Source of the DNA: Ascidiella aspersa | Lineage: Eukaryota | Direction of reading: 5' to 3' | Assembly (NCBI GenBank): GCA_963924565.1 | Contig: OZ004615.1 | Span: 14,384,001 to 14,448,000 of the forward strand | Length of the DNA stretch: 64,000 nucleotides | Shown here: piece after piece, positions 1 through 64,000 of the stretch | Layout of the letters: each line of letters starts with the position of its first letter | Numbering within the stretch: position 1 is the stretch's first letter | Program-made: the position numbers and the translations under genes | The notes under the pieces: model-generated | Databases searched by the model: none | Told to the model about the DNA's origin: nothing | The model's input: the letters and a program-made list of their open reading frames with translations, nothing else

Positions 1-944
1 TAAGCCATTTTGGCGCACTATAGCAACGTTACACGACATTCTATATGTACAACATATACATTATTCGAAACTACGTCAACGTTCTCTCACAGAGAATATA
101 ATTACTCTACTTAGCTACGTTCAAAATGGCCACCGCGGCAAACCACAGTTTCAAATCTTAACTTTGCTACAAAGCAATAAACAAGTGAGAAGTCCTAAAA
201 CCTTTTTAATTGCAGCACACCAACAGCTAAAAAAATCGGCAGCACACCTACGAAATATATGTTGATCGACAACATCAGCAAATATGATGGGCAGCCAATA
301 GAAAAAGGAGTATTTTGTAGTGAAATAAAAAAATAAAAAAAAAATTACGTATTACATTCCTTTATCTTCTGATTTTGCGGTTTTGTAAAAATTTCCGAAT
401 CCAGTCAAAGTCCTAAAAATTGTACTCCCTTGCAATAGCGCACGGTTGATCTCTTACACCTGGAATATTGCATAAGGTCAATAAACCTACCTTGATTTTT
501 CGCGACAATTCGACTGATTAAAAAGTACCCTGGAACACAACTAACACAATTACGGGAATGTCGCGGCACACCGGTTGCGGAGCAATGTCCTAAACGAGCA
601 GAATTACTGCTCGCAAACAAAACCTAACACATTGTAAAAAGAAATAATGTCACAAACATAATATTAGGTTGAGGTGTTTCCTATTTATCTGTCGGACTCT
701 TATGTGTTCATAATTACATGATTTTTGATATCGCTTTATGCAAAGCTCTGTAGCCCACTGAAAACAGCGTCATGGCCCATAGGTTGAAAACCTCTGAATT
801 AAACAGATTCAACTAAGCACAGTTTTTCCAAGCACATTTTTTATTCACCCAAAAAGAAATGTAAAACCTATTTTATCGTAAAACCCGTAGTATCGACTAT
901 GTTATATAAAAATGAATAGGTGATTTTACAATGTACCTTTGCAG

Positions 945-3900
945 ATTTACAGCGTTCCCAATTTCGAGTTGCTCTACATGGTCAAGAACTTTTCCTTCGG
1001 CCACAAACTGCTGGTCAACAGCGCCATGCAGTCTTATGGAGGTACCATATAGTCTGTTGCCCATTTAGGGGCGTGTAAAATCAGGGTACATGGTTTTTTA
1101 AAAAGAGCATAGTTTGTAAAACTAGTTTCTAAACAGAACGTCACTTTGATTGGCAAATAATCTCAATTTATGTAATGACATATTTTAACCGAGTATTTTG
1201 GCTTGCATAGTACAAAAAACTAAATGTACACCAGAAAGCCTATATCTATCTTAGTTTACTTTAGATTTAGCGCTTGTATTATGTTTAAGATTTCGCGCTC
1301 ATATTACGGCGCACTATTGCCAGCAACATAGGCCTTTTGGAGGATAGTGTGATTTTCTTAGCCTCACTTGGGGGTTAAACACTTTCTTCATTTACCAGTA
1401 TCGGTGTCCTGATTTCGTTACTAACACTACTTTTTTATGACACGAAGCCGTTACAACCAGTTCGTATTGTAAAAAGCACGGCTGCGGATTTTCCAATTAG
1501 TTGTCGTAGTATAAAAACAGTATATGCAGCAGTCAGTGATACCATGGCTCAGACGGTGGAGCGTCGCCCCTGGAATGGTGGAGGTCGTAAGTTCGAATCT
1601 CACCGCAGGCTTGCTTATCTCGCGATAAATGTCTTGTCTGTAATAAAATCCTTTTTAGGAAACTGATTTTGGTAATACCGATATTTGGCTCTCCGGTGTT
1701 AAACGGAGCTTACTATGAACGTGAAGGTGTAGCAAGTGTCACACTTTGAGTGACCTATTGCTGAAAAAAGTCCTGTAACGTCGCTACGAGTATTTGCAAC
1801 CCCTGTGTGTACAACTGCTGGCGACATTTTGTCTGCTGAACCACTGTACACTTTTGTCTGCTGAACCACTGTGCCTAATAGTCCAATTTAACATTAGATA
1901 AATACCGTAGCAGTTTTTTCATAAATGCACATATTTTGACAAATTTAAAACCTGTTAGTTACCATAAATGTACAAACTGATCTCGAAATTAATCAAACCT
2001 TAAATAGATCTATTTGACCCAGTTTTAGTTTTCATCCTATTTGCACTTATTTTTTGACAGGTGACTTGGAAAAGGGCGTATCAGGGGCAGAATCCCGTTA
2101 CGCAGACAACCCAAAGATTCATGAAATTATTCTAATAGGTTTGGGGAACAAGCAATCACGACCCTACCTTATAGTAAGTTGTGTCGTTTTTAACGAATTT
2201 AATTCACCATGCTAAATTGTTCTCTTTACCGTTTGTTTTGTTTCCTTGGTTATCCGACAATTGTTAAATATATTACTTTTTCAATATAAGTTGTTTGTTA
2301 AAATATTTTCTCCTTACTATCTTTGGATTTATGTTTAGGCAAGAGTAGGAAAAGACTTGTTCATTTACGAAACGTTTCGGTACACTTCTGAAAAGGAATC
2401 AAAAAGAGCAGTTCTCCAGATCAGATTTAAAAAGGTATAGTCTCTAAAAAACGGGGTTATTTATTGCTGTAGAGGACAATAAAAAACTATCACCCGTAAT
2501 AGAGTCATAGGGTAAAGATATGCAGAGGATTTAAAAACTTGTAACGTTTGCCTGTGTATTACTCAAGAAAAGTTAAGTCTAGCGGCCGTTTTACTTTTAA
2601 ATGTATAGTACTTAATTGTATATTATGTATAATGTATAGTACTTAATTGTATATTATGTATAACGTTATTATTGGTACATTTGGTACACAAAAAAATGAC
2701 TCGTACGTAAAGTTCCAATCTTGTTTAATAGGTTCACCACAGTATTGTAACAAGAAACTGCAGCAACATCAGTGAGGAACAGACGGCTGTGCACAGCAAA
2801 CAACTACTTCGCCCGTTTGATAACATCGCCGGTTATTCAGGGGTATGTTCGGATAAACAGATGTCGACGGCCTATAATCGTCTCAAACGTCGTCGTAATA
2901 TATTTATTATTTATTTCAACTTACGATTTATACTTTTTTTTGTTGTATACCAAAATTATTGGTTAAATGTAGTAATACCTTTTTTTAATTGCTTTGCTTT
3001 GAAAAAGTCCATGTTGAATCTTACTAATCTGTAATATGTTTGCAAGGTGTTCCTGTGTGGAGCGTACCCTCATTGGATAGTTTGCAGTCACCGAGGCTCG
3101 CTCTACTGTCACTCGATGACGGTCGACGGAACGGTGACATGCTTCGTGCCATTCCATAATGTTAACTGTCCGCACGGATTTCTTTACTTTAATCTAATGG
3201 TAAGGTCGTGATTAACAGAATTTTATAGGCAGATTAATATTCGGCGAAATACAGTAGTCCATTGTTTTTACAACACGAAGTACAAGTTTAGATGTTCGCC
3301 ATTTATCTATTTCACAATTCCAACCCGATTGCTTTCATGCGCTAACTGCAATGTTTTTCTCTGTAGGGCGAGCTTCGTATTTGCATGCTGCCACAGCACA
3401 TGAAGTACGACAATCCTTGGCCAGCGAGAAAAGAGAGTCTGAAATGCACACCACACTTCATCGCCTACTCTATTGAGCACAAGGTAACAATTGTTTTTTT
3501 AACAAAAGAGGTTTTTCTGTGAGCCCGCATTGCGCATTTTTTCACTAAGTTTATTCGTGCCTAATACCAGCCTTACGTAAATGCAGTGAGAAATATATCG
3601 TTCATCGAGTTAAACAACTGACAGTTTAAAAAAATACTCATCTAAATGGTCATTGGCAAATAAAACTTAACAATTTTAACCGTGTAAAAATTAGATTTGT
3701 AAAGGTTGTTTTCTTACTTTACAACCAGTCTCACATCCTAACATAAAAACAAAATGAATAAAACTCAATAATATAATTAGTCGTAGACATTTACTATTAT
3801 TAATTTTTTCTAAGGTGTATGCCTTGGTAACAAGCGTTTCCGAACCATGCACACGACTACCGTTCACCAACTGTGACAATGAACGGGAGTTCGAGGATCT

Positions 3901-6900
3901 GGAGCGAGACGATCAGTTTATTTATCCCCACGTTGATAAGTTCTCGGTGCAACTCATATCCCCGGTTGGATGGGAACTGATTCCAAACGCGAGGTACGAC
4001 TTTAAATCGCAGTAATGGGAAACAGTTCGCATATGCGTTTCACTAAATTGTTTCCATAGTTCAATACGAAAGAGTACAGCAAATAATTAAGGTGTAAAAT
4101 CCTAGCATTTTTGCTGTCACACGAAACACCATTTAACGTAGGCGTTTATCAAGAATTCCTATTGTCGTTTTTGCCACAAATTTGTACGGACAGATAATTA
4201 GACTTCGATCATATCTGTAACAAAACATGTTCTGTTCCTTGCGATGGAGCCCGAGTACAAGATTCAGTTTAATTGTCCCGAAGTTCTGATTTTTGTGCGA
4301 TTTTTATGTTTCCAGGGTTGACATGGAGGAATATGAGCATGTGACGTGCATGAAGAATGCATGGTTGAATCCTGGACCTTACACCAGTGTTCGACAGAAC
4401 TACGTCGTGCTTGGGACCACAAATGTCATGGGGGAGGAAATGGGATCTAGAGGAAAGGTAATCCGATAATTAATTTGTGAACTTGGGTTTTGGCATTGCT
4501 GTTATTGCAACATTGTCTCAACTATGTTCGTATAATACCAACTTTCATAAAAAATGATAATATGCTAATAAAGAACAAATATCTATTATGACATGTCATA
4601 ATTTTCTTTGTCTTTAACACTTTAATTATGAAAGCTTACAAATGCTACATAAAAAGCCATTTTTTTATTTTGGACCACATTTTGCGTTTTGGTGTTTTAA
4701 TTTTATTGTGTGGCTTCAAATATTTTTATTTTGTTTAACACTCGTTAACATACACAACAATTAAATAGTATGTCTCAATATTCCTCGCTTTTATTTTCCG
4801 TGACATATATCCAGGTACGCCAGCGACAGTACAATTAGTATTTCGAGTGGTATGTTGATATTGTATTTTTCAGATAATCATCATGGAAATCATAGAGGTA
4901 GTTCCGGAACCCGACAAACCACTGACCAAAAACAAATTGAAGCAGGTTTATTCAAGTGAACAGAAAGGCCCAGTGACTGCAGTATGTGGCGCCCAGGGCA
5001 ATTTACTAACTGCTATTGGACAAAAGGTTTGTTATATTATTCAAATCAACCTAATACGTGGACAACAGTTGATTTTTTTTCTTTATGTGCCACAGGGAAT
5101 TCGTAAAATTCCCCCATTTCAAACAGGCATGGATGTCGTTTTTAGTACATTAACTTGAAAGTAGGGAAACCCCATTCACTAATATAGTGGTTCTTAACCT
5201 TTTCTTTCCTTGTTTCATCTACTGGCTGTTTTTTTAGGTTAATTACTAAACGCATACGACCCAAAAAATGCCCGCGTACCACCGAAGAGCCATTGCTCAC
5301 CACTTGTTGCAAAACACTGCACTAATGCATAGAATAACTAAAAAAGAGATAAAACCATGCTTAAACTCTAAATATCTAACTGTCGATCACGTTTCCAAGA
5401 ACTATTTAGCTTAACATGATTTTTCGATATTGCTATTAGCTCAATTTGGAAATTTGCAACAAAACACCATGAATAAACTAAAGAATAACTTTCGTTAAAA
5501 AAATCTACCCTCCTAAAGGGCTTAAAAATACTATTCGTCACACAAAGAGTTCTAAAAAGTCGTTGTATTTATCACGTTGCGATTAATGCCAATACAAAAT
5601 AATTTACACAAAACGTTTCATAATGGTAGATTGCCGAAAAAATGCTAAATTTGTTTTATTAAATAAATTTGGTTTGTTTTTTATTTTCAATAAGCAAAAT
5701 TGATTAAAGGTATTAGTAAACACGAGAAAAAAGAGTTTAATTTTTAGCATCAAATTCGTCTGTCGCCTGCATGGTGGCGAGAAGAAATGTTGGATAGGTG
5801 ACGAAAAATGTCCAATTAATAGGGTCCGAGTCAATATCTCAAGCCAAGATACTCTAATTCACCCATACCATATAGTTTGTGCATTTCAGCAATGTTTCAG
5901 AAAATTATAAAGTAAAATTAATATTAATCAAAATTGCCTATTTTACCTTATTAATGTCATGTCGAATCGTGATTGTTTTGCCCAAAATATGGGTAATCGA
6001 TCGATATTATCTCCAGTGGCCACTGCTGTTTCAGGTGTTCATTTGGCGCTTCGATGAGAATCAGTCGTTGCGCGGTCTTGCGTTTGTCGACACCAACATG
6101 TACATCCACCAAGCCTTCAGTTTCCGTAACTTTGCAGTCGTGGCCGACATACAAAGAAGTGTCACCTTGTTGCGCTATCAGGTGGGCATTGCTTTGTTTG
6201 ACAAAATCAATGTAATAATTGAAAGGTGTATTTATGTTTAAAATCATATAAGGTGTATTTACTAAGATGTATCTTTCGAAAAAAATGTTGATAGTCATAT
6301 TTGTCTAATTTGGACTTTGACCTGATAATACACGGTTGTACGAAAGCTTGTCAGCTTTGCAATACAATAACTGATTTCCGATACTTTTGCAAAATAATTA
6401 ATTAGCTACTGCAGTAGCGTCATACATTGGAAATAAGTTCTTCGGATATTTATTTGTTTGTCCGAAGTCGAACTATCCAGGAAGCCTTTAATCAAGAAAT
6501 GTAAATTATGAAAAGTATATCTTGGTCAAAGTAATTTCGACAACTCAATTTCCTGTAAAATTTACTGTTTAAATTCTCAAGTTCCGGTGATTTAAAAACC
6601 AGGTCTGGTCAAATTTACTATTTTGTTTTCCAAAATTTCGTTTCAGGTTATGAAACAATAGTTCCTCCTATTGCGTTTTGCCGTACAAACGAACTCAGTA
6701 GTCGATTGGTCGCAATTATATTTTAGCAAACTATTTGCCCAGGACGAGTACAAAACCTTGTCGGTGGTGAGCCGCGACGTTCGCCCGATGGAGGTTTACT
6801 CTGCCAATCTTTTGGTGGACGGCACTTCGGTAGGATTTCTTGCATCCGATCACGAGAAGAACATCGTATTATTCAACTACTTACCAGAAGGTGGCTACAA

Positions 6901-9819
6901 CACTAACATAATATGAAATAAACTTAAATGCTATGTGCCATGTGTTCGATTGCTCGTATTATACAACTACGCGTAAAAGATCCGCTTTAGGTATATAGCA
7001 CTTGGACAATTATGTGGCAATAGAATTATGAGTTTCACGCCGAAAGCGTTTTGGAAAATTAACGGCCTTCTGGCAGCATTTTTTTTGTTTATACGGGGTC
7101 ACTGAGAACCCAGTATACCTTTAGTAGGTTTATGTGAAAGTAAATGAGAGTAATTATATATGTTGGGAAATAAGACCAACTGATTCTTTCGAAGTCATGC
7201 GGAAACAATTAATGTTATAAACATAGCGTTGGCCAATGTGCCTACTGCATACCAAATAATCTGATTTAAATCCATTTAAAGAACACAAGGTTCAATGTGC
7301 TACAGTATTTGTGTTTTCGTAGCAGTTTTAAATAAATATAAGGCTGTAAATGTTAAGAAATGTGTTTGTTCTCATTTCTAACATGTACCTTTATACGCAT
7401 TTTATGGCTTTTAACCGAAATAATGATTATTAAAAAGTATTTTTTCTAGATTTTGTGTGTTATCACGGCTTATTAATTGCCCTTTATTTTACACAGTTGC
7501 CGTTATACGTACAAAACATTCCAACAGTTTATTCTGTTTTTCATGAAAATAACTATCACGGCCTTTGCTTCCTTTGTATAAGAGCTGTGCACATGTTTTA
7601 TCGTTTAAAACCGGCCGTGAATTTTCTTCGCATGGCACCAGACCACGACAGTTACGGTGGTACTCGCCTGATGCGGCGCGCCGATATGCACGTCGGCTCC
7701 CACGTCAACTGCATGTGGCGGATCGGCTGCAGCCAATTTGATCGATCCACGCGCACCACCAACACAACATACGGCAGCAGTCAGGTCACAATGATGGGTG
7801 AGCGACAGTATTCGGAGTAAGCGCCGGGGTTTTGCACCCATGCGCAAAACCTAAGAAAATGAACAATTTGTGTTTTATTGCGAAAAAAGTATATGTGTTC
7901 AACAACTGTGTTCTATAGCCTTACAGAAGCTGCTCTTTGAACAACGATTACTGCTTACGTATCATTAGTACACCGAAAGCCATCGCTGGCGCATGGTTGT
8001 TTTTCGACTCGTTTTCTGCTGAGCCTGTGTAGCTCATTTGGTAGAGCGTCGGTCCCGGTATGGCCTGAGGTCGTGAGTTCGAACCTCACTGCAGGCTAGT
8101 TGTATTTTCTAGCCTTCCTTACTTGTATCATTGATCGACAGCTTCGGTGAGTCTGCGGTTGCTTTCGGTGTATTAATGAAATTTTTTTTTTAATATTAAA
8201 TAAAAATATATAAGTTATATTGTTGCACTGACGCCTGTTTTACGTTCCCGTTCTTTTTACTTTACAAAAGGATTTTTTTAAGTTAGTCATAAGTATAAGT
8301 TATTTTACCAAACAGGTCGTTAAAACTTGCATTTTATGTGGTGCGTTTTAAACGCATTTGAATGTTTTAATTTAGGCATAACTTTTCTTACTGACCTGTG
8401 CGTTAACGTTAATTTTAGTGATTTTATCTTTTGCGTTTGCGTTAGGATTTTCTATAGAAAAAAGTTTTAGGAGAAAGCAGCGAAACAAACCGGGACGTTT
8501 GCCTTTTATTATAATTTACGCTTTTTTAATTTTTAAATTGTCCCGCGTGAAACCTGCATGTTCGACCTGCGGCATATTTAGCCTACTATGCGTTTCAGGC
8601 TCGCTAGATGGTTCCATGTCATTCGCCCTTCCAATCACTGAGAAGATTTACCGACGCCTTCTTATGATCCAGAATGCCATGGTAACCGGTCTACAGCACA
8701 TAGCAGGGCTAAACCCGAAAGCCTACAGGTTGATATTTCTTATTAGCAGGAAAAATAATGTAGCAGCAAGTCCCAATATTGCACAAGGACGTAAAATATG
8801 TAAAACAAATAATCGACTTTTCTCTACGCAATTTTTATGTGGTCAACTTCTCTCAGATTTTTTTGCATTATTTAGACGTTTTTCTTTCAGAAAGCCAGAG
8901 TTTAATCTTACAGCCTGTTTTGTCTTTTCCTCGTTTTCGTTGCTAGATTTTACGGTAATTAAATATACAGAAAATGCCGTTTGAGGCGGTATTTATATTC
9001 ATTTTACAAAGGTTAGATCCTGTATTTTACTATTAGCGCCAGCGGAGCAGTAAGCGACAAACAGAAACCTGATGTTAATTGTTTCGCATGTCATAAAGAT
9101 ACATATTTTTAGTTATCAAGATAAACCAGTATTTCTACACTTTGATCTTTAAAATGAAAGTTTGCTATGTTGTGATAATAAATTTTAAACGATTTTATAG
9201 TTTGTGAGCTTTCAGTTTACAGTAATTTGATTAAACAGGCAATTTGTGACGCAACAACGTTCGTTGATCAACCCCATGAAGAACATACTCGACGGCGACC
9301 TCCTGTGGAAATTTAACAACCTCAGTCACATCGAGAGGCACGAAATGGCGAAGAAGGTCGGCACTACCTCTGATCAGGTGCAATGCTGAATGCTGTTGTT
9401 TTTATTGTTTCTCAGTAAAAATAAGGTTTATAAAGGGTTATAAGCAGTAACGCGGATGCGACTTACCCAGTGTCATTTTGAATTGACGAAAAGTCAAGTC
9501 AACAATATAAACGACTGATATAAAAATAAAATAAAAAACCATTAAAATTAGCACAAAAGACATGAAGCAATCTAATCGTTTTACTTTCAAAACTTTAGAT
9601 AAAAAGCTCAATTTAATAATAAAGTGTCAAATAACACACTTAGTTTCAACGCAAATCATTTACCTAAACGACCGAAGTCCAGCGGTTGACATGAGTAAGA
9701 GTAATTACAACACTGGGCTTACAATACCCTCAAACAAACAAACAATGTCAAAATAATATTTTTTTTTATAGATTCTTGATGATCTTGTGGAGATCCATAG
9801 ATCAGCTTGCATCATGTGA
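945..9819 (+). CDS. CPSF1: Cleavage and polyadenylation specificity factor subunit 1 (CPSF160), 3' part; 5' exons lie upstream of the window
   Basis: GT-AG exons 945-1041, 2061-2173, 2339-2434, 2732-2842, 3047-3199, 3367-3483, 3815-3993, 4316-4457, 4874-5026, 6035-6181, 6743-6890, 7642-7797, 8599-8728, 9239-9377, 9772-9819 (TGA) splice in frame. Peptides [61 protein letters not shown] and [10 protein letters not shown] match CPSF1. Confidence 0.96.
1540..1875 (+). mobile_element. tRNA-derived SINE in a CPSF1 intron
   Basis: Head with A-box-like TGGCTCAGACGG and B-box GTTCGAATC (~1540-1610), a unique body, and a 3' tandem duplication (TTTTGTCTGCTGAACCACTGT)x2. Confidence 0.65.
7962..8179 (+). 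mobile_element. Inverted-repeat-flanked element with a tRNA-like core (8023-8096)
   Basis: TCATTAGTACACCGAAAGCCATCGC ... GCGGTTGCTTTCGGTGTATTAATGA are inverted repeats. The core folds into acceptor, D and T arms, but the anticodon arm is irregular. Confidence 0.6.
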
Positions 9820-10854
9820 AATGTGTCAACTACAACATAGTATAAAAGAGGAAGAATTCCTTGCTATGTTGTTCCTACAAGGTTGCATGATCGTATGGCG
9901 GGTTTAGCCATACAATATTATGATAAACAACTTTAAGATCGTTCGAATCATGGATTGAGAGTTGCAATATTTGTGGACCACAATTACGCGGACACTCTTA
10001 AAAAGCATGGTGCTTTCAGAGTTTAAAAATGTAGTATTAAAGTTATTAAAAATGCCAACCACGGTGCATTTTATATTGTATACTCAAAAGCTTTAAAAAG
10101 GCGAATAATATTGCTGAATTACATTGAAAACCTTCTTTAATGACGAGAACGTGAAACAAACGAATTAACGCCATTAGTCATCAATATGGATACCAGATGT
10201 ACTTTTAATTTGTGAAAGCGTTTATGTTTGTCCCGATTCGGAGTTTCATTGTTGTGTGTCATACAATGCAGCTAATTAGGATCAGGTCATTTCTTTTGGG
10301 CAACCAAGCAACATATTTTGTTTACTGCGTTTATTGTTTTGCAAAAATTTGTTACGAAAAAGTTTCGTTTAGTATAAAAATATAATCAGTTACAAGTCGC
10401 AGCCAACAAGACAATCCAAAAATATGACGGTAGAGTATATAGTTGTCAAAACTATACGATAGAGAGATGGAAACGACATTATTGTTGCATTAAAGGCACA
10501 AATCGCGTTAAAATGAGGGCGGGATTTACGATGTAATCAAAGGCAAGAATAGGACAAACAAAAAGGCATATATTTTTGTAAGGCAGCACACAGGCGAGAG
10601 AAAACAATACAATTTACAATAATCGGAAAACGGGAACAGAAATAGCATTGGATATTAGATATATTGTTTGCAAACGCTTTGTTTGTGATAAAAAAATATG
10701 TACTTTTCGACATATAACGTACATTACACACATATATTTCTGAGAATGTAATTAGTTCTAAAACCTGAGAAAAACAATACATATATGATATATATATAAT
10801 ATACTTTGCATAATACAAAATTAAATTTCCTAAATGTCTGCGAAAAACAAGAAG

Positions 10855-13800
10855 TTAAAACTTCGTTAATTTGTTGTTATTTGATGCCGCACCTAACGAT
10901 GTCAAATCATGACAGTACTGTCGCCGGTCGTATGCCTGAGAATTGGAGTTATTCGGCATTTGGGAAAACGCACAATTCGACAAAGGAACCAAATCTTTAC
11001 TTGTAATTTCTGTGTTGGGGATGATATCATGTGCGATTCCCTGCAAAGCGTCTGCTTCGAACGATAACGACGGGAGAGAAAATATCTGATAGTCGTCTTG
11101 GGTAGTTGCGGTCGAATTTGGCGAGATTATCGAGCGTCCAGTTCCACTATCGTCGCTATAGTTTTTGTAGTATGCCATAACGTTAACATTTTCTTGGCCA
11201 CTGTTGCTCAGTTCCGTAAAGCTGTTGAGGTAACGCTTCTGTGCATCCAAGTTCTGAAACTGATAGCCGTCGTTTGATAAAAAGTGCTGCTGTTGTGGTT
11301 GTTCATAACCGTAACTGTTAGACAACTCTACTCTGGATCGCTTTTCGGGAGGCGAGACTGCATTTTGGCTGGTGCCATAGGCAGGAGGGGGGCACACAGA
11401 AAAGTCGTCAGGAAAGCTTCGTTTTGTTGCCCGCGTGCACTCTATAGGATAACCTTCCTGTGACGGATACGATTTTGCGTAGTAAGACTGATTGATGGCG
11501 AATGTGTCACTGGTGTTGCTGGTAGAAGTTTCCGCCGACGTAGAAGGAAGAAAACTTTCGCTTGACAGCAAATTCCGATTTTCGTTTTTCATGGACTGGT
11601 GTCCCGGGATGTTAGAGTAAGGAGTGTGTAAAGAAGCTGATTTGACATGTGTCTTACTGGAATTCTGCATCGAAGGTGCACTAACAGCAGATTGTGTGTT
11701 TGACATGGACATCACCTTTGGAGGCGCCCGACCGTTCTTTCGCCGAGAGGAACTAAATTGCTCGAGCGCAGTTGTTCGAACGCAGTGATTAGTATATCTC
11801 TTTGATAGGTGAGCCGAATCTTAAATAAAATAGGTTTTTTTATTGTTTAATCCTTTCGGTTAAGCAATTTTATTGTGCTTTGCCTTACAAATATAATTAT
11901 TTCTTTAATGTGTTTTCTATCAAATATTTTTCATAGTGTATGTCTTCGAGGGTTAAAGACGACCCACAGCGGGTTTATTGGTTTAATAACCTACTTGAAA
12001 TATTCGCCATCATTTGCTGAAGGGCCTTCTCTCCTATTGGTGCTTTTCCGTACCACATGGGCGAGTCCGGGGTAGACTTTCTTCTCGGTTGTTGGAAAAG
12101 CCTAGGTTGCTGAGCGTGGAGTTTAGATAGGTAGAGCTCGTAGCTACGAACCGGACAAAGATCACCTCCAGTCTCGTACATTCGAATCTTGAAAAGAGTA
12201 ATACAATTAAGTTTTAGTAAAAATTCGGATATCTGTAAGGTTATGTTATATTGCTGATTAGATTGTTTGTATACTAAAACAACTTGTTGCATCCATTTAC
12301 AATACACTTTTTGGACACTAACCTCCTCCGAATCTCCAGCGGCGTGCATAAGTCTTCCTACGTATCGCAGGCCGTTGACATCCCGATAGACGTTGAATGA
12401 GGTTTTCTTCAACTTCTCTTGGGCTTCGGAACCCTTATGGCAAAAGTGGAGTGTAATTTCGAACCAGACCTGCGGGAGAGGTAAAGGATAAGGGAATTAG
12501 AAGACCTCTTTCGAATAAAAAAGTAAAATTAAAAAAGGGAAGTATTACAATTTTTTACAAAGACGAGTTTGATATTTTGCTTTGTGTTCTCGTTTAAATT
12601 TACATTTGATTTATGTAATAAGAGACGTAAAATATAATATCTAGGTTTCGTTATAGGCCTACACACTTGCCTTTCTTAGCAGAGCCAAGGGATTGGATGT
12701 GCTCAATACTTGGCTGTCGTACATTTTCCGAAGGTCAGCGAGTGAGATAGGTTGCTTGTGCGTTATTGTCCTACCGATGCCCTTTAACAGCTTTAGTTGC
12801 GTCTCCAATCGCTCGTTGGATGTTCTATAAAAAACGTCAGTTTGTTAAAAAGCACCAAAAATGGTTTAGGTTACTGGGCAGTTACTAACACAATACGCAT
12901 TTGTGGTTTTAAGAAAGCTATTCAAGACAGAATTTATTGGACTAGGAAGTATAATGTACATTGCAATTGATTTCCGACCTGAATCTTTCGTCGGTGACAA
13001 TATCGAAAGCAACGCAGTAAGGCTTCCCTTTAAGATGTTTGTTGATCATGGCCCGGAGGTTGAAAAGACTGTTGCGTCCGTAGTAGTCGCCATTTGACTT
13101 GCGCACTTCGCTCCAGAAGCGACAAAGCATCTCGTTAAGTTCGACCGCCGTCTGCTTCTCGAAGTGGGGCGATATGTTCATCTCGGTACACCAAGCTATA
13201 TTCGAATAAAAAAATTAAGCAAAACGAAATTAAAAATTAACAAAATGTTTAGTACACATTTGGATTTCCGAAGAAAAGAAGATAAAGAAGAATATTAGAT
13301 CCACTTAAATCTTAAAACCATTAGGCAAAACTTACAAGAAAACATATTGGAAATCTAGGTAAAATATGATGATTCAAGTTTACAATTTACTTAATTAACT
13401 TAGTAACATAGACCGCAACCTAGTCGGTTAAGCGTTGTTTCGTTTTAAAATCTTTGCATACGACACTAAACAGTCCAACTACTTTAATTGCCCCAACACA
13501 TCGCGCAAGCTTCCAGGAAAGGCAAGTCCGAAAAATAACACGGGGGTACAATTGCGACGTTTCGCTTCTACGGTTGCAACACGTAATAGGCAGAGACAAA
13601 GGGTTCGGGGCGACTAAGATATACAAAGTGGCGCGCTCGCTTTCCCAGGGGCGGATCACCGCTCTAAACACAAGTAAACATTACAGGCCTTTCGAGGAGG
13701 GACGAATTTGCGGATAATCCCTACGAGCTGCCGGTCATCATCGGTCAACGTCAGGTACAGGAGCAACGTTGCCTGCAACGCGACAATTAGAAACCACTTT

Positions 13801-15907
13801 CAGGAGAAAGCAGCACTCAGAACTGGTTATGGGGTGCGCATCGAGGGGCGAGAGACTTCCGCAGTTCTTGGAAAGTGGTTTTCGGAAACGTGGATTTTGT
13901 GAGGGAAGATTGTGGGGAAATGGATCGAGGGTTAACACTAACGTAAAATCTCACGTTTTATATAACTTCGATAACTTACAAATGTCTGGCAAAAAGCTTG
14001 TGGCGCAGCACTATATTCCCAGCAATTTGTAAAGAAAGTAAATGTGCTTAAAAAGCGTGTATGTTTGATAAAAGTTTGCGCTAACGTTTTTGAAGTAAAA
14101 ACGAGTTTGCGTTTTCAACAATAGAAATAACCATTTGTATTTTTTGTTTTTTATATGTTGGCCACTTTCGTTAAATCAACTGTTTAATATGATTGCTTTA
14201 GTGTAATGAAAACATTATATATACAAGAACCGAGGTCGGATTGTTTTAATAGTCAATCCGATCAACCGTGTCACTTTTGTACCACTATTGTGACACTTAT
14301 AAATTATTAATATTAATAACTGGAAAAAAAAGTATAAACCACCATTTTATGACATCGAATATGCCTTGCACGATAATCAACAACAAGGGAGGGCGAGTGA
14401 CAGATATCGCGCCGTTAGTTAAAAGCAGGCGTCAAAGAAACAACCCCTGGGGGCGCGACTGTCCATGTTCTTTACATTTCGCTGTTAATTGACGTCTATT
14501 GTGTGCTTCACTTCTAATCGAGCCAGGGTAGTCACGTTAACTATCGGATTGATAGGCAGTCGCATTGTGCTGTTAATTGCCGCCTGCGCGACATCGGGCC
14601 TGACTTGATAGGGAGACCGGCGTTTTAGCCGAAACAACAATAATAAAACTCACGCAAAGAGATCTCTGAGGTCTTAAATCTTTTATCGACAAACAGATAT
14701 CAAAACAGTGTCTGGCGAAATAAATTTTTGCAAAAATGTTCACAGCCAACATATGCTATAAACGAGGGCTTACCTTTAAGTACCTTGACTCCCCACTTCT
14801 CGTTGTAGGCTGTTTTCTTACTAGAATTTTTTATTTCTCCCATTTCTCCATGAATGTACTGCTCGGGGCTGAACATCTCTCCTCCTCCATAAATCTCGCC
14901 GTCAAATCCTCCGCCAATTTCTGCATCCATACTATTCTTCCTGGAAGATGTGTTAGATGAATGCAAATCTACGTTGGAGTCGTTAGAGAGGTTGCGGTCG
15001 CCATGGATACCAGAGTAGTTGGTGTCGATAGAAGTAGCTCCTTTATCACAGGGGGCATTTGAAGAATCAAAAGCAGCCGGAACATAGCCACCAAAGATTT
15101 GGGTTTGTCCCTCACTTCTTGTATCGACCAGGGTCTGGCGCTTAGAGTTAAGCTCTATATTTGGCAGGTTGTTTGAAGAGGATAAGATGCCAGTAGTTTC
15201 CATGGTGCCACATCCCTCTACTCCGCTATCGTTGCTTAGGCTGTAGTCGCGGCGTCGATGGCTCATCATTTTAACCGGGGACATTTCTTGCGTATCCCCA
15301 TCAGCGGATGAATGTTTCTGTTTAGACGACGGGTTGGAGGTTGGATTACCGTTCTTGGAATTCGATTTCATTTTAAAATCCTGTAAAATGTCGTAGGAAT
15401 CTGAAAGGCTGTGAAGTAAGTTTTCGTCTTCTGGAAAACCTTGGTTGGAGCATTCCTCAACATTGATTTGGTTATTCGTTGCTAATATGCCTTGGGGAAT
15501 ACTCGGATTAACAACGAAACGTTGGGTGGACCCCGTGAAGTTGGCAAGACCTCCGAGAAATGCAGACTGACCTATCATGAATTCCTCAAGATCAAAACTG
15601 TCATCAAAGATGTTGCTGCTATGGCTGGTTTGATCTGAAGAGGCGAAGAATTGATTTGTATTTTCATAACAACTATTTTGATGAATTTCATGTTATGTAA
15701 TTTTTGTTTATAATAAACCTTTCATGTTTTACATATATTACAAACGTAAAAATATATTTTAAAGAAAGTTATTCGCCTATTGGTATTTTTGTATGCGATA
15801 AGTTTATTTCGGTTAAAATAAATATTATCTTTAATTTTTTAAATAAAATTACCTGCGAACGTCGATTCATTTGCGACCTCAAGGTTTTGCAGCTTCGGTT
15901 TTGCCAT
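10855..15907 (-). CDS. Crypton-derived DUF3504/tyrosine-recombinase-like domain protein (KCTD1/KIAA1958/ZMYM/QRICH1-type domestication), ~863 aa
   Basis: Exons 15907-15853, 15634-14774, 13195-12979, 12824-12671 (GC donor), 12469-12323, 12187-11995, 11819-10855 total 2592 nt in frame. Motifs: KWGVKVLKAW, LCRFWSEVRKSNGDYY, NPLALLRKVWFEITLHF, CPVRSYELYLSKL, WYGKAPIGEKAL, SKRYTNHCVRTT. Confidence 0.88.
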
Positions 15908-18900
15908 CACAAAGAGAGTTTTACGTTGTCAGCGTGAGATGGACGATATGTAAATAATATCGTTTGAAATATTTCATGGACCGAGCATTGACCAAGTTGT
16001 TATTTTATCCAAGTGCTTATTGGTAATTTATCAAGAAGCGGCCTTAATTATTCCTGACAATTTGGAAATTACCATAAAAATTCACCGTAAATTACTTATT
16101 ATGTTAGCTGGCCACATAAATAAGGCAACTAAATAATGTGCTAATAGCTAAATCGCATGTGCTAATTTCTGAATTACATTTGCTGATATATTTTTGTTTT
16201 AGTTCTAGCAAATTTTTAAAATGTTAAGCCACTTTATAAAAATGTACTATCGAAAATGCTAAACTTTTTCAGATAAACCTGAGCAGGTTGCTGCCTTTGC
16301 TTGAACAAAACTTCAACTAACGTTGAACACCTGTAAGGTGCTCGTTGACCGGCAAACGTGCGACTGCAAGTGCTCACCAGCCGTTATAGTTTGCGACGGC
16401 GCTTGCTTCGCTTTCCAGGAAAGCCACGCATTTCGGCGGAGAGTGGCCCGAGGAAGAAAAAGGGAGGTGACCGTGCTGCGAGGATGGTGAGCGAGGGAGA
16501 TCGCAATTGACTGATTGCTGCCCCTCGTCGTATTTGGCGCACTCAGGTGTATATCATAGGCCAGGAAGCAGCGCGACAATGCACTTTCAATAACAGAAAC
16601 ACGTCCGTTTTTAAACAAACCACAGTGTACGCCTGGACGGCTTGATTGGCCGTCGCAACCAAAAAAAAACTTTCACCTACTTTTAGGAATTAATAGAATG
16701 TTGTTTATTTATATAGAGATTGCTTTAATGTAATATTTTAAATCCCATGTTTTTCAAATATCAAAGACCATTCAGGTTACATTAAAACAATTATGTCAGC
16801 ATTAATAAAGCTATAGTTCACTTAAGAACTTTTAAATTGAATAAAAAATGTTTGTGTTACGCGATATGCCTCATCTAAACCTTGTTTGTTTCAGCGAAGG
16901 TTTTTCGACAATCGTATTGCGTTTTACCCTGCGGAATTATGCACAAATAAAATTCAAAATGGCGTATGCAATTCTCCGTTGTAAACCGCTCGATGGTTGA
17001 AATGCGCTGAACAATACAATCACAAATCAACACAAAATAATAAATATGCTGTACTAGACATTAAAACCACCCTAGAAAGGCAATATGCGTTAAGGAGTTT
17101 GACTAATTAACGCGGTACGCATGGCAGACAGTCGTAATTGTGTCCTGAACTTCGCGCGCACGAACTCATTTCGCACCTAAATAACCTTGAGACAAGCGCC
17201 GATCATAAATTACGCTATTCTGGAACAAAAATATCCGGCTGCGATGATGCATTGGACGCACAAATCGGTTTACACTAGGTTTTGTTAGTCGCCGCTTCGC
17301 TTTTTCAATTTCCGGTTTTGTGTCCTAACATTCTTTGGCGGCATTTATTCTGTTTAAATCAAAAACATCCGACAATGATTTGTATGGGGAAAACCGATTT
17401 TTGTTTTTGTCATTGGTAGAATATAGTTCTAAATTTATTGGTTTCAACATCTTATTGCAAAATATTTTTCTACTGTTCACGCGTCATAAGAAAAAGAGGA
17501 ATTTCAAACGGATAGGTTTGACAGGCAGCATAGGCTATGACTAGTGGATAATTTGTTTCAAGTACAAAATATTGTAAAACAAATATTAAGTAGGCCTATT
17601 TTAATTACGGAAAATTTGTCTTATATGCTAAAGTTCATTTTCAAATTGTCTTTTCATTTAAACACCTTAATTTCACTTTTGAATAAAAAAGTTTGTTTGG
17701 ACAAGCAAAAAAGGACAAAAAAAAATTCTTGCTTAATTTGAGGAGGATGAAAACCTCCTGGGTCATTTCAGGGCGTCACTTCTTAGACAACAGCGCGACA
17801 GTGGCATTAAAGGCCATTGTGATTTACGATGCGTATCGCAGTAATCACCTTGTATTGCAGCACACGTCACCTAAATGACTTAAGGTAAAATCAGCAAGTT
17901 GAATGATGTCATTGGTCGGACGCCAACCAGTATTTATGTATGAAATCGAATCTTTTATCGATTGGTTCTAGTGAACAACTTGCATTATTATTAAACCATA
18001 ATTCTCTAACTTTTGTATAACTATTATAATCTTTAAGTTTCATCATAAAAAAAATAAAATAAACAAAAACGCATTATTCGATTTTCTAATACACTTGCTA
18101 AGCATGAAGCGTCATAATGCGTTTCATTATACTATCAAACGTTTCCCCAACCTTTTTGCAATAAAACCTTTCTTGCTGGTCCCATTATATATATAGAATT
18201 TTGGGCCCCGAACAGCTACTCTTATAATGAACAGTCCTGCAATGAAGAGTGTCTATATAGAGTAAAAACTAAGGCCAAACTTTAAATTCATAGCACATTA
18301 CATGGGTGTTACGTGATTTTTGGGGGCGCGTTTGGGCGATTTTTATTGTAAACTAAGCATTGTGTAGGACTCCGTCTAGCGGTCGACCCAAACATCTAAA
18401 CCGAATAGATCAGTCTATAGTTACTCTAGCAGTGCTTTGCAACCGGTGTACCGCAAGACCATACGAGGTGTGTCGCGACGTCACCGAAAATTCTTACGTT
18501 TTTTTAATTGCACTTTTTAGAGTAGAAATAAACAAAATTGGTACATCGAGACAAGCAGTTTACCCTTATGTAATAAACAAGGGGTAACTTATTTCCTTAC
18601 TATTTAAAACTAAAACCTATGTTACGTTCAATCGCCGGAAGTCAAATTTAAAAACAGCATTTTTAACTTAACACCTGGAGTATAAATATACAGCAACTGC
18701 TTTCTAACCACGATAAGATAAGATCTAAAATCGTCTAAAAAATATATAAACCTAAGTCCTAAGTTCATGGAAATAATGCTAAAAAATGGACAAAATAATG
18801 CCAAAAAATGTAGTGATAGGCAATGGGATGATCGGGCAGAAAAAATGTATAACGCCAAATAATCGGCGACTTCGGTGCGTTTAATTATAAAGCGCTCATT

Positions 18901-19234
18901 TTTCTCTGGGCAGCCTGGAACTTTTGATGTCCATTGTCGATCGTCATATGTTTCGCAGGTGTGCACGGGTAAAACATAGAGTTGTAACTTAGGTTTGCGA
19001 TAAACATGGCGTTAAATCTTTAAACATAAACACAGTGGCAAACATTTTATTGGCGGCACATAATGTAAGTGCAAAACGATAACGACAAAATAACACGCAA
19101 AATCGTTTTATAAGTATTCAGTCAATTTCATTTCTATTGACCTTGCATTCCTTCTTGTAAGGTTCTCGCATGGTGACCTTTTCTTTAAATAAATTCCATA
19201 TTTGCATTCGTCTAAGAAGGACTTTTAGCAAAGA

Positions 19235-22200
19235 TCATTTGATCAACGAAAAATCAAGAGCAGCAAACACGGAAAACTCGACTGCAAGTATTTCGTCTTT
19301 CCCTGCTTTAAACGAATGTTCGAGCGCCTGGAAAAAATAGCAAAAAAACATGGTGACAAACTTGCCGAATTGATTACAAAATACACTCAAATGTTTAAAA
19401 GTTCGCAAGATGAACTACTTCTCAAGCAAAGCTGGTTGAGCTTAATTGTTTCTTGTGAACCACTCGTGTTTCTATATATTTTAAAATATCACTTTAATTC
19501 ATTTAGATTGACTTTTTACGCGTAATTTTAGATTGGATACCAGCTTAGTTTTACAAAGATAAGACTAACTATATAGGATAGAACATTGTAAGCTGATAAC
19601 AGGGATTGGTAATAGGGTAAAAAATTACTCAAAAAAGTCTCTACTGAACTGCTTTAATGCGATTCATATTGCGAATTCATACTCAATACAACCCTGAAAT
19701 TTTTTTCTAACACTACCATTTTGAGTCGAGCGGCTAAGTTCGAAAGAGATCATTTGAAAGTAACGCTTCAAACAAAAAAATTCATCGTAATAAATGAAGC
19801 TTTATAATTAATCTCAAAGCCATAAAGGTCGAATTTATTAACATCACCTCGATAAAGACGTTTCGATGCGTACTTGTATCACCACCAATTAATGTGACCT
19901 TTTTTGCTTTGGGATTCATTATTATTAAGCTACATTACAGATCCATGCATAGTAATATAAATTAAATTCGACTAAAGGTATATAACCCTGACTATAATCA
20001 ATGATATATGACATATTTTCTGGGTCATTCCTGTCGAAGCTTCATAATCATCGGCGCTTCCCAGAATTTGGGTCATAAATGTGATTTTAGTAACTTATTC
20101 AGTAATTACGATATTTTGTTGGAAAAATCGGACCTAACCACCACGTTTGTAATTTTTTAATTCGTAGTATAGCACAATAGCCATTTTGTTAAACAGGAAA
20201 ATGGCCAAAAACTTTAAATGATGACTTCCCTTCCACTCACCGACAAAACTTGCCCAGCCTCGCCCGACCGGAGGTCGCCGTGCAGTTTGGCCGACAGCAG
20301 GAGACACGCGGCAGTCACCATGTGCCGGTTCGTCTTGGCGATCTTGCAGGCGAACACGAGTCGGTAGAAGAAGGCTACCGCCATGTCAAGCACCCCCGTG
20401 TGAAAATCGAAGCTCCTCGCCACCCTCTGCATGCGCTGCTGCAACGACCGCACCTTGGACAGGGTTATGCCGACCTGACAATAGTGGACGTGCGCTGGTT
20501 ACAGGATATAAGGATTTGTAGTTCGCTTCTGTTACTAAAATGTTTACCTGTGCGTTGTGGCCGGATGGTATGCGGTAAAAGTTCCTGTTTTTAGACTGGT
20601 TGACTATTTTTATTCAGGCGCACTTACGAACTAAAAAGTTACACATTTTATCAGTGGTAAGTATTGGATCGTAAAATTTGACCTTATTTAGAGACTGATA
20701 AAACTAAAGGATTTTTTCATTTAAAACCATATATTATATCAATTAAAATTCTTATATAAAAGAAAATTTTATTTTTAAACTTAATAAAATGCAGATGTTC
20801 TCAATCTTTATTTGATTGCGTTTTTACTGTTAGTACATTTGTATTACCTGGATAGTGCTGCAAATAACGTTTCAAAAGATTAAACACCGGTTAGCTTCTT
20901 TAAGGAAAAACTAAATTAGTTTTAACTCACAATTTCTAAATAAATCTAATTATAAAACTTACAGATGGAAAACTTTGGGAAAACTTCAGGTTTAAATTGA
21001 ATCGCAATTCACTGGGTTTCGTGTATTCGATTACGCTGACCTGGACAAAAAACAGGTGTGGTGTCTACTAAAATGAAATGAAAGTTTGGTTTCACAGGAT
21101 TATTAGCCCAAATTTAATCGACGTGAAAATGCGCCAAACACACATGGCATAGGTAATGACAGAGGCAGCGTGCGTGTAAAGGTTGCATTTATAACCATTA
21201 ACCAAGAACCGCAATATTTTAATTTATGTTAAGATCAACGACAAACAGCATTCGGAGACGTTTGGCAACAAAACAAATGTTACATGTGGCCATCATTATC
21301 AAGCGCAAGAAGTTTTGTAGTATCCCTATTTTTCACTTTCTCTTGGAAAAAATTAGAAACAAGTGTTTCTCAATGGATTTGTATTAGTTCGGGTCTACAT
21401 GTACATATCAACCCAGAAAAAGTTCCAGCTCATCCGGCCTGGGGAAAGTCCCCATTTTGCATTTTCAAAATGGCCGCAATAAAATACAGGTTTTTGCTCA
21501 TATATCAGCTTCTACATCATCTATGAAAGAGATTATGGTGTTAAAGTATATGTTTTAAGGGTTAAGGAACCGAAATAGAGCATTAAGAAGTACACTCAGT
21601 GGTCGCCATTGTGTTTTTCACGTTTTTGAACATTTCTGCTATTTATTTTGAGGGGTGTAAGAATTACAAATACATCATTTCTAAAAAAAGACTTCCACAA
21701 ACGGCCATGCAGTCACTGGATTAATATTATACAGTATCGACAATTTATAGTAATTTCTAAATTTCGGTCAACTAACACCAAAGGGTAATACACTCACTAA
21801 TAAACAAAGCCTTAAAGCCAGTTAATTTTACAATTATATTAAGTCCGATCAACTGAACAATCCTCATCACTCTCGTAGGTCTCTTTACTGTTGGAACAGT
21901 TACCACTGCAATAGCCACATACAGTAACGCATGGTATAAAGTATTTTCTGCAATTAAATTTGTTATGGCTACATTGGTTTCCAGCTTTGCATTTACAGCA
22001 TATTGATTTTAATAGGGCTACCATATTTTCAGCACCCAAAAAGAGGACATTTTGCTACGAAGAGAGTTATAAGGGACGATTTAAAATCCTAAGTTTTAAA
22101 GTGAATAGTCACACACGCTTTAATAAATGGCCTTTTTACATGTGAGGTTCGGTTGCAATTTTTCTGGCGCAATGTTTGCAACAACAATGAAAAAGGTAGA

Positions 22201-25200
22201 ACTTATAAGGCAATTTCAGCATGTTTCGTGGCTACAGTATTTTTTTGGAAATAAATACCAAGTCTCGCCTAAAAGTCTTGTTGAAAGTATAAGCAACTAA
22301 CTTGAAACATTTTTGGCATTTTTGAGCGTCCTCGGAGGACCATTTACTTTTCTTGAGAAAAGCGGGCAAATCCAGATAGTTAAAGAAAGGCAACTGCCAG
22401 TTGTCGTCAGACTCGGAGGATTTCATCTCCTAAAGAGCTGTTTGGGTTGTATTGGACTTATAATGGCGGGTTAAGGTTTGGAAGATGTGGCCTACCTGGC
22501 CTTTTATATGGCCCGCATACTGTCACTCATATGTTAAAGGGAGCTGCATATTCAAAATCTCTCCGAGTCCATTTTTTTAGCAAATGCAGCTGTTAATCGT
22601 ACAATGATGACACTTCAACAAACTAAGCACGAGTCCATTTAAAATACTTTTTGACTATGCGAAAAACTTTCGCGCTAATAGACCTTCTACATCCGGTTTG
22701 TTTACGTTTTGATGCTGTCTTTTGAAGTTTTGAACTAGATCAGCGCTTCTTTACCGTTGCGCCATTTTCTGTGAGACCTTTCTGGGGTTGGTTTTGGCCC
22801 GCGACTAGAAAAGGTTGCCGACCCCTGGTCTATAACGTGAACATTTGACCAAATTTAGATTTTTCTGGTTTTCTCATTAACTTGTCCATCCTAAACAAAG
22901 CTAACGGAACAGGTTTCATCTCATATTTAAATGCTCTTTCGATGTCTCTATCTCTTTCAGCAAGAACAATAAGTCGGTTAAAGAGAACTGTTTTTTTTTT
23001 CAACGTAAACCTTTTTAGGTCCAACTTTTATATGTTTTTCAGGAGAACTTGGTGGTTTGCTTTTATAGAAGTTTTAATAGGTTCGAGGTGAGAAGCATGG
23101 TCCAAAATTTCTTGGATAATTTGGCCAATATGCCATGCTTGTTCACAGTTAACAGAATTTGTGTCGGTTGTAGTCAGTCCTGTTGAGAGTGAAGCTATCA
23201 CAAGAGGATCGTTTACTGGTATAAAATAATTGTGATACGTAAACCATTCAACCATCGTAGTGAAACATTCATGGTCTTTCTGTAGACGTATTTTTGCCAA
23301 ATCTTTGTAACTTTGATTGTATCTTTTAAAATCGACTCTTTCATCCATCAGCCTCTCAAGATGCTTTAAGTGTGATAAGCTAGAAACCCAAACTTTTACT
23401 GAGTTTGTGTGGCGAAGCCTGCCGCTTGTGAGACTACCTTTATATTTGGTTTTCCGCATAAGAGTCTTCTCTGTTGTCATGTCGGAAAACTGTTCATCAC
23501 TGTTACGAGTTGTGTGAAATCCATTCGTCCGAAACATCTCGTATGTATGTGGAAATTTGTCTTTTAGTCAAACATTTCTAGTAGATATAGCCTTCCACTT
23601 TTGACATAATGGCCATCACTGGCTGCTGCAAATATGTAAAGCATAGATGTTACTGCCTGAAGGTGGTGTCAATCGTCCTGCGGCTAGGTATTGCCTAACA
23701 ATTCATTATATGTCCAATACAACCCAAAAAGCTCTTCTGGAGATGAAATTCTCCGAGTCTGACGACAACTGGCAGTTGCCTTTCTTTAACTATCTGTATT
23801 GCTTTAATCCACAATGGCTGATCGAAGTTTATTATTACGGGAATATCATGTGAACAGCTAGATATACATTTTCTGGGTGTAGTATAAAAACTGTTGACAT
23901 CATTTGGGGATCATTTGGATCATTAAGAATGATCGGCAGAAACTCGATCGTCGACTTCTCCACCAAACCGGTATGATACTTGTGCATAAATCCAGACCCG
24001 TTAGGATGGCTTATTTTGGTCTCAAGTGCATTAGGTATAGGTAATCATACATTCAGCCATATAAGATCTGTTGTTTTAAATGAAATCTCCGTTTTCATAT
24101 CTATAAGTTGTTTGATTGGAATATACCTCCTAAATAAAAGTAGTCCATGTTTCGCAGCCATATTTAAAGCATAATAAAGGTCAAGCGAAACAACACATGC
24201 ATAAAAATACATACTTGTACTGATAATAGTAAATTGAAAACAAATTTGGCCTAAATAGCTATACAAATATTACAAACACTGACGATCTGAAATCTAAATA
24301 AATAAATAAATATTGAATTCCACCTGATGGTGAATTCCCGCACCTCCACACCCCGTCTATAGTCTTCACGACTAACTAAGGTTTAAAATGCTCTATTTGG
24401 TTCCTTAACCCTCAAACCATTTACTTTAACACCATGATCTCTTTCATAAATGATGTAGAAGCTGAGATATGAGCAAAAACCTGTATTTTATGGCGGCCAT
24501 TTTGAAAATCCAAAATGGGGACTTTCCCCAGGCCGGATGAGCTGGAACTTTTTTTTGGTTGATATGTAGACCCCAAAAAATACAAATCCGTTGAGAAACA
24601 CTTGTTTCTATTTTTTTCCAAGATTGGTCCTTTTTTGCTCGAAAATAAGCATACTATTGTATTACGTCACAAGGTGATGTCACAAAGTCACATTAAATGT
24701 GACGTCATAAAAAAATAAATATTTTTACCACTACACAATTTTGTTAACTTTTAGGTTGGGTAGCGGTTTCTTTCGATACAAAAGCTATAATACAAAAATG
24801 TTATCGATTCTCGTAAAGCTAAAACCGCCTTTACATGGTTTCAGTCGTCAAAACTGGCGCTGGTCTAGGATCCTACCGTTTAAACAATTATTAAATCTAC
24901 GCACAACATTTGGGTTAGCATTTGAGTGTGGGTGGGTCACACTGACTCAATTGTTATTATAATAATAATTTAATAAGAATCCCACCCACACCCATGTGCT
25001 ATCCCGCATCCAAACCATGTTAATGTGCGTTGTGGTACAGTGGTAGGGTTATAGACCAGCGCCTAAAATTCTAATTTTGATGGTGCAATTGGACATATGA
25101 CGCCTTTGGGATAAAACCAATTTTTTTTTAATTAATTAGACAGTCAAAATGTGTACAAAAAAGTACAGTTTGGATGGGGCGGGTCATGGCCATGTGCCCC

Positions 25201-27353
25201 CTAATTATCACATACCATGTATCCATTCAATGCAAGAACAGTCCGATGTTTTCCAGTCATCCACTCGGCACTACTCAGATCAGTTGGCACTGTGGAAATA
25301 AGTATACATATTTTTTAAGCATATCCCAGACTAAAGATAAGTTCGGTATAAGAACTAGGCTGACATTGGCATTTGCGATAAACCCGATCTACTAAACCGG
25401 GAGTGGCAGTTTTTTTAACCAAAAGACAACCCTTGTGGAATTTGGTTGGTCCCTTTACTTTCAAGTCATATGTAACTTGAGAGCGACACCCAATTATATG
25501 CTATATATTACTATATACTATATACTGAACAGAAGTGTGTTACATAGTTTCTGTTTTACAATAATTTTTTTTAACTCACCTGCAATGGCTGTACGATTGG
25601 ATGGATCCAGCAGTGACTTGTAGGATACCTGCAAAAACTTTTGCTAAAAAGTTTCATGTTTTCGAAATATTACATTGCGACAATATCGGTTTAATTACAC
25701 TCTATATTGTGTACGGGGACACAGTATGAAGATTCCAATGAACTTAAATCTTGAATAATATATGAAACTAACATCATTAGTTCTTTACGCTATAAAGTTG
25801 TTGATTTGGTTGTATTTTTGGCATTATATTTAATGGGTCTACTCAACACTAAGAAGTGGCAAATTCAAACAAAGTGCAGGCAAACTGAGATGGTGTCCAA
25901 ATGTAAAAAAATAGATTAAATCCTTAAAATCATGTGATGTGCAGAGCATAGGACTGTATTTTTTACTATGACTTCGGGACGTTATCGATTAACATAATTA
26001 TATAGTATATAGTCTATTATGTTTTGATTCAAATTTAGTTTTCATATATACATATACATTTAAACCAGTGGTTCCCAACCTTTTTTAGTCACACAACCTT
26101 TTTTAAAAAACATAAGGCTCACAGACCCCTAACCTAAAACTAACCACACCAAATCATGAACCTGTGTTTGGGTTTTCGAAATTAAGGCTATACGCAAATA
26201 TCATCTTGAACGTCCATATGATTTCTGTCTTTGAACTTTTACATTAAAATCAATGTGTACAAGTTAAATCAATAAGGTAAATTTCAAGGGGATATTTTAT
26301 CACGGTTCAAGTCAATTAGAAAGTGATTTTTAATTCATATTTCACGCTTAAAGCTACCAAAATTAAAATATTCCCACAACAAAAATAAACTATAAGAAAA
26401 GGACTCAAAGAAATATCTTATATGAAGAAAGTCGTTTTTTATGCAAATAACAATGCAACAATCTTGATTTTAGGTTGGGAACCACTTATTTAAACCAATT
26501 AAAAGACAACCAGATATTGCACAGAACATATTTGACACAAACATAAATTTTAAAAAAAGGTTCATTTTTTATTTTGGTAGAAACAAATCATCCAGGTAAT
26601 AGTTTGCTGCATGGATAGTTTAATTTAACCAGTGTGTGGTAAGCTTAGTTATGGTTTCGGTAAATAATGGCAAGCTTTATATCCTTGAGCAAATCTGTGA
26701 TGCAACAAAGCAATAACATTCTAGGGACATGTTTTATCTCATTTGTTCACTACTAATGCAAAATACAGCAACGCTTTCAATACAGTGATTGCCAGTTGTA
26801 AAAAATACAAATTTAATTAAAAACAAAGCCATGTATCAATAGTTTTGTAAATTTTGTAACTTGTGCCAACCATTGACCTAAACATAACGAAATGAAAACG
26901 CAATCCTACTTTACAACATGGCAGGTTTATCATGTTGTCATCATTTAGAAGATTGTTTATATTTTTTTTTCGCCTGCATTTATTGTCAGATATGGTAATA
27001 CAAATGTTAGATTGGCAAAAGAAAACAATTGGTTAAAAACCCTGACAATATTTTTTACAAGAATGTAAGTCAAAAACACAATAAATTCAATTTTATTTAC
27101 CACATCTTTGTTAGCTTTTGTAATAGCTTCTTTAACAACCATCTGCATAGCTAATTCTGGCATTTTGGGGTTATACGAAAAATCTTGTTGGTCTGGAAAC
27201 CTGAAAATTTGTAGAACATTGGTAACTTAGTAGAAAAGATATATATCAAATTAAATAAATACCTACCCCTTTATAGTGCTTGATTCTTTAATGTAAGGTA
27301 TGATTGATGTCATCACCACAGGGGTACTATAGTATGACTCAAGGTACAATAAC
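19235..27353 (-). CDS. CABLES: CDK5 and ABL1 enzyme substrate (cyclin-box protein), divergent; N-terminal exons probably extend to ~28500
   Basis: Exons 27353-27267, 27200-27101, 25628-25580, 25289-25216, 21040-20963, 20474-20241, 19327-19235 (TGA). Peptides GKHRTVLALNGYMVSVIEYTKPSEL, ITLSKVRSLQQRM, AACLLLSAKLHGDL and EFSVFAALDFSL match the CABLES C-terminal region. Confidence 0.88.
21318..24656 (-). mobile_element. Decayed Academ DNA transposon in a CABLES intron
   Basis: TAG...CTA termini, 3-bp TSD TTG (21315-21317 / 24657-24659) and ~270-bp imperfect TIRs. Minus-strand remnants FLPII, FDQPLWIKA, VVRLGEFH, EKTLMR, YEMKPVPLALF and a C-terminal Cys-rich finger (21839-22039). Confidence 0.85.
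22487..22828. mobile_element. hAT-type MITE fragment nested inside the Academ element
   Basis: Ends in GGCCCGCGACTAGAAAAGGTTGCCGACCCCTG, typical of CAGGGGTCGGCAA hAT termini; the left end is degraded. Confidence 0.55.
24856..25063. mobile_element. Palindromic MITE (GGCGCTGGTCTAG family)
   Basis: Long imperfect hairpin with GGCGCTGGTCTA...TAGACCAGCGCC termini; same family as 30857-31059. Confidence 0.75.
26066..26487. mobile_element. hAT MITE
   Basis: TIR CAGTGGTTCCCAACC / GGTTGGGAACCACT; 8-bp TSD ATTTAAAC on both sides. Confidence 0.85.
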
Positions 27354-28989
27354 CTGTATAAAAGTGTTAGTAAAGGAAATGTAAGTAATATGCCTTTCTG
27401 TGTTCAGGGAAACTTGTATAATTTTAACAAAAAATTCAGCAATGATAACATGAGAAAAATGATTGAATTTTCACCAGTATTGTTTTGTTTTATATTGGTA
27501 TACAAAACTAATATCTTAAAAGCACTTTTAGAAATACCTGCTATTTATGAGCATTGAATTGGACATGTACTTCATTTTCATAATATTCTTTAATGTACTT
27601 TTATTTTTACGCAAGATATTTGATTGTGCAGCTTGTAATGGGGGGCTTCCAAGTGTTGATTCTTGGGAAAACAAACTGGAATGTTCTGAAAAATATATGT
27701 TGTCAATGCATTACAAAAATAATACTATCTGTGTGACAAAAATATAATTTTTACTTTGGAGTATATTTCTTTTGGAACTGCCAACATATGCTGAGACAGA
27801 TCGTTGAAATGTTCTGTGAAAATGTAAATTTTTCAATTCAGAAAATAGTCAAAAATAAAATTATTGGTGTACATACCTGGGATTCTTTAAACTTTTAGCA
27901 AAGTCCTCTTCCTTAGCTACAAAAACAAAACACATGTTTTTAAAAAGAAAAATATATAATTTAATTCCCAAGGCAATTTTATTAAAACCAGTCACATGTT
28001 AAGACAAACATCAGTTTGGTTAATCTGCTTAAAACATAGTTAAATTATGCTTTAGGATGAATTGGACGGTCTACATTGTAAAACGACTGCAGTGTAAATA
28101 AAATCCGATCAAATTATAAAGTGCAATTTAATGTATTTAAATTAGCTTCTATAACTTTTGCAAACCTAGTGGAAGCACATATTTAAAAGCAAGCTTCTAA
28201 GGCCAAGACTAAGAGAGTATAAAGTTGTTTTACATGATCTTTGATTATTTACATAGCCTTATACAGACTACAAGGTCTGATAACAAGGTAACTTCTTTAC
28301 ACTTTGTTTGTTGGTCAATTTCTGTTTCTTTAGTAAGTCCTGTAAAATCTGCTGCTTCCTCAATACTGAATGGAATTTCTGTAACATAAGAAGCAAAAAA
28401 ATAGTGTCAGTTAGTGAAGTACTAATAAAATATGTAAGTTTCATCTCAGTACCGGTATGCAGAGAAATTAACAAATTTTTTAGGTACCTAATACGTCATT
28501 TTAGCCTTGCAGGGTTGTGATTTTCCATCACCCACTTGCCAACGCGAGTGCATATGTTGATTTACACATTTAAAGCAAAATATTGGTTCACTTTTTTGTT
28601 TATCTCAAACAAATTATGTTAAACTCCCACTACTGAAAGTTAGTTTTATTTATTTGACTGACGATCAATTCACATTGGTGCCATTGCTACAACAAAACGA
28701 CCTCATTTTCTCTTTATGGAAACTTGCCAGACTAGTGAGTGCAAATGTTGATTCATTGATGTCCCAGTCTTATGTGAAGATCTAGTCTTCGTAAGTCAAG
28801 CTTTAAATATAAACAGCAGGCATGATATCCCAGGGGATTCTAAAATATTAGGTTCTTAATCTGGAATAACGAATCCAGAATACTTAATCATAGAATAATT
28901 TTTACTAAATAGTTATTAAAGTTTTTTTTCTGTGGGGAGGGGGTATCTGCCAAAAAAACAATTTTGCCCATCAAGTGAGCCAAAAATCT

Positions 28990-31900
28990 AAAACGCTTGT
29001 GCGGCATACGTTTACAGTGCAATGTATGCAACAAAGTGCGTTTAGAATCATAAAGTGTATCCGATAGATCTTGTCGATCTACCATACTTTCCAGACTGCC
29101 ACTGTGGAAAGTATGGCAAGTGCACCCACGAGTTTGTTTCAACCTTTCAAAAGTGCACCTCGAAAAAAATCTAAACTGCACCCCAAATATGTAAAATGCT
29201 TGTGCGGCATGCATTTACGGTGTAATTTATGCAATACAGAGTGCATTGGAAAATCATAAAGTGCACCCGCAAATTTAAAAGTGCACCTGACGTACACTTG
29301 TTCAACCTTTGTTGTACCCGGTCACCCGGATTTTTTTGGCAGTGTAGCCGCAAATCTAGTCGAGATCTGCCCTACTTTCCACCTTTTTTTAAAAAAATAC
29401 GCAACGGTCCCCTAGCAATTTTTTCAATTGTTTGCGGTCCCCTTAAAAAATACACACAAATAAACATAAAATAACACGTTTGGATGGGACGGGTGCACTA
29501 ACAGTCTTAGGTAGGCTTGTTGATGCCGTATTTAGTATTGTAACGCTAACAAAATCACTTTATTTGAGTGAAGCAATCACAATAAGTTTTAAAACCGCGA
29601 CCGTACAACCCACAATGGCAGCACAGCAAGCTGTAGAAACGTAATTCTTATTAGCACAACTAGGGTTCCTCTCCGGGAATGTTTCGACGGGAAATTCCCG
29701 GGATTTCTCGCAAATTAACAATCCCGAATCCCGGGAATTTTTTTTTATAATCCCGGGTATTCGGCAACCTAGCAAAACTTTAAAAATATTGCCGTTTTTG
29801 ACTAATATAAAAAAAAAATAGTACCAACCATGTTAACGTTGTTGCCTGAGTTTAGCACAACGCATCATTATGACATCACAATGCACAATTCAGCTCAAAG
29901 CATGCAATCACATGAATGAACAACTAATCGCCAGGTTGGAAAGTTTGGCCTGCAGTAGCAGTAGCACTTTCAGTCGCGGTCACAGCCGTGCATTTTATAG
30001 AAAATGTGTTCAGCCGCGCAAATCTAACTCGAGCAAACGCGCAAAACTTCAGCCGCGTAAACTTCTGTATGAAACTTAACAAGCACAAAAAAATTGCCGG
30101 GCTGCATACCGAAGTTGCATAACATTTTTTAACGCTAGTCTATAAGACGTATATAATATAATGCATCATATAGAATCCCCTGCGAAACGCTAAAAACGCA
30201 CAGTTCGGCGTTTTGGTCATGCATTAGTGGAAAACGGTCACGTGCATAGTGACATCAAATTAGGCAATATTGAATATTAAATGCTACACTATCCAGCTTT
30301 TTAAATATTTACCTGCGCACTGCGCCCGCACACCAACCAAAACTGCGCAGTGATTCAAGTATTCTATTAACGCTGTAAGTTTAATATAAATTCGCAATTT
30401 ACAACTTTCGGTAACCTGATGGTTTATTTTCAGCCGCGCATTTTTTCAGCTGCAAAACATCTCCCCCGCGCAATATCCAAAGTTTCTAATCTGGACTAAT
30501 CGTAGCTTTTGATGACGAGCGCAAACATGATGAAATTAAAATGTTCTCTTTCAGGAGGTCCAGTTGATTTTTGTTAGGTGCTTCGCGGTCCCAGAAAATT
30601 GTCTCACGGACCCCAAATGGACTGCGGCCCCCAGTTTGAGAACCACTGCTTTAGGGGGTAAATTTAAGGATAGGTATTTTAGCTCTGAATATCCTGGTTC
30701 AATTTGCTAATCTATGCAAAGCAGCTTCTTTGCATTGTTTATTATCAAATCTAAAGCACAAAACCAACCTAACATGTTAGCTCTGATATTCGTTTTGCAT
30801 TATCTACTACTTTACCAGACAATGAACTCAAAAAAGGCAGCCATAGTTCTGAATATGGCGCTGGTCTAGAATCCTACCATAATTCTAAAATCAACGCGCA
30901 AAATTTGAGTTAGGGTGCGGGTTAGCGTTCGGGTGTGGGTGGGTCAAGTATTATTATATTCTTTGTTTAATAATAATACTTGACCCACCTTAACCCAAAC
31001 GCTAACCCGCACCCTAATCCAAATGGTGTTTCGTTTTGGTAGGATTCTAGACCAGCGCCCTGAATATAACTGATTTAATTTGTTACTTTCGTCTTTAATA
31101 AATGAACACCACTTAATATATTGGGGGTAAATCTGATATTCATGTTAATTAGAAGGGCAAAATATACAAAAAATGTTAAGAACCCCTTTTCTAAACAGTG
31201 ATAAGCATGGAATTTCAATGATATTTACCTTTTAAAAAGAAGGTGGCTTGCTGCAAAAATGCATTTTCCTCGTTAAATTGCTCACTTTGCATACCGATAA
31301 GTCATGTCTCAAAACAGTGAATACTATTATATGAACATTTTCCACAGTTAATTAGAAACTAGAACTATGCTATCTTTTCAAGTTTACAGGTGTAGCAAAA
31401 GAGGGACAGCCCCTTTACTATTACAGGATTAATTCATTTTGTTTATTTTATGTTGTTTTTGGTGCAGCTAACAGCCTAAAGTCCTTATTGATCTTAATAA
31501 ACTAGCATGAAAATATTAAAATAAGCTTACCTATTTTTATTCGTTTGTTATATTACAAAATTTATTATATTATTAAAGATATGATATTCCCAGCGTAAAC
31601 ATATTAACTCTATGTAGTTTTCTGTGTCTTTCTTAGTATTATAAACGTAAAACCACATCCTTTGCGAGTAGTAAATATTTTTGTTTTATTTTACATTTAA
31701 TATTAATGTAAAACAATTTTTTTCTAAACCCTTTAAATCAAAAATGTTTCCAATAATTAAAAAGACAGACCTATTGGTAAATTAACAGACGTAAATACAT
31801 GGGAAGTCTAATATCGTTCCAAACCTTCAGGTTTATTTCAAAGCTATTCAATCAGATTAAAATAATTACCACGTATTTCCAGGGAAGGTTTTTAGCCATT

Positions 31901-32820
31901 TTTTGTATAAGTTTCTCTTTAATTTTTTTTCAATATTAAGTGTAATGTTACTGTTTCCAAGATTGGAAAGTTTGGCATCCGCGGGGATATATCATTTCGC
32001 ATAAAATCGCCGTTAAATTTGTTAAGCCGCGCAAAGTCGAGCAAATGGCTGAACTATAGTCGCGCTTACGGTTTTTAGTATTACCATCCTCCAAATTTGA
32101 AAAATAGCGTTATTATACAGCCGCGCAAATTTTAGCAGTAACTTAGTTAAAACCTGAAAACAAGTGACACTGTTGAAAAATTAAATTGCATTAAAATAAA
32201 TACCATTGGTCAACACTGCCACACAACCTTGCATTTTGAAGCTACATCATCTGTCCAAGCACTCAAAATCACAAGTTTCCAATCTGCCAGTTTGGAAAGT
32301 ATGGCAGATTCCAGATTGGAAACTTTGGATTTTTCGCGGGGGAGACGATTTTGCAGCTTAAAATTGCGTGGCTGTAATAATGTTATTTGTAAAACTTGCA
32401 CGACTAAAAATAGAGTATTATACTGACAACTGTTAGCGCGATGGAAGTTGTGAGCGATTTTTCACGGCTGGCCTTATTTTACATGAATGCGCGGCTATGA
32501 CTGCGGCTGAGCGGGAAACTGGATAAATCCCCCGCACAGGCCTTACTTTCCAACCTGGGGCAAATCTTGACAAGATCTTGCAATTACGGGGTGCACTTTA
32601 TGATTTTCCGATACAGTATGTGTTGCATACATTGCACTTTAAACGTATGCCGCACAAGCACTTCACATATTTGGGTTGCAGTTCAGATTTTTTTCGGGCG
32701 CACTTTTAAGCACTTCACATATTTGGGTTGCAGTTCAGATTTTTTTCGGGCGCACTTTTAAAAGGTTGAAAAAAAACTCGCCTGTGCACTTGCCATACTT
32801 TCCACAACGGCCAATCTGGA
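28990..32820. repeat. Cluster of nested or fragmented MITEs in the CABLES 5' region
   Basis: 29090-29275 and 32580-32820 are inverted copies. Recurrent CCAG(G/A)TTGGAAA termini occur at ~29931, 30494, 32311 and 32558, with repeated CAGCCGCGCA motifs. Confidence 0.65.
30857..31059. mobile_element. Palindromic MITE with 8-bp TSD
   Basis: Perfect 22-bp TIR GGCGCTGGTCTAGAATCCTACC, an inner GGGTTAGCGTT/AACGCTAACCC hairpin, and TSD CTGAATAT (30849-30856, 31060-31067). Confidence 0.88.
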
Positions 32821-33519
32821 CTGTTTCCGTTTTTGTTTTTTGGAAAAGTTGATTATTTTTTTTCAAGTTAAACTAAATTCTTTGATAAATCACTAACGAA
32901 TTTGTGTTTTTTTTCAACTGTACCATGCAAATTCACATAGTGTTTAATTATTTAGAATTAGATCCATCAATTTGCGTGTATTTTAGTGACAAATCATCTC
33001 AAAATTCGGTAAGCTGTGCAAACTTTAGTCAGTAAGTTGAAACAACAACTGAACAAAGATATAAAAATCACCTTCAGTGTGCATAAACCTGGAAAAAATT
33101 TGCTTTGCTCAAGACAGCTTGGCAGAAAGTGCTATAAAATGAAAGTTCCTAAGTTTTTTGTTCAAACTAGAAGCAAATCTTGAATGAACTATCTGAGCCT
33201 TGGTACATACCCTGGTTCTCTTGTAACCCTGTTCTTAGATAGTTTTAAAACATATCAGTCTGCACAAGGTAGTTGTAATGTAAGTCGTTTGTTTACATTT
33301 AATAATATAAAAATAAACCCATTGTTAAAATAGTTTAAATTCAGTTTTAATAGAATACAACATTAAACACTTTTATGATTGTCTAGCTACGTTACTTTTT
33401 TTGCATGTGCAGCCTGGTTGTAAAAAATTACACATGTTTCGGACACTACTTTTTAAACAATTTAACACAAAACATGTACTTGGAGAGAACAATAATACAT
33501 ATATACATAGGCTCTGAAC

Positions 33520-33760
33520 GATTAAAGCCTCTATAAAAGCCGTATACAGTAGAATCCACCACGAAATGCCGATAACGCTCGATTGAGTATTGGTCACATG
33601 CATTGTGACGTCAAGTTGGGCAACGCAGTGGAGTAATGCTTGATAAAAGCTACACCTGAAATCGTCAAGTGTTAACCTGTTTTCCTAACTTTTGGCGTAT
33701 AACACACTTGTTTGTCTGGCATCACTATTCATAATGTTAAAATACGCAAAGTTACGTCAC
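33520..33760. promoter_or_regulatory. Candidate bidirectional promoter between CABLES and GPSM
   Basis: Local CpG-retaining patch between divergent genes, with a CRE palindrome TGACGTCA (~33606) and TTACGTCA (~33752). Confidence 0.35.
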
Positions 33761-34539
33761 TCAAATTGTTAAACAATGATAGAAGCAGCATTGAAATACC
33801 ACAACAGATAAAAATCTTTATTAAATAACGACAACCACCTGCCACTGAATATTCGATTAACATGAAAATAAGATTCTCTAATTTTTAACACAGATATTTA
33901 TACCCTGAAATTTCATGATCGATCCACTCTTTCTTTATCATGGGCAGAGAAGATTGCCATTATAACCTTGTCCTTCATTCTTTAATGTAGGACCGGGTTC
34001 CCATTTGCTTTAAGAACAATTTTTTCTGACGGAACAAGGGACAATGCATTGTTTAAAGATAATGTGCGTAATTGCAAAAATTGTTTTTTTACAGGCTGTT
34101 ACATATTGGTGATTGATTAGCACGCATTTATTAATGGTTCGATAAAGTGCCCTGGGATTTTAAAAGATTGGCTTTTATGCAAATATATATACATATATTA
34201 TTCTTTTAAATAATATTTTTATAAACTTTCCCTTTTAATTGAGCAGTTTAAGTATAGCTATTACCAATGTGATTATATACATATATACACACAACTTAAA
34301 ATGTTAAACTTTTTGTAATTTTTGGACTAGGAACATTTCTATCCAGATGACAGAATCCTTTTATGGATATTTGTATGTGTGTTTCTTGTTTAGGTTTAAC
34401 TGCTATCTATTTTCGTTTAAAACTGTTTTGCCATGTTGTCATTTCCTGGCGAACCATTTATTACTTTTAAAAGATAAAAACTTAGATGTGTATAATATTT
34501 TTGTGTTGTAGGAAGTAGGTAAGAAATATAATAACTGTT

Positions 34540-37500
34540 ATGGATAAAAAGGACAAGTTCATTGAATTGGCATTTGAGGGTGAACGCCTTTGTAAATCAG
34601 GAGATTATCCTGGAGGAATTGAATGCTTTAAATCGGCACTTAAATTGGGAACAGGTATTAGTTTAAAATACATACAATTTTTTTGTGATTTTTTATTCTA
34701 ATAAATCTAAATTGTTAGTTATGATCAATTTCTGCAATTTGCCTTATGTTTAGTAAAGCTAATAAATAGTATTTCTGTTTCATCATAAAAAAAAAGTGTT
34801 TTTCAATGTTACTGTTCACAACACATATCTGTACATACAAAAATGATTTAGTCCCCCCTTAAAAAAAGCTAACCGATAGCCCTCTTTCCTCTCAAAAAAA
34901 CTTTAGATTCCATTTCGGAAACTACTTAGGATTAAAAAATGCAATTTAACCTCCCACTTTGCAATAAAAAAACACCAACACCATACACCTCCCCTCAAAA
35001 AAGTAAAAAAAGACTTTACCCACTGTTAAATAATAATAATAATTGACTTGATAATCCCATTTACTATTTTTTTTTTTTTTTTTTTTATATTTTTGTAGTT
35101 TCCAAAGACTTGGTGTATGTCCCCTGTTCTAAGAAAGTCTTTTTAAAGTAATATAACATTCAGTACACAAGATAGTTATGGTACCATTTTGTTTATTATT
35201 TAATAGAAGAAAAAAAATCCACTGTTTAAATATATGAATAAATTTAATATTTTTATTTTAATTCAGTTTTAGTAGCATAAAAAATTGCTTTACTCAGCTT
35301 AAATATGTAAAATGACGACCCACTTTCACATGTAACATGTACTTAGAGATAACATTAATATAATGCTCTTATTAATAGTATTATATATCTACCTACAATT
35401 TTGGTAATATTTATTACTTTTCCTAATTTTTATTTTAGATGACTTGACAACTCTCAGTGCAATCTACAGTCAGCTTGGTAATGGCTATGTGTTTGTTGGA
35501 GATTTTGCACAGGCTGTTTTGTATCATCAGCATGACAAAACACTTGCTAAGTATGTTAATACAAACATTAGGATTATTAGGGGTGTTCAAACTAAAATCC
35601 CAGGGAATTCTAGAATATTAGGTTTTTAATCTAGAATAACGAATCCGGAATATCAAATCCTAGTACATTTTTTAATCAATATTACTATTTCGTCCATATA
35701 GTTCAGTGTTTCTCAACCTTTTATAGCTAGCGTCACCCCTCAGAAATAACAAATAGATTGCGCACCCTACAAGATTTTTCCATTGGTAATTCACTAGAAT
35801 GTCACAAAAAACAGAGCTGGAACAACACACATCGACTGTACATAATGTACAAAGTTATAATTGGATTTATTTCACCCTAATCTTTGCATAAAAGGTTGTA
35901 AGGGTTGAGCAAAAATCAGATTCTAAAAAATTCTTAAATATCTTTCGGCACCGTTGATTTATAAACGGTACCCAAGGGTATTATAAGTGGTACCCCAGGG
36001 TGCCGCGACACCCCGGTTGAGAACCACTGATGTAGTTAGTACAAGCAACAAAAAAACCCTAAGCAATTCAATCCCATTGTATAAAACATTGTTGTGTGTT
36101 AGTTTTACTATACTTTACTACAAATGTGATCTGTTATTCAAGTAAAGCAGCAAAGAATCCAAAGTTACTAATAATTGCCAGTTTCGTGTATCTAATACTT
36201 GACAATTGTGCTGTGCTTAACCTTGCTGAATATTGGCCTATTGTTGATGTGAGCAACCCCGTCTTGCATTTCATCTAGGACTGGGGTGTCCAACATTTGG
36301 CACGCGACCTAATAAAAAATGGCATGCAAGCCCTCCCCAAAAAATGCTAAAATTGTTATTTTAGTCAATTGCCCAAAAAGCTTAATTTGTTATTCAGCCA
36401 ATTGTCAGAAAATACTAAGTTTGTTATACAGCCAATTGCCATTGTTTGTTCACCATATAAAACAATCGCCGCTATTAGACAACCAACAATTACTTTTGAT
36501 ATAGTAACATACGTGTGGAGGCTAGCATTCACATAATATTATATAGCTTGGTGTGAAGAAACAAACGTCAGCTCACCGAGAGACACTTTGATGTAGTGAT
36601 GCGCATTTCTACTAGACAGTTTTTTTTTCAAGTTTAAATAAACGTTCCTATTTTTGGTAAAAAAGTGCTTTTATAAATAAAAAAATTTGGTTCGGTTACG
36701 GAACTTTGGCACGGGAAGAAGTTATGAGATAAAAATTGGCATGCCGGCATGTTTGAGTTGGACACCCCTGATCTAGGACCAACGCGTGTTGCGATGGAAT
36801 GTTACTTTTGCAACTTAACGTTTGATTGACACTTAATTATTCGGAAAGGGGCTTGATTGACACTTAATTATTCGGAAAAGTTATTGCTAGATGCAAAGTA
36901 ATTGGTTGCCCAAAAAAACGCTGATGCCGCACTATATTGTGACATTTAAAGCAGGGCTGCGGAGTCCGTTAAAAATAAATGAGCCCGACTCCAGCCGAAA
37001 TAATAACCCAAGTCCGACTCCGGTCAAATGTGCGATTTTGTCGAGTCCCGAGTCCGGCCCGCACTCTACAGCCTGTATTCCGATAATGTATGTAACTAAA
37101 ATAACGTATATTAAGCACTGCATTATAGGGGTGTCCTATCATTCTTTCACTCACAATACATGGTTTGAAAATATTCTACCATGTGCTATTCCACCTTTAC
37201 AGTTTACAGTTGGCGGCCTTTTTAGTTTTAAAATTTGGTACTGTGCATGTGCATGTCGGACTCCGGTAGTTTTATGTGGTCTTTACGCTTGAGTCCCGAG
37301 TCAGACTCCTTGAATCCCAAGTCTACTATTCCGCAGTCCTGATTTAAAGTAAGCAGTAATTGTTGCGCCACCGGTACAAGCCTTTATTCTAACTTGTCTC
37401 TAGCATATGAACAACTAAGGCGAAATTATATCTATGACAATTAGTGCATCCAAAGGATCAAAAAGTCTGACTTTTAGACTTTAAGGTCTTGGACAGTGCA

Positions 37501-40500
37501 CTAATTTGACTTAACAATGTGCTTTAAAAGATTAAGTTTAATAATACTTGACCTACCTAAACCCAAACGCTAACCAGCACCCTAACACAAATAATGTCTG
37601 TTGATTTAAAAATTACATAAACGCTTTAGGCCCCAATACCTCAATTTGTGACAGAACAATCCTATATACAATGGATGAGAAACTATCTTATGCCCACTCG
37701 AGATGGGCTTTTTCTGCAGCATTAAAATAATTATTACATTAAAGCACATTATTCAGGTTAGGGTTCAGGTTAGCGTTTGGGTTAGGGTGGGTTAAGTGTT
37801 ATTAATTCTATCTCACACTTTTAGTTATCATTTGTGAATTTTCAGCGAATATTTTCAATTTATGTATGCCGGGAGTTTACCTAAAGGTCCAAATTAGTGT
37901 ATTGCCACAACCTCAAGGTCTAAAAGTCGGACTTTTCTGCCCTTGGATGCCCTAATTGTCGTAGACCTTTTTGCTTAGAAATGCACTAATTTCTAACGGA
38001 TCGGGTAGATTTGAAGATTTAATATTCTTCTTTGAACATCCCTAGTTATTGTATTACAATAGGACAGGGCTCATGGGTGTTTTACAATCAACAGTATATT
38101 ACTCATTGCCCTGCTTGCCTTCTTTTAATTTGCCTTTTTGTTGAAATAATAAAGTAAGATTTTAAATATATTAATACAACATTTAGTACAGTTACATTAG
38201 GACCTACTAGGGTTATTGCAGTGTACCCACATGACATTCCACTAGCATTATTACTAATGACTGTCAAACTGTTTGACAGCTGCTAAGTTTCTATTGGTAA
38301 TGCAACAGTTAACTTTATCAAAATCAATTTCTAAGTATTTTATTTTGTTATGACATAACATTGTGACTTTAGAACAATTGGTGATCTAGTGGGTGAAGCC
38401 AAGGCCAACAGCAACTTAGCAAGTACTTTTAAAATGATGGGCAACTTTGGAGACGCAATTTCCTGCAGTCAAACACATCTTGACATAGCAAGAAAACTTT
38501 CAAACAAGGTATAAATCTTTTTTTATATGTAAAAAATATAAGGTACTGTACCAGTGTTAGGATTATGCACTCTTCGTTTCGGCGAGTGCTGATTGGCATC
38601 CACTCGCCCTACTAGTGAGTGCCCTTATGCAAGATTAGTTGTTGTTTTCAGACCCTTATACTCTTTATTGTATTACTAGGTCAGTGAAGCAAAAGCATTG
38701 TATAACATGGCCAACATTTATCACGTGAAAGGCAAACACAAATGCAAAACTACCTGCCTCTCCTCTTCATCCATGGACCCTGAAGCACTTGAAGACCTCA
38801 ACATTGCAATCAAGTTTTATACGTAAGTACATATATTAAAACTGATCTACTCCTATTAGTTACGGTGTTCAGGGTAGAATAAACAGATATTCTAGAATAG
38901 TAGATTTCATATACCTTGAACACAAACACACAACATTGCCGTTTCACAAACACACAACATTGCCGTTTTTGACATAGCCAGAACAAAACATTACTCTTTT
39001 GTACATATGTAGCTAAAATAAACTTATTAAGGCCATTTTTTGTCATTCGTAGCTCAAATAAAATTAATCTGGGCACCTTTTTGTCCATAGGTAGCTTAGA
39101 TAAAACTAATTTGGGCACCTTTTTGTTGAAATGTAGCTCGGATAAAACCAATTTGTACGTTTTTGTTTGTACGTAACTCAAATAAAACTAATTTGGGCAC
39201 TTTTTTGGTTGTATGTATGGTCAAATAAAACTAATTTGGGCATTTATTTGCCCATATGTAGCTTCAAGAAAATCAATTTAGGCACTTTTGTGTTGTGTAA
39301 CGTATCAAAATTAAAACTAATTTGGGCATGTTTTTGGCCGAACGTAGCTCCAATAAAACTAATTTGGTTACATTTTTTATTGCGCATAGCTCCAATTTTG
39401 TGGTTTAACGTAGTTCAAATAAAGCTAAAATAGGCACTTTTTTATTCGTATGGATAAACCTAATTCAAGCATTTTGTTGTCCTTAAGTAGCTCCAAATTA
39501 AAACCAATTTAAGCACTTTTAGTCCATATTTAGCTTGGATAAAAACTAATTTCGACACTTTTTGAAACTTTGATAAGGTAATAATGGTGTAAACTTTACA
39601 AAATGAACATAGTTCAAAACAATGAAAAGCAACATAAAAGATTAACAAAGCACAAAACAGAGGGTTGACAAAAAATAATTTTTGATATGTATTTTTTTGT
39701 ACAGTAATTCCTAAACTTTAAACCAACAGACTTTAAAAAAAAATTATTTACATTTTTGGGGCATATTTTAAAATACATGTGCACATTGTTCCTTGTTAAT
39801 GTGTGATGTTGAGATAAATTATTATTATAGTCATGGTGTTTCTATCTAATTATATTATAAAATTTAAACCTTTTAAACATAAAATATTAGTGGAGATCTT
39901 CCTTCTAGTTGTTCGATTTTTTCCTACCTAAGGCTACGAATATCTTGCTTTACCAAGATATAATTAAACACAATCTATATTTAAAAGCAATTTATTACTA
40001 AAAACGTAGTAGAAAATGGTTTCCTGTTTTTATCCATTTTCCTAAATGCATTTCTGTTGTCACCTATATGACCTGTCTGGGGCCTTCATCTTTATCACAC
40101 AGAATAGAATGATTAGATTCTTTACAAACATTGCAATAAAACTCCTCTTTTCAGAAAACATTTTTTTTTTGGTAGGGGTAGGATGACTTAATTTGTCATG
40201 CTAGAAACCATTATTCCAACAGTACTCCAAACCATTTAGACTTTAGGTGTTGAATGTACAGATATTTCTATTTACAAATTTATACTTTTTTTAATATTAT
40301 CTTTTTAATTAAACACTTTAAACATCACATGTGTTGTGGGTCATGTTGATTAATTTTGTCGATATTGTGTTGTAAAATGTTTTTAAAACAGTGGTCATTT
40401 CTACTCCATTGTATGTATACACAGAAAAAATCTCAGTATTGTGCAAGAATTGGGAGATAGAGCAGCCCAGGGAAAAGCATGTGGCAGTCTAGGGAATATT

Positions 40501-43500
40501 TACTACTTACTCGGCAACTGCAATGAAGCTGTTAAATACCACAGTGAGGTAAGGAGAATTTGCATGCAAACTGTTTGTTTTGCATAATGTAAGATTATGT
40601 TACATGATTACATCCATTTAATTATAGCTCCAGTATACTGGCTAATAAATGTCTCTCTCCCCTTTGTGCTTTAACTGAAATTTGTTTTTTTAAGCTAAAG
40701 ATTTTAAATCTGGGCACCAATAAATCACTTTATATATAGCGAGAAACCTAGACAATTTGGTGTATTTTGTATGAAGTAGGCAAAAAACCTAACTAATTAA
40801 ATAAAATCTGAGTCTTTTGTTCATAATTTCTTAATCATTGTTAACTTTTTCTTACTGTTGGATTTTACTTTAAAATAGAAGGCATTTTAATTAATAAGTT
40901 ATTGTTTATTATATTGATGGCAGTCCATGTCATGCAGTGTTCTACCATTTGCATAAAAGTAGTTTTGTTTTATTTATTGAAAAATTGTAAAACTTATCCT
41001 TTGAAATTATTCTTGTTGTTTAAATGTACAATTTTTTAGTGTAACAAATCTATATTGTAAAATGTAGAGACTCGCCATAGCAAAGGAGTTTGGTGACAAG
41101 CCAGCACAAAGAAGGGCTTTTGCAAACTTAGGAAATACCCATGTTCTATTGGGAAAATTCCAAGTGGCTTCTGAATATTATTTGTGGGTATTTTGTTTCA
41201 ATTTTTAATATTTAGATTCAACTTTCCTAGTATTACAAAGTAGTGGTAGGCAAAGAGCTATTGAAGTATATATCAATATTTAGTGTAGTTATATCAAATT
41301 AGGCCTGTAAATTATTTGTTGAAAAAATGTCTAGTAATTATGTTGTTTTTTCTGTAGGCAAACTGTATCTATTTCACGCCAACTTGGCGACAGAGCTTTT
41401 GAAGCCCAAGCTTGTTACAGTTTAGGTTCTACATACACTCTGTTGGGTGATTACAAAAGAGCAATTGAGTATCATCTGCGTCACAAACAGATCGCTGTTG
41501 AATTAAATGACAGGTATAAAGAAAATATCTTATTTAAAATAAAGAAGGTAGTATGAATATTTACCCAAAAACATGTATGTTTACTCAAATATCATAATCA
41601 TTAACAGAATTCTGCACAAATGTGAACACAATGCTATAATTCATTTAGTGGTTAACTGTGTTGTTGGCTTGCAATGTTGTACCTAATAGTTGCTGACATT
41701 AGTCAACCAAATTTGATGCTAATTTTTTTTAAAACCATTATAAAGTGAAAAGTATTTTGTTGAAGTTTAGGGTAGCTTGTAATAGGCTGTACTACTTTGA
41801 TGAAGTCTACAATATAAATGTGACCTCTGGATCCGCCCTTCAAGAAATTTTAGGATTATTGTATGAACATCAATTTTGAAATACGAATTATTAAAAGCTG
41901 TACTAAATCACATACCTACAAACAGTCCGAATAGTTTGCTATATTCTTGCATTGTTTGACATTAGTTTACCAATTAATGACATGCCAACAAAAGCTTCCC
42001 TAGTTCCATGTCCTTAAGTGGAACAACGGGTTGCTTTCAGATTTCTATATATTTCAGGTATTGCAACTACAAGTAGGTAGTGATATAATGGTTGTTAAGT
42101 TTTACTAATTTTCTCCAGTGTGAAGGTCTGAGGGTGGTACAGGCTGTGAGTTCAAATCTCCAACCAACCTAGCCGTTTTTAGCAAAACATTAACCTGCTT
42201 GCAAATAAATTGTTGCCTGATATTGTTGCTTCTAATGCCTAATGAGAACACGGTTTTATAGTTCGGTTGGAAAGTACCTTTTTGCGAACAATTGCTGTGA
42301 AAGAACACTGATTTTATGTTAAATTTTGACACAGCTATATTTTCTGCTTTAACATGTTCTAAAAAATAAATATTCTTTGTATTTAACCTACTTATCCAGA
42401 CTGGAGTCTTTATGACTAAATAATATTAAGCCCATCATGACATATTGTTTTGTTGTTGGTTATCATACGTTTGCATTTTGAGTTAAACAGTTGAGAGCAA
42501 CCTATTGGTTGAAGTAACACGCATATTGGGAACACTTCTGATTTGTCACTAGTGATACAAAAGCAACCAGTTGGAAAACACTGCTACATGAAATTTCTCT
42601 CTTGCCTATTCCCCTTGCCCCCTGTTTATAATGTTGTGTACATGGAGATGCTAGTTTTATATATTTTTCTGTAGATATGTTAGGTTTTTTTCATTTTTGT
42701 ATATGACTATACCTTCTAGTCTTTTTTCCCAGGGTCGGTGTTGGTCGTGCATGCTGGTTACTCAGTAATGCTCATATGTCACTGGGAAGTTATTCAAAAG
42801 CATTGGAGTTTGCAAAAGAGCAGCTTCAAATTTCATCTGAGGTTTGTATTCGGTTTTTGTTTTTCATATGTGCTAAAAACAATGTAAAAACTGTTCCGCA
42901 ACAATTAAATTTGTTGCAAATTATATATAAATATATATATATACCACCCTTTTTATAATTATTCCGTCACTTTTAAAGCTTGGCGATTTAGCTGGCAAAG
43001 ATGTTGCAACTAAGAATGTACAGAAGCTCACCAACTTAGTAGAACAGAGCAAATCATTCATAAATGCGGAAACATCTAAAAAAAGACGGGCTAGCATGGA
43101 AAACATGGAACTTCTACGTCTCACACCAGAACAAGTAACATATCCTTAAAATAGTGAACATCCTGCAACTTTGACATACTTAAAGTTTCATCATAATGCA
43201 ACTTTGCCATACTTCAAGTGGTGGTTGTTTTGCCCCCTTTATAGACTTGCTATGGTTGTTTAATTTATTTTCAGTTTTATTTTTTCGACAATCTAGTGTT
43301 AATTTGGATCAGTCGGTGGGTATTTTTATTATTGATAAGAAGTATACATATTACATATGCTATTTCGAGAACAAAATTTATCTTTAGGTTAAGATGCAAC
43401 ACACAAATACAGAAAAGTACAATGGACGCTCAGTATCGCTTTTTCCTGATGAAAATACACAAGTGTGTACTGTGTGTTTGGGTTTGTTGTAATTGAATTA

Positions 43501-46500
43501 GACCAAAATGGAGTTTAACAAATACCATTTAGTCTGTATTATAGCCTTCTTATTGAAAAATGCTTCAGTTTAAAGATTTAGTTGATTTTGTTTCTTTTTG
43601 ATTTTTTTTTTTTTTATTATTAAAATTTATTATACTTGTTATTTTTGCAGGCTGACATCGAAAATGGGAATCACAGAAATGAGTCTGCAAATGGTCACTT
43701 AAATGGACAACCTTCAATTCTAAACTCCAATGATGTTGATGTGGAAATCAGTAACAATGTATGTAATAACTTTCAGTTAGGAATAAAGTGAAAGCATATG
43801 AAACAAAAGACTGCAATAATAAATAACTCACTGCATCAGATTAAAGCAATTTGTTATAATTTTTTTGCTTTCATTGCAAAGTATTGAATTTTAAATTTAC
43901 ATTTGTTTAAATTATAAAAGTGTCATTTATAAAAAGGGAATTAGGCTTTTAATGAAATCCCCTAAAAATAATTGCAATAAAGCATTAAAGCAAACACACA
44001 TACAGCAGTAAACAGACACACTATCTAATTGCCTGCTGAAATGACCATGGAATAAAATAAGGATATTGGCAGAATGGATGACTGGCCAATGGCCATACCA
44101 CTATCCTTAGTAACATATGTGAAATCGGACAACAGTCTGTGTAAGAGTGTTCAGTAAATACAATGTTTGCCTATATAATAATTGTTCAAGCTCCCCTTTA
44201 TTTACTATGCAATTCGATTGTGATAACCCCAAGTGTACTCCATCTGTTTTTGTTTTTTTGTTTGGGGGGAGTTCTATATTCCAACCTAATGTTTTATCTG
44301 GCCCCTCTGCTCGTTATAGTACGGAATGTGAAAAAGTTAATTTGAACTAGTTGTATTTTCTTTAGCCAACTCGTTTTTATTTTTTGTAGAATTCAGTACA
44401 GCAAAATGTTACTGCTACCCGTCTACTGTAAAACAATATTATTTTTTTTTATCCCTACTAAACCAAATTTGTAGTAGGTAAATTGTATTTCAGGTACTTA
44501 AAAATACACGGTCATTTTCTATTTGGGGTTTCTAAAATATTTTGACTTTTGACGAATCGGGTTTGATTTGCTTAGTTTAAACGTGAGTCGTGATGCAAAA
44601 ATTGGCGACTTTAAGGAACTAGTTAATGTTCTATAGGCCTTGTTACACAGGGTTGCTACAGATTTTTTGAACAAGTAAAGTATTTGAATTGATTTGTAAG
44701 TCTTAGGAAAACTCTATGAAATGTCTTTGAATTTATTTTATGTGCAGCGTATGTTTTGTGTTTCGAACGTCCCGTAGTAAAACATTTTTTTAATTATTTG
44801 GTGTAGTGTTAAGCATAGAATTCATCCTGTTTTATTTTCGAATAATATTCAAAACGTGTCGAGTGATTCAATTGAGACCCTTACAAGCTTTTCACTTCTT
44901 TCAAAAAACTTGATTGTTTTTTCTTAAAAATGTCTTTTGGCAGTCGGATTTTTTTACTGCGACTAAATGAAAATATTGAATGAATCCTGTCGCTCAAACA
45001 CTGACATTTAACCAGTTATTATGACTTGGTGTTCAGTACGTTGCCTGTATGGGAACCTACTAGCTGAATTGAAATCAAACATCCGTAGTGACAATATTAC
45101 CCGGGACCAGGGTTTCATTTGGCCGACACACCCTTGATTGCAGCAGTCGGCCATATGTTTCCCTTGCTTATTCACTTGGTGCACTGTGGATCCGTGTGAC
45201 TTGCTTTTAGGGTTATTAGTTTTCAAGAGCTGGAATAATCCGCAAGTTGAAAAAGGTTTTAATCGACCTTCGGCTTAGTAGTGCCAGTTCACCTTTGTCG
45301 ACCACATCGCGTTTCATCATTCGCACTATATCGTAAGTTTAATTTGCAACGGCCTAGTATTGGATATGAATTTAGTGAGATCGTGAAAGCAGGCAGTATC
45401 CCGTGGAATCAATTTGAAATTGATTAATTTGGTCATTGCAGATCTCACCAGACTTACAGGGTATGATTTAAATAAAATATATCGTGTATTTAAATAATCC
45501 ATAGTTAAGTTAGATTATTTGTGCGGCTGCGTCTTACGGTTTAATCTAATAGCCTCTTTAATTTGTAAAACAAGTGTGTTTTAGTTCGCCTTGTAAATAC
45601 TAATATGTAATATTTGGTTTATATCATGTTGCAGGCTATTTTGTTATTTAATTTTTACCGTGTTACGGTTATTGCATGTTGGCTTAGTTATCGGTATAGT
45701 ATTTTGCACACAACCGCTATTTTGGTAAACCGCGAGTGTGTAGAACATTATAGTTTTTATACTGGATATAAAACGGCCGATGGTTGTTCAGTTAGTTTGC
45801 CCGAATAAAAAAAACATTGTTTGAAGCGACCGGACGTCACAATTGCGTGATAACCTCGCTTACCAAGAATAAGAACATGCTGACGCGATTAGAACAACAT
45901 CTATATCGAACGTTGTTGCAGGTCATTTCGGTAACGGTTTGGTCAAACCTCTGTAAGTTTCTCTATGCAGTCAAGCTTTGTTCATAATATCGTTGCCGAT
46001 TTTACGTGACTATTTGGTGCTCACCGGGACGAATAAAATTACTTCTGTGACGATTTTATTTATTTATTTATTTGACATTTAAACTATTGAAGCTTCAGTA
46101 ATTTACAAAACAACCTAACTTCCTTTAAACATGTTTAGTAACAATGTTAGCTTTTCAATTGGGCTAAAGTAAAAACTAATCAAACTCTTGTAAAAACTCT
46201 GTTTTTTATCTATATATCTTTTCTCCAAAAATCGTTGCTGTACCTGACAGAATCCGCCTATTTGCCGGTTTTGCAGGGAAGCGAAAAGTTCTTTGACCTG
46301 TTGAGTCGCGTTCAGTGCCGACGCATGGACGACCAGCGGGCCGAGATGAGAAACGACGAAGAGGCGCTGCTTAACCTGCCAGAGTTCCTCCAACAACAGC
46401 TCCAGCACCGACAGGCCCAGGTGATACAGCAGCAGGAAGCGGAGGCGGCCGAACTGGAGGCCGACCAACGAGGTAGGAACTTGTTTCGTGATGGCCGCCG

Positions 46501-48745
46501 TGTTGCCCAAAATTCTCCGATCGCACTAAATGCGTATGTGCAAAATTTATTGTGCCTTGGTTTTAATATTGTAACATACACGTTTCTTCAACGTCGTTCG
46601 ATGGCTGTGGCATTTTAATGCATCACTCGTTAAAAGGCATATTGAATATTTATAGTATAAGCAATACACGCCCATTTTATAGTATAAACAATACACGCCC
46701 AAACAATACACGCCCATTTAGAACATTTGAGGTGGCCACAGACCAATTTAAAAAAAAATACATTAGGGTTAGACAGGAATAATGGCTTGGGGAGGAGTTA
46801 AAAAAGGAATGTAAATTTATTGTTCAGAAGTATCTCACTAATGCACGGTTGAATAAATAATCTGTTTTGAAATATGTTCTGCTGTGTTTTGTTCTAAACC
46901 TGTTTTACAGTTTTTTCTTTCATATAGCACTGAGCCGCAGAATTTTTTTGCAACAGAAATGGGCCCTAAAAGAAAAAAAGGTTGAGAACCACTGTTTTAG
47001 ACGGACATTTTCTTTGTTTTTAGCCGAGGAAAACCACGAGAAGATGAACCATATGATAAGCATGCTAGCCCGCTCACAATCAAAGCGACTAAACGAGCAG
47101 AGAGTAAGCTTGTCCAGTTTACCAGGACTCAGGATCAACGACGATTCACTGCCACTGACTCAGGAAGTTCCGGGTATTTCAGTTAAACATATGAATCTGT
47201 AAAGGTTGTTTCTTTAATGTTTATACACGGGTTTATCCCTATTCACTATATTCCTCTTTATCGTTGCTTTATTGGCCGCGTATTTTCAACTCCAGCTTCT
47301 TAACTTAACTCCAGCTTCTTAACTGTATAGCCATAGCTGATCCACTAGAAGCAAATGGTGGTCCAAACATGGTCGCTGATGGCCGCTTAGCGGAGCCACA
47401 TCCCCAACAATCCTTGGACGAAAACTTCTTTGATAACCTCATTCGGTGTCAGGTCAGTTTATGTTAAGCCCAGCTATCAAGGATAAACCTGCTATGACCT
47501 TTCAGATAATACTATTGTGGGTTGACGTGCTCACGGTCAGTAAAAATATGTTGTTTTGTTTTGTGTGCAGAAAACTTAAATGCAACTCTAAAACGATTTT
47601 CTATGGATGTTTATTTTTTTAACTGAACTAATGATCCATAACGACATGTTATTTTTAATACGTGGTACTTTTGGGAAACTTTCCAATGATCAATGACCAG
47701 AACGCTTCAAGTTAATTATCGGGGCACAAAAAATACCGGACTCATACGTTTATAACTTGTACTACTGTGCCCTGTACAGGTTAAATTGCATTGCCCTAAT
47801 TTTGTAATGTAAAACGTGCGTGATTTTGATCCAGGGCACTCGGTTGAACGACCAGCGAAGCTCTGGTCCATCAGCCGACGCGCAAGTCCAACCCTCCCTC
47901 ACCATTCCCGACGAAGACTTCTTCTCGCTAATTGTGCGCATGCAGTCATCACGCATCGATGATCAGCGCTGCAGGTAGGTTGGCCGTTTTTTATTTGTAT
48001 AATAAATGTATGTTCTTCCAAAGAGTTTACTATTATGCAATGTGAATGCGCTCTTTATATACAAGTAAAACCTAAAATTAAAACAAACCCGAATAACTTG
48101 TATGATAAAGCGTTTGTTTAAAAGGTGTATGTATTTCGCTCAAGTGGCATCATGGATTTTCTATTCAAACCGATTCTATTCAATGAAAAAATATATTCCT
48201 TTAACAAACCTCTTTTCAAATATACTTATTGATAAACTTTTTATCTTCTTGTGTGCGGAGCAGACAAACAAAATCGAAAAATAGAAAACTGCTGCCAACG
48301 GTTTTATGATTTCATGAATACAACATTTTATATAAAACAGTATTTATAGTACGCCCAACAAGTCCCTAAAAATAATGGGACTAATAATCCTGTTCCCACC
48401 AAAATACCTATTAAACCTACATAGAAGTTACAATCTTACTCCTAAACCTATGTGTCTATGCCTCACTTATCCAGTTAAGCCCCACTTTTTCGTGCTAGGA
48501 GATAAAGATGTTAAAAATAGATGGGCACATACTTTTCCTCTGTTTCTATATGTGCGTAAGTTTTTCAATGAAAATTGTGAACAGTTTCTTGGAAAAAGGG
48601 AACATCCGCGATTTAACCGGCTGATATTTATAACGTCAATAAACTAATGCAACAAAAGTCAGCCAAATGCGATTTCCACGATTTTAAACCGAAATGTCAC
48701 CTATTATCTTGTTTTTTTTTTAGATTCGAACCAGTTGACGGATAA
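34540..48745 (+). CDS. GPSM2: G-protein signaling modulator (LGN/AGS3/Pins; GPSM1/2 orthologue): N-terminal TPRs and four GoLoco motifs
   Basis: Exons 34540-34654, 35439-35550, 38373-38508, 38680-38822, 40425-40548, 41068-41183, 41358-41513, 42733-42841, 42979-43134, 43651-43758, [linker exons uncertain], 46277-46472, 47024-47173, 47331-47452, 47835-47974, 48724-48745 (TAA). Peptides ELAFEGERLCKSGD, TLSAIYSQLGN, FFDLLSRVQCRRMDDQR and PDEDFFSLIVRMQSSRIDDQR. Confidence 0.93.
35704..36029. mobile_element. hAT MITE
   Basis: TIR CAGTG(T/G)TTCTCAACC; TSD ATATAGTT/ATGTAGTT. Confidence 0.8.
36281..36770. mobile_element. hAT MITE
   Basis: TIR C(T/A)GGGGTGTCCAAC; TSD ATCTAGGA. Confidence 0.85.
36952..37341. 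mobile_element. hAT-like MITE with GAGTC repeats
   Basis: TIR CAGGGCTGCGGA / TCCGCAGTCCTG; TSD ATTTAAAG. Confidence 0.85.
37430..38006. mobile_element. Long-TIR foldback element; a second copy starts at ~63576
   Basis: 37436-37510 is an inverted copy of 37890-37962; 37600-38006 is the reverse complement of 63576-64000. Confidence 0.75.
39005..39565. repeat. Degenerate ~41-bp minisatellite in a GPSM intron
   Basis: About a dozen tandem units like GTAGCTCAAATAAAACTAATTTGGGCACTTTTTTG. Confidence 0.85.
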
Positions 48746-51700
48746 CGTGTGCGATGACTGTGGCCTTCTTGCACGTTGTTACCCGAGGTTTTCCCTTCAC
48801 GATCACTTGGCTGCGTTTTATTTAGCTTTGCAGCTCGGTCGTTCAACGCAAGTGCAATACCCTTTGCGTTCTCATCTACCCATGAATTTTGCTCTGCGAA
48901 GCATATAAAACTTTGCGGGAACAGTACACAGTTTAATGAATGCATTTAACTAACGCTGGCATATCTGAAAATTTTGCATCGTTGGCCGGTTTACAGCGAC
49001 GTAAACAAAAAAATAAAGCACATTCGGTACCCCGCAAATAACTTAAAATTGCCGTTCTTGGCATTTACCAGTGGATATAAACTGCTACGCCACGAGACGC
49101 GTTTTGTAAATCGTGTTACTTTTTGTAATTTAGATTTAGTAGTAGAGCTACTTCACCTTAGAAGCGTTTCTGCGCCCTATCAGCAATTGTTGTATGACGT
49201 TTTTTTGTTTTGCACGAACGATGACAGCCACGTCATCACATTAATAAGTTACCTATACAAAAACAATCAATTCGACTGAAATAAAAACCTTACTTAAAAT
49301 AATTTGGCAAAATTGTTGCCGTCAAACGTTACACAATTTTCAAATAACTGCCAACTAAAAACTTTGCTTTTGTAAATTTTAATCCAATGAGCAAGCAAGT
49401 ATATAGCTTACTTACACTTGCGCTGCGTTTATTTTTTTCAATAGTAGCGAATTAAGCTTCTATGCAACTTGGCAATTTTCAAACATTTTATTGTACTGCC
49501 GTAATATTATAATTGCTAACAACCAAAAGCAGTAACTTGTTGAAGCACCTTTCACCACAAATAACCCAAGTTGTTTAGATACAGCAAAACCATAGCATGT
49601 TTAATTCTATACAGGTACGTACATTCTACATTTGTGTATTGTGTGGAACAATTCCACACCCAGTGTTTAACTCGCTGTTTTTTTTTTTATTTTGGGAGCG
49701 ATAGAAAAATCATCACAGTCAAAATTGCTTCTCCTACAGTGCCAAGTGATACTTTGCATGTTGTTTCATTTTACTTATTTGCTATTTAACAGCAGTTATT
49801 TCGCAATTTGATAAATAAAACATTGCGATTACCTGTTCCCTTTTTTATGAAAGTCCGTATATTGCGTTCGTACATTGTCTCAGTGCCGTTTCAGTTTAAC
49901 GTTGTATTTCTTTTGCATACTCTGCTTCAATTGAAAACCCGTTTAATTTTGTCCTGGTGTTGTTTTCTTTTTAAATCCAATCTCAATCGCGTTTTCTGCT
50001 GCCGTTTCTGTTGCCCGATCATATTGCTGCTTCACGTGTGTGAATAAAATAACACAACCGCTCTAGACGGTTTCACTTATATTTTTCTGTTTAAAGGTTT
50101 TTTAGTGTTTTCTAGGTTTAATCTTCAAAAGCTGGCAAACAAGGCCTCGTAAAATTATTGTGTATTTTACTAAATAACCTTCTGGCCATTATCACTATAA
50201 AGTCTAGTGTAAATCATTCTATAAAACTTACTTTTAGACATCGGTATCCCTAGTCCACAACTATAAACTTGCGATACGGTACGCAAATTGAAACATTAAT
50301 AACATTTTTATCAAGTTAGGACACTTTAACATTTTACGCCATTTTCGGACGACAACGTTGTGCTAACTTTATTTTATTAATACATCAATTGCTAGATTAT
50401 AACATAATAAACGGTTTTCCAACATAATAAACGGTTTTGGGTAAACTTGGGTGTTAAATTAAGGATATATAGAAAACACGGCGATTGCTAAATTACACGA
50501 GCTAAAATTTATCATAGTTAAATAACGACATCCAGTTTTAGTCAATATGGCAAAGGCCACAAATATGAATACCAGCCATTTTAATTTAGGTTTAAAATTG
50601 CTGTGAGACTTTAGCCTAACCCAAGTTTGACGAATTTTAAACATCTTTATTTAGTATTAAACCACTTAGACTCAATTTTAAGAGTTTAACAGCTTATTTA
50701 GCGACCTCTTTTTGCCATAGCTGAATGTTCTCAATCATAAACAAATCGCCTTCTCCATCGACTGTGTTAGGATGATCAACCTGCAAACAAAATGATTTTC
50801 AATATATCTTCAATAAATAATACAAATTTATTAAAACGTAGAATTCATTTTTCCCAGTTTTAAGAAAATCGGTTCACCCAAACGCACGTTTCCACTTTGC
50901 GTATTGTACGTTGTGGGGTATGAACTCATACACTCATGAATGACAATTTTGGTGCATATATTTAAACGCTATAGTTCGCCCGAGAGCGGAAGGTTTTTTT
51001 AAATTAGTAGTTTTGTGACTTCATATTATGACCGAACTTTGTGACATATCATCTCTAAAAATGTCATGCCATTAACTAAACAGAAATCCTGGACGCGTTC
51101 CTGGTCTTTTATGTCCAGTTGAGCTACTTTTACTTGGGTTTTAATATTGTGAAAAGCCCATGAGTACTAAAACGAGATTTGTTGCAGTGTTTGCCTCGCG
51201 ATCCCTGTGGCACATCGTTGTTGAGATTTGATAAAACGTTATGATAGAAAGATAAATTTGATACAAATCAACTTAAACGAAAATGTAAGGTGCTATGTTG
51301 CTCGTGAGACTCAAAATATTAGAGGCAAATTCCACATATTGGACTCATTTCATTTTTTTAACCCCTGTTCTATAACGTTACAAACAACTTTGTCAATCAA
51401 TAAGTTTTCTCACTGTGAAGTTAGTGACGGAGCCGGAAAGTTAATAAAGTAATGATCCCCTGACGAGAGAACGAGCTCGTAAATTCGGGAGCGAGCTTCA
51501 CTTTGAACCATGTTGCTTGGAAACGATAGAAGAGAAACTAAGCATAAAGCAAATGAAAATAAAGAATAACACGTTGTTTGTTGCGAAACGAAAAAGCAAG
51601 ATAAGTATTAGAAACATGTCAGAAACTCATATGTTCAGTTCGTATTAAGATATATATTTATTTAGGTTATTGGGTTTGTAGAAAATTACCATAGAGTTTG

Positions 51701-52350
51701 TTTACCAATACTTCATTTAGAAAAGGTAATTAGGCAAAATATATTTTAGGTTCGGTTCAACTAAATATTCAAATCACTACAACTGATGAAATTTTTGCAA
51801 ATTTCATTTTTTTGCAAAATAAATATATAACAGTCCAATAATTAAAATAAAGATAAAAGATAATTGTTTAAAATGACAGCCGAAATAACTTGATAGTGCC
51901 TAATGGCAGAACTAAGGCATATAAAGGATGAAGCTTACAAATAGGGCGACTCAAAACAATAATGTATTCCGGGGGTAGTTTGGCGTCTCGGGTTGAAACG
52001 TTAAAAAATGTTTACTGTTTTTTAAGCAAATATACAGCTGTCTTCATTGTTTGAGATATGCGTGCCAAACGTTTTACTTTCAATCCACTTTTTTATTTAA
52101 TAATTTTCATTTCGAAGCAACTTACATGAAACCAAAAGACAGGCGAAAGAAAGGCAAGTGTGCAAGTTCCATTCCCGACCAAACCTCCGTGGACTGCAAC
52201 ACCTCGGGCTCCCGCCAGAGTTCGGTAGTTCTGCGCCCAATCCTCGATGTAGGCAACTGAGTTTAAATCTATATTAAAACCAGAAAATGTTAATACACTT
52301 TTGAGGCGGTACAGATCATCTTCGTTGATATAGAAAACTATCACTTAAAC

Positions 52351-54608
52351 CAGGGGCGTGCAACTGTTTATTGCTACGGGCCACAATGTATACTTACGAT
52401 GGTGCTGCGGGCCAGACAATCGAACAACAAATGTATTTTTTTTTTGAACATTTTTTTATTGGAAAACCGTGACAATCAAGTTACTCGTTAAGTTATTAAT
52501 GGGATGTCTGGTATCTTTTCTCGCCAGAGATCTTGCCAATGTCAGCTTTGACAGAAGAAGTGGCAACTCGAAGTTGATTTGACAAGTGCTCATCTGTGAG
52601 CTGATTCCTACATTTTGTCTTGAACAGCTTCATTTTTGAAAAGAACTGCTCACAGCAGTATGTGCTTCAGAAAAGAGATATTATTTTTCTTGCGTGATTT
52701 TCTATATTTGTGTAATTTCCATACACGTAGCTTCTGTAAAAAGTAAGCAAATCATTTTCATTGTAAGCTCGTTTGAGATCGACGTTTGCTTGCAATTCTA
52801 TTATCTCTAATTGAAATTTAGATGGAATACTTCCACAACCAGGTCAAATGGATGAGCAAAAAGTTGAAAGTCGGCATTGTGTTTTCGAAAATCTTCAAAC
52901 CGAGTTTCAAATGCCGAAATTAACTTTTCAACTATTTCAACATATTTTTCACAGTAAATGTTTTGAATTTGTAACTTTCTACTTTCCAGACAAGGAAAGT
53001 GATTTAGGGATGCTCTGCTCAACTGAGATCGAAAAAGCTTTAGTTTTGCTGTAAATGATGAAATATGTTCGACCATCTTGTTTGCTAACTGATGTTTTCC
53101 TTGCAGCTTTATATTCAATTCTGAAAGGTGATGTGTGATGTCAGTTAAAAAAGCAAAATCGTTCAACCATGTATCATCTTTGAGAAAGGAAACATCTTGA
53201 TCTTTATATTTCATAAAAGTTTCAATATCCTCCTTGAGATTCCAAAATCTCGTCAAAGTGGTAGCTCTGCTTAGCCATCTTACTGCACAAAAATAGTTTA
53301 CATCCGGGTAATCAGAGTCAAGAGCTTGAAGAAACGACTTAAACTGTCGATGATTTAATCCGCGCGCTCGTATGTAATTAACACACGAAACAACCTTTTT
53401 CATGACTTCGCCAAAATCCAGTACTTTTGAGCACAAATTTTCCTGATGAATGATGCAATGGCTCACATAAACGTCCTCAGTTTTAATAGCATCCAAAAAT
53501 CTTTTGACAAATCCATTGTTTTTCCCACCATTGATGGCGCTCCATCCGTGGCGATACCAACCAAGTTAGAAGAATCTATTTCATATTTTTTCATCAATTT
53601 TATTACCTCCTCGCAAATATCTTGACCAGTTGTTGTTGATTTCATACTAGCCATATCTAAATATTCCTCGATTACTTCAAAATTATCTGTCACTCCTCGT
53701 ATAAAAACAACTAGCTGAGCAGTATCGCTCAAGTCTGTACTCTCGTCTAAAGCGATACTAAAAGCAGAGCATTTGCTCATCCTCTCCTTTAGAGAATCTT
53801 CGATATTTTCCGAAAGCATATCTATTCGGCGAGCCACGGTAAAACGAGACAAACTTGTTTGCTCCACTAAATATTTCTTCTCCGGTGACACATTTCCGAT
53901 AAATATCTCCAAACAATTCTTAATGAATTCACCATCAATGTACGGCTTTCCTTTTTCGGCAATTGCTTCAGATAGCTGAAAGCTCAGTTTTGTAACAAGC
54001 TCAACTTCTTTCTTATAACCATGAAATACCTCTTGCTGTTTGCTCAAAGAATTTTTCAATTGCTGCATTTTGTCAACCCGCAATTGGCCTACAACGCTAT
54101 CATAATTAGCAGAGTGCTTCGTACAATAGTGTCGTTTGATATTGTACTCCTTCATTACTGATATAACGTTTTGACAAATCAGGCAAACTACATCTTGATT
54201 GTGTTGAACTACGAAGTAATTTATACACCACTCGTTGTTGAACTTTCGTCTTTCATAATCAACCTTTCTTTTCTTACCAGTACTTGTAAACATTTTTAAT
54301 TTGCTAAGCTTTTTCGTAAGATTAATATTAGTATATTCAGCACACCGCAGCCATAAAATAAGATCACGTTACTGAATCATTACCAGCAGAACAAGGCAGT
54401 TTTACTACAATGCACACTATGACGCAATAACAAAGGTTTAATCAGTGTGACGCAATACTAATTGAAAAATGCCAATGATTCCGTTACAAATTAACTTCTT
54501 ACGATGTAGCAGGGAAAATTGTTAAAAAATAATGGGCTACTTGACGAAGTCTATGCGGGCCACGTAAATAGGTACCGCGGCCCGCGGGCCGTATGTTGCA
54601 CGCCTCTG
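52351..54608 (-). mobile_element. hAT transposon, Buster/SPIN (GTF2IRD2-like) family, full length
   Basis: TIR CAG(G/A)GGCGTGCAAC; perfect 8-bp TSD ACTTAAAC (52343-52350, 54609-54616). Confidence 0.95.
52496..54293 (-). pseudogene. hAT transposase, frameshifted
   Basis: ORFs 53463-54293 and 52807-53496 carry a BED finger (CLIC..HY..KH), SIALDESTD, ATDGAPSMVG, HCIIHQE and VRWLS. Frameshifts at ~53520 and ~52830 and a stop just before STYCCEQFFS. Confidence 0.92.
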
Positions 54609-56156
54609 ACTTAAACAATGACATGTTTGTTTTTTCAATCGCAGTTTCCACGTTTTTGCTGCTGTGGGTTTTGACAATCTTTGGCTCTCGAATCGATAAA
54701 TGATGATGTTTCATGGGTACACTTGAACTTATATACCAAAATTGTTGATGTGTTATATATAAATCAAGCAAAACAATCATTAACTGTTATTTATTTTCCA
54801 AATAATCTAACAACGCATTTTATATCGTTAAATGACACGTTGCGTACGTAATGCGCAATGCCCACGTAAATTGTCTTGATTATTGCCCAATTATTACTTG
54901 ATTGGTAAGGCTATCGCGTGCTACTTAACGCTACGCTGGAATGTGTAATAGCAAAAGTTCGAAATCCTTGAGCGATTAATTACCTTTCGGTAATACGTTA
55001 CGCACTTTGTTGGAAAACATTTTTTTCTTTTAAAGAAAAATGATGCTAACTTTAAATTGCCTTGGTGTTACCATGTCTAAGTACATATGATGTCGAATTT
55101 AGGTGGTAACTGAAACACCAACAAACCAGTAGGGGATCCAGGCGGGTAAGTGGTCATGGCAACCCAACAAACTGTATTTTTTACGTATTTTAACTACGTA
55201 AGTGAAAACATTTTTTGCGTTACTCACGAATCTCAATTTCGTTTCTTATGTTTTTACCGATTTTGAGACATTTGTTTTAAGCCAAAGGCGTTGTGCGTCA
55301 CATCCCACCACCAAAAATAACAATCTTGGCAAGCTAAACAAAATAAAGGCGTTGTTTTGCATTGCGCGAATCGATAACATCTTTGTAATATATAGCTTTT
55401 GTATAAGAATTAACACCTATCCAACCTAAAACTTTACCCAATGGACGAACTGTTTAGTCTAGTCTTTTAAATTACTGATTTATACCTCCACGCTTAGATT
55501 AACTTTTTGACGTCACGTTTTGACGTGACTTTGCGACGTCATCTATATTTTTTTTTTTTTTTGCCTTCGGCGTGCCTAGAAACCTTACATGGCGCACCGA
55601 TTAAGATCGTCACTATAGTAGTAGATATTACACGCATGACTAACCTACGCGCATTGTTTTGTTTTTTATAATTACAGCAATTATATGTTATCGTGCAATA
55701 CAAAAGTATGCCCGCACATATTTAAGAAAGAGGTAACAATCCAAAAGATCTTATTGTATTATGTGCCACGGACCGCATTGAAAACGATGCGAGGGCCATA
55801 TTTTTTGCTGGCCTTCTATATAGTGAAACAATAACAAAGTGAGCGACAAAATCTCAAAACTAAAACAGTGCTGTTATTTCTGGTAGTTTTAAAGATAACT
55901 TTTATGTCAAAACAATGTGCGATTAACATGTTCTCCTTAAATAGGCCATAAATTCCACTTAAGTATATTCGTGTCGCAATTTTAAACTAAACTCTTCCGC
56001 TAACCACATATAACCATATATTGTTGAGCATATATTTTTTTCTTCTGGTTGCATATTTTTTAGCTGTCTTACAATAAACCAGTGGTTTTTAACCTTTTTT
56101 GCGACTCAAACTTATCCGGGGAGCGGTGGTGACCTAAGAATAGTTATGTTATAAAC

Positions 56157-57770
56157 CAGGGGCGGGAAACATACGGCCCGCAGGCCGGGTCTGGTCCACG
56201 ACGAGATTTTGAGCGGCCCGCAGACAGTTTCTGGTGTTCCACGATAAAGTGGCCCGCGGCCACATTCTGCCACAATCCCCCACTACTTGCTTACTACGTC
56301 AATTTATAAAGATTGTTAGTTATTCTTTGGCTCTTTGTTTTCTTTGTGTTTTTGGATTTTTTGTTTTGGGTTGAAATTATATTTAGAATTTACAAAGATA
56401 TTTTCCCATGGACTTGAATCTGTATTTTCTTTTGAATAACAAAATCCGAATGGTGAAAAACAAATAATTCCGGTTGCACATCAATGATAATAAAGAATGT
56501 TTGTATGTTAAGAGATAAATATAATTCGCTAATAAAAGCATCATCAGTAGGGCGATTATTTTTTGACCTAAAAATATAATTTTTTGACAAAATTTTGACC
56601 TATTATAAATATATAGATTATTCTAAACAACAGCATTAGTGTCTTGGCGTCGTCAACAACACGTTTTTGATGTTTTACTAACTATCGGTCGAACACAAAT
56701 CAGCTATTTTTTCGGGTTTATGCAAAATTATTGAAATCCTTAGTTGATATTTTTGTCCTTTCAAAAAGTCAAATAACTATAAATTGCCGAAGAAAACAAA
56801 GACGCTGGTTATTTTAGAAAATGTTGTCAAGAGAAAACAGACAGCAAATATTGTTCAATACATTTGTCCAAATCAGAAATAAACAACAGTATAATGCAAA
56901 ACGAAGCTGAGCCTAATGCGATAAACTTGGACAGGGTGGATAATTCTTGAAGCTCGCGTATGCATAACACAGTTAAAATGTCGTTGAATAAAACTAAAAA
57001 AAAACTTTTTTAATAACATTTTAGCATAACGTCAATTATAAAAAAACTGATAATAGTTTAATTTTGTAAACGATTTATGTGCATTTTTAATTGTTTTTGA
57101 CTTGAAATAATTTTGACAAATTTTTACCTAACGTGTAATTTTGATCTCATAACATCTAAACCAGGGTAGTCCAAACCCAGGCCACATCATTTTTTGACAT
57201 CATTTTTTGTGGCCCGCGAAGCACTGTTGAATTATTGTAATATTAAAAGTTAACGCCCTGGACCTTTCCATCGTGCAATTCTAGCCAAATATATGTAGTT
57301 AAAAAACATTTTACGCTTATGAATGCAGTATTCTGTTTTGTTAAATACGCAATTTTTTCACGCTTCGCGCGCACCATTTTGCCGGCAGTCTCATTATCAC
57401 ACTACTTTTTGACGATGCTTTTTGTCGTCATCTTTAAACATTTCATACCCCGACCTTACGAAAATCGTTGATCGCTCCTAGCACGCATGTCGCATATATA
57501 GCCTACTTTATATGGCCCGCCAAGTATATCAAAGAAATATTATGGCCCCCGATGCTGTCAACCTTGGACCACCCTGATCTAAACAAACCGATTTTCGGTT
57601 TATAAAGTTGTACTTAGTTTATTCTTTAAGTCGGCAAAAAAGTGCAGTGTTTAACACGAGTACAACGTTAGTCGCTATTATGCGACAAAACATGCACGCT
57701 TTGACAGTACTTAAAAAGTACTTCATTTGGCCATATCTGGCCCGCCGACCGGAGAAGTTGCCCGCCCCTG
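56157..57770. mobile_element. Non-autonomous hAT element
   Basis: TIR CAGGGGCGGG(A/C)AAC; TSD TTATAAAC; GGCCCGC subterminal motifs. Confidence 0.9.
57162..57576. mobile_element. hAT MITE nested in 56157-57770
   Basis: TIR CAGGGT(A/G)GTCCAA; TSD ATCTAAAC. Confidence 0.9.
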
Positions 57771-60305
57771 TTATAAACGATATTTACACCTATTCGATTA
57801 AAACTAAGAAACCCTGTTATTTTCCTCAAGGCAAACATACAAAACAAATTGACAAATGTAAAACAAAATACAAATGCAGCACAGCATCAATATGTGCACT
57901 GACATAAAAAAGATGCCTGTGTCCAGTCAAACTCGTGCGTATATTGGGAACTGAAATCCAGTTAACATGCGTTCAAGGAGATTGCGGTAATCAATTTGCT
58001 TGCTATATGTTGCGTTGTTGTCATTGCTTATAATTAATTAATTAATTATTATCGGACGGTTTAACGAATTTTTATAGTTTAACATTTGACAACGACTTGA
58101 CTTAAAATAATTTTCTTACCGGGACGATGACTTTTTCACCGGGACGCTTGAAACTTTTTATAGATGCAGTCACTAATTTACATAACGGGTCGTCTAAATC
58201 AAGTAATCTTAGAAAACTTTAAATTATCGTTGGGGGACTATAATCTTAATCGCTCCGGCCTAATTTCGCCACTTTTTAAAAGTTACTGGACAATGAACGT
58301 TTGATTTATCCAATATGTGCTAATTCGAATATGTTATCAATCTAAAGGTTATACGCAATGCTGGAAATGATTTCAGTTACTTTAAAATATCAGGTTCAGT
58401 TTCGGTTCACCTCACTAAAAAACAGCTTATATTACGGTTCGTATAAAATTAGCCAAATATTTTTCATAAAACTCGGGTTCGAGGCAGGACTGGAAGTACA
58501 ATAATTTATTAGCGGAACGCATGAAAAATTTTAGAGATTACGTCACAAAGCTACGCCCGTAAACAAACAAAAACAGACAACCGTGCGCAAATATGAAACT
58601 GCAAACATTGGCTCAATACGGTATATTCGAAATCTAATACAATAATTGTTAACCTTGTGACACTTGCATACCGGTAAAAATACAAGATTTCTTCTTGTAA
58701 CAGGTAACCAGAATTCCTAAGACACGGTTCTCTACTGAGACAACTATAGGGCAAGTTGCCAATAAACAACACTTACAAAGAGGTAACGTATTATATATAG
58801 TTGCAACCTTGGTGCAAAACTGAAATTCCGATGGACAGTCGAGATTGGTGTTATAATAAAGAATATTGGCCTACTAAGGGAAACAATCAATTGGATCAAA
58901 TCAGTTAGTCCAGTTATGACGTATTAACGGCGTCATCAACAACAATTTAATTTGCAATTTAACGTTGTAGTTCAACGTTGTGTTTTTTTTTTTGCATACT
59001 TTATTTCTATTAAAACCTTTATGTCTTGGTGTTGTTTTATCTTTAAATTCACTTATACTTTTGTGTTAACCCTTGTTTTAAAGTTTTTTCATGATTTGGG
59101 GGTTTAATCTTAAAAGCTGGTAAAGAAGTCCTGGTGGATTTATTGTATAAAGTCTATAGTAAAACTATAAAGACTGGTTCGCAATAAGAAAAGTTTGGGC
59201 AGTAATAATATTTTATCAACTTAAGACTCTTTTACATTTTACATCAATTTCGGGTGAAAGATTTGTTCTAACTATATTTTATCAATACAGTAATTGCTGA
59301 TTATTACATGATAGAAGGTTGTCCAAATAGCAGAGAAAATGAGGGACGGTCTGGGATAAGAGAAACCTCTGCGTCGCGACGCCCTGGTGAGTGGTTTTAA
59401 TCTTTCAAGGGCGTCGCACAACGATTATGATCCGTATTCAAACTTAACTAAGGTAAGAATATATTAGTAGAAATATTATTTTCTGTCATCAATTTTACCA
59501 AACTGTAGCAATTGATTATTATAATTATGATTTTATAATCACATTCCCCAATACTGATTCAATTCGGCGCTCGACAAATAAGGGCAGGAGTTTATTTAAA
59601 TAAGGGTATATAAATATATGGACAAATTAGGGAAAGCCAATATTTCCATCAAAACGTAAATATGTAGTACAAATTGTGCTATCCAAGCATAATCGTCCCG
59701 ACAAAAACGATAGATCGTAAAATGACTTTTATTGCGACATGGTATACGAATAATGATGCAACACGACGCAATCCAAAACGAAATCGCACACAAAGATATC
59801 ACGCAGAGCTGAGAAAACAGAGCTTTTTTCGCCGAAGAACAATTGGTTTTAATCTATGGTTTTAATTTTTTTAATAAAGCAAACCTAGGCATTCAATATT
59901 ACTATTTTTATATTGCAAGATGCCTCGTCAGATTATCAAACTTTTACAAGGGCATCGCGATAAAAAACACTGGTATTGATAAAGGGCGTAAAACGGATGG
60001 CTAGAAGAAGGATCTATATAATAAATATGGGACGTCGGTTGTCCGATTGAGTATATATATATATAGAATATAGAATACATAACCACATGAATTTTTAATT
60101 TTTTGTAATTTTGCCGTAAAAACGCAGAGTTTTGGGCAATATGGCAGAGATCACAAACATGAACACCAGACGCAAAAATCATAGTTGTAAATTTAACAAG
60201 AAGTCTTACTTTTTTAAATGATTATAATATTTTGACCGACAAATATCATTACAGTTTATAGAATAAACATTAAACACAACAAACATCGCGACAACAACAA
60301 AAAAA

Positions 60306-62719
60306 TTAAAAATGAGCGTTTCTTTTTCTACGTTTACTCTCCTCATCCAGTGTTCCAGCTTCTCCGCGAACCACGTCAACTTCAGCAGCTGAAAACCACA
60401 CGTCGGTGTAGCGGAACTGGAACCAAATCTAACAAATAAAGTAAACATTTATTATATTGCGATAAGTTTGTACTTATGATTTAAATTTAGGTTTAAAATT
60501 ACTATAAGACTAATAAACCTTGTTTTGGGAATGTGCCTAAATATTATTATTTACTATTAAACCAACTCTGACTTAATCTTGTAACAACAATTTTTAAACA
60601 ATTTTTTTTTTATTAACTTATTTAGCGACCTCTTTTTGCCATGGCTGAATGTTCTCAATCATAAACAAATCGCCTTCTCCATCGACAGTGTTAGGATGGT
60701 CAACCTGCAAACAAAATGATTTTATAAAACCTTTAAGTAACTTTTACGGTGATATGGTATAAAAAAAATAGTTTATGTATAATTATCATGTGTTAACTTT
60801 TGTACAATAATATAAATTAATTTGTGACGCATAATATTTTAAAAACAAAATTTTGTTCGATAACAGGGGTTTATAAACTGTGGGGGGGGGGGAGTGGCGA
60901 TAAGAAGTTTAACAACCCCTCTTCTATAATATTATACACCATTCTGTTAATTAATAAGTGTTCTCACTGTAAAGTTGGCGACGGGAGCTGGGAAGTTGAT
61001 CAGGTAATGATCCCCTGACGAGAGACCGAGCTCGTAAATTCGGGATCGACCTTCACTTTGAACCATGTTGCTTGGAAACGAAAGGAGAGAAACTACATAA
61101 AGCAAATAAAAATAAAGAATGAAACGTTGTTGTTGCGAAATGAAAAATCAAGATATGAATTAAAATATGTTAGAAAACCATATGTTAAGTTCCTATTAAG
61201 ATTCATATTTATTTAGGTTATTGGGTTTGTAGAAATTTCCTTACTGTTTGTTTAGCAATACTTCATTTAGAAAAGTTAATTAGAGGTTTAGAATAACTAA
61301 TACTGTACTACAATCACCTTCGTTTTCATCAGTTGTATCGCAGTCGAAGATAATCCCCGTTTCGTTAAAGGGTTCGCCCAGGTAGTTGATGACAAAAGTG
61401 AAACGGTCACTTGTACCTTGCCAGAACTTATTGGACGCGGATAAAGTGTACCTTCCTTCTGCCGAGCTTGACTTAAGTGGGACTATGTCGCAATCTTCGC
61501 ACTATAAAACAACATCGCTTGTAAGCAAAACACTTTTGTCGTTGTAGACTTTTAACATAATTGAAATAGTAGGCCTACCACGGAAAATTCCAATGATTGA
61601 AATTGGAATAAAGGTTATTTGCTAAAAAATAATGCCGTTATATTTTAAATAAGCATTAAACTTTGTAGTGCTTATAACGCCTGAACTAAGGGATATAAAG
61701 AATGAGGCTTACAAACAGGGCGACCTATAACAATTATATATTGCGTGGTTTGTTTGGCGCGTCGGGTTAAAACGTAAAAATATGTTTTATGGTATTTACT
61801 TTTGATCCACCTTAACGATTTATTAATTTTTATTTCGAAGCAACTTACATGAAACCAGAAGACAGGCGAAGGAAAGGCAAGTGTGCAAGTTCCATTACCG
61901 ACTAAACCTCCGTGGACTGCAACACCTCGGGCTCCCGCCAGAGTTCGGTTGTTCTGCGCCCAATCCTCGATGTAGGCAACTGAGTTCACATCTTTGTTAA
62001 AAAAGTAAAAATGAATACCGTTCCGAGGCGGCACTGAGATCATTGAGTTATTTGGTTAGGCTAATCCAGTGGTTTCCAAATTTTTTTGTTCCGTGGTCAA
62101 TTTTTTTTGAAAAACAGTTTTTGGCCCACCATGTCGCCGTAACATTTTTTTGTATGCCCTTTAGCCCGCAGGGGTCGGCAATCTACGGCCCGCGGGCCGG
62201 ATGGACCTGGATATGATAAATATCGTCTACAATTACATAGTTGGACAATTTCTCAATAATGCATTGATTCTAGCAACATCTAAAAATAACCATTTTTACT
62301 TCCGGGTCATTTTTAGATTGGAATTAAATATCTCTATGACTACACTAAATTTTAAATAAACTGCCGTGCTAACTGCGTAGCGAATAAAAAGACATAAGTC
62401 GTGAGATCTTGCCTTTAGGTATAGTTCACAAATAGCCAAAATTATTTAAAATGGCCTCGTTTCTATATAGTTTTAGATATGCTAACAATTATTGTAGTAA
62501 AACAAAACTTATTTAGTTGCAATATTTTAAAAAGCTCCATAGCCCACTGAAAATTGTCTTGTGGCCCACTCATTGGCCATGGCCCAGTTTGGGAAGCCAC
62601 TGGGCTAAACCCCCTTCGTTGATATAGAAAACTTCAACATTAACAGTTGCAGATATATTTTACTAACCTTGCGCCATCACAGTGGCAATCAAAAGCACAA
62701 AAATAATTGCAGTTTCCAT
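60306..62719 (-). CDS. Uncharacterised secreted protein, 233 aa, two degenerate beta-rich repeats (possibly CBM2-like)
   Basis: Exons 62719-62668, 61991-61849, 61501-61318, 61092-60968, 60704-60630, 60428-60306 total 702 nt in frame. Signal peptide METAIIFVLLIATVMAQ; C-terminal KRRKR. The exon 5 donor is weak, so an alternative stop after KEVAK is possible. Confidence 0.8.
62067..62602. mobile_element. hAT MITE in intron 1 of the secreted protein gene
   Basis: TIR CAGTGG(T/C)TTCC; TSD GGCTAATC/GGCTAAAC; contains a second hAT end, CAGGGGTCGGCAA, at ~62169. Confidence 0.8.
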
Positions 62720-63575
62720 GTTTTTGCTGCTGTGGGTTTTGACAATCGTTGGCTGATCTCGAATTGATAAATGATAATGTTTCAGGGTACACTTGAACTT
62801 ATATACCAAAATTGTTGATGTGTTATTTATAAATCGAGCAAAACAATAATTAACTGTTTGGTATTTATTTTCCAAATAATCCAACGCCGTAGTTTATGTC
62901 GTTAAGTGGGACGTGGCGTACGTAATGCGCAATGCCCACGTAAAGTGTCTTGATGATTGCCCAATTATTACTTGATTGTTAAGGCTACCGCGTGCTTATT
63001 AAGGCTGCGCTGGAATGTCGTAATAGCAAAAGTTCGAAATCCCTAAGCGATTAATTAACTTTCGGTAATACGTCACTTGCTTTGTCAGAAAACACTGTTG
63101 TCTTTCAAAGTATTTAAATTGTGCGTTGGTGTTACCATGTCTATAACTACTTATGATGTCAAATTTAGGTAACTGAAGCACCAACAAACCAATAGTGGAT
63201 CCAGGTGGGTAAGTGGCCATGGCCACCCAACAAACTGCATTTTTTGCGCATTTTAACTACGTATACGTAAAAATTCTTTGCGCTACTCACGAATCTCGAT
63301 TTCGCTTCTTTTGTTTTGACCGATTTTGAGACATTTGTTTTAAGCCAAAGGCGTCGTGCGTCACCCCGCACCACCAAAAATTAAAATTTTGACAACTTCA
63401 ACAAAATAAAGGCGTTGTTTTGCATTGCGCGATTCGATAACATCTTTGTAATATATAGCTTTTGTATTAGAATTAACACCTATCCAACCTAAAACTTTAC
63501 CCAATGATCGAACTGTTTAGTCTAGTGTTTTTTGAAGATTACTGCTTTATGCCGCCACGTTTAGATTAACTTTTC

Positions 63576-64000
63576 ACCCGATCCGTTAGAAATCAGTGCA
63601 TTTCTAAGCAAAAAGGTCTACGACAATCAGGGCATCCAATGGCAGAAAAGTCTAGACTTTTAGACCTTGAGGTCCTGGCAATGCACTGATTTGGACCTTT
63701 AGGTAAACTCCAGGCGTAGATAAATTAAAAATATTCATTAAAAGTTCAGAAAAGATAACAAAAAATATGAGATAAGATTAATAACACTTGACCCACCCTA
63801 ACCCAAACGCTAACCCAAACCCTAACCCAAATAATTTGCGTTATTTTAATAATTCTTTAAATGCTGGGGAAAAGGCCCAAACTCGGATGGTAATAAGATG
63901 GTTTCTCGTCCATTGTATTTAAGATTATTACGTCACAAATTGAGGTATTGGGGCCTGAAGCGTTATAATTATTAAATTATCGCACATTATTTGGGTTAGG
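63576..64000. mobile_element. Foldback element copy, truncated by the window end
   Basis: Begins ACCCGATCCGTTAGAAA; reverse complement of 37600-38006. Confidence 0.75.

Follow-up and report, generated by a model that had tools for sequence, protein, structure and literature searches.

A CryptonA-derived gene of tunicates, in the ascidian Ascidiella aspersa, that lacks both residues required for cutting DNA

The question raised by a locus of the ascidian Ascidiella aspersa is what a Crypton-type tyrosine recombinase does once it has become a host gene and can, by all appearances, no longer cut DNA. The locus lies in a stretch of 64,000 nucleotides (contig OZ004615.1 of assembly GCA_963924565.1, positions 14,384,001 to 14,448,000 of the forward strand), referred to here as the window, in which all positions below are counted. 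The original prediction described an intact reading frame of seven exons encoding a domesticated and catalytically dead recombinase, and the reading frame is borne out: the predicted model joins 2592 nucleotides on the minus strand into a protein of 863 amino acids without an internal stop, through five GT–AG introns and one GC–AG intron (intron 4, donor AAG/GCAAGT). Its exons are as follows.

Exon 1, 15853..15907, minus strand: predicted start, amino acids 1–18, with a phase that matches exon 2 and an MAK start as in the Phallusia protein P0001
Exon 2, 14774..15634, minus strand: amino acids 19–305, the Ser/Asn-rich N-terminal flank and the first helix of the recombinase core
Exon 3, 12979..13195, minus strand: N-terminal, core-binding domain of the recombinase, matched by the Pfam QRICH1 domain at E 6.4e-8
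Exon 4, 12671..12824, minus strand: ends at the GC donor
Exon 5, 12323..12469, minus strand: start of the catalytic domain, HFCHKGSE and a loop without the catalytic lysine
Exon 6, 11995..12187, minus strand: DUF3504 core (PF12012, E 4.5e-11 on the exon 5–6 frame)
Exon 7, 10855..11819, minus strand: HxxR helix, then a Ser/Asn-rich tail of 299 amino acids and the stop codon

The predicted model can be aligned to full-length relatives through all of its core junctions, which are introns in other tunicate contigs too, and the position of the GC donor is that of a GT intron in three of these (L008, L009 and L010). P0001 matches exon 2 by tblastn at 39% identity (E 2.6e-44) and exon 7 at 34% (E 2.6e-32), while the core-binding domain of exon 3 corresponds to helices in the model of another ortholog, P0002. 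Exon 1 is the least certain part, placed by its phase and by the MAK start common to Phallusia; the N-termini of the Ciona and Clavelina proteins extend further, and no additional exon upstream was found by tblastn. Rfam gave no match at gathering scores in 8500–19500, and Pfam nothing credible on four further open frames, three of them within intron 2 and the fourth upstream.

The recombinase core, of the Crypton tyrosine-recombinase type, spans amino acids 291–569 and sits between flanks which, as had been proposed, are rich in serine and asparagine: these make up 14.8% and 9.3% of amino acids 1–290 and 17.1% and 9.0% of the last 299, compared to 6.9% and 5.1% of the core. Pfam DUF3504 scores 43.5 bits on the exon 5–6 frame against a curated cut-off of 29.7, and 54.2 bits in P0001. 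The frames of exons 2 and 7 yielded no Pfam family, and a BTB domain and a MYM finger are therefore absent. Neither BTB nor the KCTD1/15 C-terminal domain was detected in the window frames or in six family proteins, with P0072 as a positive control, and the same was true of zf-FCS (MYM) in the window frames and family proteins, in a scan that detects it in the unrelated P0107 and P0113.

The A. aspersa gene is the ortholog of Ciona XP_002125964 (P0010 is XP_002125964.2) and of Oikopleura CBY34656 (CBY34656.1 falls within the cluster of P0013). In a single paragraph, Kojima and Jurka (2011; PMC3212892) presented this family as a possible tunicate domestication, in two sentences and one table row naming Halocynthia BAB40645, Ciona XP_002125964 (LOC100186276) and Oikopleura CBY34656 as members. 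Theirs is the same gene with the same architecture and a core that is 80–89% identical, only the species being different, and the novelty implied by the original prediction is low, the family having been listed as a candidate in 2011. That paragraph carries no analysis of catalytic state, selection, introns or the relation to KCTD1. The Halocynthia sequence was not among our protein-search matches. A literature search located the family accessions only in the main text of PMC3212892 and in none of its six supplements; combining Crypton or DUF3504 with tunicate, ascidian, Ciona or Oikopleura returned that paper only, subscription journals lying mostly outside the search, and a search for dead recombinases acting as regulators returned nothing.

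Orthologs are present in Phallusia, two Ciona species, Clavelina, Styela and Oikopleura, with Phallusia mammillata the closest named relative. Core identity is 248/278 (89%) with Phallusia, 229/277 with Ciona, 218/279 with Styela and 217–226/279 (about 80%) with four Oikopleura-type proteins, whereas the flanks are only 14–35% identical to the same relatives. The tunicate family forms a single clade with support of 100/100 and short inner branches, and its core is under strong purifying selection, dN/dS being 0.013, 0.014 and 0.027 in the three unsaturated pairs out of 55, all of them between relatives of the A. aspersa gene. dS is saturated in the other 52, which include all ten pairs with the A. 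aspersa gene, where dN is 0.03–0.28; codons of the variable loop and at intron borders were excluded from dN throughout. The shared introns are old: five of the five core introns are common to the A. aspersa gene and L010 and four of the five to L008, while two further relatives, L001 and L002, have the intronless core expected of spliced transcripts. Each named ascidian species has one gene identifier and the 64-kb window one copy, in contrast to an intact relative of which one species has three almost identical proteins, each on another contig. The neighbours of the gene in the window had no match at 11 loci of relatives, these being short or occupied by the gene's own introns. Domestication is thus upheld by the single clade, the shared introns and the far from neutral dN/dS of the relatives, and the capture is likely to have happened once, prior to the split of ascidians and appendicularians. 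The suggestion of an independent or lineage-specific event holds as to a separate family, but the lineage comprises all tunicates sampled and not one species.

Whether the core could still work as a recombinase depends on two short stretches and on what follows them.

HFCHKG, 12431..12448, minus strand: amino acids 437–442, with K441 at Arg I (Cre R173); E444, at Glu/Asp I, comes after it
NHCVR, 11776..11790, minus strand: amino acids 553–557, with His II (H554) and Arg II (R557) retained

Both are present as originally described. An arginine occupies the position of K441 in 109/137 non-family relatives, and a published alignment sets the arginine of Crypton FAKRG against that of Cre LLRIA. 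NHCVR, which maps to the HVLR motif of XerA, occurs in 24/26 family rows, the remaining two stopping upstream of it; within the family H554, R557 and E444 do not vary, and residue 441 is always basic. The GH...Y segment (His/Trp III and the tyrosine nucleophile), which was said to have given way to a tail of some 300 amino acids, is indeed replaced by one of 299, and is found in 0/26 family rows compared to 72/137 non-family relatives; within 60 residues past the histidine there is no tyrosine common to the family. The general-acid lysine motif of the beta2–beta3 loop is likewise found in 0/26 family rows, against 51/64 intact relatives, and in the A. aspersa protein this loop contains no lysine at all.

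Cre strictly requires only two residues, the tyrosine and the loop lysine, and its recombination persists in vivo in R173K, so that the change of arginine to lysine is by itself weak evidence of inactivity and was dropped as proof. The decisive losses are those of the tyrosine and the loop lysine, both family-wide. The earlier conclusion that the protein is catalytically dead keeps its footing in the missing tyrosine, gains one in the lysine loss that it had overlooked, and loses the one at Arg I; judged by Cre mutagenesis, the protein is almost certainly unable to cleave DNA.

The gene is derived from a CryptonA transposon. It resembles the CryptonA recombinases (intact invertebrate DUF3504 proteins; ATF7IP-YR) in fold, in having a core-binding and a catalytic domain and in keeping 46/53 Crypton consensus residues, and its nearest non-family relatives are 33–42% identical; 64/137 non-family relatives have the full R-H-R-GH-Y set. 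It departs from these recombinases in the lysine at Arg I, in the missing loop lysine, His/Trp III and tyrosine, and in the five introns, long flanks and strong purifying selection. A search of the ESM Atlas gave DUF3504 and integrase clusters and nothing new. The fold was compared using the AlphaFold model of the ortholog P0002 (mean pLDDT 86.4) and not the A. aspersa protein itself; it matched QRICH1 with Z 15.0 (rmsd 14.2, 230 aligned), Cre with Z 13.4 (rmsd 6.2, 255 aligned) and XerA with Z 10.8, a ranking repeated by Foldseek. The match to Cre stops at residue 307, short of W315 and Y324.

Since both of the DNA-cutting residues are missing, the protein is now likely to be a DNA-binding regulator of genes. 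The explanation we favour, with somewhat better than even confidence, is that in this host gene of tunicates, descended from CryptonA, the dead core serves as a DNA clamp that does not cut and the protein regulates transcription; like the original prediction, we infer the role of DNA-binding transcription regulator as the most likely one. The core would grip DNA through its core-binding domain and the retained Lys/Glu/His/Arg phosphate pocket, the protein would act in the nucleus, and the flanks, predicted to be disordered, would use short motifs to recruit cofactors and control turnover, a combination that we regard as reasonably probable. The core has a net charge of +17, and Lys or Arg occupies 30 of its 175 near-invariant positions (out of 274), K441 and R557 included. 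The candidate motifs in the flanks are the following.

FDDSFDLEEFM, 15576..15608, minus strand: acidic-aromatic, amino acids 28–38, pattern in 11/18 full-length family proteins; we take it to be activation-domain-like
DSG motif, 15213..15230, minus strand: amino acids 154–159, DSG followed by V/I/L/H/N, in the N-terminal flank of 17/18 proteins; presumably phosphodegron-like
PPAY (PPxY), 11377..11388, minus strand: amino acids 687–690, in 5/6 ascidian-type proteins and 0/12 others; assumed here to be WW-ligand-like
SPPEKRSR, 11332..11355, minus strand: basic, amino acids 698–705, K[RK]xR in the tail of 6/6 ascidian-type proteins and 0/12 others; read by us as nuclear-localisation-like
Second DSG-type motif, 11131..11154, minus strand: amino acids 765–772, in the tail of 4/6 ascidian-type proteins

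All of these motifs were selected post hoc without a chance control, the acidic-aromatic pattern after the alignment had been viewed, and neither PPxY nor the basic motif occurs in the 12 Oikopleura-type proteins; glutamine-rich tails are found in proteins of this type.

The strongest competitor, although an unlikely one in our judgement, accepts that the recombinase is dead and domesticated and sees the core as a protein-binding scaffold, like the DUF3504 domain of QRICH1 in Zincore, with chromatin reached via partner transcription factors. Among the fold matches QRICH1, as solved in the Zincore structure 9hjt, ranks first and covers the same span (model 39–312 on QRICH1 473–771 of 776), and according to a preprint this closest solved structure uses its domain to bind the protein SEPHS1. 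Because the QRICH1 domain binds SEPHS1 and KCTD1 keeps an equal count of consensus residues (46/53), conservation of the core may be due to constraints from the fold or from contacts with proteins; the 175 near-invariant positions are compatible with a large partner interface, and the profile alignment puts a lysine in the Arg I column of QRICH1 also. Against this, QRICH1 is distant in sequence, appearing at E 0.44 in a PDB search with the family profile that otherwise matched only poly-Gln, and the fold matches are 18–21% identical. Moreover, QRICH1 is without His II and Arg II, both kept by the tunicate family in all rows that reach them, and the tunicate core remains strongly basic.

If the DNA clamp is taken as the working reading, its relation to other tamed Cryptons has to be considered. 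One quite improbable proposal, compatible with either function, is that a single domestication in the tunicate/vertebrate ancestor gave rise both to the A. aspersa gene and to the exon encoding DUF3504 in vertebrate KCTD1. KCTD1 isoform b resembles the tunicate protein in its acidic N-terminal and low-complexity linker regions and in a dead Crypton domain that keeps His II and whose match to intact Cryptons ends right after the HxxR helix; both lack the loop lysine motif and share four residues rare in other relatives (R378, Q402, R410 and Q446), the catalytic residues kept by each would allow one ancestor, and the AU test does not reject a joint clade (log-likelihood 12.4 lower, p 0.0716). 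However, none of 1000 bootstrap trees joins them, and KCTD1 falls within a 98/96 group of intact Cryptons with the tunicates outside, a split seen in the other trees including a quick one of 70 rows. KCTD1 is just 32–35% identical to the family (rank 68–124 of 137) and ranks 32–98 of 135 in weighted residue sharing, and loss of GH...Y is common, affecting 45/116 long relatives. In KCTD1 it is Arg I that survives and Arg II that is gone, opposite to the tunicate family; the KCTD1 domain is one exon, while the tunicate core has five introns, four of them common to distant tunicate contigs, and the tunicate protein has no BTB or KCTD1 C-terminal domain. The gene probably arose separately from KCTD1, and the proposed distinctness from BTB and MYM-finger genes fits both the absence of such domains and the separate clade. 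Were the proposal true, the tunicate gene would be the surviving stand-alone form of the Crypton capture of KCTD1, an ancestral DNA-clamping regulator that in vertebrates later became joined to a BTB protein linked with development of the neural border.

The transcription co-regulators QRICH1 and WOC/ZMYM2-4 similarly have a dead Crypton domain of equal structural span adjoining a long disordered region, and QRICH1, like the tunicate protein, lacks zinc fingers; but their DUF3504 is C-terminal and not central, and their sequences are remote. Orthology to WOC/ZMYM/QRICH1 was rejected: this group has lost the His II and Arg II kept here, the QRICH1 profile match is the poor one given above, and a separate WOC gene is present in Ciona (XP_002127329). 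KIAA1958, restricted to jawed vertebrates, likewise has a dead DUF3504 standing on its own, with neither BTB nor MYM fingers; it was rejected as an ortholog, its domains being intronless against five core introns here and, for KIAA1958b and L in the published alignment, different at both catalytic motifs. As none of WOC, ZMYM, QRICH1 and KIAA1958 figured in the top 150 hits, the trees do not include them. The tunicate capture is likely to be separate from those behind WOC/ZMYM/QRICH1, KIAA1958 and KCTD1.

Very improbable is residual chemistry, in which the Lys-Glu-His-Arg pocket would activate phosphate for water or another protein as nucleophile, making a nuclease or half of an active site shared with a partner. 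The invariance of H554, R557, E444 and the basic 441 and the activity of Cre R173K in vivo speak for it, and Flp has its tyrosine supplied in trans; against it stand the missing lysine motif, His/Trp III and conserved downstream tyrosine, the lack of a partner recombinase gene within the window, and the coincidence of Lys at Arg I with GH...Y loss in 8/9 long relatives, as would result from inactivation occurring repeatedly. A Crypton that is active, or was until recently, has next to no probability and was rejected, since clear as the Crypton homology is, both essential residues are absent, the introns are old and shared, dN/dS in relatives is near 0.01–0.03, the window has one copy and each named ascidian species one gene identifier; the lack of convincing terminal repeats in 8500–19000, noted originally as an absence of TIRs and TSD, is correct but uninformative because animal Cryptons have none anyway.

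With the DNA-clamping regulator again as the preferred reading, the surprise is small, because the kind is known and the family was flagged in 2011, beyond which it is apparently unstudied. Among animals it would be at least the fifth case in which a Crypton recombinase was tamed independently, and its core, retained even in Oikopleura, shows the same degree of conservation among tunicates as that of KCTD1 among vertebrates. In contrast to the human DUF3504 proteins, the tunicate protein is free of other folded domains and has retained the HxxR pocket. It therefore offers the clearest setting in which to ask if a dead DUF3504 alone binds DNA, and, as Ciona is amenable to knock-out and chromatin mapping, a case in which that question is directly testable.

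The gene studied here is a prediction from sequence, its exon 1 being based on phase and on a start in common with Phallusia. It and its two neighbours are as follows:

10855–15907, minus: predicted Crypton-derived DUF3504 gene; 7 exons joining to 2592 nt, 863 aa, no stop
about 4900–8700, plus: neighbouring gene with a CPSF_A domain
about 20200–20500, minus: neighbouring cyclin-fold gene

Pfam places DUF3504 on the exon 5–6 frame and a QRICH1 domain on exon 3, and finds no family on the flank frames; the flanks (290 aa and 299 aa) contain more Ser and Asn than does the recombinase-like core (aa 291–569). Intron 4 (12470–12670) is of the GC–AG type with a strong consensus around its GC donor, and the same position holds an ordinary GT–AG intron in three related contigs. 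Intron 5 (12188–12322) is 135 nt long, in frame and stop-free, and its retention would add 45 aa to a loop without the catalytic lysine; the matching intron of a related locus, L010, is ~3 kb, and the stop-free in-frame 135-nt form is not conserved. Intron 2 (1578 nt) contains two GC-richer blocks (13420–14030 and 14350–14660), one with repeated GCTGTTAATTG, which are possibly regulatory and had no match in Pfam or Rfam.

Elsewhere in the window, two overlapping minus-strand frames at 52807–54368 (Pfam zf-C2H2_12, DUF4371) make up a frameshifted gene resembling hAT-type transposases, and plus-strand exons at 41338–47202 bear TPR and GoLoco motifs, presumably those of a GPSM/Pins-type gene. A 179-aa minus-strand frame at 23028–23567 resembles a transposon remnant, with no credible match in Pfam, and one short sequence present twice (52093–52344 and 61672–62055), with near-identical translations, is probably a repeat element.

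A search with the exon 5–6 frame returned 21 proteins, headed by those of Phallusia mammillata and Ciona intestinalis (LOC100186276) and including Clavelina, Styela, Oikopleura and marine proteins. Core identity to the window's protein is 248/278 for Phallusia, 229/277 for Ciona, 218/279 for Styela and 217–226/279 for four Oikopleura-type proteins, while flank identity to relatives is only 14–35%. From these values, the window likely derives from an ascidian close to Phallusia. In excerpted text, Kojima and Jurka (2011, PMC3212892) list orthologs of Halocynthia BAB40645 in Ciona (XP_002125964), C. savignyi and Oikopleura (CBY34656), and propose this family as a possible further domestication. 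Since the Ciona protein of our set (P0010) is XP_002125964.2, and CBY34656.1 falls in the cluster of the Oikopleura-type protein P0013, the window's gene belongs, by sequence, to the tunicate DUF3504 family named in 2011. A literature search covering few subscription journals found no later study of the family; the kind of gene is known, and the tunicate family had already been flagged in print.

By the signs in its sequence, the locus is a host gene and not a transposon. Metagenome contigs supplied 11 related loci, of which L011 was omitted as a duplicate of L010; selection was assessed on the others and the window by the Nei–Gojobori method, excluding the variable loop and intron-border codons. 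Of 55 pairs, 52, including all 10 with the window, had saturated synonymous sites, and dN across these 52 was 0.03–0.28; the three usable pairs, all between relatives, gave dN/dS of 0.013, 0.014 and 0.027. All five core intron positions recur in L010 and four of the five in the Oikopleura-type locus L008, and these introns therefore probably predate the divergence of the two lineages. The core is uninterrupted in L001 and L002 but carries intron 6 in L004–L006, loci of the same type, which points to transcription and splicing of the gene in these relatives. Named ascidians have one gene identifier per species, and Oikopleura has three records, which may include alleles or entries from separate assemblies. 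The missing terminal inverted repeats, which the original prediction had listed, are uninformative, since animal Cryptons lack terminal repeats.

Searching 1.84 billion representative sequences for homologs yielded 3967 matches, of which the best 150 were used; 173 proteins were collected, and those spanning most of the core, with the model, made 163 rows (26 family, 137 others). Because HFCHKG served to pick out the family rows, its invariance among them is in part a matter of definition; these rows are also the high-identity ones and group in a single clade. HFCHKG (aa 437–442) and NHCVR (aa 553–557) stand in the 863-aa model where they had been predicted, with no GH...Y downstream of NHCVR. 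The family retains Glu I, His II and Arg II, with Lys at Arg I (K441), a column that reads Arg in 109/137 non-family rows among the matches listed. Among the same matches, GH...Y occurs in 72/137 non-family rows and the whole catalytic set in 64/137; GH...Y is found in 0/26 tunicate family rows. The lysine motif of the beta2–beta3 loop is present in 51/64 intact rows among the matches listed versus 0/26 family rows, in which this loop varies in both length and sequence. A profile alignment matches HxxR...GH...Y with XerA, and in a published alignment the Crypton arginine lines up with Cre R173. The AlphaFold model of an ortholog, P0002 (pLDDT 86.4), resembles QRICH1, Cre and XerA, its match to Cre ending at residue 307, ahead of W315 and Y324. 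In the excerpt of Gibb et al. (2010, PMC2943603), tyrosine and lysine are the only strictly required residues of Cre, and R173K retains recombination in vivo with defective synapsis. Because the tyrosine segment and loop lysine are both gone, the protein is very likely unable to recombine, and the original prediction of a catalytically dead recombinase is upheld on stronger grounds than its own, Cre R173K being still active in vivo. In extracts of Krysinska et al. (2026, PMC13465315), DUF3504 proteins are divided into intact and dead ones in the same way. Of the nine long non-family rows with Lys at Arg I among the matches listed, eight have lost the tyrosine segment, and QRICH1 also has Lys there; judged from these alignments, Arg I has changed to Lys repeatedly among dead Crypton domains.

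The best reading of the gene's origin is an independent Crypton capture in the tunicate stem. KCTD1-type domains are present among the matches listed (P0072 has a BTB and a KCTD1 C-terminal domain), but at 32–35% identity they are less similar to the window's protein than many Cryptons are. KCTD1 lies apart from the tunicate family in all three trees: a FastTree of 145 rows, which took 129/132 other rows with enough coverage, and quick (70-row) and careful (38-row) trees of rows hand-picked across clades with long branches omitted. The 38-row tree places KCTD1 inside a 98/96 group with intact Cryptons, and 0/1000 bootstrap trees unite it with tunicates; a joint clade is not rejected by the AU test (p 0.0716). 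Ending after the HxxR helix is no mark of common origin, since 45/116 long relatives among the matches listed also lack GH...Y. The DUF3504 domains of KCTD1 and KIAA1958 are intronless. WOC/ZMYM/QRICH1 proteins are remote in sequence, have lost His II and Arg II according to the available text of Kojima and Jurka (2011, PMC3212892), and Ciona carries a separate WOC gene of its own.

Other Crypton-derived fusions occur among the matches. In P0048 (sea turtle) and P0056, ATF7IP is joined to a recombinase with a full catalytic set, a fusion that Kojima and Jurka (2011, PMC3212892) reported from birds and chimaera alone. P0081, P0166, P0107, P0113, P0033 and P0030 may be further domestications; P0081, which adjoins KCTD1 in the trees, and P0166 combine DUF3504 with BTB, and the set also holds DUF3504 with an MYM-type finger (a spider protein) and tandem DUF3504 (starfish, amphioxus).

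The two domains of recombinases close as a clamp around DNA, and both are retained in the window's gene as far as the HxxR helix. Of 274 core positions, 175 are near-invariant, including 30 that are Lys or Arg, and the core bears a net charge of +17; the chemistry and C-terminal helices have been lost. The flanks are divergent yet hold short motifs, counted with no chance control: an acidic-aromatic motif in 11/18 and DSG in 17/18 full-length proteins, PPxY in 5/6 and a basic motif in 6/6 ascidian-type proteins; 10/12 Oikopleura-type proteins carry a Pro-rich motif of another kind. We take the first four to be activation-domain-like, degron-like, a WW-ligand and nuclear-localisation-like, respectively. 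On balance we lean towards a protein that clamps DNA without cutting it and whose tails are regulatory. The main rival is that the core serves instead as a scaffold: among known structures the ortholog's model matches QRICH1 best, in an entry whose title gives the Zincore complex with SEPHS1 and ZFP91 on DNA, and the QRICH1 DUF is said to bind SEPHS1 in extracts of a preprint (10.64898/2026.10.26.761783); Zincore is termed a zinc-finger coregulator complex in an excerpt of PMC13538652. Whether clamp, as we favour, or scaffold, this well conserved and apparently unstudied tunicate gene offers a way to test what dead DUF3504 domains do.

Follow-up and report, generated by a model that had tools for sequence, protein, structure and literature searches.

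A six-exon gene for a predicted secreted two-repeat protein in Ascidiella aspersa, with a possible carbohydrate-binding-module-like fold

The 64,000-nucleotide stretch of Ascidiella aspersa DNA analyzed here (the window) raises the question of whether six short exons near its right-hand end form a real gene and, if so, whether the product could bind the cellulose of the ascidian tunic. The sequence-only reading of this locus had proposed a secreted protein with two CBM2-like repeats, belonging to a non-catalytic family of cellulose-binding matrix proteins. The splicing could be reproduced in full: the six exons run along the minus strand from 62719 to 60306, all five introns are of the GT-AG type (676, 347, 225, 263, and 201 nt, in phases 1, 0, 1, 0, and 0), and the spliced frame of 702 nt encodes 233 amino acids plus a stop codon, identical to the earlier translation. 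A six-exon gene with a predicted secreted product was thereby recovered as originally read, with the following features.

62668..62719, minus strand: exon 1, start codon and predicted signal peptide (residues 1-17), ending in a phase-1 GT donor
61849..61991, minus strand: exon 2, first half of repeat 1, with W28, C53, W63, and H65 and sequons N32 and N50
61318..61501, minus strand: exon 3, second half of repeat 1, with C66-x-x-C69, W92, C119, and sequon N111, followed by an acidic linker
60968..61092, minus strand: exon 4, first half of repeat 2, with sequon N166; phases 1 to 0, as in exon 2
60630..60704, minus strand: exon 5, middle of repeat 2, with W190; its weak donor is kept in the tandem copy described below
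60306..60428, minus strand: exon 6, closing part of repeat 2 and a basic tail that includes RRKR, then the stop codon; 60337 is a possible phase-1 donor inside it
62800..62805, minus strand: TATA-like box by consensus match only, approximately 86 nt upstream of the ATG and found upstream of the tandem copy too

The exons have a GC content of 40 to 53% (exon 2, 53%) and the introns one of 21 to 37%, in a window whose overall range of 29 to 41% is that of AT-rich animal DNA. Using a codon model trained on neighboring genes, we found the annotated frame to be preferred in four of the six exons (exons 2-5); it was not preferred in exons 1 and 6, and the score of exon 6 was weak. Exon 1 and the 3′ end are predicted from sequence signals only.

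A CPSF1 gene (PF03178) occupies approximately 900-9400 on the plus strand, and the best of seven matches to one of its exons came from Clavelina lepadiformis (84% over 62 residues); by this single exon the DNA is probably that of an ascidian, though of another species. It is followed by a DUF3504 gene (PF12012; 10855-15692, minus strand) with two long low-complexity exons, presumably ZMYM/QRICH1-like, by a cyclin-fold exon (PF00134; 20217-20498, minus strand), CABLES-like as judged by eye, and by GoLoco exons (46151-47460, plus strand), two of them matching PF02188 and a third recognized by eye, which likely belong to a GPSM/LGN-type G-protein regulator. At 21341-24623, nested inverted repeats of 173, 97, and 60 nt (92-94% complementary) surround an open frame of 179 codons for which Pfam gave no confident match; this is probably what is left of a DNA transposon. 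A tRNA-like match lies within a CPSF1 intron (8023-8097, plus strand; Rfam RF00005, 44.5 bits), and the resemblance of sequence near 1570-1650 to it suggests a tRNA-derived SINE. A degenerate 42-bp tandem array of approximately 9 to 11 copies is found at 38993-39455. Members of a dispersed repeat family, marked by CCCTAA tracts like those of telomeres, lie at 37431-38006 and 63576-64000 (inverted copies, with 85% identity across 428 nt), with others at 24.7-25.1 and 30.9-31.0 kb. A Tfap2-type GCCNNNGGC site occurs upstream of the two-repeat gene (63344-63352) and upstream of its tandem copy (55281-55289). The sites of this type at 63344, 62188, and 62596 were set aside as evidence, on counts of 7 against 3.8 expected and 6 against 3.6 expected in the window, which do not exceed chance, and the one at 63344 was discounted also for lying inside a dispersed repeat.

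The evidence that the reading frame is that of a selected protein comes from a degenerate copy located 8 to 10 kb downstream of the gene and interrupted by a mobile element, which the sequence-only reading had passed over.

50706..54651, minus strand: tandem copy (pseudogene), with exons 2, 4, and 5 at 91-95% identity to the two-repeat gene
52351..54608, minus strand: transposon of 2.26 kb sitting where exon 1 meets intron 1 in the tandem copy, taken to be of hAT/SPIN type

The copy has GTG in place of ATG, an exon 1 broken after five codons, and a 1-nt deletion and a stop at the end of exon 4, and it is devoid of exons 3 and 6. Over the 108 codons shared with the gene, we counted 14 synonymous and 7 non-synonymous changes (dS 0.21, dN 0.029, dN/dS 0.13, Fisher p = 1.5e-5); exon 2 accounts for 3 synonymous and 3 non-synonymous codon changes. 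Because non-synonymous changes are few relative to synonymous ones, we read the frames of exons 2, 4, and 5 as belonging to a selected protein, and on this comparison of sequences we regard the two-repeat gene as real. The neutral share of the copy's branch is at most 27%, so both copies would have been functional for most of their history; the copy died recently, by deletions, a frameshift, and the transposon, after a long period under purifying selection. Allelic or assembly duplication was ruled out by the dS of 0.21, the deletions, and the transposon. The latter carries 14-bp terminal inverted repeats (one mismatch), an 8-bp target duplication, and a frameshifted transposase with a Spin-doc zinc finger (PF18658) and a DUF4371 match below the curated cut-off. 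Intron 1 of the gene contains approximately 570 nt (62044-62613, minus strand) without counterpart in the tandem copy, possibly a MITE insertion, which has a short GC-rich motif in common with the ends of the hAT-type transposon. As for the proposed family, what the window holds is one gene and one dead copy, and no further member was found among its 2948 six-frame pieces.

It could be argued that the two-repeat gene is itself silent or newly dead, since selection on its copy lasted until a short time ago and gave way to rapid decay, and since no database protein matches its single exons. Yet the frame, start codon, predicted signal peptide, ten splice sites, and TATA-like box of the gene are all intact, whereas the disruptive changes fall in the copy, and we consider this reading highly improbable.

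A separate matter is whether the product is complete. The six exons might make up only the 5′ end of a gene whose product is longer or anchored in the membrane, or the remnant of a truncated modular glycosidase that has lost its catalytic part; animal GH9 enzymes are described as carrying CBM2 at their N-terminus (PMC5977491). Within exon 6, the possible phase-1 donor at 60337 comes after an acidic run like the one ending exon 3, the codon score is weak, the RRKR lies oddly close to the stop for a furin site, and approximately 20 hydrophobic residues follow in a shifted frame just past the stop. However, the best exon score between 55.5 and 60.3 kb is 5.8 (exons 2-4 score 16 to 19, and the short exon 5 likewise 5.8); the six-frame pieces of the window contain no extra repeat and no glycosidase piece; hydrophobic translations of T-rich 3′ flanks arise by chance; and a poly(A)-like signal lies approximately 200 nt past the stop. 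We therefore weigh an incomplete product as rather improbable. Either the donor at 60337 or the hydrophobic stretch directly past the stop (60200-60310, minus strand) could mean a different C-terminus.

In the predicted protein, hydrophobicity is confined to the N-terminus (11-residue Kyte-Doolittle mean of 3.2, against a maximum of 0.93 over 19 residues in the mature chain), which likely forms a signal peptide, as judged from hydropathy, with a cleavage site after Ala16 that was read by eye. The mature chain of approximately 24 kDa (pI ~4.6) carries neither a membrane anchor nor a catalytic domain, and 31 of its 217 residues are Asp or Glu, compared with 3% in the CBM2 set described below. 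We located four N-glycosylation sequons (N32, N50, N111, and N166) and only four cysteines (53, 66, 69, and 119), none of them in repeat 2 or at the start of repeat 1. The furin-like RRKR is present four residues ahead of the stop; a role for furin is doubtful, because cleavage there would remove just those four residues. A ZP-domain protein, considered on account of the RRKR, was set aside on cysteine spacing, which does not seem to fit that of ZP-N or Ig.

The internal repeat is weak by sequence. Local alignment of repeat 1 with repeat 2 was not significant (1016 of 5000 shuffles as high), and global alignment gave a modest signal (50 of 3000). The similarity resides in exons 2 and 4, for which 8 of 3000 shuffles were as high, whereas exon 3 against exons 5 and 6 combined gave no signal (1316 of 3000); ungapped windows anchored on the introns, picked post hoc, were equaled by 5 to 11 of 20,000 shuffles. 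Exons 2 and 4 both start in phase 1 and end in phase 0, and the two phase-0 introns fell in one column in 68 of 96 intron-blind alignments, bearing out the claim of an equivalent intron in both halves. We accept the repeat because intron position and phase match, and the two repeats are probably the products of an ancient duplication in which a module of two exons was copied.

Searches for relatives used single exons of 25 to 61 residues as queries, a length at which distant relatives escape. Word searches returned none of 24 candidates at E ≤ 1 for exon 3 and none of 547 at E ≤ 10 for the exon 2/exon 4 alignment. Searched singly, and so with at most approximately half a domain each, exons 2-6 had no Pfam match at E ≤ 10 (0 of 5), including to PF00553, PF09478, CUB, Ig, FN3, and ZP. 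In a phmmer search of 1.84 billion representatives, exon 3 matched seven long repeat proteins, three of them with Ig domains; we rejected all seven as spurious, each being summed from 4 to 11 weak stretches. No usable match was obtained in the ESM Atlas (exons 3 and 2), no credible one among PDB sequences (exons 2, 3, 4, and 6 and the exon 2/exon 4 alignment), and tblastn against plasmids gave four records for exon 3 (best E of 5) and six for exon 2 (best E of 0.8). Because queries this short miss distant relatives, the lack of single-exon relatives would reflect fast divergence or absence from the searched sets rather than uniqueness.

To compare the protein with CBM2 directly, we assembled a reference from 121 bacterial motif-scan loci, of which 109 were kept (the other 12 lacked the first-Trp motif or were truncated) and reduced to 26 non-redundant domains; the five that were scanned were all PF00553. 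This reference is bacterial only and biased toward actinobacteria and toward one motif. Against an HMM of the 26 domains, the spliced protein scored -0.4 bits, a value reached by 1195 of 2562 reported shuffles; the cut-off of the separate Pfam model (PF00553) is 24 bits. The profile comparison with hhalign gave a probability of 0.47% against the bacterial set, and 19 of 150 shuffles were as high. Both hhalign and hmmsearch picked the same stretch around W92.

In glocal alignment to the CBM2 profile, only 3 to 6 of 300 shuffles equaled repeat 1, and W28 and W92 fell, unguided, on the first and last surface Trp in two of three gap settings; the reversed repeat scored nearly as well (-8.3 vs -5.0). 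Repeat 2 was at shuffle level against the same profile (208-218 of 300). Among 174 beta-rich decoy windows, 23 to 39 equaled or beat repeat 1 and 126 to 133 equaled or beat repeat 2, while held-out true CBM2s scored 180 to 191; the decoys derive from nine proteins, seven of which are themselves weak exon-3 matches, and this null is not neutral. The first-to-last Trp spacing is 64 in repeat 1, compared with a median of 55 and a maximum of 57 in the 26 domains, and the buried Trp of CBM2 is absent. Of the surface aromatics, W28 and W92 align and the middle position is W63 or H65 depending on register, while repeat 2 has W190 only. An AlphaFold model of exon 3 alone (mean pLDDT of 46, three short strands) is uninformative on the domain fold. 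We do not file the two-repeat protein as CBM2, because no score against this narrow bacterial reference is significant, some decoys do as well, and Trp spacing, buried Trp, and acidity all differ. The phrase "two CBM2-like repeats" was an overstatement, as a candidate aromatic face exists in repeat 1 only and repeat 2 never scores, and the resemblance would be a reasonable lead for one repeat. Animal CBM2 domains are reported to match the CBM2 model only at E ~1e-10 (PMC5977491); a tunicate form that evolved faster than these could therefore escape such a profile.

In a second reading, the protein is a secreted, fast-evolving one whose two beta-sandwiches descend from another kind of domain (CUB-, Ig-, FN3-, or lectin-like); its partners would be proteins or cells, in a matrix, gamete, or immune setting, and its CBM2 look would be a generic strand-loop-strand pattern. 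Ig and other beta-rich repeat proteins score equally against the CBM2 profile, three of the seven phmmer matches have Ig domains, the protein is acidic and heavy in predicted N-glycosylation, and the repeat module is phase 1-1 symmetric. Symmetric modules of phase 1-1 are typical of shuffled animal extracellular domains. On the other side, the Ig matches are spurious sums, no single exon from 2 to 6 matches CUB, Ig, or FN3 in Pfam, and the order of the Trp-containing motifs in repeat 1 follows CBM2. We tentatively favor a non-catalytic polysaccharide-binding matrix protein acting through a CBM-like fold, and consider an unrelated beta-sandwich nearly as likely.

Under the CBM-like reading, each repeat of approximately 100 residues would fold as a jelly-roll sandwich of eight strands, a distant form of the CBM2/CBM49 type. 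Read by eye, the hydrophobic pattern of repeat 1 would correspond to eight strands, and the jelly-roll strand order and disulfide pairing are likewise by-eye assignments. This fold places its third strand next to its final one, so that a C53-C119 bond would join the two neighbors, with L55/F117 and F57/I115 in register; a second bond, C66-C69, would close the hairpin formed by strands four and five. W63 aligns with the sequon Asn166 of repeat 2, and H65 lies near the middle-Trp position of CBM2; because of its alignment with a glycosylation Asn, W63 should be solvent-exposed. W28, W63/H65, and W92 would then form a flat face stacking on beta-linked glucans, as do Trp17, Trp54, and Trp72, given as the surface aromatics of Cex (PMC11272768). 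Repeat 2 would keep only W190; with the counterpart of W28 lost and a predicted glycan (N166) on that face at the position matching W63, it would serve as a spacer, as an adaptor, or for binding a partner. For the basic tail, sulfated glycans are a possible ligand. The whole protein might thus serve as a monovalent anchor, coating or tethering polysaccharide in an extracellular layer, for which the tunic is the obvious candidate and the feeding mucus or gut lining are alternatives.

Binding to the cellulose of the tunic in particular is putative, and we consider it doubtful. Equally unlikely in our estimate is that this is the first case of an animal's own structural protein that binds cellulose without being catalytic, derived from a CBM2-type module that left its glycosidase, was duplicated, and came to be secreted into the tunic, where repeat 1 would grip cellulose microfibrils and the glycosylated repeat 2 and the tail would link to sulfated glycans or proteins.

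Among known systems, the CBM2 modules (PF00553) of Cellulomonas fimi Cex (PDB: 1EXG) and of the animal GH9 enzymes of Branchiostoma and Mizuhopecten are similar in being beta-rich extracellular modules of approximately 100 residues, and resemble repeat 1 in the order of an early Trp, an L-x-F-P strand, a Y-x-L strand, Trp-x-Gly, and a final F-x-F strand. Repeat 1 differs in its longer Trp spacing, with a CxxC insert, and in having no buried Trp. The two-repeat protein as a whole is acidic rather than Ser/Thr-rich and has no catalytic domain attached, and its repeat 2 has one of the three aromatics.

Closer in architecture are the Luke lectins of Acanthamoeba, described as non-catalytic tandem jelly-rolls in which three aromatics bind cellulose, and the CBM49-like wall proteins of slime moulds, which likewise have two or three tandem domains of approximately 100 aa and no enzyme (PMC11423589). 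The predicted two-repeat protein shares the Luke-type layout of secreted ~100-aa tandem domains without a catalytic domain, and also comes from a eukaryote that builds a cellulose matrix, its own role there being putative. Compared by eye, each Luke domain has three aromatics and a disulfide that ties its beginning to its end, and the spacers are Ser-rich (PMC11423589), whereas the cysteines here lie elsewhere and in repeat 1 only, and the spacer is short and acidic. Because the terminal disulfide and the Ser-rich spacers are absent, the predicted protein is not a Luke-lectin member.

The tunic genes CesA, GH6-1, Epi-1, and the oikosins are similar in being lineage-restricted and linked to a cellulose coat (PMC10334666, PMC10986139, 10.1101/2024.09.30.615758, PMC3071929). 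By their descriptions, CesA and GH6-1 are GT2 and GH6 proteins, Epi-1 is a trefoil protein, and the oikosins are house proteins, and none is presented in these accounts as tandem CBM-like. Epi-1 also has a signal peptide and is nonetheless described as cytosolic (same group of sources), which calls for caution in assuming a tunic localization here. Tunic formation is described as poorly known, and a tunic forms even without cellulose synthase (PMC10986139, 10.1101/2024.09.30.615758); therefore, other components must exist. In the titles and abstract openings of the literature searched, which covers few subscription journals, no ascidian or tunicate CBM-type tunic protein is described. Should the fold prove to be another one, the protein would be a secreted orphan like many others in ascidians, of limited interest, with a tidy history of how a gene arises and dies lying next to it. 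If the cellulose-binding reading is true, it would be a chordate parallel to the Acanthamoeba Luke lectins, diverged beyond the reach of sequence searches, and a tunic cellulose-binding protein would offer both a handle on fibril organization and, for cellulose materials, a new module for binding.
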